Shown: in pieces, positions 1 through 64,000 of the stretch
How the letters are laid out: every line of letters begins with the position of its first letter
How positions within the stretch are numbered: the first letter of the stretch is position 1
Assembly: GCA_049999805.1 (NCBI GenBank)
Contig: JBNGIO010003970.1
Coordinates: 1-64,000, forward strand
Length of the DNA: 64,000 nt
DNA from: Folioceros fuciformis
Lineage: Eukaryota
Reading direction: 5' to 3'
Notes under the pieces: generated by a model
Told to the model about the DNA's origin: nothing
Seen by the model: the letters and a program-made list of their open reading frames with translations, nothing else
Database searches by the model: none
Translations under genes and position numbers: made by a program

Positions 1-177
1 GCGCCGATCTACTGGTGCACCTAGACTCGAAAACGTTATTTTCAATCAAGAAAACTTCCTTAATATACTCACTTAACAGTAGGAGTGTGTCGGTCTACCA
101 GCACACGTGGACTCGAAAACTTTATTTTCAGGCGCAGCCGAGATGCAAGAGTGCGTAGGTAGACCGATGCACCTAGG
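1..177. repeat. Three degenerate copies of a palindromic core (consensus GAGTGCGCCGGT-AG/CT-ACCGGCGCACTC); same family as the 14.0-14.4 kb and 23.9-24.1 kb arrays
   Basis: gcgccgatctactggtgcac (1-20), ggagtgtgtcggtctaccagcacac (~81-105), gagtgcgtaggtagaccgatgcac (~149-172). Confidence 0.7.
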
Positions 178-724
178 GTATAGGAGTATCCTATTGTTGT
201 CTTTTCTACATCGAGCTTTTTGTTTCCTTGTGTTATTGATGTAACGAACACTTGTTTGGTTAACTACAAAAACTTGGAGATACTTCAAATGTGTCCTAGG
301 TAGACGATACGAAAGACCATAGATTGAAGGATGTGGGTGTAGTCATAGATTTAGAGGCAAACCTTGAAGAACTTGTGTTTGTGTGGGAGGGCACTATGGG
401 ATGAGTGACTGTGTATAGTGGTTTTTAGAAATGATGTCCACCTATGGCTAAATATCAAACACATTAAGTGTATTTCAAAAAGTCATTGAATCAATAAATC
501 ACCATATGTTTTGCCATTATTGTTGGGTGAATGCGCCGATCTCACTGTACCTTGTGTGGTGCTGCAATCATGTAGTTGAAGGAGGGGACCCTCCTCCCTC
601 TTATCTTCTCCCTTCCTCATCTTCAATTCCATTAAGATACTCAACGGGTACCTGCATGCTGGTGTACTCCCGCTTTGCCCTATGCGAGAGGTTGGGCACT
701 AGTATGCTCGCGTACTCTGGGGGC

Positions 725-1040
725 TCTTTGCTGGACGCTGGGCACCAACATGCTAGTGTACTCCCTCTCCTCCCTGTGCTGGACGCTGGGCACCAACATG
801 CTAGTATACTCCCTCTCCTCCCTATGCTCAACTCTGGGCACCGACATGCTAATATACTCCCTCTCCTCCCTATGTTGGAGGTTGGACACCAACATGCTTA
901 TTTACTCCCTCTCCTCCCTATGCTGGAGGTTGGATACCAACATGCTTATTTACTCCCTCTCCTCCCTATGCTGGAGGTTGGANNNNNNNNNNCTATGCTG
1001 GAGGTTGGACACCAACATGCTTATTTACTCCCTCTCCTCA
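725..1040. repeat. 48-bp minisatellite, about 6 visible units, collapsed at an assembly gap
   Basis: Unit ~ctatgctggaggttggacaccaacatgcttatttactccctctcctcc; 16-aa periodicity in the ORF track; N run at 983-992. Confidence 0.9.
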
Positions 1041-2795
1041 TTTTGCCTTTTCTAGCTCTCCCTATTGAGACAAAGTGTGTTTGCCATCATGATAACGATC
1101 CCCTTCTCCACCTCGCGAGGTTGAACAATGGTCAAAATGCTTCCCTACCCGTGTGAGGGTTCGAGAGCACTACGATGTTAGTGCCCTCCTTTAACACCTT
1201 ATGTCGGCATGCTAGTGCCTCTATCCCCTCCCCCCCTCATCTTCGTTTGATGCGAGAAGGATGTTGATAGACTAGTGCCCTCTCTCCCTCATTCCTTCTT
1301 GTTCTACATTTGATGTGGAGGGTGTTCTCACTCTAGTCCTCCCCTCGATTGCTCTGTTGGAGTATTATTCCTTTGTCCTTCTAATTGCCTCCTTCGATAC
1401 CTAGGCAAAAACCAGTCCACTTGTGGGGAGATAAAATCTTGCTTATCCTAGCCCACTATGTTGTTTCTCTCATGATTAGTGTCGATGTTATAAGTGAGGG
1501 TAGGAAACAAACAAAGAGACCATTGGCAAGGTTGGTAGCCCAAGCTCTGGTTTGTCCCAACCACCATCATCCAATGCCTCATCATTTCAATATTCGGAAA
1601 ACAAGGATGTGAAACCGTCTAACCCCAAAAGAAGGAAGACAAATCACGAAAAGCAACTGGGCCATCGAGAGGGCTAGTAGGTTCTATGTGGATCCTAGAA
1701 TCATTTGTGGATAATTTAAATATTTTTAATGATAATCACTATTTCTTACATAGAAAAAAATTACATAAAAAAGGAAAAACAGTAAGAAGTCAAGTAAGGT
1801 CCAAATAGTATCACTAATTGTGGGTAATGATAGTTGAACTTCACTTAAACTTTATTTTTTATATCTTTTATTTAAAAGAAATGAGAAATTCCATCTAACT
1901 CAAACAATAGGGAAAAGAAACCCAAGAGAAAAAAAAAAGGGAAAATAACCACTTACGGATGCTTAGGCTCCCATGAAAACGTAACGCTTAGAAATATGCG
2001 TTAGGTTAGGCTATGAGCGGTAGCCATTTATGCAGCTGCGCTCTAGCAATTGGAATTTCTGTGGTAGATAATATTTGTCTTCTGCTGTTTGCCCATCGAG
2101 ATGCTTTTATGCGTGTCTCGCGGATGGACGAAGGAACGAGAGAACAAGGGTACTTTTAGGCGAGAGCTGGCGCGGGATGCGTTTATCGAAGTTGCGCTTC
2201 ATGGCAGGAAGACGAGGCGGGCTCCTTTTCATGCGTCGACCAACTGTCTCAAATGAATGACTGTTTCTAGTGAGTTGTTAGGGTGTATATTGAAATTATT
2301 GTTATTAATTTTTGTTTTGTCGATGGGTCCTGGACAACCAACCAATCGGTCGGGGCCGGGGCACAGAATTCGCAAAACGGTCCAGGACTTCCGGTCCGCA
2401 AAACACAGCAAGTCTCGGGTGGGATGGGCGGTTGGCGGCCAAGTTGTGTATGTTGTTTGCTCGTGAAGAGTCCAGTCTAGCGCCTACTCGATTCAGCGAC
2501 CGACTCAGAAGTACTGCAAAGGGCCGGTCGGCCGGCTGGCCGGTGCTCGATACATACCTGGGTGCAACCCGAAGCAGTGGTTCCGCCTCTGGCTGGTTTT
2601 GTGTTAGCAACGCAGCTCGGTTTCCAGCCCAAAAGATAATTTCATTGCAAAGGTTAAGCCTTCCGTCTTTTAGGGTTTATTCGAGATCAAAGGCATCTCC
2701 ACGCCAATTCAACCTCTTACGTATGTTTGGAGCGGGTGGTAGAGAGTGACGAAGTACAGGCACAGGCAGGACTTCCACATTTGTCCAAGAAGGAG

Positions 2796-5700
2796 ATGGG
2801 GGACCGGGAGGATGAGACCGACGAGGTACACGACCCCGACATTGTTCCAGAAGGGGATATGGTTTCAGAGGATGCGAGCATGGCCGCCTTGCAGGAGCTG
2901 GTCTCCCAGTACAAGTCGGCATTAGTTGAATTGACATTCAACTCCAAGCCGATTATTACAAATTTGACCATTATAGCGGGGGAGAACGCGCATGCTGCAA
3001 AGGGCATCTCCTCCACCATCTGCGCGCACATTCTGGAGGTTTCTTCCGATCCTTTGATTCAGCTTGCCCCAACCCTCTTCATTCTGCATTTCCTTTCACC
3101 CTGGCGGCCCTAGGGTTATGCACCTGTACTAGTGCGCCTGATATCAAGAAGGCTCGGGGTTTCATACCTTTATGTTTCATTTTGTTTTACAGGCTCCTAA
3201 GGAACATAAGTTGCCATCCCTTTATCTTCTGGACAGCATAGTTAAGAATATTGGAGGAGAGTACGTGAAATACTTCTCTGCGCGCCTGCCAGAGGTAAGA
3301 GGTCCATTTCACTCTTTATGGGCCCGTTTCGTAACCCATCTATGCGCTCTTCGTTGCCTTCCTATTTTTCCTAACCTTGCTAATCCGTTCGGTATGTCTC
3401 GACTGCCTTGATATTGCTGTGCATCTATTTGAGTACCGCCTCCTCTGGCACTGCTTTCACGGCAGGTTGAACTCATTGGCCTGCTTTTGTGTATGCTTCT
3501 GCAGGTGTTCTGCAGGTCTTATCGCCAAGTGGATCCGGGGACTTATCCTGCCATGCAGCATTTATTTCGCACATGGCGGGGGGTATTTCCTGCACCACAA
3601 CTTAGTTACATTGAAGAACAGCTTCAATTTTCTTCTGTTGTGAATGGCTCAACAGCTAGCACAGCACCATCTCGGCCAATTGAGTCACAGTCTCCTCGTA
3701 CAGGGCATGGCATGCATGTTAATCCGAAGTATATTGAAGCAGCACACCGACAGCGAATTCAGCAGTCAAACAGGGTATGAATGAATGGCTGAGGTCTTAC
3801 CAAAATTTCGGTTTTTATTTTTTGCAATTCTTGCAGTATCTGATACTGAGCTAAGCCTCCGTGCTGCGGAGAGCTTTCGGGCTACTGGATCAGTAAATTG
3901 TGGGCGTGGACCCAGTGTTTAGAATGCTCCAGCACTGCACGCACTTTCTGTATCTCAATTAGTGTCAGTCTACATGACCCCGAGTCTGATAGGAAGCTCT
4001 AGGTTATCTCGTTAGCTGTGCTGGTCTGTGTGATAGACTGCATGCGTGCTTTTGGTTTGTTGTGTCGGTTCATGGTCAGACGGTTTTATAAATTATGACG
4101 CAATTCAAGGGACAGCTTGCTAGCTTCATGTGTGCAGGTCTCTCAAAGAGGGGAGGACGTTTTTTGCGAGCCAGGGTTTGTTCGGCATGCCTTGTTTGAA
4201 GCGACAGAGTATGACATTCCTAGTAATTCAAGGCCCGGTGTATCAAGGAAAGTAGAAACAGATGCAGTTTGGGAGGATGTTTGGTCTGGGGAGGTCGATG
4301 GTGACGGGGTCATGTTTTCCGGGGAAGGTGGAGTTGCTGGCATCTTGCACCCTCAGAATGGGTATGATGGGATACAACTATCCTCTAGAAAGCTGGCGTT
4401 CGATGGTTATGGCTACAACAGGGGACCAGGACCAGGCACGGGGGTTACTCTTTTTCAAGGGTTAGATAGTGAGCACAGGAAGAAAACAGCTGGTGGACAT
4501 ACCCAACACTTTGATGATGAAGATTATTCATGGAAGGAGATGAGCTCGAAAGCACGGGAGAAGGATCATATGGTATTGAACAGTACAAGAAATTACTGGT
4601 CACCTGGTGATCCACAGAGAGGTTCTGCCAGAGGTGTTGGACGGTCCAAACTGCCTGTCCAAAACCCCGGAACTGCGGCTTCCGTGAACTGGTCTAGGAC
4701 AAGGCCTTTTGACCAACAGGACCTGTCTCTCGTTGATGATCGATTGCCGCTGAGTAGGGTCAGTGTGTTTGGCTCTCCCTCTCCCTATTTGCAAACTCAC
4801 TTTGACTACGTTGTAGACTTGCTTGCAAGCCAGTCATTGTATGCCTTTTAGAATCCTCTTTCTGGTCTTGCCCTTCTGTCTAGACCCTTGCATTGCTCCA
4901 CTTCCTTGGACAATTGTGGAGTCTGTGCTCCTGAATGTGTGCATCCTTTTTGGTCGTTTGCCTATGTGAACCTCAAGTCTTATCCTCTTTGTGTCCTTCG
5001 TCTGTAGGATTTGGAAGAGAGGGACCACCCGCACTTGCGTACGGTGTTTGGACCTCGAGATGGAGTTGGAGACTTGCAAGTGGCTCTTGATCGACCTCAA
5101 AGGTCTGATGGAACAGCTAGAATGCGGTCCTCCGTGGTGGGTTTGTCTAGTAGGATTATGTCGCCATCAAGGTTGGGACTCACAGATGTGGTTTTACCAT
5201 TGGGGAGCGTGTCCATGAACTCTGCTGGCAGTGAAGGCGTGGATGGAATCGGGGGTCTGTCTGTGAGCACTAGCACAAGGTCTCAGGCTGTTGGTGGGTC
5301 CTCTGCCCTGGGCCTTCTGTCTCCAGTTACTCCTGGTACTCACTTTCATCACAGGCAGCGGTCAACATCACCTTTGCGGATGCACCCTCAGTCTCAGCTT
5401 CAGCAGCTGTCCGCTGCCCCTCCTCCCCCATTGCCACCAGGTCACCAGTCCCAAGTGTTGAGTTTGCAACAAGCTGCTCAGTCTAAACAGATGAAGTCTC
5501 TTTTGGCTCAAACACCTCACTACCAGCTTCCTGGTACTGTTGAAACTCAAACAATGGCTTCTTTGCAGCAACTGCAGCGTTTCCAACAGCAACAACAATC
5601 ACAGTCAGTGGTGGCATTGCAGCGACAGCAGGCGCATATTGCCCAGACATCTTCAGACCCGTCCCAAGGATCTCTTTCAAAACGTGTTATACCAGGTTCT

Positions 5701-7421
5701 CAAGGTACTGGCAGTGACAATCTTTTGGCTGCCTTCTTGCAGTCTGGCCTCCTACCACCATCCCAGACACCTCAGGCTTCTTTGTCAGCTAGTCGTCTTT
5801 CTTTGAACAGCTCGTCGTCAGCGCTCCCCAGTGTCCAAAGGCAACCTTCATCCAGTGGATCCCTTTCTGCAGGGTACTCTCTACCTATAGGCCTTGTAAG
5901 TGGTGGTCTGAATGGAGCTACGGGGAGCTCCTCGCACAACTTGCGATATCCACAAGTCACAGGGCCTGCTTCCAAGTTAAGACCAGGAAACTCAGCAGAT
6001 GATTCCACTATTTCACGATCTCCTGCACCTGCCATGAATCAGTTTTCATCACTGATTTCATCACTTGTGGCTCGTGGGTTGATAATTGCACCCCAATCGT
6101 CTGTAGATACGCCACCTGTTACTTCTTCTATGTCCAGACCACCTTCTTTAGTAAACTCTGGGCTTGATTCCATACTAGGCAGCATGCCATCGGTGACCCA
6201 CTCTAGTTCAGTTGTTCATACTGTCACAGAGGCCACAATGGCAGGATCCTCATTTGAACCTGCAGATGCTCTTCCCTACATGACGGATAGCTGGAATGAG
6301 GTTTCTATTGGAAACGAGTTCAAGCAGGAATTGCTGAGAGAGCGAATTGAATCTGTAATCAATGCATTGTATGTAGACTTTCCGAGACAATGCAAGACCT
6401 GTGGTTTGAGATTTAAAGCTCAAGAAGACCACAGTAAGCATATGGACTGGCATGTCTCCAGAAATCGGAGGCAAAGGTCTCAGAAGAAGACATCAAGGAA
6501 GTGGTTTGCCAGTGTAAAAGAATGGCTTAGTGGAACTGGGGCCTCAGCAACAGATGTTGCACCGATGTTCTTCAGTGGAGATGCACAAGCGAAGGTGGAA
6601 GATCAGGATATTTTGGCAGTGCCGTCAGATGAGAATCAACGTAGTTGTGCTTTGTGTGGGGAGCCTTTTGAGGACTTCTACAGCGACGAAACTGATGAAT
6701 GGATGTTCAAAGGAGCAGTATATATGAACGTACTGTCAGGCCACTCCGTCGATGGATTGCAGATCTCGCAATTGGGGCCTATTGTCCATGCTAAATGTAG
6801 AACAGAATCAGAGGCAACAGCAGCTGCAGCCGCCTCCAGCGAGGAAGATGACGGGGTAAGTGAGTTCTGCCGTCGAATACGGAGGGTTTTCTACTTATTG
6901 CACAGCTTAGTTTCTTTGCTGCACCTTGTGTTATCTGTTTCAATCTTTGCCTGTGTACTTGCTATACAAATCTGCCCAGATTTGAGAACAAAACATGTGC
7001 TTTCCTGGCTACCACTTGTGTTTTGTAGGTCCATCATGGCCATGTTCAGCATGAGCTGGGTGGAGTGTTTCTTGAGGTTGGGAAGAGTTTGCATGAGACA
7101 TGAGGTTGGCCCTTGGTTGATCCCTAGAGACTGACAATCTCTGTCCACGGTGGGGTGGTTTTCATTGTTCAGGTGCAGCCAGAGCTATTGGCTGGCAAGA
7201 GGGATCGGGATAGCAGAGGAGGAAATGGCATGGCTGTATCACTGAAGACCAATTTTGAGAATTCAGGATTGAAGGTATTGGGTGACCACTTGGTTTGTCT
7301 CATGATTGTCATGTTATTCGCTTTGCTGAACTTGTGGTGTTGACAATTGTGGATCGCTACGTGCCTCTATCAGGACGATTCTGAAGATTCCGGTGGCAAG
7401 CGGAAACGAATTCGATACTGA
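2796..7421 (+). CDS. PCF11: PCF11-like polyadenylation/cleavage factor (PCFS4 family), multi-exon
   Basis: N-terminal CID domain across exons ([50 protein letters not shown]); C-terminal zinc fingers ([46 protein letters not shown]); last exon ends GGKRKRIRY* at 7421. The start and some internal exon limits are inferred. Confidence 0.9.
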
Positions 7422-8505
7422 CGCGCCAACGGTTATCGGTTTTATCTAACTTAGCAAATTCCTCTGTCCAGCATGCGGGGCGGGGGCCTGATCTCAGGTC
7501 TCATGCATTTTTGCTGATGACCGCCAGTTGTACTTTATAATCTTGATATAAATCAACAGTGCATTGCAAGTGCTGTCACTACATGTCTACATGCCCAGTC
7601 TGTATCGAAAGGGCAAACAGTGACCTCTTGACCTGAGCGATGTCTCATCTTTAGCGGTTTTAGTCGTATGTTGGTCTTTCATTGGGGTCGACAACTAACT
7701 AATGAATTTAATATAATTTACATTGTCTTCGCATCAGTATCAGCAAGAGTGTCATTACCGAGGTCGAACATCGTCATTGATTGATTACTACAAGATCAGA
7801 TTCCTTTGGATTCAATTCATTTGTTGGTGGCAACAGGTCAATTGTCCATCCTAACCCTCACGCATTTTACAATAAAAAAATCGAACCGAGGTAACCATGT
7901 CCCCGGTAAACAATGACGGTCGCCGCCGGGGCCCACCTAGACTAGCAGAACCGTAGCCCTTTGGGGTCGACGACAATTCATATACCAAAGATCCGGACTC
8001 CCTTCGGCAGACCAGAACAGACTCCGAATCGCCGTCCAACAACGAGTTCACCTCAAGCCTGAGAACCAGCAAGAAAAGGCCCTGGTGGGGCCCGAGCTCC
8101 TGCATCAGACACGTCCGTGGACCAGCCCCATCTTAGCAGGATGGGAAGCTCCTCCACCTTTTCTATGCTCAACTGTACGCTCCCAGACCGGTCCTCATTA
8201 CAGGACGTGCCAAAATGGCAAGGCAGCGCCTCAGGCAAAAGTGAAGAAATGTAGATACAGTAAAAACTGGACGGGCAAGGTTCAGAGCCAAGCCTGAGAA
8301 GCCCTGCGCCGTGACAAGGTCCCGTGTGATGTCACATTTTGAACCAACGTTGGGTCCACGCTATGTCCGCCTTGAAAAGCCCTAAAGATATCAACGTGTC
8401 AGTCACGTTTCTGCTAAGATATCCAAACGGCACACTAAATCCTGAAACGAATGCGTCTAGCACCCTCACTCAATTCGGGCAAAGCAACAGAAGTCCAACA
8501 AGAAG

Positions 8506-10508
8506 CTACATCACCTCATTAAGCAAATCTGAAGGGCCACGAGGCTCCCACTGGGTTTCTCCTGTGCCCAACTCTGAGCTGAGAGTGACTCCCTCCATTG
8601 GATCGAAGAGGCTTCCTGACTGTTCATGTGGTCGCAATCTCTTCAATGATACTGGACTCTGCATCTCAGCAAGCCTTTGGACAATGCAGTTGACAGAGTC
8701 TGCTTGAATGGTTTCATCTCTTAAACCCATTCTGCGCCTTTTACTCCCAACGGACGCTGCCATCCCTGTTATACAAGAGTACGCATAAACCCCGAAGTGA
8801 CACAATTGCATCTTCAGCATGAGCTTTCGGATGTGGAAAATGACTGGCAAACATACCTGGGAGGACAGAAATCCTGGAACCAACCCCGGAGCTTCCCCCT
8901 GATTCCCCCACTCTATATCCAGGGACAAAAACCACCTGAGACTTGCATTCATCAAGTCCAGAGCTTGTCCCTTTTCTGCAATGCAGCACGTCAAAACTTG
9001 TCAAGCTATTCATTCCCTAATCGCTTATACTAGTCAGAAAGGACTGAAAATTCTCAGCGCCCCTCATTCAAGATGTCAGTGCATCTCGAAGTGTGGAAAG
9101 CGGACAATACTGACAACAGTGAGAAGGAACTGGAGAGGAGAAGTGCAAAGGCTGTTGGTGGATTACCTGTACATGCTATCCACAAAGTCATCTATAAGGC
9201 ATGGCCAGGCACCTGCAACAGCCAACAAGGACCAGCACCCAGTAGAGACAGATTCACGATGACAAGTCAGATATGAAAACTGGCTTGTCAGAGGACAATC
9301 CGGCGATGACCAGCACCCCTTCTGACCTTCTGGATCATAGTTACTCAGGTCTTCATGAACACTGCGGCTGAACTCCAACAGTTGCCTCCAAGTATCCTCT
9401 GATATAGCATATCGTTGGTGCGCCTGTTCTGTGAACCGTCAAAAATCTTTCATAATGCAAGGCATTGGACACAAAGCTGTGGACTGGCATGACTAAGATA
9501 AAAGAGACCATGAAAAGATTACCTGCACAAAAGCACACCACTGATCCAGCAACCTGAACCGTCCTGCTAAAGAAAGCCTCCAAGCTTCCACAGCAGTCCT
9601 CACACCTGTGGACAAAAGACACTACCAAAGCTCATCAACAGAGTTAATCAATTGCAAGATGAATGGTCCAAGAACCCCAGGGGTCTTCAGAATTCAACAA
9701 AGAATTTTTGAACCACTACCTAGATTCTTCTGCCCGCTTTCCCGACAGATGAAGAAGACGAAACGGTAGAAAATATTGAAATTACGTGTATCAAACAGCT
9801 GCACAAGCAAATGTACATACATGTACATCACCCTTATTAGACAAAAGATGCCGACTACGCATGAATGCTCTCTACACCTACCGGCACTTGCAGATTGGAT
9901 TTGAGAAGTGGCAGACCCTCTAGGGCTGCTTGCCTGGGTTATTGCCACAAACAGGTCAGAAGCACTAGAAGCATCAGATCAGAGTAGTGTTACTCATGTA
10001 ACTGCAGCAAGACATTGGACCTCTAAAACTTAGAAAAAGCAATAAGCTGGCGCATTTTCAGAAAAATCACAATGACATTGAAAGTCATTTCACTGCTCGG
10101 AAAGGGCAGGCACAAGGTGCCTCAAACCTATATTCCAAATCAATCCCTTCCTCATGAATTTCAGAGCATTAGTACTGCAGGGCAACGGGAGGAGTACCCG
10201 TTGAGAGATTCATTTTCAGCGAATTCAGCGAGAGTGGCGAGTCGCTGTTTGATCTTCCCGGGATTTTCCTCAGCCACCACTATATCTGCAATTCAGGATG
10301 ACAACCCTGTGATTCACCCCCTCAACATTGCATTCAACTAATGATTGGTCACCCGACCACTTGCAATGACCACAGAGCGCGGAACATTGATTGGCAAAGA
10401 ATCAGATCAGCATACAACTTCCAGACCTGCAAATTCAGTATAAATTTCCCATAATCCGGCATCTCTACTGGGCCTGAGAAGGGAGGGAGAAGCTGCCAAG
10501 GGCAGCAT
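8506..10508 (-). CDS. AAR3: DCN1-like (defective in cullin neddylation) protein, AAR3 type, multi-exon
   Basis: Spliced peptides LWEIYTEF; FNIFYRFVFFICRESGQKNL; AVEAWRLSLAGRFRLLDQWCAFV; ISEDTWRQLLEFSRSVHEDLSNYDPEG; AWPCLIDDFVDSMYR match the cullin-binding (PONY) domain; last exon contains GSKRRR. Confidence 0.85.
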
Positions 10509-11469
10509 GACGCGGGGAGAGAGGGCAGAGCGACGGCGGGAGATCACAGCCCTGCAGGCAGCACGCAAACGAACTACAGCAGCGGAGAGGCAGGCGACAG
10601 GAGTGGCGAACTGACAGCATGGCGCGAGTCGTGACCGAGACTGTGACTGCACCCGACCGAGGACAGAAGCCTCATTTCCTCCTTACAATGTATCTACGGC
10701 CTCTTTTAAGACTGGGAGTGGCTTTCCCTCTGCCTTGGTGTGCATTCCTAACGTTTGAAGTCTAGGATGAGTTTTATCAATTCAGACCTACGATGGCCGA
10801 ATGCCGAAGGGTTTTCTTCCTAGACCTATTCAGCGAGTCCCAAGATCAATTCAAGGCATTAAGATCGATAATCCATATAGCCTTCAAGCATGGTTATATC
10901 TCCATAGGATGAACATTATATTTTATATAGCTTGCCAGATATGTATATTTATTTCATGTCTTATCTACCCCTAAAGAGGGAGATAAAAGACGGGGAATGA
11001 TCCGGAAGGAGAAAGGATTGAAGCTTAATGACTACCAATAGCACCTAAAAATATAATGGTATGCAAGGAGAAAGGGTCTATAGCTATCACTCGCATAAAC
11101 CCTAAAAAACCGTATGGGTTTCTAATACTCCTACTGCATATATCAATACCTTAACATAGAGGACTTTACTCACTCAGAAGATTAGCAAGCATGTTCTATG
11201 TAGGGTAGGGAAATACTTTCTATTCTTGAATATGAGATGGAAAGTCTCATCTATTCCAAAAATACTTTCTATTCTTGAAAAAGAGATGGAAAGTCTTATC
11301 TATTCCAAAGATACGAAGGAATAACCTGAGCAAGGTCAAAAGGAGCACTAGCCCCTTCAAGCATCATTCTCAAAACTGCATATTGCTCCCAAATGTCTTA
11401 ATGCAAGTAACAAAAGGACTACCTACCCTACCACGGGTGCCAAAGAATCCGTTTAGCCTGCACTCGATG

Positions 11470-11990
11470 CTAATCGAAAGATCACATTAGCCATTGCTCT
11501 TCATAAAGCAATGGATACGCATTGTCGAAAGAAAGCCACTACTCATGAAGGAGGAAGAACTTCATTCCTATTACTATGATACACCTTTGAGCACTCCTTG
11601 ATGAACCTTGAAAAGTTCTTGCCTATGGTCCCATGGGTCTCCAGAGCAAAGGGGATTAAACATGCCCGTCCTATATGGGAGAATACTTAGGAACTTAGGC
11701 ACTTGCATAACCCTTCGCCACCCACCTATGGGGGTTGATAGCGATATGCTGACAATCAAATGTCTAGTGGGATCCGTAACAACCATATTAGCGACACAAA
11801 CTTGTTCCCCTCTAGTGAAAGAAAGGTCGACTCTAAGTGAAACTCCATTGTGCAAAGTATATGGATTCTCTGTGCACGGAAGAAACCCACGTTTTCTAGC
11901 CATTGAGAACATTGTTTCGCGACTAGCTGCTAATGCAACCAACTCATAAGCAATCATTAATGCCCATGAGTTGTCCATAACAGCACAATC
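11470..11990 (-). mobile_element. Decayed C-terminal restriction-like endonuclease (RLE) domain of a CRE/R2-type non-LTR retrotransposon
   Basis: RVDLSF...VANMVVTDPT, then after a frameshift ALETHGTIGKNFSRFIKEC and FFRQCVSIAL*RAMA; resembles RLE motifs R-PD, DV-V-DP, ET-G--G and QR-S-AL. Confidence 0.65.
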
Positions 11991-12049
11991 TATGGTGAGA
12001 CGACTTCCTCCTATGGCGGTTCCCTCTAGCACTTGCTACTGTCGGGATT

Positions 12050-12800
12050 GCTATGGCCCACCCCCTATTCTTGGACAACGCATCTCCATGGAAAATGTGT
12101 TGCGTAACCTATGATGGCCAAATGAACGATAAGTCCACATCGTCTGCTGGAAATGCGCAATGTCTCCTTGTATTTACTAGGTCGAAGCCCACAAATGTTA
12201 GGCGTATTGATGGATTGCGGCGCCTTAGATTACACTCATACCACCTAACTTTTAGAACCACCAGCTTGAACCCCCCTTGGAAACGCACTTGCAAAATTTC
12301 ACTCACAATTTCGTGGTAGGTGCATCGCACACCATCTGCCATCATGTACTTTGTGAGGACGCCACTATCTTGAGTGGTACGGACATTAGCATGAGGTACG
12401 GACATTAGCACGAGGTATGGACATGGCGTTCATTGTCTACTACCAAAGTTTGGAAGTGTCTGCCCCCGATTATCATATGGCAAAATGAGATCCCCACCAA
12501 GTCAGGGCCATCCATTATAGTAGTGACATCATTGGACAATTTAAGGAATTGCTCCCATAGCCCGGCTTCATGGCCCATATGCATCCAACAGCAGAAGTAG
12601 GCTATGTGGTTTTCCCTTAGGCATGTTGTACATTCGGCCTCATACATCTTCACGTTGTGGAGAACAAAGTTGTGCACGTGGTGCAACTCTGTTGTAGTGA
12701 AGAGGTATGGACATCCACTGCCTAAGGGCTCTCCATTGTGATTGATATCACCTTTTTGGGCCTAGAGGTGTGTTGACTTGGGGTACCTCTCTTGGAGAAA
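12050..12800 (-). mobile_element. CACTA/EnSpm transposase relic (C-terminal DUF4216-like region)
   Basis: DGP...IIGGRHFQT...TTQDSGV...YHEIVSEILQVRF...VVLKVRWYE...GFDLVNT...SFIWPS*VTQ, in the order typical of EnSpm TnpD C-termini; frameshifted by a short tandem duplication near 12380-12425. Confidence 0.8.
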
Positions 12801-14014
12801 TGTCTTGGCATATTGATTGCTTGTTGCTTCACATATGCCTCTACGATACTCCCCTCAGGTTTGCTACATTGCCTCATACTTTTTTTTTGTTACCATGAAA
12901 CCGCTGAATAGGGTACATCCACCTCTAAGGCCGAGTAGTGAGAGCCCAAGTAGTGAGGTGCCAACCAGCCAGCACCGTGCCTCCCCTTTTTACCAAGCCC
13001 TAAGAGCCCAAGCAAGAAGGGCGCCGGCTGACTGATACCCCTCAAATTTTATTTTATTGCTGCAATAAGCATTTTTATGGACTTCTTTAAACGTAACAAC
13101 TATTGTTTCCATCCTGTTTGTGCAGCAATTAAAACTCATGGACAAACTCTCTTGTCTCCCTAAAAGCTTCTAGCATTTTATATACTAAGTGAACAATTGG
13201 AAGGACCTTGAGCTTCATCGCAAAGGGTTGTATGTGTTTTGGCCTAAGAAATTCAAAGTGTGCTTCAGCGGGATGGACTACATGAAAGAAAACATAGTTC
13301 TATTAAAAGATGGCAGGAAGAGAAGAAGTGCAACTAAAGCAATGGAGAAAGGACAAACCACCCTAGCCTCTTCTTGAGGAACAAGAGAGAAAGAAGCTAA
13401 CAATTTGGAGGACTTGTAAGTTGTACAAGAAGTAGATAGCTTGGATTAAGAAGCTAAGAACCTTTTACTGAATGTGACTGTTGTCCTAGATTTTATGACT
13501 GCAAAGAATGAAGATGTGTATCGTTTATAGATCAATAACTAGATACATTTTGTGCTTCGTATGAATATATAAGGTATAGGGGTGATGTTTTCAGCAATCA
13601 AAAGAGATCTATTCACATGCATCATGTGACTTTAATTTTACTCTCCAACTAAAGTTTTCTGGTAAAGTGGAACATGAAACCAAGCGTTGGCTACTCGGCA
13701 CCCTAACTACTAATAAACTTTTCCATAGAATCGTATATCATTTTCACCAATATCTCTAGTTGCTCACCAGGGTGTCAAGTTTTGGAGTATGATTGGTTTC
13801 ATATACAGTGTGCCAACATCCTCCAAATGAACAATAGGACTTGCCACCCATCAAAGGGGGGCAATGGTTTTGGATGCTTTGTGTGGAGCTGATTTTGTCA
13901 AGAAGGTCTACCCCCTTTAAAAGAAGGACACAATATTCCCCCCCCCCCCCCCTCTTTCAAATTACTATTGTTTTATCTCTATCTGGTCTTGTGAGGCTAG
14001 TGCACAAGTGACAA

Positions 14015-14390
14015 TGACTTGCTTTCGACCGGCGCACTCTAGCTGATTTTTTGATAGACACCATTTTCCGGAGCATAGTGGCAAAATGGCCGCAGTGCTC
14101 CGATCTACGAGGCACTCCCACCATTTTGTCTCACTGTAGTGTAGATTGGGGAGGGATGCGCCGTTAGACTGGTGCACTCGAGGGTCTATGTTCGGAATGC
14201 GCATTTTTTCGGCACATTATGTAAAAGTGGTCGGAGTGCACCAGTTGCCCGAGGCACTTGCGCCAACCTATAGGGCTTCCGTATAGATTAGGGAGGGGGT
14301 GTGCTAGTAGACCGGCGCACTCCTGCCAGTTTGTTTGCCTTTGGATAATATTTGGGGGGAGTGCACCGGTAGACCAGCGCACTCTAGCCA
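14015..14390. repeat. Array of ~6 palindromic cores spaced ~60-80 bp, upstream of MTase copy 1
   Basis: e.g. gggagtgcaccggtagaccagcgcactc (~14357-14384) and ggtgtgctagtagaccggcgcactcc (~14298-14324); alternate spacers resemble each other. Confidence 0.8.
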
Positions 14391-14490
14391 TTGGAACTGA
14401 TTTTTTGCTCACTTAGGCTGGAATGGCATAGTTCATTGTTTGTGATTCTGCTTTTTGTGTGAAATTTCTTACTGAATTGCTTTTTGGCAG

Positions 14491-15680
14491 AAACTAGCGG
14501 ACATCACAGACGTAGAAGCGTTGCCAAAACCTTTGCATGATTATGTGTACTTTGCTAGAAACTTGGAAGCGCATGGAAGAAGAAATGCAAAGACTCGAAG
14601 ATGCAGATATGGATGCAAGATTATCGGAGTTCAGAGTCCCAAACAGTAACAATAAGACCAAATATCAAGTTATCAATTGAAACACTATGGAGATGAAAGC
14701 ATTTCTGGTAAAACAACCGTATACTCTTTGATTCACAGATTTACCTCACGAACTCCTACGACATGAATACGACATTCAACTAACAAGTGAAAAGCTTAAG
14801 GACATGATTCGAGAGTTTTCAGAATGCACCAGCAGTAAGGTGTACAGGTTGGTTCTCATGCACAGAATGGATCTGATTACACAGGCTAGGGAAGCACTTC
14901 GGCCATGGTGCAAGAAGGGGACCATTTAGACCTTAGTGTGGAAGAAGACTGACATATCCCCCAACGCAAGCGCATTAGAGACTGTCGAGTCTTTAACCAT
15001 TGGAAGTGTAGTTCACTCTAAAGCTTAAGATACAAAAGCTTCATTATTCGCGAATCAAGGATTCTTCCACGAGTTATAAGGCATGGAGCTGTGGTGAAGA
15101 AACATTTGTTCCACTCAGCAGATTCTCTAATCATCTCGTCGTATGAGAAGCCCCTTGGTTTAATGGGTATGTTGGTGAATTTGTTCTCCATTGAAGGGCA
15201 CTAGGTAGTGGATGCTTGCACAGGATCTGGGTCATTTTTAGAGTCTGCAATTTGAAGAGGAAGGCATGTTGTCGCAATGGATTTCGACATGAGATGCACC
15301 ACTTACATCATGCAACGGGTGAAAAGCATAGAGTCTTTGCTAGACTCTGATGAGAAGATCAGCACATAACTGTTCTCGCATGGCCTCGCAAAGGTTTGGG
15401 CCAAAGAAGTTTGCGTGGATGATAGTGTTGGCCATCGGATGCAAGTATTCAGTTTGTTGGGAAAAAAGGAGAGATTCTTTCACAATTAGACGACAAATCA
15501 GCAGAAGACCTTTATGCTATGACTGTATGGATGAGAATGGGACAATTCCGCCTCAGACTGTGGATGACCAGCATTTCTTTGTTCTAGATGTGAAGGGAGA
15601 TGACTTCGGAGACATTTAGGGCCAGCGCCTTAAAGACGTAGATGTAGTTGTCAATTCCGAGGCCAATCAAGATGTTCGTG
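14491..15680 (+). pseudogene. Beta-class N4-cytosine/N6-adenine DNA methyltransferase-like pseudogene, copy 1 (terminal exon)
   Basis: After acceptor tttttggcag: KLADITDVEALPKPLHDYVYF...YTL*FTDLPH (motif IV-like, 14738)...LVWKKT...YEKPLGLMGMLVNLFSIEGH*VVDACTGSGSFLESAI*RGRHVVAMD (SAM motif I at 15211); several stops and frameshifts. Confidence 0.8.
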
Positions 15681-15694
15681 TTTTTGTTTAGAGG

Positions 15695-18600
15695 TGTTGG
15701 TGAGGAAAGTGGAAGCGGATGGTTGTGGACTCCACATGCTGAGCAGACCCTGGGAAATAATAGGTTTTCTTTTTTTCTTTTTTTGATCTGGGAGTGAGTG
15801 CTGTAGAGGAAAGGTTGGGAGATTAGGTTAGAACAATAGTTAGATTTATGGTGAGTCGATAGGGTAGGTAGGTTGTGTGGTAGATAGGACACGGGCTCTC
15901 GTTCCTCAGGGTAAGGTAACGGAGGAATAGGGAACCCTAGGACGTCGTGGAAGGCGAGCCGGGGGTCCTCTGGCTGGTGCTGGTGGAAGCTGGGGGATAG
16001 GTATGGAGGTGCCTAGACCTGCCTTGGGCTCTACCCCAGGTACACTAGGGGCCGAGGATACTAAGATCAGGCAGCCATGCAGGAGGTGATTGGACTCCGT
16101 GGGTGCATCAAATCCGAAAGAGGCAGGCAACCTGGCCAGCTGCAGGCTGGCATCCCCGCAGCAGTGGAGGTAGGCCAGATGGGGGTAGGGCGCTCAGTGG
16201 CCTGTGGCAGGTCGCCGGGGCAGTCTATGATAGGCCGGTGGCCAGTTGGTGGTCTAGCGAGCTGCTAAGGAGCCTAGCCAGCAGCCCAGCGTCTTAGACA
16301 GCCAATAGCATCAGCTGCGCCAGGCAGCCAGGCTGGCTCGCTGGCCGGATCTGGGAGGCAAGCATGGGCAGCCAGCATGCTGGTTGCAAGCAGGCAATCG
16401 GGATGAACCCAAACTGGCCAGGCGGAGTGCAGGCAGCCGGTTGGGTGGCCGGGGTGGTCGGAGCTGGAGCAGGAAGGCGGTCTGGGTGGCTGGCCGGGCC
16501 AGCAGCAGCCCGATTGGCGGCCTGGCTATCAACGGTGAGGCTGCTGAGGAGCCGTCGGGCGACCCAGCAGATCAAGCCGAAGCCAGGAGCAGGCCAGGAA
16601 GGCTGGGTGGCCGGATTTGGACCAGCAGCACAGGCGGGCCAGGGCGACGTTGAATCCTGGCGGGCATGGATAGGACTGGTGGCTGGACCTAGCGGCGGGG
16701 CAAAGGAGGACAAGGCGGATCCCGCCAGCCGACTGCAGGCAAGCAGTCCAGCACGGGTTGCAGGCAGGCAGCCGGGGCTGATCTAGGCTTGTCAAAGCCG
16801 GGGCCAGATCTGGAAGCCGGCAGGTGGCAGCCAAATCCAGGCTAGGTAGGCGGCTGTTTGGTGTCGGGGCGGCCAGGTTGGTCGGCAAGGTAGGGTGTAG
16901 GTGGGCACTGCCAGAGCGAGGCCACCGCATGGCGGCTAGTGACTAGCTAGGTGGGGAGGGCCTGCTGGTTGGCAGACGAAGCCAGAAGGTTGGTTGGGAT
17001 AGGATCCCAAAGCCAAGCAGCGGCCTAGCTGGCTGTCTTAGCCAGGCAGTCGCCCGGCCTGCTAGCAGCCGGGGCGAATCCAGGCTGATCGGGCTGGTAG
17101 ATGGATCTGGCTGGGCAGCCAGGCAATCGCCTGGCCGGGGTGGATCCGGGTAGCCAGGCCTACTGGCTGGACCCTGGCCAGTCGGCGACCTGGCTGAATC
17201 GGGGCCAAAGCTGCCAGGCTGCAAGGGGCGAGTTGTCCCGGGATGGCTGCGGCTGGTCGTGGAGGCAGCCGGGCAGGCCAGGCTCAGAGCCAGGATGGGC
17301 CGGATCCTGGCCGGCAGGGTGCGCCGGGGCATGGCAGGCTAGGGCAGGCCTGAAGTAGGCCATGTCGGTGCAGGCTGGGAGCTGGATTCGGGCTAAGGCC
17401 CGGCGGGATCCAACTGGCTGGCCAGGGTGGATCTGAGCCAGGCTAGAGCCATGAGGAGGCCGAGGGCCGGTTGGTTGGTTGGCTGGCTGCTAAGGAGCCT
17501 AGCCAGCAACCCAGCCCGGCCCAGCAACAGGCAGCCCCGCAAGCGGGCCGTCTGGCCAGGTCAAGGAGGGCAGGCGGCTTGGCAGGTGGTATGGCGGGCT
17601 ACACAGGCCGCTGGGTTGGATTCGGGCAGGCAGCCTGGCTGGTCGGCAGGTAGGCGACTTGGCACCGGCGCAGGCAAGTAGCCGGCAGGTGGCAAGTTGG
17701 CTGGCTGGCGGGCCGATCCTGGAGGCCCGGCTAGCTGAGGCGCATTAGGGCCGAACCCTGGTAGGTGGGGAGAGTACTGGTTATTGGACCTGAGCGCCAG
17801 GGTCAGAGCCCAGCATAGGGATGGTTGGGCATAGATGTGCAGGGCCCCATGCCCGCTACCAGAGTTGAGCGGGGCGAGGTAGGCCGCTGGTCGCGGCTGG
17901 CTAGCAGGGGGCTGGGCCGGATCCAGATGGTGGATCCAGGCCGGCTGGCTAGTCGGCTCCAGTCGGCTTGGCTGGATAGGCGACTGGCAAGGCTGCTAAG
18001 GAGCAACCAAGCTTGCGGGCTGCCTGCAAGCTGAGGAGCAGCCAGGCCTTGCAGGTAGCCTGGCAAGGGGCTGGCTCAATAGAGGCCGGCGGCTGAGCAG
18101 CAACCAGGCAACCTAGAAGCCGGCGGGCGACCCAACAGCCCAGAGGTTGGCGGATCGAGGCAGCCAGGAGGCCAGATCGACAGATAGGCCTAGCTGGGTC
18201 AGCGAGGCGGCCTGGCAATGGATCTAAGCTAGCAGCTAGGCAGGCGAATCGAAGCAGAAGCCATTCAAGATGGGGCCGGATTCAGTCGCCCAGTATCGGA
18301 TAAAAGGGGGGTGGTTGAGCTGGAGGGGTCGCGGCCGTTTTTTCTTAGATTTCTTGGTGGCTGGACAGAAGGCAAAAAGCGGAGTCACAAAACCACTGGC
18401 CGCTGCCTCTAAATTATCCTCAGCCTTGCTCAGCTCGGGGACCTTATGGCTGGGAAGCACACTCTGGCTGGCCTCTAGTAGCATCTGCAGCAACAACAGA
18501 CAAGCTTGGTGAAGGTCTCGTCTGGGCGAGGTCAGATGGGCAAGGGGGTGGCGTTGCACCCAGGTGGCATCCAGGTCAGCCGACAGCTAATAGGGTGCAT

Positions 18601-20365
18601 GATGGCCGGATCTAGCAAGCCAAACAGACTGGCGGTGGGCTGGTTGGAACTTGGCTGAAGCATTTGGGCTGGCAGGCAAATCAAGGGAGGCTGGTGGAGA
18701 AAAGGTTGCTCGTCTCGGGGACTGAGGGTGTGCTGAGGCACCTGACTGGAATCAAATAAGGAATAAGAGGTGAGATCGAGGAAGCCTCAAGAAGTTGATA
18801 CCCTGTCACCTAGGGTCGTGGATGGAGACGTAGGAGGCGGTCCAGTGGAGAGACGAGCAAGGACTGCTGGGGATTTGACTGGGGTGATGCATTCCCTATA
18901 CCATGGCCAGCCAGTGGCCGTAATTAGCATACGGCTTGCCATCTGCGGGTAGTGGGTGGGAACCGACTCTCTACCGCAGGCGAAGAGCCTGATGCTAATT
19001 ACAACGATGATGGGTGGTGGTTGCCATTCCAGGACGCAGCGCCATGGGGCCATCCGCTCAAGGGCATCAACCCAACAGACCCTTCCAGCAGCTTGGAAGG
19101 TGGCCAGCCAAGGACGCAAGTGGCACATGGCGTTCCATCCATTAGTAGCAACCCTAGTTGCTTGTAGGCCGAAGGTGGTAGCATAGGGGTGCTACTAGTG
19201 GTGGGAAGCCCAGTGATGGTTATGTTGACAGGAATAGTGGAATGTCACCTCCACCTTGCAAGGTGCTCCTCCAGGGTGCTAGATGGTGATTTGCCGGGGC
19301 ATGAATTTTGACTGGCAGGATGGAGGGAAGGGCTTGAAGGAGGAAGACTCCAAAGAATGCAGGATGAGCTGATCCGGGAGAGGGGTGAGGTGTGTTGAGA
19401 AGCCTAGGTTAGGTCTAGGTCAGACCTAGGTCGGGTTAGGTCTAGGTCAGACCTAGGTCGGGTTAGGTCTAGGTCAGACCTAGGTCGGGTTAGGTCTAGG
19501 TCAGACCTAGGTCGGAATAGGTCTAGGCCAGACCTAGGACGGGTTAGGTCTAGGCCAGACCTAGGCCGGGTTAGGTCTAGGTCAGATCTAGGTCAGGTTA
19601 GGTCTAGGTTAGACTTAGGTCGGGTTAGGTCTAGGTTAGACCTAGGTCAGGTTTAGGTTAGAACGGGGCGTAGGATGGTTTAGGTCAGAGACAGAGATGG
19701 TTAGGTAGTTGACTCAGGTTAACCCTAGTAGAAAGAGGTGGAGGGCTAGGCAGTATAAGAGGGGGGAGACCTACCATTGAGAGGGGCTGTCTACGGTGCG
19801 ATTTCCCTGGACCTTGTGTGCAAAACTCTTGGCTTAGGGCGCTGAGCCGGTTGAGACTGAACCAAGGTCCTGATTTCCCTTGTCACTAGGGGAATGTGGA
19901 GAATCCCAAGACTGCCAAGATCCGTATGGCCGGATCCGCAAGGGCTGAATGATTCGCAGGCTAGCTGAAGTGAAGTGACAGGACCGTGAGCCAGGAGGGC
20001 TATTTAGTCCTAGCATCTACACTACGCTTGAAGGCTGTAAGGAGTGAAGCCGTTGTGTCCCAACTTCCAGGGGATAGCTGAAGCAAAGAGAGGAAGAGTT
20101 GGAGTGAAGTGCCTAGAAGTGAAGAGTGAGTTGCTGATGTGCAGGAGTGTGTGCTGAAGTGAAGGGAGAAGGGTTGAAGTGAAGAAGGAAGGACTGAAGT
20201 GGGGATCATGAAAAGTTGAAGAATTGAAGATCTAGAATGTGAGTTGTGTGAGTTGATTTGAAGATAGGCTAGGCTTCTGACCCCCTTGTTGTGTGCGTGT
20301 GGACAGGTCTATAGACCGGCTGATAGGTAGAAGCGTGAGTAGATAGCTGTGGGTGTTCCTTGACA
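15695..20365. mobile_element. Unclassified GC-rich repetitive element or relic with internal low-complexity repeats
   Basis: Recurrent gctgctaaggagc/ggctggccgg motifs over 15.9-18.7 kb; CTAG enrichment; 27-bp tandem array; no recognisable protein; approximate TG...CA ends without a clear TSD. Confidence 0.45.
19403..19660. repeat. 27-bp tandem repeat (~9 copies) ggttaggtctaggtcagacctaggtcg
   Basis: Units start at 19407, 19434, 19461 and so on; each contains a ctaggtc/gacctag inverted pair. Confidence 0.95.
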
Positions 20366-22355
20366 CTAGTTCACTCCCTTGGGAGCGAATCATAAGACTG
20401 CAATGACAATAAGGGGAGGTGTGGTCCTTTGATGTTCCTTGGATGCAAAAAATCACTCCACAATGGTGTATTATGATCATGAACATATTTGATTATGTCG
20501 TCTTTGAATATACGGTATGTAGATAAATGGTTTCCTCTCCATCAAACATAAACTTTAGTGCACCGATACACCGGCCCACTGAAAGTAAGATTCTCTTTTT
20601 TCTTAAACTTTTGGAGTTTGAAGGCCTCAGGTCCCACCTTGTCGTGGGCTTGAAGCGAATATACGGATATCGATTATGTCCAACTCACGTCAATATAAGT
20701 GGTTTTGGAAAAAGGCTAAAATATAGATATGTGACTAGGATGACATAAACTCAAATTTGCACCAAACGGGCTTTGTGGAATACGATTCTTAGGCACATAC
20801 CTTGTTTATTATTCTTTGGACCTAAAGTCTAGACAATAGTCATAAAAGCTAAGTATATCCTATCTATTTTATCGACCCCTAAGGTTCCGATTGTCCATAG
20901 ATGTTGATCTCAGAAACTCGGTGAGGCAGCAGTCAACTAGTAGACTTGAATGGGCTGCCAAAGTGGTAGGAGTGTTAGCTACTAGTGGGCTTGGGACCAT
21001 GGCGATGGGGGGTGGCATTGGTGAAGTGGGCCCAAGAGGACACTACTACAATTATCAAGTAATATTACGGTGTTTTGTTACATGATATGTTACGGTATCC
21101 AAGAAGTGTTATACCGCTAGTTACTGGTAGGGGTTTGGCCATGCAGGCCACCTATTGTAACAATAGCTGTAACACTTTCGACGTCGACCCTGCTCCTTCA
21201 TTTGAATGCCCTCCGCCTGCTAGACGCACGGTGCTCGCCGTGCCCATGCATTTATCGTATGACGTGGGGAGCGACGCCGAGGGTGCCATTTATGTTTTCC
21301 CAAGTGTTGTGGTTGGTCAGTTGATTGTAACGCCACTAGACCTTTTAGCACGCATACCAACTAACAGTACATATTATGACCACAAAGCCCCTGATGTCGC
21401 TTCAACACATTACATAAAAGGCTCATACTTGTAGACAGTGCAAGGGGTTTAGCCCTCCCTCAGACAAACAATGTGCGGCGTCCAAGAACAGTGATGTTCC
21501 GCAAAGGAAAAAGAAGCTAGCTACCCTTCTTATCATTCCTGCACGTTCACAATCTTCATTCAATATCAGCGCCTCATACATGCAATGTATGGCCTTCTTT
21601 GGGATCCAAATATCTACCCTCAAATACTTCACCTACCAGAGGTTGTGCAAGGGTTCTATGTAGAAGAGGTACCCATGGGATCGGCCACCAATCATCCCAT
21701 ACAAAAGTCCTTCGCAAAGGGCAATGCATGCCTCCACTATGCATTCAATTGCCTCTACCAACTGGAAATGAACTTCCTCATTCATAGCAAAGTCTGCGTA
21801 TGCCACGAAATGGTCCAACCTATTAATAGTGAACAACAAATGAGTTTTGTGTCTGAAGAAGTTTGCAGTGTCCAATTTCCTTTGCACAATTGTCAGCATT
21901 CCACAAAGGTTGCCTATGGATGTGAACATTGGCTTCAAGGCATGCTCGAGACCTGTCCACAAAGGTTGTCTACAAGGGTCCCACACGAGTCAGAGCTCCC
22001 TCACATAAACGTGACCTCCCCATGTCCACTTGTGGTAATGTACCTCCTCTTGCAAGGACAATCAAAGGTTTCCACATATATGCGCCTCCTTGTTGTGTGC
22101 AGTTATTCCTCGGCCAAATTGTGGATTGGTTTGCTCTACCTAAACATAAAACAAGTGCTCGTCAAGATATGTTGTGCAGTACAGCTTTTCCCTTGATGTC
22201 TCCATGAGAACAACCATCATGTTCTTTAGCCACACTATTCGCAGCTCCTAAATTGCCTTATGCATCGATTGTGCGAGTTCCCTTGCTCAGCCTAGCATCG
22301 ACAAGCCTAGTCTCTCACTACAAGCACCCCAAACCTTGACCTGATCATCAACAAC

Positions 22356-25342
22356 ATGGACAAGGAGTGGTTTTTAGTTCAGGATGAAAAACCAAGGGAT
22401 TACTCTACGTCTTGGGTTCCCGTGTTGTCATTGTGGATTAATGGCTTCAAGGACGAGAGGAATATGAGGCCGTCAGGGCAGGCTGGATTTTATGTGCTTC
22501 AGTGGATGGAGTGGAGGACGAAACTCACATAATTTTTTGCTCACAAGACATCCACCAAGCCACATTATAGACGATTACGATATGCACTCCATGATTCTTT
22601 TGAAAATTTCAAAGGTTGTTCCATGTAGATGCGAGCCTAGATGGATGAAAAGTGCGCTTTGAGGCGCTATTCAAGTTCAAGACGTGAGTATTTTATGTCG
22701 GCATAGTTAGTTAGATAAGTTCACCCTAATCTCAGTTAATTGAAGCTTTGAATACAATACAAAATGTTCACTATAAAGCCGAACCCTAATCACTTGTTTG
22801 CTGATGCTTACAAGGCCGAGGGGCAATTCACGAGGACTGTGTTGCGTTACATTGCAGAGGTGTCATCAAGAACCGGGCATTGCAAGCTAGGATTGGAGAG
22901 GACCGGGAGCAATAGAACCTTCAAGTTCCTAGTGCGGTGCAAAGAGGGAGAGAGCGCAGCGCAAGGATCACTTCCCAAACCATGCCACAGATGCAACCGG
23001 AACTATCTGAAGACAAGATCCTAATGTCGTCAGGACCAAAGGAAGAGGAGGTGGAGAAGGGGATAGGGTCTTTAGCAGAAGATAGTTTTGATGAAGCTTT
23101 GGGAGGCGGATAGTTTGGCAATGAAGAGGAAGACTCTAATGAGTCTCCCGCGGAATCACAACTCCAAAACGAAGACAGAAGGAGGTGCGCCGGCCAGACG
23201 ACGCACCCACCAAGGAGTCTCGGAAGCCTATGGTGGCATCTCCTGTTAAATCTAGGCGCAAAATTGCAGGTAGGTGGGAACAAGACTAGCAAATCGATTG
23301 TCATCCAATTCACGTTTGGGCTCTAACATTCATTGTCTTCTATAGCAGAGAATGCCTTAGTGCTCACGAAGAAACGCAAACAGCCGGCCACAAAGACTAG
23401 TGACGTGACTCTAACCCAGCAAAAGAAACGAGGGAAACACGCAGTTGTGGATTACGTGGAACCTCCAAAACCTGTGGACACTGATGCCGAAAGGCTAGAG
23501 CGTATCTCGCAAGACTAGGTCTACCTCAATTGTGTCAAGAAGAAAGCTTATGCCAAATAAATAAGGTCCACTATATTTGATTTGCATGTAGACACCTTAC
23601 ACCCTTCTTTGTTTCTCACAGCAGATGGTCAAATACGAAAGGTTGACAAAGCCTCGATGAAATCATTTGTAAGACAAATGAAGTATGGTCCAGTGAAAGA
23701 GGGAGTGTTGCCATTACTCTGTATGATTGATCCTGCACAAGCTAAAAAGAATGAAAGCACACAACGGATGAACAGTTGATGAAATTTCAACCCGCGTTTG
23801 CGAAAGTGGTAAGCCTGACATTTCATATCACCCCTTAATTAGAGCTTTGTGGTTTGTGTTGTTTAACAGTTTTGATGATGTTCAATTCAATGTGGAAGGG
23901 CGTTGGTAGAACGGCGCCCTACAGGGTGCTTTGTGGGAGTGCGCCGGTCTACCAGCGCACTCCAGGGTTTTGTGTGGGAGGGCGTCGGTCTACCAGCGCA
24001 CTCCAGGGTTTTGTGTGGGTGGGCGCCGATAGGCTGGCGCACTCTAGGGTCTTGTGTGGGAGTTTGCTAGTAGACCGGCACACTCCCAATTGATATTGTT
24101 TGTTTTTTGTTGTTTGTTTATTGATACTGTTTGTTTTTTTTCAGAAACTAGGAGACTTTGTCAACCTTGAATTGCTACCTAAGCCATTCTAGGATTTTGT
24201 TTACTTTGCTTGCAATTGGAAATGGATGGAAGAAGAAAAACAGAAGCTTGCGAGTGCAGATCTGGACGTTGGTCTTTGTGAATTTAGAGTTTTGAATGCG
24301 AATGAGAAGGTGAAGTATTAGGTAATCCAACGGAATGCACTGGAAATGAAAGCGTTTCTAGCTAAGCGTCCATACACAATGCTTTTCGCGGACTTGCCAA
24401 GAGGTCTCTAGAAATAGGAGTACGACTAATAACTAAAAAAAAAGAAAGAGCTGGAGGAAGTATTAAGCAGCTTCAATGAATGTACAAGTAGCACAATGAA
24501 AACCGGATTGTGTTCATGCATGGAGTTGATGGAATAACATAAGCGTTGGAAACATTGTGTCCATGGTGCAAGAAGGGCACAATTCAGACATTGATATGGA
24601 AGAAGACTAACATTCCTCTGAATGCAGGTGCTATAGAGATAGTAGAATATCTCATATAGGGCAATGCTGTGAAAACGGAAACATCTGTGGGTAAGGCTCC
24701 TCTCTTTGCTGAACATGGGTTTCTTCTACCTAGGGACGTTATGGGACTATTGTTAAGAAACACTTGTTTCACTTGGCTGATTCAATGGTCGTGTCGCCAT
24801 ATCACAAGGCTTTGGGCTTATTGTCGATGCTCGTACACATGTTTTCAACAGATGGAGATTGGGTAGTAGATGCATTTGCTGGTTTAGGTTCCTTTCTTCA
24901 AGCTGCCACTCAATGAGGCCAAAATGTGGTTGCGATTGACGTAGATGTTAGGTGCATTATGTATATGTAGCAAAGAGTGCATGGCATTAGCAACCTTCCA
25001 GACACGGATGAGGAAGTGACGACAAAGACGTTTCCAAGTGGTCATCGAAGTTCTATGCTAAGGAGGTGTGTGCTGACAGGAATATAGAGAGGAGAATGCA
25101 AGTATACAGCCTGCTTGGGAAAAAGGGAGAACGTCTACAACTGGCAACTGATAGACCAGCAGAGGAGCTTTATGTGACCACAATTTGGGATGAAAACTGT
25201 ACACTTCCACCCCAAACTGTGGACGCTCTAGAGTTTTCGCTGTTGGAAGTTGGAGGCGATGACTTCGCGGAAACAGAGGACCAACATTTGAAGGACGTAG
25301 ATGTCATAGTGGACTCTTGAAGCAAACGTTGAAGGACATTAA
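22356..25342 (+). pseudogene. Multi-exon beta-class N4C/N6A DNA methyltransferase-like pseudogene, copy 2
   Basis: Terminal exon from 24145 (tttttcag|AAACTAG, same phase as copy 1): KLGDFVNLELLPKPF*DFVYF...YTMLFADLPR (24391)...LIWKKT...YHKALGLLSMLVHMFSTDGDWVVDAFAGLGSFLQAATQ*GQNVVAID (24869); C-terminus DENCTLPPQTVD...DDF...LKDVDV matches copy 1. The upstream exons (~22356-23810) are tentative. Confidence 0.75.
23898..24088. repeat. Tandem array of ~5 x 41-bp units with the palindromic core, inside the intron before the MTase exon
   Basis: gtgcgccggtctaccagcgcactccagggttttgtgtggga and variants; the centre flips between TCTAC and GTAGA. Confidence 0.9.
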
Positions 25343-26356
25343 ATTATAGGATACACAGTTGGTTGTTGTCTTGTTCAATGTTTACGACACTCTTGTCTTT
25401 TTCTCATAGTACTATGTTACATTTTGTATGGCCTCTGACATCGCGTCTCCTTTTGAAATGAATGTTGACGGTAATCTCTATACATAGTCATGCTGCCGAT
25501 ATTCAAATTATCCGCGACGACAATAAAATTCAGAATGTGTTTTTCAAGTCGTTATCAAAAGTCAAGGAGCCATCTCTCTCGCATATGACTGTTCATTCTT
25601 AACATTGTAATTTATTGTAGGTAAGTGATGTGGAAACGGGAAATTTTAAAAAGCCTAAAATGGGCTATGTGGAATAAGTGCGTCAGGTGCAGACCCTGTT
25701 GATCATTTGAGCAATGGCAGCAGCTGTGAGGGCTTGTGCGCCAACTAACTACCTTCACACAATACTAGGAGCCAATGCACCTGACACCGTTGGACATGTT
25801 AGTCGAAACAAATTTTCAACCAACACAATATGGCCTTCCATAGGCAACCAATTTAGGTGGCTTCATGGTGGCAGGGAAATGGAGGACCTGAAGGCGTTGT
25901 GAATGGTCCTCAATAGGTGAGATGCGATCAGAAACGGAAAGGAGATGGAAATTCTGGCACCCGCACCAAAAAGGCAAGAGGAAAACGGGCACTGATGAGC
26001 GATAAGGTAGTGAGGTTTGCTGCACGGCAGTTCGACCAAAGCTGATTTCTTCAAGAATTTCATATATTCATACCCTATCTTGTGCCCCTGAACCCTTTGA
26101 TTGTGGACATCCATTGCTGGGTCTTCACGGAGTGCCAACACCCCGCAAGCCAGACATCCCACAGATAGGCCGATTGTGTGTGAGTTCCAACCGGATGAAG
26201 CCGACGCCGATCAGGGTTGGAATGCCTATTGATGTCCGTGCACCAACGAATAAATCCATCCCAAAGCACAAACCCCGACCCGTGTGCCAATGACGTCAAT
26301 CGGTTTATGCAAAAGGCTAGTACTGCATGAATGGAAAATTGTTCCCCATAGGCAGG

Positions 26357-26488
26357 GATTCAATCCCATCTGCTTTCATTTTTCCATGTTTTCAGGCGCG
26401 ATTCAATCCTCATCTCCTTTCATAGCTCCTTGCTATCAGGCCCGATTCAATCCCTGTTTGCTTTCATTGCTCCATGTTGTCAGGCGCG
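26357..26488. repeat. ~43-bp tandem repeat, 3 copies
   Basis: gattcaatcc...ctttcat...tcaggc[gc]cg three times. Confidence 0.75.
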
Positions 26489-28934
26489 TATGCGAAGGAG
26501 GTTTGAATGGCTAACAGCCGCAAAACGTCCCATGAAAGCATTCCTCGCGTAGTATCCACGCTTAGAAGTTTGGGCTGGTGTGTGTCAACGGTGCCCTAGC
26601 AGAAGCCCTCATTGGTGGGTAGGTTGGGAAGCCGAAGCTAAAACTCAAGCTATGGGCAAAGGGGAAAAGTGTAAGAAACGTTTTTGTAATGGCCTTCATG
26701 TTACACATGTATAACAATGTTGGTGGATTGACAATCGTAACAACGATGGGAAATTATGTTACACTGAGCCTTAATCTTGTTATAGACATGCGTAATAATA
26801 AGAGCGGTTCCCTGCAGTAGTGGGAGACTCTTCTCTTCTGATGGCAATTGGTAAGTTTTTTGTCCTCGACTGTGGTAGGTCTAAGGGCGATAAGGGTCTA
26901 GTCAGTGAGGGGGCTCGACTTTGAATCGATCCAACCAAATTGGAAGTTACAGTCTGAGGGTTTGGTGAAAGATCCACGGCCACATCGCCTGCTACAATGA
27001 CCTCTTCGACAAACTCCTAGAGTACTCGCAATACTACTCCATGGTAAAAGGTGAAGCTGTCGTCCAACTGTTGGATTGCATCTATAACCATTCTCCAGAG
27101 AGTTCCATACTCCGCTCTTCATCACGACTTCAACAAGTCATCATGGTGGGCCGCGGCTACAGCTACATACCTCCAGAGATCCTTGAGTGTTATAAAGGTG
27201 GCTCGGGCCTCTTCTCATAGCTGCAATGTGGTAACCACCTCCACCTGCATCTTGAGGAGCCCGACCTTAGAGTAGATGCTTTGGCTTCGAGCTCCCTTAC
27301 CTTGACCTAGAGCTCGCTGTTCTCCGCCCTGAGCTTTTGCATGCGCTCCAGCAACCCATTTCGCTCATTAGTCCATAGCTCCCCATGATTGTAGAGGTTC
27401 TCACGCAGTAGATTTATTTCGGTGTGCAAGGTTCGAATCTCATGTTGGACTATCTTCTCCACAACCTCGGAGTTGCGTAGTCTCACTCGAAATTATTGTG
27501 TTTGTCGGGGTGAATTCGTTCCCTTCCAAGTGAGCTCCTTCTTGGTATCGAGGGCTTGGTTCTTTCCCTTCATATTGATTGCAGTCCGCCAGATGTTGCT
27601 TGCAGGCTTTCTGCATGTTCGTCTCCCTCTTCATCCATATCATGTGTTCCTCCATATGAGCTGCCTCCATGGAGGATTCTCTGGTGGTCTCCAGCCTGCT
27701 GCACTGGGCTTGGGCTTCCTCAAGTTGCCATGCTAAGGCCGCGGTCTCCTTCGCTCTCTTTGAGCTTTGTTCCTTAAGCTTTGAGAGTAGCAAAGTTGAC
27801 CTTTGTGTCTGAGGGATAGTGACCTCTGTGGCCACTATCCCTCGGGTCGCCTACATCGCTCCCTCTGAGGTGGCTCCAAAGTCAAAATGATGGTTCGCAG
27901 GTGATCGGGCCCTCCCAAATGACGTCCAAATGGCCCGCCTCATCGCCTTTGGATCTATGATGCCCCCTTCGATTAAGTCCTCTAGGACAATAGACCAAGG
28001 CAGCGTCCACCTTGGATCGTGTTCCTCCTCTACGGGCCATGGGCTAGTAGCTAGCATGACTCCAGCCGGGGGTGGATAGGGGGAGTAGGGCCCTCTCCCC
28101 TTCTTTCTCCCATGTGGGGACAAGAGCCTCTTTACTCTGGACGGCCCTATCCCGTGCTTCTCGTTCTAATCCGATTGTGCCGCCATCTGGACCAACTCCA
28201 TTCGTTTGGTCTGCTCTTTGTTCATTAGAGTAGGTAGTAGGAGGGGAGACCGAGAATATCTGTAGGAGGAATTGAAGTGTGTATACAATCTTGAATAGAG
28301 CGATTGGTTCCATATTTAGACACTTGTCTTGAAGACCCGCAAAACCTTATGGGACTCTCTTCAAAGACATCTAGGTAGCATGTCGTTGATATGTTGTGGA
28401 AATTACAAAGTATATATCGCATATTATCATATCACATTCATCAGGATATATCGGAGATAAGGTATGAGTTAATGAACCCGGCATAGTTCGAACTTTGGAA
28501 ATTTGGAAACGGCCGCAAAACCAACACTTAAAATAAAAAAAGAAAATAAACATATCACTGGAGTCCGGCCGAAAGTCAAGTAAAAAGTTCAATAATTTGG
28601 CATCTACACCTTCTATCGAAGTTGAAGTGTGGAGTTCGTATAAAGATCGTCTTCTTGATTTGTTTGACCGAATCATCGAAGAGAAGGAAAGGGTTATTCA
28701 AAGTTTAGCAAGGATTGTGCACGACCTTCAATTGAACCTCATCCAAGCTGAAGGCGTAAGAACTTTATGTGGGCTTTGGGAATATCTATAGGAGGAATTG
28801 AAGTGTTTATACAATCTTGAACAGAGTCCTACCAAGAAGGAGAGCCCTAGCTTATATCCAAACCTTTGCTGGCTAGATGGCTAGACTATCATTATTTTAC
28901 ACAAGGGCATATGGAGCGGCACCCTAAACCCTTA

Positions 28935-29160
28935 GCAACACTTACAAAAAGAGCTCTTTATCCAAAAGTACTTACAAAAAGAATTAGGAACACTTACAAA
29001 AAGGGCTCTTTATTTAACAATACTTACAATAAGAGTCAACAATACTTAGAAAAAGAGCCAACAATACTTACAAAAAGAGCTCTTTATTCAACAATACTTA
29101 TAAAAAGAGTCAACAATACTTAAAAAAAACTCTTTATTCAACAATACTCACAAAAGGAGT
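28935..29160. repeat. A-rich degenerate minisatellite (caacaatacttacaaaaagag variants)
   Basis: About 9 repeats of a 20-30 nt unit are visible. Confidence 0.8.
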
Positions 29161-30056
29161 ATAACGATATCCATCCAACATGTTACTATGTACTTCATTC
29201 TCTCTTACCCTCCACACCTATCTTTTCCCTATAGTTCTTAAGGAGGATAAGATAATCACTTCTTGTTTGCCCTTCGCTCTTTCTTACCCTCCACACCTCT
29301 TTTCCTTGTAGTTCTTAAGTAAGATGAGACAATCACTCTTTGTTTGTCTCTCTCAAGGCCTTTGCCCTAGCCAATTATATTCTAGAGCTCAACTACTACT
29401 AAAGCTGGAAATCATAAACACCACTCATCTCAAAGTACTAGTGCTATTATAACATGATTCTTCATAAAGCTTATGCTTAGAACAAGTAACTTGTTTCCAA
29501 AGGCAACAATAAGCATACACAAGGTAGCTCGAGATTTAAGTTTCATCATATTTTACTTATGCCATTACCATAGCAGTCCTTTATCACCCATCACTTTTAC
29601 TGAAAAAGATACTTTTTTTTGATATATTCATTAAATTCTGATTTGAGAAGTAAGTGAAATTCTTACACCATTTTTATCTGTGACGATTTATTCTTAATGA
29701 CTATTTTTATCTGTGACGATTTATTCTTAATGAAGCATAGCGATTATGTTTTGACTTTTCTTTCATTAGAAAAAAAAAACAGCTGTGGACAGTAACCCTA
29801 ACTTATGGTTAGGAGTATTAGTCAGCTCTTCCGGCTCTAGTGCCGCTCTTGCGTACATAAATGTGAGTCCTGTAAACTCTCGTGAGCTGTGAGCATGAGC
29901 TGGGAGCCTCGTGTGTGGGGAGCTGAATTTCCCTCCTCGCTGGAATTGCTGGGTTTGGTCGAAGGGTTATTGAAGGCTGGATGCCTCATGTAAGTGACCC
30001 ATGATACAGGAAGTGTCGGATCACAACGCAACAACTCGTCACTCAGAACGACGAGG

Positions 30057-33733
<3,677 letters not shown>

Positions 33734-34436
33734 TGCTATTGTTACATGACACCCCTGATTTGGGGCAGGAAATGCATGCGCACACGCCAACACGAAACCA
33801 AGGGAAGGGCCTCCACAAGATGCAACGAAGCGCAATCTATCTTGCCCGTCCCTGTGAACCAGAGCATACAGGTGTTCCTTGAATTCCATTCCGACTATCT
33901 GTGCTAGAGCTTAGTTTTGAGCTCTTGTGTTCTTGCGCAAGTGCTTCCCTGATGTACACCTCAACGGGACGTCACTGTGATGGTAGGATCCTGCTACGCA
34001 AGGGGGAGCCACACCCAATGACTGTTGGCTTCCTTGCATCCCCTTTCGGCCGAAGTAAGTGCCTACATTGATTGGTTTGGCCCCCTCGGTCCGTTCAGTT
34101 GTGAGGATTATGGGTACGATCCTGCGTGATGGCCAAGGTTATTTTAGAGTATATCTTCTGTATATATATATAATTTGGTGCGTTGTATTTGTGGTACTAA
34201 GATGTGTCGATCCCTAAAATTTTGTATATTTTGTAAATTTAATAAAATTGTTAATATGAATTCGCAATTTGGTGTAATTCAAACATAATAAAACACCTCC
34301 GACTTTTTTTATTAAGGTCTTTTTATTACTTACGATAATTTTAGTCATAAAATAAGATGTAAAATAGATGAATTAAAAAAACCGTACCAAGTTAGGGCCA
34401 GCCCACTCTTGGATGCTTGGTGGCACTACGGGAACT

Positions 34437-37400
34437 GCTAGGCCTAAATATCGGTTCGCCAGGGTACGCAGGTCGTACGTACCCTGGCGAACTGACATGC
34501 CATGCAATGAGCATGGCCTTCCTCTCCCTTTCTCGTCTCTCTCGTATCTGTGCCAACCCGCGATCGGGCCACAAGGGGCGAGGGAAACTAATTCAAGGTG
34601 AATACCGTGGTGATACTCTGGCACGATACAAAGTCGAACTCGTCAGCACGCACAGCGTTCATGCATGCGCAACTGGGACGTACTGAGGCAAGCGTGGAGG
34701 AGGATCACCAGACGAGCGAAGAGGACGATCACCAAGACTGAGTTTTTGATTAATTGCGGTATTGGTCAAAACATTTGAAGGGAGACATTACTGGCACCTA
34801 CATTGCACCTACACCTACGCTAGTTTTCTTTGTTTGCTGATAACTTCCAAGTCACTCTCTTCTTCTTTTTCTTCGGTGGTGAGAAGAATGGCTTAGTCCT
34901 GACGATGTTGTTGTCTCCCTCGTTGGTGGTGAATGCTTGAAGAGGCTGCCGTGCTGCAGGCATTTCTTGCTCATATGCAATCAAACACTGGACATCCATG
35001 AGTGTACGTTTCACCAAAAGTGCTGCATCCCCCACGACTTCCTTATTCTTGTGCATCAAATTCACAATAGCATTGCAATCTTGTTCCAGGAAGCGAATCT
35101 AATCTTTTGTTCCGCTTTCTTTACATAAAACACCCTCCAGAGCGGGTTGCAGGTTGCACGAAACGCTTTCCATCAATTGTTCTCTATTATCGCATAAAGC
35201 AAGAGTCATTACAGGCTCCTGAATTACCAGACCATTCGTTGCTATATATTGACGTTTGATCCGGAGTTTGTATGAGTGCACTCCAAGCATATCGTGCACT
35301 TTCACGACGTGTTTACAAAAAAAGCCTTTCCTCCCTTGAGCATGCTCACATGTAGCCCACATGGAATCTGCATTTTCAATTGTATATGTCACATGGGCAT
35401 CTGTTGAACTCCTGCATAGTGCTGTGGTACAAGGTGGGGAAGGCAAAGTAACATTATCATCCTCAATCAGAGTTGCCCCATCTATCGCAATGTGCACCAG
35501 TTTCTCCTCAATCGTGTTAACCACATACCCTCCTTCTTTGCAATGGTTCACATACCAATAATGGGACCCAATTACGAAGCACAATTGATGTAACAGCTAG
35601 TCTATTCGTTTCAGCAAGAGATGCCCTCGTAAGACTAAGTTTCTGCTTAAAACACCTATGTCATGCCTCTATAGCAGAGGCACAGTCTTGCCCTGCATGT
35701 GGAAGCATGCGGGCATTTTTATTGAACATGCCTGCAATCAAAATAGGCCTTGTGAAGATGTGTATGTGCACAAGCTTGAAAAGGGAGAATACGAGGCTAG
35801 AGATATGGACTAACCTAGTTGTGCACCCTAGCTTGTTCTGAAATAGCCCATGAACACGGGATGTCATTTCTCCCACTTGGTATAGAAGGAAAATAGCAAC
35901 TGCTCACCCTCCCGAATTGTATCTCGAATTGATGTGCTAGAGCCCTTGACGTACAACAGTTCACCTAATTCCTGCCATATGGCTTCCTTGTCTACCCTGT
36001 TTTGGACTTTCTTATTAAGATTACGGAGCCAAGCACAACACACATGCTAGAGGCAAAGTAGAACAATAACATTGTAATTGTAAACCTTTGGAATTGCAGC
36101 AATCCTAGCTGCACAATCATTTACCAATATTGCAGAGGGCGACCAAGTTGCATCCTTACTTAATAGAACCTCATGAAAAGATGTCAACCACCTGGCTATG
36201 GTGTCACTTCTACCGTCCTTTGCCAAAACCCATGCTACCGGAATACCATTTATGTGAAGGTCAAAAGACATAATTGTGAAGAGCCGGTACTTGTACTGGT
36301 TTACACCAAACGTGGAGTCAATCTCGAGCACATTATTCCTACCATGTGTTAAACAGGTCTGAAGCATGAACGGGGACTGAATCCCCAAACAAAACGACTA
36401 ATCAGCAGTGGACTTGTGAAACACAAATGCAACATTGAGCCACGTCCATATACCCACACTAATATTGTCATCCTTGATGATGTTTCCACACTGTACCTTG
36501 GAAGTCAACGGCAAGATTCTCAATGTCTGCACGTGTCAAGAAATCATCTCTAACTTGGAGATATTGTGACTCATGCTCCAAGCTTGTTGAAAGCCCACAA
36601 CATTTCGCCCGCACTTGCTCCTGGTGTCATCTAAGAATCTCTAACACATAAACATTACACAGTAAACCATGTTTCACCCATGCCTTCTTGTCAGCACTCA
36701 AGTGAGGAGCCTTGACATCTCTTGGCATGCCTATGTACTATGGGCCACGACACACTCTTCCAGAAACATCCACGTGCATAGTTTCGTATAATGTTACTCG
36801 AGCAATTACTGGCCATCTTCGTAACTTTGCAATGGCAAACGAAGCTTGACAATTGTGTTTAATGCTTTCACCGTTAGCAATCCGAGACTGTCTACACTTC
36901 TTCTCACCCTCCACAGTAATAGGTTTAGGTGGTGGAGGTATGGGAACATTCCGCAAGTCATGTGGCCCATATCCACACCAATAATTGCAAGCAAAACACT
37001 GAAGATGAAATCTTTCGATGATACCAACAAGCAAAAAGTAGATGGATTGAATCCTTAGGGTCCATACATACCGTGTTGTAACAATGGTTGCATTTAGCTT
37101 CAGACAACTTACTGCGGAAGTATTGCTGGCCGGCCCTCTAATTTGTAGGATCATGTGGCAATGAGTTGATGCCCTCTATGAAATCCTGCACTCTGGTCCA
37201 AGGGATGTAAGCTAGCTGTCGTTGTTTGTCTTAGCCATAACAAGATGGATGCCGGTATGAGGATTGCACCCATTCCAAGTCATTGAAAGAAAATTTCCAT
37301 CCACCAGGCCTTTGAACTGCAAGAGGACAATGCACTGCAACCTCATCCATCGCTGGAGCACGATTAATATACGTGCATCCTCTCTAGCCTTCGGTCTTTC

Positions 37401-37705
37401 AACTCTTACCGTGTGCTGCTTTGAGCAGAGCGCTCTCTGCGTTCTCGTACTCAAGTGAAACAAATGAAGGGCGAGTAGTATCGCCACGGGAATTGAAACA
37501 AATGAAGGGCGAGCAGTATCGCCACGGGAATTGCCACGATAATAGGGCGACGGGAATTTGAATTAGTTCCCCGTCACTCCTGGTAGCTCGGTCGCGGGTT
37601 GGCACAGATAAGAGAGAGAGGAATAGGGGAGTGGAAGGCCATGCTCATGCCATGGTATGTCGGTTCGCCAGGCCGTACCTTGGCGAACCGATATTTAGGC
37701 CTAGC
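34437..37705 (-). mobile_element. Mutator-like element (MULE) with ~150-bp TIRs and a decayed MULE+SWIM transposase
   Basis: Left TIR 34437-34596 (gctaggcctaaatatcggttcgcca...aactaattcaa) is the reverse complement of 37558-37705; internal IDSTFGVNQYKYRLFTIMSFD..GIPVAW (MULE domain) and ATCEH..GFFCKHV (SWIM); contains stops and frameshifts. Confidence 0.9.
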
Positions 37706-37805
37706 GTACCGGAATCCGGCATCCTTGTGTCTGCTTGCTTATGGTTGGTTGCCAGAGCTTCTAATATATTTTTTTCATCTCTTTCATTAAAAACAAATAC
37801 AGCTA

Positions 37806-39036
37806 TCACAAAATATATGGATTTGGATTTAATCTTCCTGGAAATACAAAATCTGATCTTAGCAGATGCTGAAAACTTAAAACGCTTGCGTTTCTGAAGG
37901 TTGAGTGCTGAGCAATTGCTAGCAGAACTGTATTTTCTTTTGGTAGGGAACATCTCCATACACAAAACCATTTTCTGTCGTTTAGGGACTTTCTCTCGTC
38001 CTGGTCCTGGTCCTGGTCCTCGTCCAGGGTAAGCCGGTGGGAGCTCAGACGCCGGACGCGGCTCCCGGTTGAAATTTCCCGAAGGCTCATCATTTCACAT
38101 TGCCTCTTGCTGACCTATTCGGACTCATGAAGGGACTGTCGCCTCAAGAAGCTGCGAGCCGGGAGGTAACTTTCCCAGGCCGGGTAAAATGAGCTTAAAA
38201 CTCCGAGGCATCGGTGTGGGGTCGTAGTTGTAACCAGTGAGAATGAAACCTGCACACAAGGGAAGTGCAAACCCGAGAAAGCTAAGTTGGTAACGAAGTG
38301 GCACGCAGGCCGAAGCGGTCGCAGCTCAAATGCAGAAGAGCCAAGCCAAGACGCACCATGGCTGCGAACGCCGAGAACGTCAGTCGGCGGCACATTAGCG
38401 ACGAAGATCACCTTCTTCCCCACCGCGTCCTCCACATCCATGACGTACCTGCATTCTGAAACCACCGTCCTCACCTCGCACCCGATGTCTACCTGCGATG
38501 GAGAAGCCGTAATTTGCACGCACAGTAAGGGAGCCTGTTCTAGCCTAGCCTTGTAAAGCTGAAGGATGACTGACGCACACTCACAGTGAGCTGGAGATAC
38601 GTTCTGCTTTGCGTTGGCTTGCCCCGCTTGGCACTCATGGCCACGTCCTCTACAGGCTTGGCGTCTATCTGATGGCAGTGGCCCCATGGTCAGAGACAAG
38701 CCAAGCGCAAGCGCAAGCATAGCGTCCTGAGCTGGATGAGATGAATGGACTCACGATCAATCCCACGCGCAGGTCCAGCGCCGCAAAGGCGGCCGCGTCA
38801 ACCTGAGGTTTCACTGCCGGGCACGCCGCCCGACTCACAGCTACATCTGTCTCTGAGTGAGCCCGGACAAGAGCGCAGGCTCGCCTGCCTGTGCCTGTGC
38901 TTGCGCAAACGCTGCCCCAGAGCTTTCCGTGCTGCGAGGAGCAAACCGCAGGGGAAGCTAGGAGCGCAGTCCGAGGCGGCAGCGGGGCAGAGGACGCTGC
39001 GCCGGCCAGGGCCTGCCAGCTGAACGCAGCCGCCAT
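37806..39036 (-). CDS. tRNA-binding OB-fold protein (CsaA/Trbp111/Myf family) with a probable plastid transit peptide; 3' end uncertain
   Basis: Ala/Ser/Arg-rich N-terminus; FAALDLRVGLI; VDIGCEVRTVVS; VGKKVIFVANVPP...GVRSHG; STGSRV. Confidence 0.7.
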
Positions 39037-39811
39037 CGCCAAGACTGTAAGGATATGTGACCTGGACCGGTATCGCGGTTCCCAGCCCTTTATCTGGAAG
39101 CAAATACCACTTATGTATGTTGTCCGTACACACGTAGGTTTTCCCTTTGTTCCCGGGAAGGCGAGGAAGGCATCGGACGCGGGGCTCTGTGTTTGGAGAG
39201 GGATGAGTGAAGAGGCGCGCTGTGAAATCGCAGACCCGTGCGACATCGACGCGGATGACATGGCAGTAGACCACCCCTCTGTTCTGTACCCTGTGCACAA
39301 CGATTTTCAGGTCATTTCCTTGACCAGGCGAAGATCGAATAGCAGCGGCAGCTGTGAGAGGCTGAAATTTTGATCGGAGCTGTGTTTGTCTACAGACGGA
39401 TGCCAGGAGGCAAGCAGCAGCGGATGCGTTGATGCATTACTCACAGACGGCCATGATTTGTGTGAGCAGGAGAATTCAACCGAGTCACGTCCGGTTCTAC
39501 CTCATGAAGGTGAGGCGCGACTGTCGGCTAACAACTCTTGTTCTCATCTAACTTAGCGTGCGTATCTATTGGCAGGAGATATCTGGAATCAGAACTGATT
39601 TGGACAGGCGAGCCACGCCGGACGGAGCCTCAACCTCTGCGGGTGCCAACCGCTCAGACGGCCCCTCGCTCTCCTGACTTGTCTCGGATTATCAGAAAGA
39701 GTGGGTTACTTTGTACGTTTGCAATATATGTATCTGAACAATTGATACAGTATACACGCACGCATCGGCCAGGGCTGAATCGTTGCAATCGGATTGTTCA
39801 CAGTTCAGTCC

Positions 39812-42800
39812 ATGCGTTCCGTCTTGAAAGTCGCTCATCGTCGCATACGCTTTGCGCGCTTTCTCTCCATCCCGCAGCCGCTGGATCGTCTTCACGACAC
39901 TGCAATGCTTTCATCTACCGCAGCGGGAGAGGTGAGGGTCGTGTCCCTTCTCCCAGCAGCTACGGAAATGGTCTGCATCGTGGACGGGGCAAGGAAATTG
40001 GTTGGTAGAGGGCACGAGGATGACTATCCACCGGTCATCACCGATCGTCCAACGCTCACTGCAGCTAGATATTCGTTTACTACTTCTTCAGGTATGGACG
40101 AGGTTATTTCTTTGAAGGCAGGGCGTCCTCTCCACCTCCCCACAACTTCATCCCGTCATATTTTACCACTGCAGATATTGATGGCAAGGTATCGCAATCT
40201 TTGGCCAAGGGAGAGGGGCTTTACTTTCTGGATGCCCAGTTGCTGAAATCACTAAGACCTGATGTGATTATCACCCAAGCATTATGCAGCGTTTGCGCTA
40301 TTGACCACAGCCTCGTGATGAGAATTGCACGGTACTGCGAAATTTTGCTTCTGCAGCTGGAATCATGAATTTTAGGATTCGCACGCCGGTTGGATGCAAA
40401 TAACAAAGACAAGCACTCTTGCGGTGTAGGGAGCTAAATCCTGTTCCTCAAGTTCTTAGTTTGAACCCAAATAGTGTCCAGGACATCTTGGAAGACATCA
40501 TCCGAGTAGGCCAAGCCATTGGTATTTTCTAATTTGTTTTTCAATGCCGAATGGTAATCTGCTTCGGTGTGGCGTAGTCTGTGTTCCTCATCCAGTTGTT
40601 GGTGTACCTTGCAGGCCAGGGTGTTGAGTCACAAAGTGTGGTTGCTTTGCTGAAGCAACGAATAGCACATGCTACAGCCCTGGTCAAAGGTGGGGACATG
40701 AGTGAAAGGCCCCGCGTAGTGTTTATGGAGTGGACTGATCCCATTTTTTGTGGTGGTCATTGGACTCCACAGCTTATTGAGATGGCTGGAGGAGTACATC
40801 CCTTGAATCCTTCCAGATGCTTTGGGCAAGAGTGAGTAGTCACTGTCCCTTCGCCCTTCATTTGGAGGGTGGAATGTGACACCTGTCGTTTTTGCTCCAG
40901 ACTGTGAGAGAGGGCATGCCGGGAACATTTCACAATGTGTAGACTAGGTGAAAAGTTCATCGGGAAGGCGTGATCCTAGTTCGTTTGCTGACTGTGGGTG
41001 GTGCAATTCGCAGGAGCGCAAGAGAGTCATTTCGAGTCTCCCCTGAGGCAGTATCTGATGCAGATCCTGATTGGGTGATTGTTAGTCCATGTGGACTGGA
41101 CATCCCTACAACCAAGGTTTGAGCTGTGGAGTGATCCAGTGACCCCTGAACTGGTGCTATATCAGGCGACTTGTTCAACTCGTCAATCTGGTTTCTGTGT
41201 GCTTGTGAATTCTGAAATATTTGCCGCAAGTTCAGAAGGAGCTCAAGAACGTCGTCACGAAAACGTGGTGGAAGAATCTGCGGGCTGTAAAGCAGGGAAG
41301 GGTTGTTCTTGTGGACGGCAATCAGATGTTCAACCGCTCTGGCCCTCGCATTGTTGATGCCTTTGAATGGTGTGTGAAATAATCATATTATGTGAAAGCG
41401 GTGTTTGGGATGCCAGCCCCACATTTAATTGCCCCTGACACCTCTGGTCTTCCGCTGCTGCAGGTTAGTGGGACTTCTAAATGAAACTCCTGCATGTATG
41501 CCCGCCGAATTTCCATGGGAGAGGTGGATACCTGAAGAGACATCCTTTCAGGAATGCAAGATTCCTGCACATGATACACATTGTGGGAATGGCTGGAATG
41601 GGGTTGAAGGCGATGGATTTCTTGATCCATGGGATGAAGTGATGGATGACAGTTGGGAGGAACTGCCCTTGTCACAGGACATAGAACAAGCCCATGATGC
41701 AGCCTGTCAGCAAGGAGAGAGCATGTACAAAGATCCCAAGACTGGTGAGAAGACGTGATCCTATTTGGCTGGAGTCTGGATGAGCTAAGTGTGAGTGTGA
41801 GAGTGAGACGCCATGTTGCGAGTTTAAGTCCTGATCGGTTTTTGTGTCTTTTGCCCCACATCCGTTTGTGTCGAAGGTTACATGGTATTCACAAGGAGCG
41901 CTTTACGTGAGCGCGGAACCTGTTGCGGAAATCGATGCAGGTAGAGTGAAATGCATGAATTCTTCAAAATTATGTCCTGCTGTAATATCCTTTGTCATAT
42001 CGCGTTGTTCCTCCGTCCTGTCAGACACTGCCCGTTTGGCCACTACAATGTCTGTTGTTTGAAAGGTCCCCGATCATGTACCATAACGGTATGAGCGTCT
42101 TTAATCTGTTGCTTGTTCTTAAGTAGTTTGTGTCGTTGGAGGAGAATGGGGATTGAGCACCTTTTCGAAGTTGGGACGGCACTTCTCTCTCGACTCTGTA
42201 ACCTGGTGTACTTGATGCAGAGTCCCACATTCATGACGACTGACAATCTGAGCAGGGTGTTGAGGGCAAAAGAGCAAGTGGATGCTCTGCATTGGGCAGG
42301 GGATATCTCCTCGCATCTTTCACTCAAGGTTCGACAAATCTGTTTTGTTAGTCCGTGAAACTCAAATGCGGAAAGGTATAAGGTCCTTGGCTTATGTGCT
42401 TTCCGCAGGTGCTGCTTGATCCCGTCTACAACGAGGTGGACAGCTCATCATCGAGTGTGATTCCAGTTGTGTTGTGCACATTTTTTGATCCTTCAAGTGG
42501 ACGTGTCGTCCCTTTAGACAGTAGCAAGGCAGTTCCTGAGGCGGTGTCCCCTGTCACCATACGCGCAATTATGGACCAAGCGAAATTTTTGCGGAAGCCT
42601 CTGTTGGCAATACCTTTAAGGAGGCACTGGACTGTTGAGGCACTGGAGGAGGCGATTGAAGAAGGCCTGTCGCTTGTTCCTGTAAAGGTACCTCATCCGA
42701 TCGTATGATTGTTTGGTAAGCATACGTCCTTTAGAGCAGGGGGTCTCATTAGCGGTTTCTGGTCTTCATTTATAGGTAAGAAGGCTTGTTACGGATTTGG

Positions 42801-43172
42801 TGGATGCCAAGGTGAACGGCAAGGGATCTTTGGAGAGGCCTGATGTCTGTGACAGATTCTCTTTGAAACTGTCCAGAGAGCTGCTGCACAAGTTTTGGAA
42901 CTCACCCGACGCTAGACAGGTGAAGGTGAGCAGCGTGGAGTAGGAAGCGCTCCTGCCTGCAGCGCTGCCTGTCAGACAGATCAGCTTTTCTGATTGACTG
43001 AGTGAGTTTACTTTTGTAGGGCAAGCTCTTCTTCAGGCGTGGTTTCTTAGACGATTCGTCTGCACAGTGGACCAACTTTTCAGATGAGTTTCTGCAGGCG
43101 ATCCCAGATACAGCAAGCCCTCTTGGCGGCCTGCATACGTTTTGGGTTCACATGGAGTACGGTGATAAGTAG
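39812..43172 (+). CDS. Multidomain protein: BtuF/TroA-like (B12/Fe-siderophore) periplasmic-binding fold + DUF5522-like Cys/His domain + degenerate PP-loop (diphthine-ammonia ligase-like) domain
   Basis: [84 protein letters not shown]...RGTCCGNRCRHCPFGH; LCTFFDP...IMDQA...LLAIPL; GGLHTF. Confidence 0.75.
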
Positions 43173-43723
43173 CTGTCGGCATAGAATCGAAATGCTTTCC
43201 AGCAAGATTTACGTTGTGTGGGCCAGATTGGCATTTTCGGATAGGGTCCGATTAAGAATGTTAAGGTGCAACCTCCCTCCTCCTGGGCTCCCTACGCTAC
43301 TGTAACCCAACTCACATGATACGGTGTCGAGACGGACAGTGCTGGACTCGGCACCTGGAACTGGTTGCCCACGATGTCGATTCCTAAGAGTTTCCCGACC
43401 AAACAATTTAATGACCGAGGCGGCCTCCGCCAAACAATTGGGCGGCATCGTGCCATGTCCGTGGGGCACACCACAGAGAAAGGCTGAGGAAAGCACATTT
43501 CGACATAGGAGCGGGACGCTTTTACACTCTCACAAGGCCACACTTGAGCTTGGATGACAAAATTGTGCAACAATCAGTGCATTAGTTACGGCCGGGCATG
43601 AAGGTGATAGATAACACCACAGCTGAGAACCATGAAGTCCAGGGACACCTAAGCTGGTCAGTTCCCTTCTAAGTGCAGGCCCTCCAATGGAATGGAATAG
43701 GATAATTGTCAATGTGGTTAGCC

Positions 43724-45841
43724 CTATTGAACATTCAGGCCAGGAACACCTCTTAGGCCCATCATTTGTACTGTTTTCTTGGTAAGGTAAGGGGGAGCAT
43801 CAAGACCTATGGTTGAACTGAACAAGTTTGCTCGTTGAACTAATGTCTCCTTATTCCAGCTGAGGTTCTTGGCAGAATTGTAATAGCCCAACCATGCAGC
43901 ATAGGCCTTCTCCCGGGTGTCATTGCTTATCTTAGCCAAGGCATGCTGCAGCTTCTTGTTGGTGTCAGAAGTAACCCGCGGGAGTGGTGCAGCCGAAATA
44001 GAGATATCCTTCAACTGCTTGATAAAAGTTTCTTCCCAGGGAGTCAGCAGAAGAACACCCTGCCCCTCTTTCCCAGCCCGACCCGTTCTTCCCAGCCTGT
44101 GAATGTACTGCTCTCTCCCCGCGGGCAAACCCACCTGCAGGACGAGAGTAACGTCTGGGTAGTCCACGCCCCTGGCTGACACATCGGACGTGAACATGAC
44201 TATCCCACCCTGCGACTTCCGGAACTCGTCAGACGTCCTAGTCCTGAACGCCTGGGACTTCCTGGAATGGATTTCCCGCACGTTGAGCCCCAATTCCCGG
44301 TGCAGCTCTGCCATGAGCTGTGTGGATCGAGCAGTGGTGCAGAAGACCAACACTTTGTAATTAGGCTCCTCGGCAATATGCTCCATCAACGTGGTATACG
44401 CTACGCCTATCTGCTGCTCTAGGGGAGCCACCATGAAGGTCTGGGTCACCCGGGCGTGCGTTTCTTGGTCCTCTTCTCCCACCGTGTCCACGAACACGTG
44501 ATTTTTCTTCAGCGCAACCTCCGTCACACTGTGCACCTCCTTGGGAATGGTGGCCGAGAAAAGTAGAGTCTGCCGCTTTCTTGGCAAAGCGGCGATTATC
44601 GTGTCCAAACTCTTCCGGAAACCCATATCCAGCAACTGGTCCGCCTCATCGAGCACCAGCACCTTGAGCCCCCGCAGCCGCTGCGCAAACCCATCCGAAG
44701 ACTGGATGTGATCCACCAGCCTGCCGGGCGTGCCCACCAATATTTGACAGGGAAGCCTGTTGATCCGACTCAGCTCCGACGACATGTTAGTCCCTCCAAT
44801 GACAACCAGCGCCCCGATGCCCGAATGGAACTTAGTCAGGGTGGTGGCCTCCGCTGCAGCTTGGCTTGCCAGCTCCCGGGTAGGGCAGATGACCAGCACA
44901 TTGATACTCTTCCCGCCCACCTGTCCCTCCACCTGACCCTTCAAGATGGCCTCGATGGCCGGCAGCAGGAAGGCAATGGTCTTTCCCGTCCCCGTCTTAG
45001 CCTTAGCCAAGAGGTCCACGCCATCCAGAATCAGCGGCAACGTCTGCTCCTGCACCACCGTCATCCGCTCGTACTTGAGCACGGTGTGCAGCGCCTGGAT
45101 GGAGAGGGGGGAGATGGGGAAGGAATCAAACCTAGTCTGAGACAGGTGAGACGGAGACGCGGCATCTTCATCACCATCGGGCTCCGGAGCCAGATCCTTA
45201 GCCTGCGTATGGATTTGCTTCGCCTTCTCCTGCAGGAAGCGTGGGCGCAGCCGCTTGGAGTCGGGGAAGAGGGTCCCGGGGGCGGCCAACCCTGAGGCTG
45301 CGGCGCTGGGGCTGCCGCGCTTCTTTTCTCCGGTAGGCTTGGCTGCCTTGCGAGGCAGCAGGCGTGCAGAAGACAAAGGGGTAGCCGCAGCAGGGGCTTC
45401 CCCATCGTCATCCGAATACTCGGGGCCGTCGAATCGAGTCCACAAATCCATAGAGCCGCCCTTGTTGAATCTGCTAGCCAGAGCCCTGATATGTGGGTCA
45501 GAGAAGTCAGGAGGCGGGAGCGCGGATGGAGGAGGGGACGGGGCCGCAGGGCTGGAGCTAGGGCTGGTTTCCCACGGTTTCTCCAACTGCGGGCTGGAGG
45601 CCATGAGTTCTGCGCGCCTCCTGGCCTCGTATAGCTGGCGGTCCCGCAGCAGACGGGCCTTCTCGATCTGCTGCTGCTTCTTCTCCTGCATCCTCTTCCA
45701 CTGCCACTTGCTAACGCCTCCGGGAAAAGTCCGAGGACCCCCGCCCATCATTCGCACCCCCCATGGCACCGCGCGGCCCAGAAACGAGCGAGCCGTCCGA
45801 GCCTGCGCCCACACCTTGATGGAGCAGTGCCCAGACAGCAT
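43724..45841 (-). CDS. Organellar DEAD-box RNA helicase, RH33/RH48 (Mss116-like) family, single exon
   Basis: MGGGPRTFPGGVSKWQWKRMQEKK signature; AKTGTGKT, PTRELA, DEAD, SAT, ARGVD, HRLGRTGRAG; AWLGYYNS. Confidence 0.92.
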   Translation of the reverse strand: MLSGHCSIKVWAQARTARSFLGRAVPWGVRMMGGGPRTFPGGVSKWQWKRMQEKKQQQIEKARLLRDRQLYEARRRAELMASSPQLEKPWETSPSSSPAAPSPPPSALPPPDFSDPHIRALASRFNKGGSMDLWTRFDGPEYSDDDGEAPAAATPLSSARLLPRKAAKPTGEKKRGSPSAAASGLAAPGTLFPDSKRLRPRFLQEKAKQIHTQAKDLAPEPDGDEDAASPSHLSQTRFDSFPISPLSIQALHTVLKYERMTVVQEQTLPLILDGVDLLAKAKTGTGKTIAFLLPAIEAILKGQVEGQVGGKSINVLVICPTRELASQAAAEATTLTKFHSGIGALVVIGGTNMSSELSRINRLPCQILVGTPGRLVDHIQSSDGFAQRLRGLKVLVLDEADQLLDMGFRKSLDTIIAALPRKRQTLLFSATIPKEVHSVTEVALKKNHVFVDTVGEEDQETHARVTQTFMVAPLEQQIGVAYTTLMEHIAEEPNYKVLVFCTTARSTQLMAELHRELGLNVREIHSRKSQAFRTRTSDEFRKSQGGIVMFTSDVSARGVDYPDVTLVLQVGLPAGREQYIHRLGRTGRAGKEGQGVLLLTPWEETFIKQLKDISISAAPLPRVTSDTNKKLQHALAKISNDTREKAYAAWLGYYNSAKNLSWNKETLVQRANLFSSTIGLDAPPYLTKKTVQMMGLRGVPGLNVQ

Positions 45842-46056
45842 TCCTCCCGGAATTTGTTCCTGCCCACCACTCGCTCTGTCCCTGTACCTGCACCTGCTAC
45901 GCCCGCACCACCCACCACCTGCAGGGTGTAGACTGTTTACGAACAGTGTGCCTTGACACATTATACAGTTCCTTCCATGCGCACCCTAGCCCTAGGCTCC
46001 ACCACTCCGACCAACCAACCAACCAACCACCCAACCAACCGGGATTGATCAGAGTC

Positions 46057-46980
46057 ATGTTGGAATTCCCGCCAGGACTCCTGGCAACATCGGCAGCCGC
46101 ACCGGCAGTGCTCCGGACGTCTGTTGCTGTGCCATTGCGGAATGTGAGTCGTCTAAAGGTAGGTCTCAGCTCCAACCCGGACTCAGCAATCCAGGCTACT
46201 GAGCTGCGCCCAGCTGTAGACATCGTGCGAGAATTCTACAGCCTCATCAACACGCGTCAGCCAGAGGCTGCCCTCGAGCTCGTAACGGACGACTGTCTGT
46301 ACGAGGATTTCTCATTCGCGGAACCCTTCAAGGGCAAGCAGGTACGAGACATAACAAATGTGACCTGCTCTCACCCACCTCCTAGCAATACACACCCCAG
46401 TTTCTTTTGAGAATATTTTCTCCTGCGCAGGCTACTCTGGGCTTGTTCAAGAGGTTCACGGATGGCGGCGTGGGGCTGAATTTCGTCATTGACGACATCA
46501 GCACAGGGGATCCTGATGCTGTTGGACTGACTTGGCATGTGGGTCAGTTCCATATCTTCGGTTGTCTCGTTTTGTTGTGTGCAACCTCTCTATGCTTGGG
46601 CCTGAAGGTGGTATAGCTGTACCTGCACACAGAATGGAAAGGCACACCATTCCCATTCAGCAGAGGTTGCAGCTTCTACCGGTGTGAAGTTGTTCAAGGG
46701 CAAAGGAAGATCAAGTAAGATTTTACGACGCCACTTCTGTTGTAGCCGGTTGTGACATTTCACACCCTTGACAGACAATTTGGCTGGCCAGATACTTCCG
46801 TGACATCGTGGAGTCGCCTGTCAAAGCCGGCGATGCAACCGTGGTAAAGCATCCAACCAGGTTGAATTCTCTCTCTCACGCAACATTTTCACCGCCACTC
46901 ATTCCGTCCGAACGCAGGTGGCCATCAAAGCTGTAATCTTCCTGTTGGAGCGCTTCCCTCAACTCGCAAAGATGTGGTGA
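46057..46980 (+). CDS. NTF2/SnoaL-like domain protein, probably plastid-targeted, multi-exon
   Basis: VREFYSLIN...DDCLYEDFSFAEPFKGK; FVIDDISTGD..VGLTWH; EWKGTPFPFSRGCSFY; RDIVESPVKAG; LLERFPQLA. Confidence 0.85.
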
Positions 46981-47231
46981 CCGGAACGCCGTGCAATCAG
47001 GAGCAACGCAATGGGTGAGGTCGATTCTCGCCATCTACATGTAGCAACACACAAACCCGACTACCTAGCCATATCAGGAACAACTGCAAAATAATAATTA
47101 GGCTCCACTCGGCACGGGCCTCGGGTTTTTTCCGAGGTCAGGTTGCGGTGGTTGTGCAATCGCTTCCGATGCCGTTGTAAGCTCCTGCTTCGGATCCAAG
47201 CAATCAGAAAAGCGTTGTACATTTTGCCACG

Positions 47232-49947
47232 ATGTCTTCAATTTACGTGTTGGAGCCGCCTACGAAGGGCAAGGTGGTCCTCAACACAACTCTTGGACCA
47301 CTCGACATTGAATTGTGGCCCAAGGAGGCGCCCAAAGCAGTAAGTCTGTTGCAGATTTGAAGAAATTGTCAGCTTGGAAAACCTGACGTTCGTCTCGTCG
47401 GGGCTTGGTCGTGTGTGAGGTGTCGTCCTCGTTGCCATCTTCCGTGCCCTAGAGCTGACGACTTGTGTGCTTGCTCTGTGCTCAGGTTCGAAATTTCGTA
47501 CAGCTTTGTCTGGAGGGCTACTATGATTCTACTGTGTTTCACCGGATTATCAAGTCGTTTATGGTGCAAGGAGGGGATCCGACCGGTACTGGGAAAGGTC
47601 TGCTAATGGCTCATGTTCAGTCGCTGGCGCGCCTTGTGTGTTTTTCTTCTAATGGAGAAGCTTAACGTAAGGTTGTATCGCTGCTGGCAGGTGGTGACAC
47701 CATTTATGGCGCACCTTTCCCTAATGAGTGCCATTCCAGGCTCCGGTTCAACCATAGGGGCTTGGTTGCCTGTGCAAATGCAGGGACTGTCAACAGCAAC
47801 AATAGCCAGTTCTTCATCACTTTAGATCGGACTGACTGGCTTGACAAGAAGAACACAATCTTTGGGAAGGTACACTTTGCAGTCAGAGGCTTGGCAGCTG
47901 GTTACGTAGGAGTGTTTTGCTTTAACATTGTGTTAATGCTTTCCATCAGATCACAGGTGATTCTATTTACAACCTATTGCGCATCGGGGAGCTGGAGACG
48001 GATGCGGACGACCGTCCTGTGGAGCCACCTAAGATAACTGCTGTAGAGGTGCGTTTCTTGCCAGCTTGGATAAGTGGCTCGATGGCTCATGAACTTGAAT
48101 GTCAGTTTCACATCAACAGCGAATGTTTTCAGCTCAGGAACATATTTGTTGAGGGTTTTCAAGCTTTGATGCATTTCTGAGGTCTCTGCAACTACACGTT
48201 CCTACAGTTGCACCACTGGAAGAGTTGACTTTATGAGTGTGTTTGACAGTGGATCATCTGACCCAGGTGCTCTGGAATCCGTTCGAAGACATTGTTCCAA
48301 GGCAGGTGAAGGAACCTTCATTAGCGCATGCTGAGGAGATTGATGAACCTAAGGTGACAAAAACTCCGAAGAAAAAGTGAGTACACATGTACTTGTATCT
48401 CCGAACGGCAGGTTGAATTGAGGGTGAGTTGCTCTCTTGTTTTCCTGAACTTTGTATTTCTCCCACTCCAGGCAGTTGAACTTGCTCTCATTTGGCGAGG
48501 AGGCTGAAGAGGAGGAGCAAATTCTGTCCACTAGCAAGGCCAAAATTCGAAGTAGTCATGATCTTCTTGATGATCCCCGGTTGCTGAAGGGAGACGTGCA
48601 GAGGGTAAGTAATTTGCCTTGTACAAGTGTCTGCGTAGACCGATATGGCTTGGCGTGCCTTTGTCTCCAAGTTCATGGTCAGGACCTTTTCAAATAGTCT
48701 TTGGTTGCTTGTTAAGGACAGGATCCTGAGGAAGTCAAAAGAAGGAAGGATCTGCAGTCCTCTGTGCGACAAGCTTTGAGTGCTGGGAAGAAAGACAGTA
48801 GCAATGAGGACGAGGAGTCTGAGTATGCATTTGATTCGAAGATGAGGCAGCAAGTCCTTGAGCGCAAGCGCCGGTTTGAAGAACCAAAAGTGACTAGAAC
48901 CACAAAAGGTTGCAGGAGTTGCAGTGAAAGAACCTTTCCACGTTGCATGATCCTGAATCATTTCTTGCTAACGTTTGGTTGGCTGCCATGCTCAGGCACA
49001 GACGATGATAACGTTGAAGGCACCGGTAAACACCGGCCTACTAACAAACCCCCGCTTCCGCCTGACAAAAGGTACAGTCTGCATCCGACCTTTTGGTTTA
49101 ACTCCAGCGATCAAGGTGTTCAGCAATGTCGGTGGTTCAGGTACTGATAACGTCTCCTGTATTTACAGAGACAGGGATAGCACAGGCGATGACCCGGTGG
49201 CAAAGAGAAGTAAGAAGGACAAACTTATCATCAAGGAAAAAGGCTTAGGCTCTGAAGAAAAGGCAGAGCTCTCCTCCAAGGCCGACGTTGATTCCCAGCT
49301 TTTGACGCCTCTTGAACAGCAGCGCCAGAAGTATAAGCAACGCAAGCGCACCCTCAAAGGCAAAGAGGAGGCAGTACGCGTACAAACCTCTATGTAGAAT
49401 TCAATTCTGTTTGTTTGTAAACGCTACGATGTTCGAGTTCTGGGATGTTGCATTCGCTTGTACAAGTGCATCGGTCTCATGGCCATCACTTTCCGTGTGC
49501 AGACATTAGCGAAGCTGGAAAAATTCAAAACCAAGCTGCAGACAAAGGTGGTAAGTGAGGACAAGCAGCCTGGTTCAAACGACGAAGTCGAGGTTGAAAG
49601 GGGGCATGATTGGATGCACCACCAGCTGAAGTTCGAGGTTGACCCAAAGCAGAAGGTATTGGAAGCTGGAAGTTGTTTGTCGTTGCGTTGTGTCCCTAGT
49701 GGCGACAAGTTTTCATCTTCATGCGAACACATGCTTTTGTATAGGGTAAATAGTTTCAATGTACCTTGTCTAATGTTCAATCCCTTGGAATACACATGCT
49801 GGACAGGACTCAATGGCGAGAAATGAGGATCCAAATCAGTATGTGCTTTTCGACCCTTTGCTGGAGAAAGGAAAGGAGAAGTTTAACAAAATGCAAGCCA
49901 AGGAGAAGCGACGGAACAGGGAGTGGGCGGGGAAATCGCTATCGTAG
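47232..49947 (+). CDS. CYP57: Spliceosomal cyclophilin CWC27/CYP57, multi-exon
   Basis: [90 protein letters not shown]. Confidence 0.93.
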
Positions 49948-50333
49948 TTGGGATAGTCCAGTAGCTGCTGGACTTTCTAACTTGGTTCCAACCAACTACA
50001 GTCCTCGGCTACGGGCTACGATGCGTTCTTTCTGTTTTTCTTTGTAATTTGTGTCACATCGAATCTGTAAGTACTTCTCGAGTCTTGAAATTCCGATTAT
50101 TATCTTTAATATTTTAAAGAATTGGCCTAGAATTATTCATCTTTATTAACATTTCGACAAAGGGTCGCCAAAACCGTAGCCCGCTCTGTTTTCACTGAAT
50201 AGGACGATATCCCCCACAGGGACATCTATAGATAGAGAAGGGCGTCGAAAATGCGATCATTGCGCAGTCTCTTTCGGCGCTGGGCTGTACCCGTTGTTGC
50301 CCTTGGAGCCTCTCTTCGCTCAAGGGCGCTCGC

Positions 50334-50786
50334 ATGGCGGACGGCGGAGAGGAGAGGTGGCATTTGGAGGCAGTGAATGAGCAAGCGGTGGTCGGGAAGT
50401 GGAATCTTCTGCGCTCGGAGGTCAACCAGCTGTATTCCAAGATTTCTGAACTCGAACTGGAGCTGAACGAGCACACGCTTGTGATTAACGCGATCAAGCC
50501 CCTGGACCCCAAAAGGAAGTGCTTTCGAATGATTGGCGGAGTTTTGGTGGAGAGAACTGTAGAAGAGGTCATACCCGCTGTCCGGAACAATAGAGACGGG
50601 TTACAGGAAGTGATTGGTAAACTCGCGGATGCTCTCGATAAGAAGAGGAAAGAGCTTGTGGAGTTTGAAACGAAGTACAAGATCAGGGTGCGGAGAGGAG
50701 ACGCGTCGGGTAACAACAGCTCTGATGCAGCTGCACCAAAGGATGGAGGCGCGCAAGGAGTCCTTGTCGGCCCGGCAGCGTCGTAG
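50334..50786 (+). CDS. PFD2: Prefoldin subunit 2, single exon
   Basis: ELNEHTLVINAIKPLDPKRKCFRMIGGVLVERTV; C-terminal AQGVLV. Confidence 0.95.
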   Translation: MADGGEERWHLEAVNEQAVVGKWNLLRSEVNQLYSKISELELELNEHTLVINAIKPLDPKRKCFRMIGGVLVERTVEEVIPAVRNNRDGLQEVIGKLADALDKKRKELVEFETKYKIRVRRGDASGNNSSDAAAPKDGGAQGVLVGPAAS

Positions 50787-52307
50787 CCACTGAGGTAGGT
50801 CGGGATGCTTCTCCCGGATCTGTCCAGGTTTAGGGTTGGATGGTTTTCTTGTGCATGTCTGGACGTCGAGGAATGTGTCTCTGAACCCTACGTCTAGTGC
50901 TGGCCGTCCAGCTGCAGTCTCGTGTTATTGTTTTGTCTAGTGTGCATGCCTTGACTCTCATGGCTTTGACACCGGTATGCTCAAGCGCGGTGATGATTAC
51001 AATTCCTCGGTCTGAATGCTGCGGCATTGAAGACTCATTACACCCATAGAATTTGAGCGCCTTGGGGTGAGAAGTCTGTAAGATGCCTGAATTGTGTGCA
51101 CACTGGTCTGTGGTCTTGTTTGAAGCGTGCTCGGTCTTGTGTGCGTGGCGTGTCTTCTAGTTGTTGGCACGGCATTCCAGATACGTTATGTCCACAGAAC
51201 ATGAACGCTTGGTGGAGACCTCTCAATTCAGTTGACGTTCAGTCTTGCAGTCTTGTTTGAGGAAGGCCTGTGCTCGTTTTGGTCTCTATTTTTATTCGTT
51301 CGCTGTGTCACGGTCATGCTTCTGTGTGTCGTGCCGTTTCTCTGGATTGTTTTCGTCGTTCAGTTTCAGGTTGTGCTTTGGAGTTTTAGGTCTCCCAGGG
51401 TCCTGCTTTCTATCCTTAAATTCTGTTGTTTTTGTTCTTGACAGATGATTTAAACTCACCTCGTTTTTGTGTAGTGGCAGTATGGTCGGATGTGGCTGTG
51501 GGATTAGCAATAAGGCATCAACATTTTTCTCTCCATAAGGGTGTTCAGAAGCGACAGTCACAATGATCAACCCTGACTCAACAGTCCGGGTTGTGCGATG
51601 TCAACAGGACTTCGGGTCAGGTAGAGGCTGAAGACCACAAGAAGGGAAGCAAGACCGAGTGCATTGTTGGACTTGGAGAACTGGCGATTTGAAATCTGAG
51701 TAAGTTACCACTGTAATGTTTGCAGTGAAATTGATTTGAGTTTTTAGTTCTTAGGGTCATCAGTTTTTACATTATGTAAAACGTGTTTGGTGCTCTTGCC
51801 TGATAGCCACTGAGCTAAAGTGGTACTGTTCTTTAGGTGTGCTGGGGAAGTGTTACAATTACATTTCATGCGTAGTAAGAAGCTTTAGGGCCCGAAAAAG
51901 ATGGGCACCAAGGAACGCGAGGTGAGAATATTTTGTGCGAAAATGTGATCAATTTGACTTCGCGGTAGTGATGCTGAGTCACGTTTCAAGTAGATCACTC
52001 CACATCGGCTGGACATCAGGATGCTTAAGTGATACGCCGCTGCAGAGTGATGTAGCCTGGCGTGCAAATGAGCTGGTTTAGTGTCTTCTTAAGGGCTAAC
52101 AAAGATGAACAAGAATTCTAGGTCAGTTCACTACGGATTTTTTTCGGACGTGGTACTTGTACGATGGCATCATTTAATTGAAGGACCCGAACCACCGACT
52201 GCTAGATGGGATCCTTAATTTCTCCAACAGGACCCTTGATCACAAGGATCTTGTTCCTTTGGAATACATAGGATTCTCGATCACAACGATCATTGGGCAA
52301 ACATAGC

Positions 52308-52390
52308 AATCGTACTTGGGACCCCTCGATTCCTTCCAGACCTTTGAACGATGTGTTCTTAGGGGCTAACATAGAGCCAGCATCACGCGA
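52308..52390 (-). pseudogene. ~83-bp inverted copy of CDC48C exon 1 sequence (30837-30920)
   Basis: The reverse complement tcgcgtgatgctggctctatgttagcccctaagaacacatcgttcaaagg... aligns to tcacgtgacgctggcactatgtcagcccctaagaacatatcgttcaaaga... with about 10 differences. Confidence 0.85.
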
Positions 52391-52835
52391 TCTAAGGATG
52401 AACCTAGATCCACTTGGAGAGTACTCAGATGATGGTAATCCATTCAAAATGTGTAGGCAGTTTCAATCTGCATCGTTTAGCTTCCATGGTTTAAAAGAGC
52501 ACTTCTGAAAGTTTGTGTGCAGACCCTTAGCAAATGCCACCTTGCCGAGGCAGTCCAAGGGAAGGAGGACAAGCTGGATGCTGCAGGTGAGCTCCATGTT
52601 TTGAAACAGTATTCTGCACTAGCTGTTTGTTCACATACTCAGCTGTAGCATATGTTTCCACAGTGAATGAGAACGGTGAAAACTGGAGCATTGGTAAGGG
52701 ACAACTCATCAGTCTTGGACGGGCTTTGTTGAAGAGGACCAAACTTTTGTTGTTGGATGAAGCAACTGCATCAATAGACACAGCAACCGATAGTCTCATT
52801 CAGCAGACTTTGCGAACTGAGTTTGCAGAGTGCTT
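52391..52835 (+). pseudogene. ABCC/MRP transporter NBD2 gene fragment (three exon pieces)
   Basis: [80 protein letters not shown]; no Walker A and no TM domains nearby. Confidence 0.85.
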
Positions 52836-53266
52836 AATCCGGAATAGGCTGCTTAATCACGATGGCCTTATGACTACGCCCGTTGGACTGGTTATGACTA
52901 CAAATAACCGCAATCTGAACATTGATGTCACGCTAGTAATGCATTCCAAGGACGCCCTGTGTAAGCATTAGGACGAAGCTAGGAACGCAATGATGGTGAT
53001 GTAAATGTTTGGAAGTTAATGGTTTACAACGGACAAATTCATCCCTTGGCGATGGCAGCACTCCCAATTGGCTGCTCCAGTCCCGGACTGTGGCACTACG
53101 CAAAACCTTGCCATCAGCCGAGCTATCAATGAACACACGGGAGGGAAAAGGGAGGGATGTGGCAGGGCCTCTGAAAGAACATGCTCAGTGGTCCTTGACA
53201 TAATCTTAAACGCCGTTAAGTTCTGTGCATCCTGTTCCAGGCTTCGAAGTTATGCTCGTATTACAG

Positions 53267-56200
53267 TCAACCGGGTGTGCTGGATGAAGTCCCTTGTACT
53301 TCTCCCTCTTTGGGCCCCGTATCTACAAGTTCTGATTCTTGGTAACCCTTATCAGATTGCGAGCCCTCGTCGTCACGATCCTCTTCAGACTCGGAGTCAG
53401 TAAGGGCCTGCCTTTCCAGTTCCCAAGCCTCAGTCCTCAGTCGATTTTGCTGAATTTTAATCTTTTGTCGCTTGTCTGGCTTCAAACCCACTGCTCTGAT
53501 ACCTTCCTCGATGACCCTGCAAGGCTAGTCCAGGAACACTTGAGACCTCATGATCCTACTGCACCGAAGATTGGTTTGCTAAAGACTCAACTTACCTTCC
53601 GCAAAGCTTCTTCTGTGTCACGGCGATGTCATGATCAACGAAGGCATCCCCGAGTCGAAGACTCAACCATATGTAGAGGTCAATCACCTGCATCGGGAAT
53701 GTGGGTCCAACGTGATTCTTCTTCGAACTGAAAAGAGAGCCGTGCGAGATTGTGCCGTGTATGATTTGAGGAAGAGGCGGAGCACTGGACCCAGTGGTGA
53801 AGACACAGATGGCAAACGCACCTTGTGCTGAGATTCGAGCTCTTTCAGGCGAATCTGTGTCCTTGGCAGACGAATTGTTTTGGAAGTGAAGATTTTTTCT
53901 TGTCGTACCAGCCCATCTTCGGAGTACTCTGTAGCAAACTGTGGATCCACACCATAAGTTAGCTAACAGCTGCCCCGTTTGTAATGACAGGCTTAAACCA
54001 GGAGAAGCTATACCTTAAGCAAAGCAGTCATTGATATTGGATCATCGGTCTCCACAGGGCTGCCATGGCACACCATTCCACCACAACAATCTCAAAGACA
54101 AAAGTGCATTGCAAGAGCCATCTTTACTTGACATGAGAGAGCCATGAATTCAACTCTGAAAGCATGCATGTACAAACGATGTACCAGCACACCTGAGGGC
54201 GAAGATATAGCGCTCCGACCATGTCAACGGTATCTTCTCCAACATCTCTGCAACTGCCTGCAAGCAAAGCATACAGGTCATTGCGGTCTCATGTCTGCAC
54301 GGGGAGAGTGGCATCAGCTTCTTTTAAGAGATATAGGGATGAGTTCTATACCAACATGTCGTCGCAATCTCGCATAAAATAATTAGACGAAAGCCTGGCT
54401 TTTCTCATGAACAATTTCTGCACAGGTGCGAAGCATCAGAATTCAAATATGTGGAAAATGAGATGCATAAAGGATCAGAGCATCCAACGTACTCACCAAG
54501 ACCTCACTGAATGTCTTCGCCGGGTGCAATTCAGAATAGAGAGTTAACTGCTCTAATGAAGGGAAAAGTCCAGCAGCCTGTTGCAAGATGTAAGCCCTGC
54601 ATAGGATTACGGCGTTTCTGAAGAACCTAAGCGCCCATGCATACAGAGAGTAGGAGACAGGGGCCTCACCTTAACGAGGGGGGATGGTGCTGCAAGCGCT
54701 TCATGCAATTTGGGCATATCACTTTCTTTCAAGCATGTCACATATCCTCGAGGATATTTAGTACCAAACCTTCCAGCCCTCCCTGAGTAGCAATTACCAT
54801 TGCAAGTTGATGCGAGTAACCATGAGAAACAATAGAACGGAAGATATAGCAGCTCCGGAAGGCCCACCCGCTATCTGTTTAATCTCGACGACATCAAGTG
54901 GCCGAACACCCGTGCCATCGAACTTTGATAGAGTTGAGAACACGATTTGTCGTATATTTAGATTCAAACCCATGCCCACAGCATCACTGGCTATGAGGGT
55001 GTCATATCCGCTGATTGGATCGTTGAATTTCTCAGCCTGTTACAGACGAGCCGTCTCATGAACGGATGGGGACCAATGACTGAGCCGTTCTCGTTTGCGA
55101 GGTGAGGACAGAAAACCATGTACCTGCCTTTTGCGCGCCTCAGGAGGCAGGCTTCCATAGATGACTGAGCAACGATGCCTCCCCTTTTTCTCAATCTCCG
55201 ACTGAAAGGCAACCACAGTGCCATGACATAGATGAGCACACATCACATGTCCCAACGGAGTACAAGAGACAAGGTACATCAAACTAGCCTTAATTTGGTA
55301 TATGTCAGTGCGAGAGAATGCTACAACGCAATCCCCCCTTCGTATCCTTGAATACTTGCTGAGTGCAAACTCAGATATGGTCAACGGAGCCAAACGCTCG
55401 TAATAGTGGACCTGCACAGAGCTTTGCAGAAGTTACTTCTTCAACCTGCAGGACATAAAGCAAACCTGCAACTGAACGTCACCTGAAGCAAATCTCCCAT
55501 TTCAGCAACCAGGTTCTCCACCAGGGGAACTGCAGCTGGATCTCCACAAAGGTGCAGCTCATCGACAGGCAGGCCTAGGAGAGCACGAGTCACTGAAGAA
55601 CCTCTATCTCGGGAGCCAAGCATCTGCATATACTCTCTCAAACTCTGGTCATCCACAGCTTTCACAAAAAAAATGCAGTCTTGAACATAAGAGTACTGGT
55701 TCACCTGAATTTCATCGATTATGGCACATTCGTATGCCGTTGTAACATCAGCCATCTCAACTGTCATGGCCTTGTGTTTTGCACCGTCAACCTCCTTCTT
55801 CTCCTGTCCGGTGATGAGGCTGCAAGGGATGTTTGCCAGATTCAAGCGTTCGGCTACCTCCCACGCCAGAAGTCTCAAAGGGCCACAGTAGACACCTGCA
55901 CCAATTCCAATTCCAGCAGCAAAAATATAAAGTTGCAGGGTACAACAGCCAAAAAGCAGGCCTGCTCTGGGGCCGGGCAATCACCAGAGGAGCATGCTTG
56001 AAGTCGCTTCAGTGCCGAATAGGTCTTGCCGCTGTTGGTCGGACCGACATGTAACACAATTTGCCTCTTCTTGGACCTGGCAAATGGGTACCAGGTGTGT
56101 GGACGTCTATACAACACAAGCAAACCCGTGAGGAGCCTGGCGAGCATCTCTGCACTGGCACATCCCTGTGCACCGGCCCTTCCCCCTCCCCCCACTCACG

Positions 56201-56647
56201 TCAAGTCAAATACATCAGGACGCACTGCGGATCCCAGCTTGCTCAGGTGACGCTTCCAGGACCACATCGACGCTATTGCTGCATTTTGGACAGCCCCAAT
56301 TCTTAGCGCGAAACCTGAGGCTGTGAAAGCGCACATTACGCTTCTTGGTGGAGGCGGAGTGGACAGATTCCTTGGTGTGCATGTACACAGTTCGGTATTC
56401 AGCCCTGGAACTGTAAGCCTAGTAAGGATTCATCCCAACGACGCGACACAGCAATGCCCAGGGTACTTGTGCCTTGCCCTTCACAACATGTTGATAAGTA
56501 ATGAATCTCGGGCGAGGCGGTTCCGGTGGAGATGGGAGTTGAGCCTGAAGGACTCAGAAGCCGAGGATTGGTCACATGGGAGGAGTGCGTGAACAGGCTT
56601 CGATTGAGACGTGAGACTGTTCCCAAGCTCATCCAGCTGAATTCCAT
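53267..56647 (-). CDS. SUV3: Mitochondrial SUV3-type DExH RNA helicase, multi-exon; start uncertain
   Basis: [97 protein letters not shown]. Confidence 0.92.
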
Positions 56648-57089
56648 TTCCTGGTCTCCAGCTGATGCTAGACGAACAGAAGTTTTATCGCCAATATCGA
56701 CACGCCGAGGTAGTGCTTCCGCCCGATCACCGAGGCGGAGTTCCGGAGAGGGTTAAGACAGTTATAGAGGTCATGAACGGGTTGCTAAAAGTGACGACGG
56801 CCCAACTCAGACGAGGTCTCGAGAAGAGGAGGAGAGCGTGTGGAGGTCCACACAAGGCACAAAATTGAGATTCGGAAACAAGACGAATCAGGACGAAAAC
56901 ATCAGTCCTGATGTAGCCGCAGCGGAGACAGGCGCGCAAGAAGTCCCTGTGGAACCGGCAGCGTCGTAGAAACTGAGGAGCAATAACTGTGACAATTGAC
57001 GTTGGATAAAAGAACGGGATAAGCCCCGTTTGCCGACCGACAACCAGAGGATGGACGCACTTGTTCTCTCGTCCAGTGACTCCGTTAAC

Positions 57090-60000
57090 TTACCAATTGA
57101 ATGGTGCTGTTCCCAGAAGAAAAATGTCACTCTCCATGTCGCGCAGCCAGTGACATACTCTGTTGCATACAGCTATCGCGGACCCCTGCAACATACATAC
57201 ATCCACTCCGCTTAGGTTGAATTCGTGAGTTAGCAGTCCCGCTCGGATGTCATGTATACTCCACAGCGCTCACATACCTTCTCAGCTGAAGGGTTAAAGG
57301 CCGCATAAAGTTCGAAATCGGCGGTCCTCCATGCCAGCAGAACTGCCATGAATGGAATGGAAGTGGGTCAAGAAGTCAGCACAAGAAAAGCAGCACAAAC
57401 TTTTGTGAGACAAGGGACCGAGCATACCAAACTTGGCATCTCTCCTGTATTGCATTTTGTGAAGAGCTCCACGTGACACATCATGCATCGAGGCATGCAG
57501 CTTCTGATAAAGTCTGAACAATCTGAAACGTACACGCAACACGTTTCAGCAACTCTTCGATAACTTGTCGGCCCTAGCGACAAGCACAAACAACGAAACC
57601 AAGGGTTCTTAAAGAACAAAAACGCACAAATGTCACAGTTCCAACCTCTTCTGATCAGCCTGATTTTGCAAGTCCGACGAGTACTCCGATGCCACAAACT
57701 GGTCCAAATAGGTACTCCTGTAGAGAAAATGGTACAGACCTTCCGTACCTCCCACTGAAGGCCCTTGCACGCTTCCAGCAGTTTCCGATGTTTTCCGACT
57801 GAATGTAGGCACCTCGTCTATATGAAGGCCACCGTTCTGCAGTGACAGGTTAATATCCCGTAGGACATTCATCTGTCGCAAGGCGGTCTCAATCTGTTGC
57901 CTGTCACCATTGCAAGAGACTAATCACCATGTTGACCACACAAGTTTCTTACAGCAGTTGTGAGGCCCTAGTTGCATCTCTTTCTGATTCAGCTGTCTAC
58001 CCAAATCCAAAGCCCACAGGTTGGAAGCTCCATGGAACCAGCGCGAAACGACAGAAGCATCCTAATACCTGCATTTTTGCAGATAAAAGAAAGCTCCTGA
58101 ATCAGCCGTAAGCAGAACCAGGCAGGTCTCTGTCTGCAAACATTAAAGCAAAGCAGTTAGTCACAGCGCAAAACAGGATAAGCCAGCCCAAAACTCATGA
58201 TCACCCATCAACATAACGTTCTCGTAAAATCACTCGGTACTGCTACACAATTTTACAGCTCACTGAGCAATGTCGGACTCGGCACATGCATCCAAATGGA
58301 AACAAGGAGGAAAGACACCTGTTATTGAAAATGGAGGTGACTCCCATACAATTCAGATCAGTGTCTACCACAGACCAATGGATCATTCTTCATCCACAAG
58401 CAGAAAAGCCGAGGTCATCCACAGTGCACGCAGTAAGTGTCTACCAGACTTAACCTGGAACTTACTTCTATGTACTGTATGTAGGCGTACAGAAATGCTG
58501 TGGCGTTGTAGCAGGGAAGACAAACAGGTGAAAAAGACTCTGTGGTTCTGCAATGTCAATGACACAATGAGCAAGGCGTGACCTGATGTTGCTATCGACT
58601 GAAACATGCTCCACTATTCACCTTTCACCTGAATGATTCGGATGAGGAAACAAAGTTGGACAACAAGCATATATCATCAGGATGAAGAGGACTTTTCCGA
58701 GAACCAGCAAGGCATATGACCTGAAACACAAAAAATCGCCACTTGCTGAGAAGGACAAGTAACACCACTAGAGTTTTAGGAACATGACGAAATATGATCC
58801 GCATCAGAGGACCCGAAAGATTACCTTTGAACCAGACATCAGAAGAGCAAATACATTCCCTGACTCAGCTACGTCTTGGAGAGCAACACCAGCTGCCTGT
58901 CTTGTTACATAAGGAAGAGGCAAGCAAGTATACGCGTGGAGGAAGGTCCCTGGATTCCTGGTCAAAAAACCGGCAACTTTACAACAAGGCTGAAGGCTCT
59001 GACGCATGTCAAATGATGACGCAGACGAACTTGCTGTCAATCACTTCGAATGCAACCTAAAATGCCAACCACCTATCATGACTGTAACTCTCAGAACATG
59101 AAGCATTGCACTATGCGTAGCTAGTAACTAGAACTGAAAACGGAGCGAAGTGACTTGTCAGCGCCAGCACGTGACACAACAGACTGTTCAATGCGAAGCA
59201 AATATTGACCTACCAGCTGAAGGCATGTATCAAGGAAGAAAAGACAACCTCGGTGCCTCCAAGCAAGGGCCTCATATCAAACTTCGGATTTTTCAAGAAA
59301 CACTTTTCCACAGCCTTCGTCAATATGAGAAGCATCTGTGTTCAGCAGATCGTATTAGTGTTCTTGAACTCTGCCTTTTTGCCCTTCTGGACAAGAACCA
59401 GGTATGTACGCAGTAGCTGGAGCAGTAAGTGCCAAAGGGATACCTGCCCATGCAAAAGCTCTAGTTGTCCTTTTAGAGACTGAATTGGCTCCTCAGTTGC
59501 GGAGATAGAGACTAGGTAAAGGGGGCCCTTCACCAAAAAAACAATCTGCAGAGTTCATGAAGAAAGCGTGGGATGGTCTTAGACACAGTGATGTACAGTT
59601 TAGGCGATGCACCTCGAGAAACCAAAAGGGTGGGCACCTGATGATCGCCCGCTTTAATCGAGTGCATCAGGTCTCCACTACAACATCCATACGTCAAGGC
59701 AGAGGTAAGTGGGAAGCAAAAGCTACTTTGCTTCGAAAAGAACATTAGACAAGTCCATAAGTAGTTTGGAGATGGCAAGCAGACTTATGGATGGCCTAAA
59801 TTGCTTGCCTGTTCTCAACGAATGACATGATTGCTTGTAAAGTGGCCGAAAAACCAGCCAATTTATGCTCGTCTCCATACCTGCATCGCCCGCCATACGA
59901 TGTCAAAGGAAGAGGAAAGGGATAAGGCTGTCAAGTGCAAGGACATGGATGCGATAGCAAGCCACACCTAGAGAATATAGGCTTGCCAGCATTGCTGAGA

Positions 60001-60721
60001 ATAAAGAAATGCTTCCGATGCTTCCTCCAGGATTCAAACGAGTCATCCTGCAAAGAAGATTATCCGTAGCTGCGTTTGGGCGGATGTGCGCAAGGCGCTA
60101 CAGACATATTCAGACTCTAACCTCATTCGGGTGACGCTTTCCTGGAACCCAATTAGCTGAAGAAGTGCTCTCAGCTGTCTGCTGAATCTGCCCTGACACC
60201 GAACCCCTCGATTCCTCATCCCCGCTACTGGAACCGGAAGCACTTGTTGGACTGCTTCCACTCTCCGCCATGCAATAGCTGGTCCCTTCATGGCTATTCC
60301 TTAAACTAGGAGGATCGAGAGTGTGGTCGTCTAAACCTTCCTGGTGCTCGAGGCTGTCATCTTTGACCCTAACAGATCCAGAGTCGGACTCGGGTAGCTT
60401 CTCGACATCACTGCATGGACCATCATCTGGCAGGTAACAAGGACGGTCACCATATCCATCATTTACGAAAAGGTCCTCGTAATCCGTCGAGAACGCATGC
60501 GGCACAATCCCAGTGAAATACGGAGGTACTGAAGGCCTTGGTGTAGAAAAATCTCCACCCGCCCTGTCGTTCGGCTTCCGGTCGTCTATCACGTCCTCTG
60601 CTGTAATGAAATCCTCTGAACCGGCAAGATTTTGCGGCGCGCTCGGTTCAACGTCACTCGACCCGTTCTCCGAAGTGGCTGGCGAGGAATGACTGCCGTT
60701 GCTAGTCGTTGGCGACTTCAT
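57090..60721 (-). CDS. MON1: Vacuolar fusion protein MON1/SAND, multi-exon
   Basis: [109 protein letters not shown]. Confidence 0.92.
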
Positions 60722-62621
60722 CTGTAAGCTGGAGCACAACAGAATCTGGACATCCCTTCCACACTTCCACGGCGCTTCGAGTGGGAGCTGGAGTACACCC
60801 CAATTGGAAGGCGCCAGGCAGGGCTCATAACAACTTCAGAGCAACGTTGGATTGACGTTATATTCCCATATAATATTCAATATCCGGCTGGGCTGCTCCG
60901 ATGGGAGAAGCCCAACAACAACAACTGCACATGATCTTTCGTACCAACGTCGCCTAACACAGGATTTCGCTCCGTTGCAGGGCAGCATTAAAAGTTCCAC
61001 AAGTCGCACGACGTGTGTCCGGGCCCCTTGGCTTGACCCTGGGCTCTGGGTGTCTCAAATGTAGCTACCTAATATGATTATTAAAATTAACTTTAATAAC
61101 AATAATATTAAACCATTTTGAAATAAGAAAAAAAAATATTTCATTAAAAATAGGTAGAAAAATATTTTCCTCCCTTTGTAGAGGCAAACATATATGGGTA
61201 CCACTTATCTTGTCACACTAGTGAAAAATTTCATCCACTCCCTCTCATCTAGGTACCAGTTAAAGCACAATGCTAACTAATTTATAGTCATAAACATGAA
61301 ATGACTAATTAGGTAGCATGCTTTCAAATGTGTAGAAAAACAAGTTCTACATTTCTTGTAGATCACAAGATTGTTTGTTGTCATTGAACAAAAGATAGGG
61401 TGAGCTCATTTGCCTCTTCATTATGCCAATGTAAAGGCATAGTAAAGACCAATGTCAGACACAACAACAAGGCTCCAAATCAAAAACTGCTAATCTCTCC
61501 TACAATATCATAACTAATAACCTAGAAGGCCTACAATCAACAGCAACAAAAGCTTGTCAATGAAGAAGTGGCATCACATATTGTTGTTGCCATTTCTATG
61601 TTGTATTGATAGCCAATTGTTGATGCCCTTAAGGATTGTTGCTACAAGTGCAATAAGTTGGCTAGTAATGGACATCCATTGCTCACAAAGAAAAGGTCTA
61701 GTTAAGTTCAATGTCTCTCATTATAGTGTCTAAGTAGCCTGTGTCTCTTCTCGATTGTATTGTGTGCTCATGATCCCTAATTGCAACATTGTCACCTTCT
61801 CCAGCTTTGTTGTTGTTGTTTGTAGAATGACATGTGTATTGTCTAATAGTGAGCTAGTGAATGTATCATCTAGAGTCCTGAAAAGTGTGTGTAGCAGAAG
61901 GAGAAGGAGGGACTAGAGTGAAGGTTCATAAGTACTCTCTTATGCAATAAAGGCACAATTTCATTCCCTTACTATTGACATCCACAAGGTTATGGGCAAG
62001 GTTTCTCTAAGTTCCTTAAGGTTTATGCTAGAAGTCCCATAATCATAGGAGCAAGATAGGTCTCACTGTTTGTTTCATGTAGTAACTGATCTAAGAGTAG
62101 GAAGCTTGATCTTGAGTTCTCATCAACTTATGTCCATATGGGCCTAAAGTAGGTCCTTGAGCTCATATCTTGAACTCTGAAATTATAAGTGAAGTAACAA
62201 GCTATGTGACTAAAGATAAGGAGGTTAGTCCATTGGCTTTTTCATAGTCTCCACAGATGGGGTTTTCTTTAAAATAAAGGCACTCACTCCATTCCTTTTT
62301 CTTAAAGCTCTTGTCTCGAGGAGGAGTTCCTGCCACATTCGTCTCTGTACTCCCTATCTCATCATTACTGTGTTGAGCTCAAACTTTTCCCAATATTTAA
62401 GATTTAATTTAACTTTAACAGTGGTTGTTTAGATATGATGATATAATAGAGGTTACTATTAACTTGAGTACATAGTATTTCAGGAACGCCTGACTTCGAA
62501 TCGCTCTCGGTTTCAGTCCTTGATCTGGGGTTCAGGGCTGGGTGGTGACGAAAGCAATACCACAGGATACAAGCCCGGCTGGCGCGAACAGGAGCTCAGA
62601 CACCACGGGAGATCGGAAATC

Positions 62622-63810
62622 ATGGGGAAGCAAAATGGCGAGCTCCTGGTGGAATTATTCGGGAAGGCAAGCAGGGCCGCGGAGAAAGCTGCGGGAGAGG
62701 GATCTGCAGCGAATTCGGAGGAAGAGCGCTGCGTGGATGCGTTGAAAGCTATGAAATCCGTGTCGGTGACCACTTCAGTTCTGGTTGACACGCAGGTATT
62801 GCGGGTGGCCATTTTTTTTCCTAGGCTGCTGCTTCTGTCCAGCTAAATTCTGTCCTCTGCTGCTCCTCCGTGTTGCAGCAATTGCGATGAGCGCATTGGT
62901 TTTCTTTGTTTTGTTTTGTTTTGTTTTTTTTCTCTTGCCAGGGCTCTGCGTTTCGTAGGGTTTCTGGTGTGATGGCGGGCGAGAGATTTTTGGATACCTG
63001 TTTGTGTGCTTTATGTGGTCGTGTTTGAGGTTGTTCATTTGTGCAGCTCGTGCATGGCAGGTTGGCAGGGAGCTGAAGAAACTGGCCAAGCACAAAAGGC
63101 CTAAAATCGCGGCAATGGCCCAGTCGGTGGTGAACGAGTGGAGGAGAATCATCGCCTCTGAAAAAACAGAGAAGAAGGGCTCTCCAGGCGTGCCCGGGAC
63201 CACCAACAACTCAAAATCTTCCATCTCTTTGTCCGATTCGAAGCCTACTGATACGCTTGCGGCCAAGGTGAAGCCCAAGATTGTGAAGACTGGCAGTGAG
63301 TCACGGGACAAATTGCAGGAGCTGTTAATGGAGGCACTTCTGAAGGTGTCCGATGAGGTAGACCCGGAAGTCCGTGAGGTTGCAGAGAAAAGGGATGTGG
63401 CCAAGGTTGCTGGTGATGTCGAGAGGGCCATGTTTGGGAAGCTGGGGCTGTCTACAGGGGTGAACAAGGCTAAGATCCGCTCCATAATGTTCAACTTGAA
63501 GGATCCCAAGAACCCGGATCTCAGAAGAAGGGTACTGTTAGGGGAAATCCAGGCCGAGCAGCTGGTGACCATGAGTGCGGAAGACATGGCAAGTGATCAG
63601 AGGAAGCTTGAAAACGGGAGAATAAAAGAGAAGGCATTGTTCGAGTGTGAACGGGGGCTGAAGCAGGCAGCCTCCACGGATCAATTCAAGTGTGGCAAGT
63701 GCGGACAGAGGAAAACCACATATTTCCAGATGCAGACCCGAAGTGCTGACGAGCCCATGACAACGTTCGTGACGTGTGTGAACTGCAACAACCATTGGAA
63801 GTTCTGCTGA
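62622..63810 (+). CDS. TFIIS: Transcription elongation factor TFIIS (2 exons: ~62622-62795, 63061-63810)
   Basis: LW domain (VDALKAM...LVDTQ|VGRELKKL); RSIMFNLKDPKNPDLR; zinc ribbon FKCGKCGQRKTTYFQMQTRSADEPMTTFVTCVNCNNHWKFC. Confidence 0.96.
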
Positions 63811-64000
63811 AAGCTTGGACTGCCTGCAGCGTGCGGCCTATGCCGCGAAGATACGGGGCATTCATATCCGATGCCGGGCCGTCAATCGGAACGCCACATC
63901 GTCCAGGTCTGTTGCTGGAATGGAGTGTGTGGGCTTGTGGGTAGCGGGATAGTGGAAAGAAGCATCAAGATGCTTGTGTTTTAGTCTGGTAGATTTGCTG

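What the first reader, a model, noticed from the sequence alone, without database searches (positions are those of the whole stretch)
14015..24088. Conserved ~28-bp palindrome arrays in the intron directly upstream of each MTase exon
Seen in sequence: the near-perfect inverted repeat GGGAGTGCGCCGGT(AG/CT)ACCGGCGCACTCCC occurs about 6 times at 14015-14390 with 30-50 nt spacers, and about 5 times at 23898-24088 as 41-bp units. Each array ends about 60-100 nt before the MTase acceptor. The core is conserved while spacer length and sequence differ between loci, and its orientation flips between units. Inference: this is a selected binding site for a dimeric element-encoded protein (parS-like or transposase subterminal-like), a methylation target, or an RNA hairpin array affecting splicing or siRNA production.
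Basis: partly seen in the sequence, partly recalled or inferred. Interest (0 to 1): 0.75.

Follow-up and report, generated by a model that had tools for sequence, protein, structure and literature searches.

The report
Palindrome arrays in ParB-methylase transposon relics
Rows of one 30-letter palindrome sit just before the methylase-like exon in several broken copies of a plant jumping-gene passenger gene, and are likely the docking sites for that gene's own bacterial-style ParB protein, an idea already proposed for algal transposons but untested.

Summary
The arrays are real but decayed. Only the consensus is a perfect palindrome; the nine full units differ from it at 2-8 of 28 positions, mostly C>T/G>A at CG/CHG. 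A matrix built from one array finds the other and two more sites; all four relics of the same gene family in the window have a unit 57-104 nt before their acceptor. Both arrays give the same 14-nt arm consensus although their exons are only 60% identical. Contigs of the same sample share the cores with unrelated spacers (periods often 62-63). The gene is a broken ParB-fold + beta-class DNA-methylase fusion with relatives in Chara, Riccia, Adiantum and Ginkgo; one copy lies beside a probable CACTA transposase relic. Best reading (0.6): parS-like binding sites for the gene's own dimeric protein. In this clade catalytic motif IV reads DLPR/DLPH, so methylation is doubtful; the unit that could be read carries only host CG/CHG methylation. 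The idea is in print for red-algal Plavaka elements and Ectocarpus Sola1, and earlier notes of this scan report it in other genomes. New variant of a known kind; binding untested; these copies are dead.

The parts
14012..14386 (.). Array 1: six decayed 30-bp palindrome units (half-site 14012, unit with 1-nt deletion near 14090, full units 14152, 14232, 14295, 14357); centre-to-centre 79, 61, 80, 63, 62
14491..15690 (+). Locus 1 last exon: broken beta-class N6/N4 methylase-like domain (about 10 stops, at least 3 frame changes; motif IV DLPH at 14738, motif I near 15205)
12020..12920 (-). Probable C-terminal relic of a CACTA/EnSpm transposase, divergent from the methylase gene
   Evidence: DUF4218 E 0.002, below the curated cut-off; further likeness read by eye (recalled family motifs)
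13015..13044 (.). Single divergent palindrome unit, 81 nt before the acceptor of a further family relic
13126..13230 (+). Fourth relic of the same exon start, without a recognisable methylase domain
   Evidence: 0 of 2000 shuffles reach the score against the locus-2 exon start
23123..23770 (+). Locus 2 upstream exons: N-terminal region and first half of the ParB/Srx fold (matches residues up to about 174 of full-length relative P0060); about 280 following residues are missing
   Evidence: (iE 4e-4 window-wide)
23809..24144 (+). 336-nt GT..AG phase-0 intron (predicted) that holds array 2
   Evidence: flanking peptides align at the expected place in 4 of 11 relatives, individually weak
23894..24087 (.). 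Array 2: five units, 41-nt period, 11-nt spacers in constant orientation while the core centre flips
24145..25320 (+). Locus 2 last exon: broken methylase-like domain (about 11 stops, at least 3 frame changes; motif IV DLPR at 24391, motif I near 24863)
1..176 (.). Array 0: three units (first cut by the window edge, 81, 147), 93 nt before a decayed acceptor
267..390 (+). Internally deleted relic: start of the exon joined to its end, methylase domain gone
   Evidence: end matches loci 1 and 2 in 0 of 2000 shuffles; start match alone not significant
20554..20583 (.). Isolated unit (3 mismatches in the 22 core positions), beside the edge of a high-copy repeat, possibly near the left end of element 2
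23181..23210 (.). Isolated weaker unit inside the low-complexity N-terminal region of locus 2

Best explanation
The arrays are decayed copies of one 30-bp palindrome lying before the last exon of a broken transposon passenger gene, and they likely served as parS-like docking sites for that gene's own ParB-fold/methylase-like protein. Shown: the motif, its tie to the exon, its conservation over spacers, the gene's family and decay, and host-type CG/CHG methylation on one unit. Predicted from models of relatives: ParB/Srx N-terminal fold, helical middle part, beta-class methylase fold. Inferred: a dimer would read the two 14-bp arms with the helical middle part, load on several sites at once (often about 4, 6 or 7 helical turns apart) and so mark out the element's own copies, to keep them expressed or to regulate its own gene, as VANC does for VANDAL. 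Because motif IV is DLPR in this clade, the protein more likely acts by binding than by writing 6mA/4mC. The copies here are dead: the sites have been eroding by 5mC deamination since silencing.
For: Leave-one-array-out matrices recover the other arrays at 0.0-0.1 expected per window (unit 147: 0.43; half-site 14012 not recovered). 4 of 4 family exon starts have a unit 57-104 nt upstream; no hit above 15 bits beyond 24.1 kb. Arm consensus identical in arrays 1 and 2 while their exons are 60% identical (698/1167); unit cores 71% versus 10-nt flanks 35% across loci. 29 of 45 core changes are C>T/G>A, 28 of the 32 at CG/CHG, so the ancestors were closer to perfect. In same-sample contigs summed depth is 103-301 on the last two cores, 21 on the spacer between, 8-17 on the upstream part; 72-82% of laid contigs run on in unlike sequence, and 6 contigs join two cores across unrelated spacers, periods 45, 62, 62, 62, 63, 73. 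Full-length relative P0060: ParB-like PadC Z 8.8, rmsd 3.0, 98 aligned; KorB Z 7.4, rmsd 14.4; CcrM Z 22.8, rmsd 2.9; locus 2 matches its first ParB half. Precedent: inverted-repeat arrays beside ParB-like PAG3 in Plavaka elements (10.1101/2025.02.11.637652); ParB-methylase in Sola1-1_Ec32 (PMC12477816); VANC binds intronic tandem motifs (PMC5735166).
Against: No binding data exist. No intact copy was seen: the helical middle part and the GGxH motif are missing from every window copy. The site (30 bp) is about twice a canonical 16-bp parS (recalled), no ParA is present, and relatives have GGxH where ParB has an arginine motif, so clamp-like CTP use is unproven. The KorB match has rmsd 14.4 and Z under 8. 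Phasing is weak: p about 0.01 for all 14 periods, which are not independent, 0.16 for the 10 distinct values, 0.2 for the window alone. Shared position before one exon is also expected from common descent. A few units lie elsewhere (1255, 20554, 23181). The element type of locus 2 is unidentified, so I could not show that the motif follows the gene rather than the transposase.
Confidence: 0.6

Rival explanations
1. The palindromes are binding sites for the transposase or a TnpA-like helper of the CACTA element (subterminal-repeat analogue), and lie in the methylase gene only because its intron is free space.
For: Probable CACTA transposase relic beside locus 1; TNPA binds subterminal repeats (PMC2613891 passages); single units at 20554 and 1255 and a degenerate 48-bp array at 640-1046 could be near element ends.
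Against: The strong arrays are internal and fixed 57-104 nt before one acceptor in 4 of 4 relics; the En-1 motif is 12 bp; no element ends were identified.
Confidence: 0.12
2. The array is a neutral intronic minisatellite with a palindromic unit, inherited by all copies from one ancestor and kept symmetric by arm-to-arm repair.
For: Array 2 is a plain 41-bp tandem; position and decay are both explained by descent; in-place flips of the core show that arms recombine.
Against: Identical arm consensus between loci whose exons differ by 40% and whose spacers are unrelated in length and sequence; further unrelated spacers in other contigs around the same core, several of the same length.
Confidence: 0.1
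3. The palindrome is the methylation target of an active element-encoded 6mA/4mC enzyme that writes a protective mark there and nearby.
For: Beta-class fold and motif I are kept; many relatives keep an aromatic residue in motif IV (DFPY, DIPY, DAPY); TE-borne adenine methylases are reported (10.64898/2026.05.21.726589, passages).
Against: Motif IV is DLPR in locus 2 and in three stop-free relatives (P0001, P0003, P0011), DLPH in locus 1; such enzymes recognise 4-8 bp (recalled), not 30; in the one readable unit all 6 CHH cytosines were converted, though 6mA is invisible to that chemistry and the copy is dead.
Confidence: 0.1
4. The array works as RNA: hairpins in the intron that tune splicing of the last exon or feed small RNAs.
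For: Both introns fold better than shuffles (z -4.5 and -4.1); fixed distance to the acceptor; one symmetric T>G/A>C change in unit 23894.
Against: The z-scores follow from the palindromes themselves; sequence rather than mere pairing is conserved; 14-bp stems with a 2-nt centre are short for Dicer (recalled); units also occur outside introns.
Confidence: 0.08

Closest known systems
Plavaka (EnSpm/CACTA) elements of Bostrychia with PAG3 and adjacent inverted-repeat arrays (10.1101/2025.02.11.637652; section 8 read in full; supplements closed)
   Same: CACTA-superfamily context, ParB-like passenger gene, tandem arrays of inverted repeats beside it, same self-binding hypothesis, mostly degenerate copies.
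   Different: There ParB is fused to a 2OG oxygenase and the N6_N4 methylase is a separate SET-fused gene (PAG2); here ParB and methylase are one gene, in a land-plant-type genome, with the array inside the intron before the methylase exon.
Accessory gene of Sola1-1_Ec32, Ectocarpus (PMC12477816; passages; supplements not opened)
   Same: ParB-like + N4/N6 methylase fusion on the strand opposite the transposase, proposed to bind and modify its own element.
   Different: Sola1 element in a brown alga; the word 'palindrom' does not occur in the main text; no array is described in the passages seen.
VANDAL/VANC anti-silencing system, Arabidopsis (PMC5735166; passages)
   Same: Element-encoded protein binds motifs amplified as tandem repeats in introns and other non-coding parts of its own element.
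   Different: VANC motifs are 8-9 nt, non-palindromic and co-oriented; VANC is not described as a ParB or methylase; binding is proven there, untested here.
Bacterial ParB/parS and phage ParB-N6N4-methylase fusions (10.1101/2025.10.10.680097 and PMC4738411; passages)
   Same: ParB/Srx fold fused to PF01555; palindromic sites near the gene.
   Different: No ParA, 30-bp site, GGxH in place of the arginine motif, introns, eukaryotic transposon setting.

Membership tests
ParB/parS system | Clustered palindromic sites near the ParB gene | tested here: met
ParB/parS system | ParB/Srx N-terminal fold in the cognate protein | tested here: met
   Model of full-length relative P0060, residues 98-240: PadC Z 8.8, rmsd 3.0, 98 aligned, several other ParB/Srx rows; window holds only its first half
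ParB/parS system | Box II arginine motif for CTP binding | tested here: inconclusive
   Relatives read GGxH(S/N/Y) at the equivalent place; deleted in window copies; no ligand test
ParB/parS system | HTH DNA-binding domain after the fold | tested here: inconclusive
   Helical middle part; KorB Z 7.4, rmsd 14.4, 187 aligned; missing in the window
ParB/parS system | ParA partner and 16-bp site (canonical ParABS; site size recalled) | tested here: not met
   No ParA hit in six-frame Pfam scans of 7.1-14.0, 20.5-22.8 and 25.3-28.3 kb; site is 30 bp
ParB/parS system | Direct sequence-specific binding | not testable with these tools
   needs EMSA or DAP-seq
Beta-class N6-A/N4-C DNA methyltransferase (PF01555) | Fold and motif order IV before I | tested here: met
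Beta-class N6-A/N4-C DNA methyltransferase (PF01555) | Catalytic motif IV (D/N/S)PP(Y/F/W) (recalled) | tested here: not met
   DLPR (locus 2; P0001, P0003, P0011), DLPH (locus 1)
Beta-class N6-A/N4-C DNA methyltransferase (PF01555) | Intact reading frame in these copies | tested here: not met
   about 10-11 stops and at least 3 frame changes each
CACTA/EnSpm transposon | TnpD-type transposase | tested here: inconclusive
   DUF4218 18.4 bits against cut-off 27 at 12810-12890; nothing identified at locus 2
CACTA/EnSpm transposon | CACTA terminal inverted repeats with 3-bp target duplication | tested here: inconclusive
   No such pair among the 25 longest of 269 inverted repeats shown; copies are old and cut
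CACTA subterminal TnpA sites | Short repeats clustered at both element ends | tested here: not met
   main arrays are internal, before one acceptor
VANDAL/VANC | Motif amplified in tandem in non-coding parts of the element | tested here: met
VANDAL/VANC | Short, co-oriented, non-palindromic motif and a VANC protein | tested here: not met
   30-bp palindrome; the gene is a ParB-methylase

The most novel reading that the evidence does not exclude
Land-plant CACTA elements carry a working eukaryotic ParB/parS module: a nucleotide-gated ParB clamp loads at helically spaced 30-bp palindromes in its own last intron and spreads a methylase-derived, catalytically altered (DLPR) domain over the element to counter host 5mC silencing or to bring element ends together.
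Probability: 0.2. Interest if true: 0.85.

Novelty: new variant of a known kind. Interest (0 to 1): 0.45.

Why it matters
Only VANDAL elements are proven to bind and epigenetically protect their own sequence (as stated in 10.1101/2025.02.11.637652). The ParB-based version has been proposed for algae without a test. This window supplies a sharply defined 30-bp candidate site, conserved across subfamilies 40% diverged in coding sequence, so a simple binding assay becomes possible; a positive result would show a bacterial partition-type protein-site pair working in a plant nucleus, and a long, specific DNA-targeting module. The window's own copies are dead, and the same architecture has been noted many times in this scan, which limits the value of this locus.

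Tried and rejected
No genome is held, so no genome-wide motif scan. Word-indexed protein searches with broken frames found nothing. Locus searches with family proteins found no relatives in metagenome contigs (0 of 137 candidate stretches) or viral contigs (0 of 6). Motif scans: 0 loci in viral contigs; 11 loci in metagenome contigs, none with a methylase relative or an array, apparently bacterial operators or coding chance matches: rejected as unrelated. No RNA holder listed, so expression and small RNAs stay unchecked. The 21.0-22.4 kb stretch could not be identified; ideas of Sola, Mutator or KDZ from recalled motifs were not supported. An inverted 30-nt likeness of 1121-1150 to the methylase exon is within chance and had no profile support. 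RNA folding z-scores were set aside as a direct result of the palindromes. Helical phasing kept only as weak. No complex prediction was sent: the tool does not score DNA partners. By-sequence look-ups in earlier notes were blank.
Full report
Observation. The quoted sequence matches the window only once within 3 mismatches, but a looser scan gives 10 matches at <=8 mismatches against 0.03 expected from 30 shuffles. Array 1 (14012-14386) has four full units, one with a 1-nt deletion and one half-site, spacers 32-50 nt; array 2 (23894-24087) has five units at a 41-nt period. The nine full units carry 2-8 mismatches of 28 and pair 7-12 of 14 arm positions. So the consensus is a perfect 30-bp palindrome with an AG/CT centre, and the copies are eroded. 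The centre flips while array-2 spacers keep their direction; I read this as inversion between arms, which is expected of any palindrome.

Cross-validation and extent. A matrix from array 2 alone finds the four full units of array 1, unit 81 and unit 13015 at <=0.1 expected per window (unit 147 at 0.43; the half-site is not recovered), and vice versa. It also finds 690, 1255, 20554 and 23181. With all units in the matrix, 14 sites exceed 15 bits: 12 lie before an acceptor of the gene family (11 of them were in the training set), one inside locus 2's N-terminal region, one 0.85 kb after locus 0; none lies beyond 24.1 kb, where host genes dominate. Two more relics of the same exon turned up: 267-390 (exon start joined to exon end) and 13126-13230. 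Thus 4 of 4 exon starts have a unit 57, 81, 93 or 104 nt upstream.

Conservation. The exons of loci 1 and 2 are 60% identical in DNA (698 of 1167), yet pooled arms give the same 14-nt consensus for both arrays; cores average 71% identity across loci and 10-nt flanks 35%. Of 45 changes in the cores of 11 units, 29 are C>T or G>A, 28 of the 32 at CG/CHG: decay by 5mC deamination. Contigs of runs from one sample (X1, X2; possibly the source of the window, so other loci of the same genome, not independent samples) laid at 80% likeness give summed depth 103-118 and 115-301 on the last two cores of array 1, 21 on the spacer between and 8-17 on the upstream part up to 14278; 21 of 26 laid contigs in X1 fit only in part. 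Depth is no copy number, but it is far below the 1000-5600 of the repeat at 19.7-20.5 kb, so the motif does not behave like a high-copy dispersed repeat. Six contigs join two cores across unrelated spacers with periods 45, 62, 62, 62, 63, 73. Several others continue from the last core through the pyrimidine tract (depth 111-125), one at depth 63, a likely young subfamily. Phasing at 10.4-10.5 bp: p about 0.01 for all 14 periods, 0.003-0.005 for the six contig periods, 0.2 for the eight window periods, 0.16 for the ten distinct values; kin share periods, so this is weak.

The gene. Both exons hit PF01555 and are broken. A search of 1.84 billion proteins gave 49 hits; of 10 looked up, 5 clusters carried names: Ginkgo, Riccia, Adiantum, Chara and a sea cucumber. 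Twenty more relatives came from Chara (18) and JGI contigs (2). A model of P0001 matches beta-class methylases; a model of the full-length P0060 (mean pLDDT 73) matches CcrM (Z 22.8), and in its N-terminal part PadC (Z 8.8, rmsd 3.0, 98 aligned), KorB (Z 7.4, rmsd 14.4), a Pnob8 ParB-N domain and sulfiredoxins. A family profile maps locus 2 to residues up to 174 and from 477 of P0060: the second half of the ParB fold and the helical middle part are deleted. The intron 23809-24144 is GT..AG in phase 0, and the peptide before the donor aligns just before the expected junction in 4 of 11 relatives (p 0.09-0.21 each). At locus 1 a similar scrap aligns in 4 of 11 (p 0.02-0.68) and I saw no clear donor. 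Motif IV is DLPR in locus 2 and in P0001, P0003, P0011, DLPH in locus 1, against DFPY/DIPY/DAPY in most relatives; the aromatic residue that stacks on the flipped base (recalled) is absent in this clade.

Element and host. A DUF4218 stretch on the minus strand (E 0.002, below cut-off) and recalled TnpD-like motifs at 12020-12920 point to a CACTA relic divergent from locus 1. Ends were not found, and the DNA upstream of locus 2 stayed unidentified. Run X3 looks like a cytosine-converted library (inferred from C>T 335, G>A 219; library not on record). In eight of its contigs the number of differences nearly equals the number of CHH sites. One contig (depth 5) covers unit 14357: 21 of 22 CHH converted and 0 of 6 CG/CHG over 14354-14444; within the unit 6 of 6 and 0 of 4. 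So the unit carries host CG/CHG methylation and no sign of other protected cytosines; adenine marks cannot be seen this way. The host genes and this pattern suggest a land plant, likely seed-free (inference).

Mechanism. A long symmetric site whose sequence, not just pairing, is kept across diverged subfamilies while spacers turn over is what a dimeric binding protein leaves. The gene that holds the sites encodes a ParB-fold protein with a helical middle part. I therefore commit to parS-like self-binding sites (0.6). The steps from binding to effect (anti-silencing or autoregulation) are inferred from VANC and from the algal proposals. Rivals: transposase/TnpA sites 0.12, neutral descent 0.1, methylation target 0.1, RNA hairpins 0.08.

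What is known. Section 8 of the Bostrychia preprint (read in full; passages; supplements closed and may describe the arrays further) reports inverted-repeat arrays beside ParB-like PAG3 in Plavaka elements and proposes self-binding. [quoted passage not shown] PMC5735166, PMC2613891, PMC4738411, 10.1101/2025.10.10.680097 and 10.64898/2026.05.21.726589 were seen as passages; the Marchantia 4mC preprint only in a listing. Eight searches showed no paper on land-plant ParB-methylase elements with intronic palindromes; the library lacks most subscription journals. Earlier notes of this scan (127 findings hold the words, in at least 2 other genomes; unchecked AI notes) describe the same architecture, mostly with the array in a first intron; they pointed me to four of the papers and to the phasing test, and are not counted as support. 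Here the array lies before the last, methylase exon.

Verdict. Real feature, partly overstated, part of a recurring transposon passenger module: new variant of a known kind, interest 0.45.

Noticed in passing
window 632-1046: 48-bp minisatellite whose unit resembles a strongly deaminated version of the palindrome (12-16 mismatches of 28, about half C>T/G>A); may be an older array or chance.
   Followed up: partly
window 15750-20544: GC-rich repeat block between loci 1 and 2 with a 27-bp tandem (19407-19658); 19700-20544 has contig depth 1000-5600 and is also covered in run X4: a high-copy element, class not determined.
   Followed up: no
window 21000-22400: Stretch with coding-like signal in two in-register opposite frames, including a 233-codon stop-free frame at 21495-22196; unidentified.
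   Followed up: partly
window 26900-28200 (-): Decayed coiled-coil-rich reading frame, probably another mobile-element relic; 44-bp and 52-bp tandems nearby (26357-26488, 28932-29160).
   Followed up: no
window 5008-7134, 9300-9450, 29994-31930, 43724-45985, 62959-63810: Host genes with long open frames: PCF11-like, a Cullin_binding (DCN1-like) exon, AAA ATPase (NVL-like), DEAD-box helicase, TFIIS-like; names other than the Pfam hit are recalled.
   Followed up: no
protein P0050: A ParB-methylase relative in the sea cucumber Holothuria leucospilota with motif IV DMPQ: the family is not confined to plants and algae.
   Followed up: no
L010:7254-7283 and 7998-8027: Two perfect 30-bp palindromes at the start and end of a ParA-like gene in a metagenome contig; likely an operator pair, unrelated to the window.
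   Followed up: partly
L003:7997 and L008:615: Palindromes directly upstream of GntR-like regulator genes (names recalled); likely operators.
   Followed up: no

Follow-up and report, generated by a model that had tools for sequence, protein, structure and literature searches.

Genes for methylases of the Pfam family PF01555 have been described in red algae, in a land plant and in bdelloids. In red algae, Plavaka transposons carry a PF01555 methylase as an accessory gene: in the accessible part of that report, PAG2 combines a PF01555 methylase with a SET domain, PAG3 combines a ParB-like domain with a 2OG oxygenase, and tandem arrays of inverted repeats adjoin another accessory gene (10.1101/2025.02.11.637652). 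MpDN4MT1 of Marchantia polymorpha, whose TSPPY motif is the one usual in N4-cytosine enzymes, is described as a functional, sperm-expressed host gene (10.1101/2021.02.12.428880), and the bdelloid N4CMT as a PF01555 enzyme that derives from prokaryotes, targets transposons and is encoded by a gene with introns (PMC8885841).

The window studied here is a stretch of 64,000 nucleotides from Folioceros fuciformis (contig JBNGIO010003970.1, positions 1 to 64,000). It contains four related pieces, for which the best explanation as a whole is, on balance, that they belong, as dead copies, to a multi-copy gene family with introns and a beta-class amino-methyltransferase domain:

14491 to 15690, + strand: copy A, a single coding exon, now decayed, for a beta-class amino-methyltransferase-like domain, with its final TAG at 15688-15690
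24145 to 25320, + strand: copy B, a decayed paralogue of A, ending at 25318-25320
262 to 383, + strand: fragment C, an exon start (QKLGD...) fused to an exon end (...RLKDVGVVIDLEAN...), a third copy with an internal deletion
13117 to 13230, + strand: fragment D, a degenerate pyrimidine tract and exon start only

The family is eukaryotic and little known, and its intact relatives, the conserved DLPRGL loop, the selection pattern, the copy number and the moss-like repeat described below are new findings. Judged by analogy and from the accessible part of the report, its closest published parallel would be the Plavaka accessory genes. Set beside PAG2 by description, the family is likewise a repeated, mostly degenerate PF01555-type methylase gene in a eukaryote, with a suggested role in binding or modifying the element's own DNA; inverted-repeat arrays, which in Plavaka adjoin an accessory gene, lie here beside C, A and B but were not seen in the moss-like loci. 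In contrast to PAG2 as described there, no SET domain is found in any relative scanned, and in contrast to Plavaka the host lineage is that of green plants and the neighbourhood yielded no transposase, whether of Plavaka, EnSpm or another type. MpDN4MT1a/b, again compared by description, resembles A and B as a pair of neighbouring duplicates of a land-plant nuclear beta-class-type gene, but whereas MpDN4MT1 is described as functional with TSPPY, A and B are dead, carry D-L-P-H/R and come from a family of many copies. N4CMT is similarly a eukaryotic, intron-containing PF01555-type gene; its match to the family profile is confined, however, to the SAM-binding end (8s9m/8s9n, positions 237-292, E 8e-6), and, unlike the family, it is described as having a chromodomain and being a single-copy host gene (PMC8885841).

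Decayed copies and fragments

Copies A and B lie ~10 kb apart and, as the preliminary description had proposed, are colinear over ~390 codons (eight + strand tblastx segments, summed E 5e-98). Both stretches lie where they had been placed, but their ends shift slightly: A extends to 15690 rather than 15680, and B stops at 25320 rather than 25342. The two are 61.5% identical in DNA over 1317 positions (14351-15645 vs 24010-25304, E 5e-100) and 57% identical in protein across 330 columns with stops read through. Both also match intact relatives in tblastn searches, A with P0013 (summed E 1.3e-30) and B with P0013 (E 1.3e-19) and P0009 (E 9.6e-19). That both are dead is confirmed by eight in-frame stops and four frame breaks in A, and by ten stops and three frame breaks in B, whose final 102 codons are still open. 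The copies have no stop in common and many of the stops are one C-to-T or G-to-A change away from a sense codon; the TGA at 14678 in A is CGA in all ten contigs of run X1 that cover it. A frame change does occur in both copies within the same 11 nt (A 15068-15078, B 24726-24736), which is hard to square with selection after the A/B split.

Such selection is nevertheless what the codons record, since identity between A and B by codon position is 0.66/0.80/0.38 (332 codons), with pN 0.25 and pS 0.87: A and B diverged under purifying selection. Third positions have almost saturated, with first and second positions still conserved, so A and B are old lineages, each of which died later. The possibility that they are recent copies is ruled out on the same grounds.

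A pyrimidine tract and CAG stand directly before both exons (A ...ctttttggcag|aaactagcgg, B ...ttttttttcag|aaactaggag), in agreement with the common splice acceptor noted earlier. The intron that this implies is supported by relatives found both spliced (P0030) and read through (P0029, P0097, P0013), with the junction at the same place, and spliceosomal introns occupy conserved positions in distant family members. A probable upstream exon of B can be recognised:

23621 to 23810, + strand: probable upstream exon of B, ending ...LMKFQPAFAKV|gtaagc

It consists of a piece of the N-terminal region fused to the last N-terminal residues, with ~280 codons of the moss-like relatives absent. In a single BLASTP comparison it matches residues 287-328 of the moss-like N-terminal ORF (E 6e-4, 26% identity over 43 residues), and its end resembles P0030 and P0097 as judged by eye.

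Fragment C is recognised from its tblastx alignment with A (321-383 vs 15626-15688, 62% identity over 21 residues) and from reading frame 3. Fragment D aligns with B 24136-24249, at 42% identity over 38 residues in tblastx and at 62.8% over 86 nt in blastn. Both C and B have the appearance of derivatives formed by internal deletion. Neither fragment appears in the preliminary description, nor does the 4.7 kb insertion downstream of A:

15721 to 20468, no strand assigned: 4.7 kb insertion, G+C-rich and high-copy, interrupting the copy-A repeat unit in its 3' flank and lying outside the family
20469 to 20905, + strand: copy-A repeat unit, resumed past the insertion

Fold family and catalytic motifs

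All the motifs quoted earlier are present in both copies. Motif IV reads FTDLPH in A and FADLPRGL in B, the L[VI]WKK strand LVWKK and LIWKK, motif X EKPLGL and HKALGL, and motif I VVDACTGSGS followed by VVAMD in A and VVDAFAGLGS followed by VVAID in B; in the relatives motif I follows, as a sequence pattern only, W[IV][LIV]D..[SAC]G[ST]G ... [AV][VI][DE]. Motif IV thus precedes X and I, the circularly permuted beta-class order found in bacterial and phage enzymes (M.MboIIA 1g60, M.RsrI 1eg2, CcrM 6pbd, TTHA0409 2zie), with which the family has in common the succession of catalytic loop, W-x-K, ..KP..L.., V-L-D-x-x-x-G-S-G and an acidic residue after the next strand. Unlike these enzymes, the family has spliceosomal introns and an N-terminal region of 200-550 residues in which a search found no recognisable domain. 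None of the analyses supports a ParB-like N-terminus.

Against the curated Pfam cut-off of 26.7 bits, PF01555 (N6_N4_Mtase) scores 30.5 bits on the C-terminal fragment of B (P0003, E 4.4e-7) and 20.1 bits, below the cut-off, on the fragment of A (P0002). It is the top Pfam family for A, for B and for five of the seven longer relatives, which exceed the cut-off (P0009 50.1, P0022 47.6, P0012 47.3, P0015 30.5 and P0013 30.0 bits); P0030, which is without the C-terminal half, and P0024 have no PF01555 match, and the catalytic N-terminal half alone matches nothing in Pfam. The profile of intact relatives, A5, finds M.MboIIA best in the PDB, end to end (E 2.5e-10, positions 65-288 on residues 6-256), followed among 34 matches by M.RsrI, CcrM, TTHA0409, DpnA and N4CMT. 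In this alignment L-D-i-P-y-G falls on I-D-P-P-Y-N, so that D-[IL]-P-[YR] stands on DPPY, and W-e-K falls on W-D-K, Y-q-K-P on T-P-K-P and v-l-d-l-c-s-g-s-G-t-t on V-L-D-C-F-M-G-S-G-T-T. The beta-class fold family and motif order claimed for the two copies are thereby upheld and, judged from sequence, A and B would derive from a beta-class amino-methyltransferase.

The likeness could in principle reflect no more than a SAM-binding fold held in common with RNA or protein methyltransferases (Trm11/UPF0020, Trm5 or RsmD-like), an assignment that the preliminary description had named as one that would count against it. Weaker Pfam matches to TRM5-TYW2, FtsJ and Cons_hypoth95 do fall on the same SAM-binding stretch, and Iyer et al. 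(2016, PMC4738411) make the case, in the accessible part of their paper, that several such enzymes acquired by eukaryotes shifted to RNA substrates. We nevertheless consider this origin very unlikely: PF01555 is the top family as given above, the M.MboIIA match covers both the catalytic and the SAM half, the motifs are ordered as in beta-class DNA enzymes, and UPF0020 and Trm14 chains reach only E 0.007 and 0.4 with profile A5. Such families score far lower, and so the profiles do not overturn the descent from DNA amino-methyltransferases.

An integrated viral or phage-like relic, for instance a giant-virus insertion whose methyltransferase gene decayed in place, is very unlikely. Phages and algal giant viruses do typically have enzymes of the PF01555 type, and relative P0022 matches the phage DNA methyltransferase PHROGs 498 and 67 (E 2e-19 and 4e-18) as well as 210 phage records in tblastn. 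The best of these phage matches, however, have only ~25% identity over 54-61% of P0022, with none covering 80%, and a pattern scan of IMG/VR with P0022, a weak test, found no relative. In a tree of 17 rows the family forms its own long branch apart from three bacterial sequences, the conserved introns are spliceosomal, and six-frame Pfam scans of 10300-14490, 15721-20468 and 20469-24144 show no other viral gene nearby.

Intact relatives and two branches

The N-terminal profile gave 17 matches at E <= 1e-3 among 1.84 billion representative proteins, one of them from the fern Adiantum nelumboides (MCO5548092.1), and the family profile gave 101 at E <= 1e-3 among 8000 scored candidates; the family is also present in moss-like metagenome DNA. 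By their sequences the members fall into two branches, one with D-[IA]-P-[YHF]-G-F in the catalytic loop and one with D-L-P-R-G-L, to which A and B belong. Within the latter, the same 17-row tree places the two copies as sisters (100/100). The SAM-binding half is kept in both branches (YQKP..L, GDWV[LV]D..GSG, NV.AVD).

The canonical beta-class catalytic loop is (D/N/S)-P-P-(Y/F/W). Neither A (D-L-P-H) nor B (D-L-P-R) conforms to it, and the family as a whole differs from beta-class enzymes in having D-L-P-R or D-I-P-Y. The preliminary description took the H or R in place of the aromatic residue as a sign of decay; this does not hold, because D-L-P-R, in the full form D-L-P-R-G-L, is fixed in all six intact close relatives that cover the site (P0008, P0009, P0011, P0012, P0013 and P0017). 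It had also envisaged a pseudoenzyme, with every intact copy lacking a functional motif IV. The DLPR subfamily comes close to this; the sister branch has D-I-P-Y (three members) along with D-A-P-Y, D-I-P-H, D-I-P-F and Y-I-P-Y. With motif IV lacking the first proline and, in the DLPR branch, the aromatic residue, methyltransferase activity may have been lost, and from sequence the enzymatic activity of family proteins is doubtful. An analogy for the DLPR branch is offered by METTL14-type inactive partners, described as keeping the fold with a disrupted catalytic-loop motif (Iyer et al. 2016, PMC4738411), although the family itself lies outside the MT-A70 clade: PF05063 matches a single relative, P0022, at E 0.032 and 14.6 bits, short of its cut-off of 23.9, and the 34 PDB matches of profile A5 include no MT-A70 chain.

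Motif arrays

The repeat array said to be common to both copies is real. A 15-bp motif, TAGACCRGYGCACTC, occurs 23 times in the window at up to three mismatches, against 3.65 expected, and none of 100 shuffles reaches 23. Of these matches, 15 cluster in three short arrays, one closely preceding each of C, A and B:

83 to 174, no strand assigned: motif array of C, two motif copies upstream of the fragment
14025 to 14384, no strand assigned: motif array of A, six matches in both orientations, just upstream of the copy
23907 to 24085, no strand assigned: motif array of B, motif TAGACCGGCGCACTC, seven matches in both orientations, in the intron just upstream of the copy

The array of B includes a perfect 26-bp palindrome at 23937-23962, and one degenerate palindromic motif lies at 20555-20581, in the resumed copy-A repeat unit. 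No such arrays were seen in the moss-like loci.

Copy number and mobility

The multi-copy status of the family is supported. Summed word depth, which is taken over contigs from DNA runs of the same organism and does not equal copy number, is 214-401 over 14368-15768 (copy A) against 10-14 in single-copy flanks (baseline ~11), and 10-12 other contigs with at least 80% identity cover each listed variant site of A. The multi-copy sequence takes in ~250 nt of non-coding 3' flank across the nested insertion: summed depth at 20469-20905 is still 161 against ~11, and contigs of runs X1, X2 and X3 connect 15720 to 20469, skipping the 4.7 kb. In the moss-like loci L001-L007, identity of 85-98% extends across up to 4.3 kb, which makes the repeat at least 4.3 kb long. 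Homology in L003, L005 and L007 ends at the same base with unrelated flanks, and L001 reaches its contig end there; a boundary of the repeat unit was located only at this 3' end of the moss-like loci.

The three six-frame scans brought up no Pfam family at all, and hence neither a transposase nor any other protein domain of transposable elements; among ten ORFs scanned on the short contigs of the moss-like loci there was nothing of the kind apart from a nested LINE. Inverted termini were not found around A, B and C or at the 3' end of the moss-like unit, and a search for a target-site duplication of the A/B family found none. With all three not found, mobile status is likely but unproven. The mobile element family proposed in the preliminary description is favoured by the copy number and by the common 3' end in three moss-like loci, but lacks these hallmarks. 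Its "transposon island" setting does not stand, as the surroundings are gene-rich (PCFS4, DCN1-like, AAA, DEAD, TFIIS).

The four pieces might instead belong to an ordinary host gene family that does not move and evolves through birth and death. They would then be paralogues of a nuclear gene for a methyltransferase-like protein in an old local cluster, maintained by selection for some host function and later lost in this lineage, with the extra copies being segmental or tandem duplicates. All four lie on the + strand within 25 kb and the 3 kb upstream of B is single-copy, as would equally suit a local gene cluster; the nearest relative of A is B and vice versa (100/100), the two diverged under purifying selection, and Marchantia MpDN4MT1a/b are described as tandem host genes of the same Pfam family. 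The want of transposase, inverted termini and target duplication points the same way. This is possible but, we think, somewhat unlikely: the unrelated host genes PCFS4 (+) and DCN1-like (-) sit between C and D/A, A-type sequence recurs in the other contigs together with its non-coding 3' flank, the sharp 3' boundary is common to three moss-like loci with unrelated flanks, and C and B resemble internal-deletion derivatives.

Proposed history and outlook

We favour a history in which separate A-type and B-type lineages of this multi-copy family would long have been maintained under protein-level selection. The A-type would then have been amplified in the Folioceros fuciformis genome, to at least ~10 further copies of at least 80% identity, before single insertions, A and B included, decayed through stops and small indels. 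Selection, amplification and then individual decay form a pattern that genes borne by mobile elements typically show, and the family may travel on mobile DNA.

The product would end in a domain derived from beta-class (M.MboIIA/M.RsrI-like, PF01555) DNA amino-methyltransferases and would bind the element's own DNA, with the arrays of the 15-bp motif and 26-bp palindrome upstream of the copies as likely candidate binding sites; as no domain is recognisable in the N-terminal region, the proposed DNA binding is a guess. The D-x-P-Y branch would methylate adenine N6 or cytosine N4, and the DLPR branch may act as a SAM-binding, catalytically altered or inactive partner.

A bolder and, in our judgement, distinctly unlikely reading is that this is a new mobile-element family of non-seed land plants and this plant, with a spliced, bacterial-type beta-class amino-methyltransferase as its signature gene. 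If true, this methyltransferase, with its remodelled catalytic loop, would possibly be the sole gene of the element, and its product would find its own element by the arrays of the 26-bp palindrome there, marking or shielding the DNA. Such a family would correspond, in the green lineage, to the PAG cassette of red algae, and host 4mC/6mA writers such as MpDN4MT1 might have arisen from it.

Two dead copies of an old gene family

Copies A (14491-15690, + strand) and B (24145-25320, + strand) are dead members of an old multi-copy family of methyltransferase-like genes, which is alive elsewhere and has an altered catalytic loop, and they are without functional consequence themselves. Each covers about 390 codons when read across stops and frame changes, A with eight in-frame stops and four frame breaks, B with ten and three. 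None of the stops is common to both, and many are one C-to-T or G-to-A change from the codon of the other copy. The homology that the preliminary description had seen at these positions was borne out, both by gapped blastn (14351-15645 against 24010-25304, 61.5% nucleotide identity over 1317 positions, E 5e-100) and by tblastx, in which eight segments, all colinear and on the + strand, reach a summed E of 5e-98. Every motif quoted there is found in A and B, and the shared start at a splice acceptor is seen in the pyrimidine tract and CAG that directly precede both copies.

A stricter self-blastn returned just one 126-nt piece, so the two copies are strongly diverged; their proteins are 57% identical (330 aligned columns). 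Identity at codon positions 1, 2 and 3 is 0.66, 0.80 and 0.38 (332 aligned codons), and the Nei-Gojobori proportions are pN 0.25 and pS 0.87 (357 codons used, 19 skipped). Since synonymous sites are saturated and the protein is conserved, the separation of A and B is an old one, and selection acted on both for most of the time since. A 17-row tree pairs them as sisters (100/100) at the end of a long stem within the DLPR branch, named after its motif IV, and so places their split within the lineage of Folioceros fuciformis itself. Both copies also shift frame inside the same 11 nt (15068-15078 in A, 24726-24736 in B) by an equal net amount; divergence is of the coding, third-position type on either side, and the common frame shift is hard to square with selection on the copies once they had separated.

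Living relatives and a conserved intron

The aligned N-terminal halves of A and B, with stops written as X, were used in a HMMER search of 1.84 billion cluster representatives, which gave 17 proteins at E <= 1e-3 (best 1.6e-10). Thirteen of these form a family with intact reading frames; left out were P0021, matched in four short stretches, and the repeat-like P0010, P0014 and P0023. The latter are long proteins, two of them named from freshwater mussels, whose 3-9 short matches to the profile lie around PWCKKGT...WKKT and probably reflect an unrelated repeat. Word-based protein searches with the broken fragments P0001 and P0002, at the "longer" lengths only, returned no match. In a collection of 5.8 billion proteins, 8000 candidates were scored with the family profile and 101 of them matched; some 90 of these matches are versions of a single first exon of 144 residues, found in metagenome assemblies. 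The sole named member comes from the fern Adiantum nelumboides, where it is listed as a hypothetical protein, and one metagenome copy is annotated "DNA modification methylase". Alignment and tree both divide the family into two branches.

The intron that immediately precedes the methyltransferase exon is a conserved trait of the family. The relative P0030 is a spliced form with the junction ...SFGGL|RVRSVGNLEKLP, P0029 continues reading into the intron, and P0013 and P0097 start with translated pyrimidine tracts whose Q or K end aligns with ...FFQ|KLGD of the window.

Seven moss-like metagenome loci (L001-L007) belong to the branch other than DLPR. They are A+T-rich (G+C 29-39%) and plant-derived, and in L005 the family gene is interrupted at about 2000-8800 by a plant-type LINE (DUF4283, zf-RVT). 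Their gene has, in order, a long N-terminal ORF (470-556 residues seen) free of known domains, short introns, and the methyltransferase exons. An exon upstream of B (23621-23810) weakly resembles this N-terminal region (BLASTP E 6e-4, a single comparison), of which about 280 codons are absent there. A ParB-like character of the N-terminal region, suggested by eye from the likeness of YYVLGGNHSVEA to a ParB consensus, found no support in sequence searches of Pfam, PHROGs, NCBIfam and the PDB, which were negative; the sole lead was DUF6551 (E 0.11), and hhalign against the ParB-methylase P0128 gave a probability of 0.25%, a weak test at a Neff of about 1.

Fold family and catalytic loop

The C-terminal fragment of B matches the Pfam family PF01555 (N6_N4_Mtase) with 30.5 bits (E 4.4e-7), above the curated cut-off of 26.7 bits, and the equivalent fragment of A stays below it with 20.1 bits; the N-terminal halves have no Pfam match. 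Five of the seven longer relatives pass the cut-off, the best with 50.1 bits. A family profile built from 12 members spans the whole of M.MboIIA (PDB 1g60, residues 6-256, E 2.5e-10), followed by M.RsrI, CcrM, TTHA0409 and DpnA-type enzymes and, more weakly, rotifer N4CMT; MT-A70 structures are absent from the matches of this PDB search. In the M.MboIIA alignment the family's L-D-i-P-y-G falls on I-D-P-P-Y-N, W-e-K on W-D-K, Y-q-K-P on T-P-K-P and the G-S-G motif on V-L-D-C-F-M-G-S-G-T-T, which confirms the fold family, the motif assignment and the beta-class order read from the sequence earlier. No RNA or protein methyltransferase family comes near the scores of PF01555 and M.MboIIA, and the assignment to the DNA type withstood this check. 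The domain corresponds to the M.MboIIA-like group-1 enzymes as Iyer et al. describe them (PMC4738411). One family member also matches phage DNA methyltransferase PHROGs (E 2e-19), the best phage genes reaching about 25% identity across 54-61% of the protein; a viral pattern scan with the single protein P0022, a weak test, found no relative.

Motif IV reads D-L-P-R-G-L exactly in B and D-L-P-H-E-L in A. The absence of the terminal aromatic was correctly observed in the preliminary description and does not stem from decay: all six intact members of the DLPR branch that cover the site carry D-L-P-R-G-L, and a loop that is fixed in a branch under selection elsewhere is a branch feature. In the other branch the loop reads D-[IA]-P-[YHF]-G-F, with a single Y-I-P-Y. 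For the DLPR branch at least, the result comes near the pseudoenzyme outcome considered in the preliminary description, in which no intact copy has a functional motif IV. The SAM-binding half is well conserved in both branches. DNA methylation by the DLPR branch is doubtful.

Copy number, nested insertion and motif arrays

Contigs of three DNA runs from the same organism were placed on 12500-26500 at 80% likeness. In run X1 the summed word depth, which is not a copy number, is 10-14 over single-copy parts and 214-401 over copy A (14368-15768), where 10-12 different contigs agree on an alternative letter at the listed sites. At position 14678, 10 of 10 contigs read C, which turns the TGA of A into CGA, in agreement with the Arg codon of B. 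We take these data as a sign of about ten or more related copies. Over copy B the depth is 58 in the first bin and about 20 after it, and the 3 kb upstream of B are single-copy; long open frames within this upstream DNA (21495-22196, + strand; 21633-21989, - strand) have no Pfam match and may be part of the family's N-terminal region or of a gene of their own.

Contigs join 15720 directly to 20469, and the sequence between is thus a later, high-copy insertion:

15721-20468, nested insertion of 4.7 kb in the 3' flank of A, G+C 56-67%

Its summed depth reaches 3765 against about 11, and it holds a 27-bp tandem repeat (19407-19658, 9.3 copies). The A-type unit resumes beyond it and extends to about 20700-20900. 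Within 12500-26500 the run X4, guessed to be RNA, covers the nested insertion only, and expression of A and B is not thereby informed. Differences from the window of the C>T and G>A kinds (719 and 388 places in 12500-26500) are in large excess in run X3, as in bisulfite-type data; this run could yield the methylation state of the copies.

A 15-bp motif, often arranged tail-to-tail as a 26-bp palindrome (perfect at 23937-23962), has 23 matches in the 64 kb against 3.65 expected. Fifteen of them cluster just upstream of A, B and C, the last being an internally deleted third copy (about 262-383, + strand), and one degenerate motif copy follows the A unit. The motif is almost letter-perfect and the synonymous sites of the neighbouring ORFs are saturated, which suggests that it is functional and tied to the methyltransferase-like gene. 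The moss-like loci show no such arrays.

A mobile element or an ordinary gene family

Carriage by a mobile element, as proposed in the preliminary description, is the best reading of these results, and we consider it fairly probable. The multi-copy part of that proposal stands on the depth over A. Over up to 4.3 kb, and through the introns, the moss-like loci are 85-98% identical at the nucleotide level. In L003, L005 and L007 (inverted) this likeness breaks off at one common base, ...GTTTCAAAGTTTACATTG, and the sequences beyond are unrelated; L001 reaches its contig end at that base. Judged from these alignments, the loci behave as a dispersed repeat with a defined end. Two local rearrangements were seen among them, an internal tandem one in L004 (1-2020) and an inverted extra copy of the last 180 nt of the unit in L007 (8386-8565). 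Fragment C consists of the exon start fused to the exon end; internal deletions are common in decayed element copies and are not proof of element carriage.

The part of the proposal that did not stand concerns the machinery. Neither a transposase, inverted termini nor target duplications were found: six-frame Pfam scans of 10300-14490, 15721-20468 and 20469-24144 gave no domain of any kind, terminal inverted repeats sought in the surroundings of A, B and C gave chance-level matches only, as did the end of the moss-like unit when its reverse complement was looked for, and the downstream flanks of A, B and C have no convincing common sequence. An ordinary gene family, multiplied as host genes rather than as an element, would fit this absence and would leave the shared 3' end and the copy number of A to be accounted for; we regard it as rather unlikely. 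The setting, earlier described as a transposon island, proved to be a gene-rich region with apparently intact exons of five host genes:

5008-7134, + strand, PCFS4-type zinc finger protein exon
9163-9438, - strand, Cullin-binding (DCN1-like) exon
29994-31930, + strand, AAA ATPase with nucleolin-binding domain
43724-45985, - strand, DEAD-box helicase (745-residue ORF)
62959-63810, + strand, TFIIS

The first impression of a CACTA-type transposase relic at 12109-12761 (- strand) received no confirmation from Pfam. A link to Replitrons, considered for their similar host range and an "HLHVH" string, was abandoned, as the sections seen of the paper on them describe Rep proteins of the HUQ / GYxxK type without any methylase (PMC10288648). 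A 48-bp tandem repeat of about 5-6 copies (693-992) runs into 10 N (983-992), which probably mark an assembly gap.

Known systems and significance

The nearest published parallel to the plant family is the red-algal Plavaka accessory cassette, in which tandem inverted-repeat arrays accompany a PF01555 methylase (with SET) and a ParB-like/2OG protein; the cassette is degenerate for the most part and is mobile among Mutator, Zisupton and Fanzor-bearing elements as well (10.1101/2025.02.11.637652). The idea is alike but the domain partners, as described there, are not, and the plant family has no known transposase. Among host genes of this kind, MpDN4MT1a/b are tandem, functional and of the TSPPY type (10.1101/2021.02.12.428880), and N4CMT is a single-copy chromodomain fusion (PMC8885841). 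Iyer et al. report at least six eukaryotic acquisitions of such enzymes and few of these enzymes in land plants (PMC4738411). A description of the land-plant family was found nowhere in the literature searched; related green-plant sequences may already be listed in Supplemental Table 6 of the Bostrychia preprint or among the supporting alignments of Iyer et al.

Eukaryotic genes for bacterial-type N6_N4 methylases are few and each has proved of biological interest, from 4mC in Marchantia sperm and transposon marking in rotifers to the accessory genes of giant red-algal transposons. The present results show a separate, poorly annotated family of green plants with living members, conserved introns, two variants of the catalytic loop and repeat-like behaviour. 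Its value lies in the lead to the intact members rather than in the relics A and B themselves. If some members are active, they would be candidates for DNA methylation other than 5mC in ferns and mosses. Should the DLPR branch be inactive, it would be an example from nature of a methyltransferase fold that came to serve a selfish element as a factor binding DNA or SAM.
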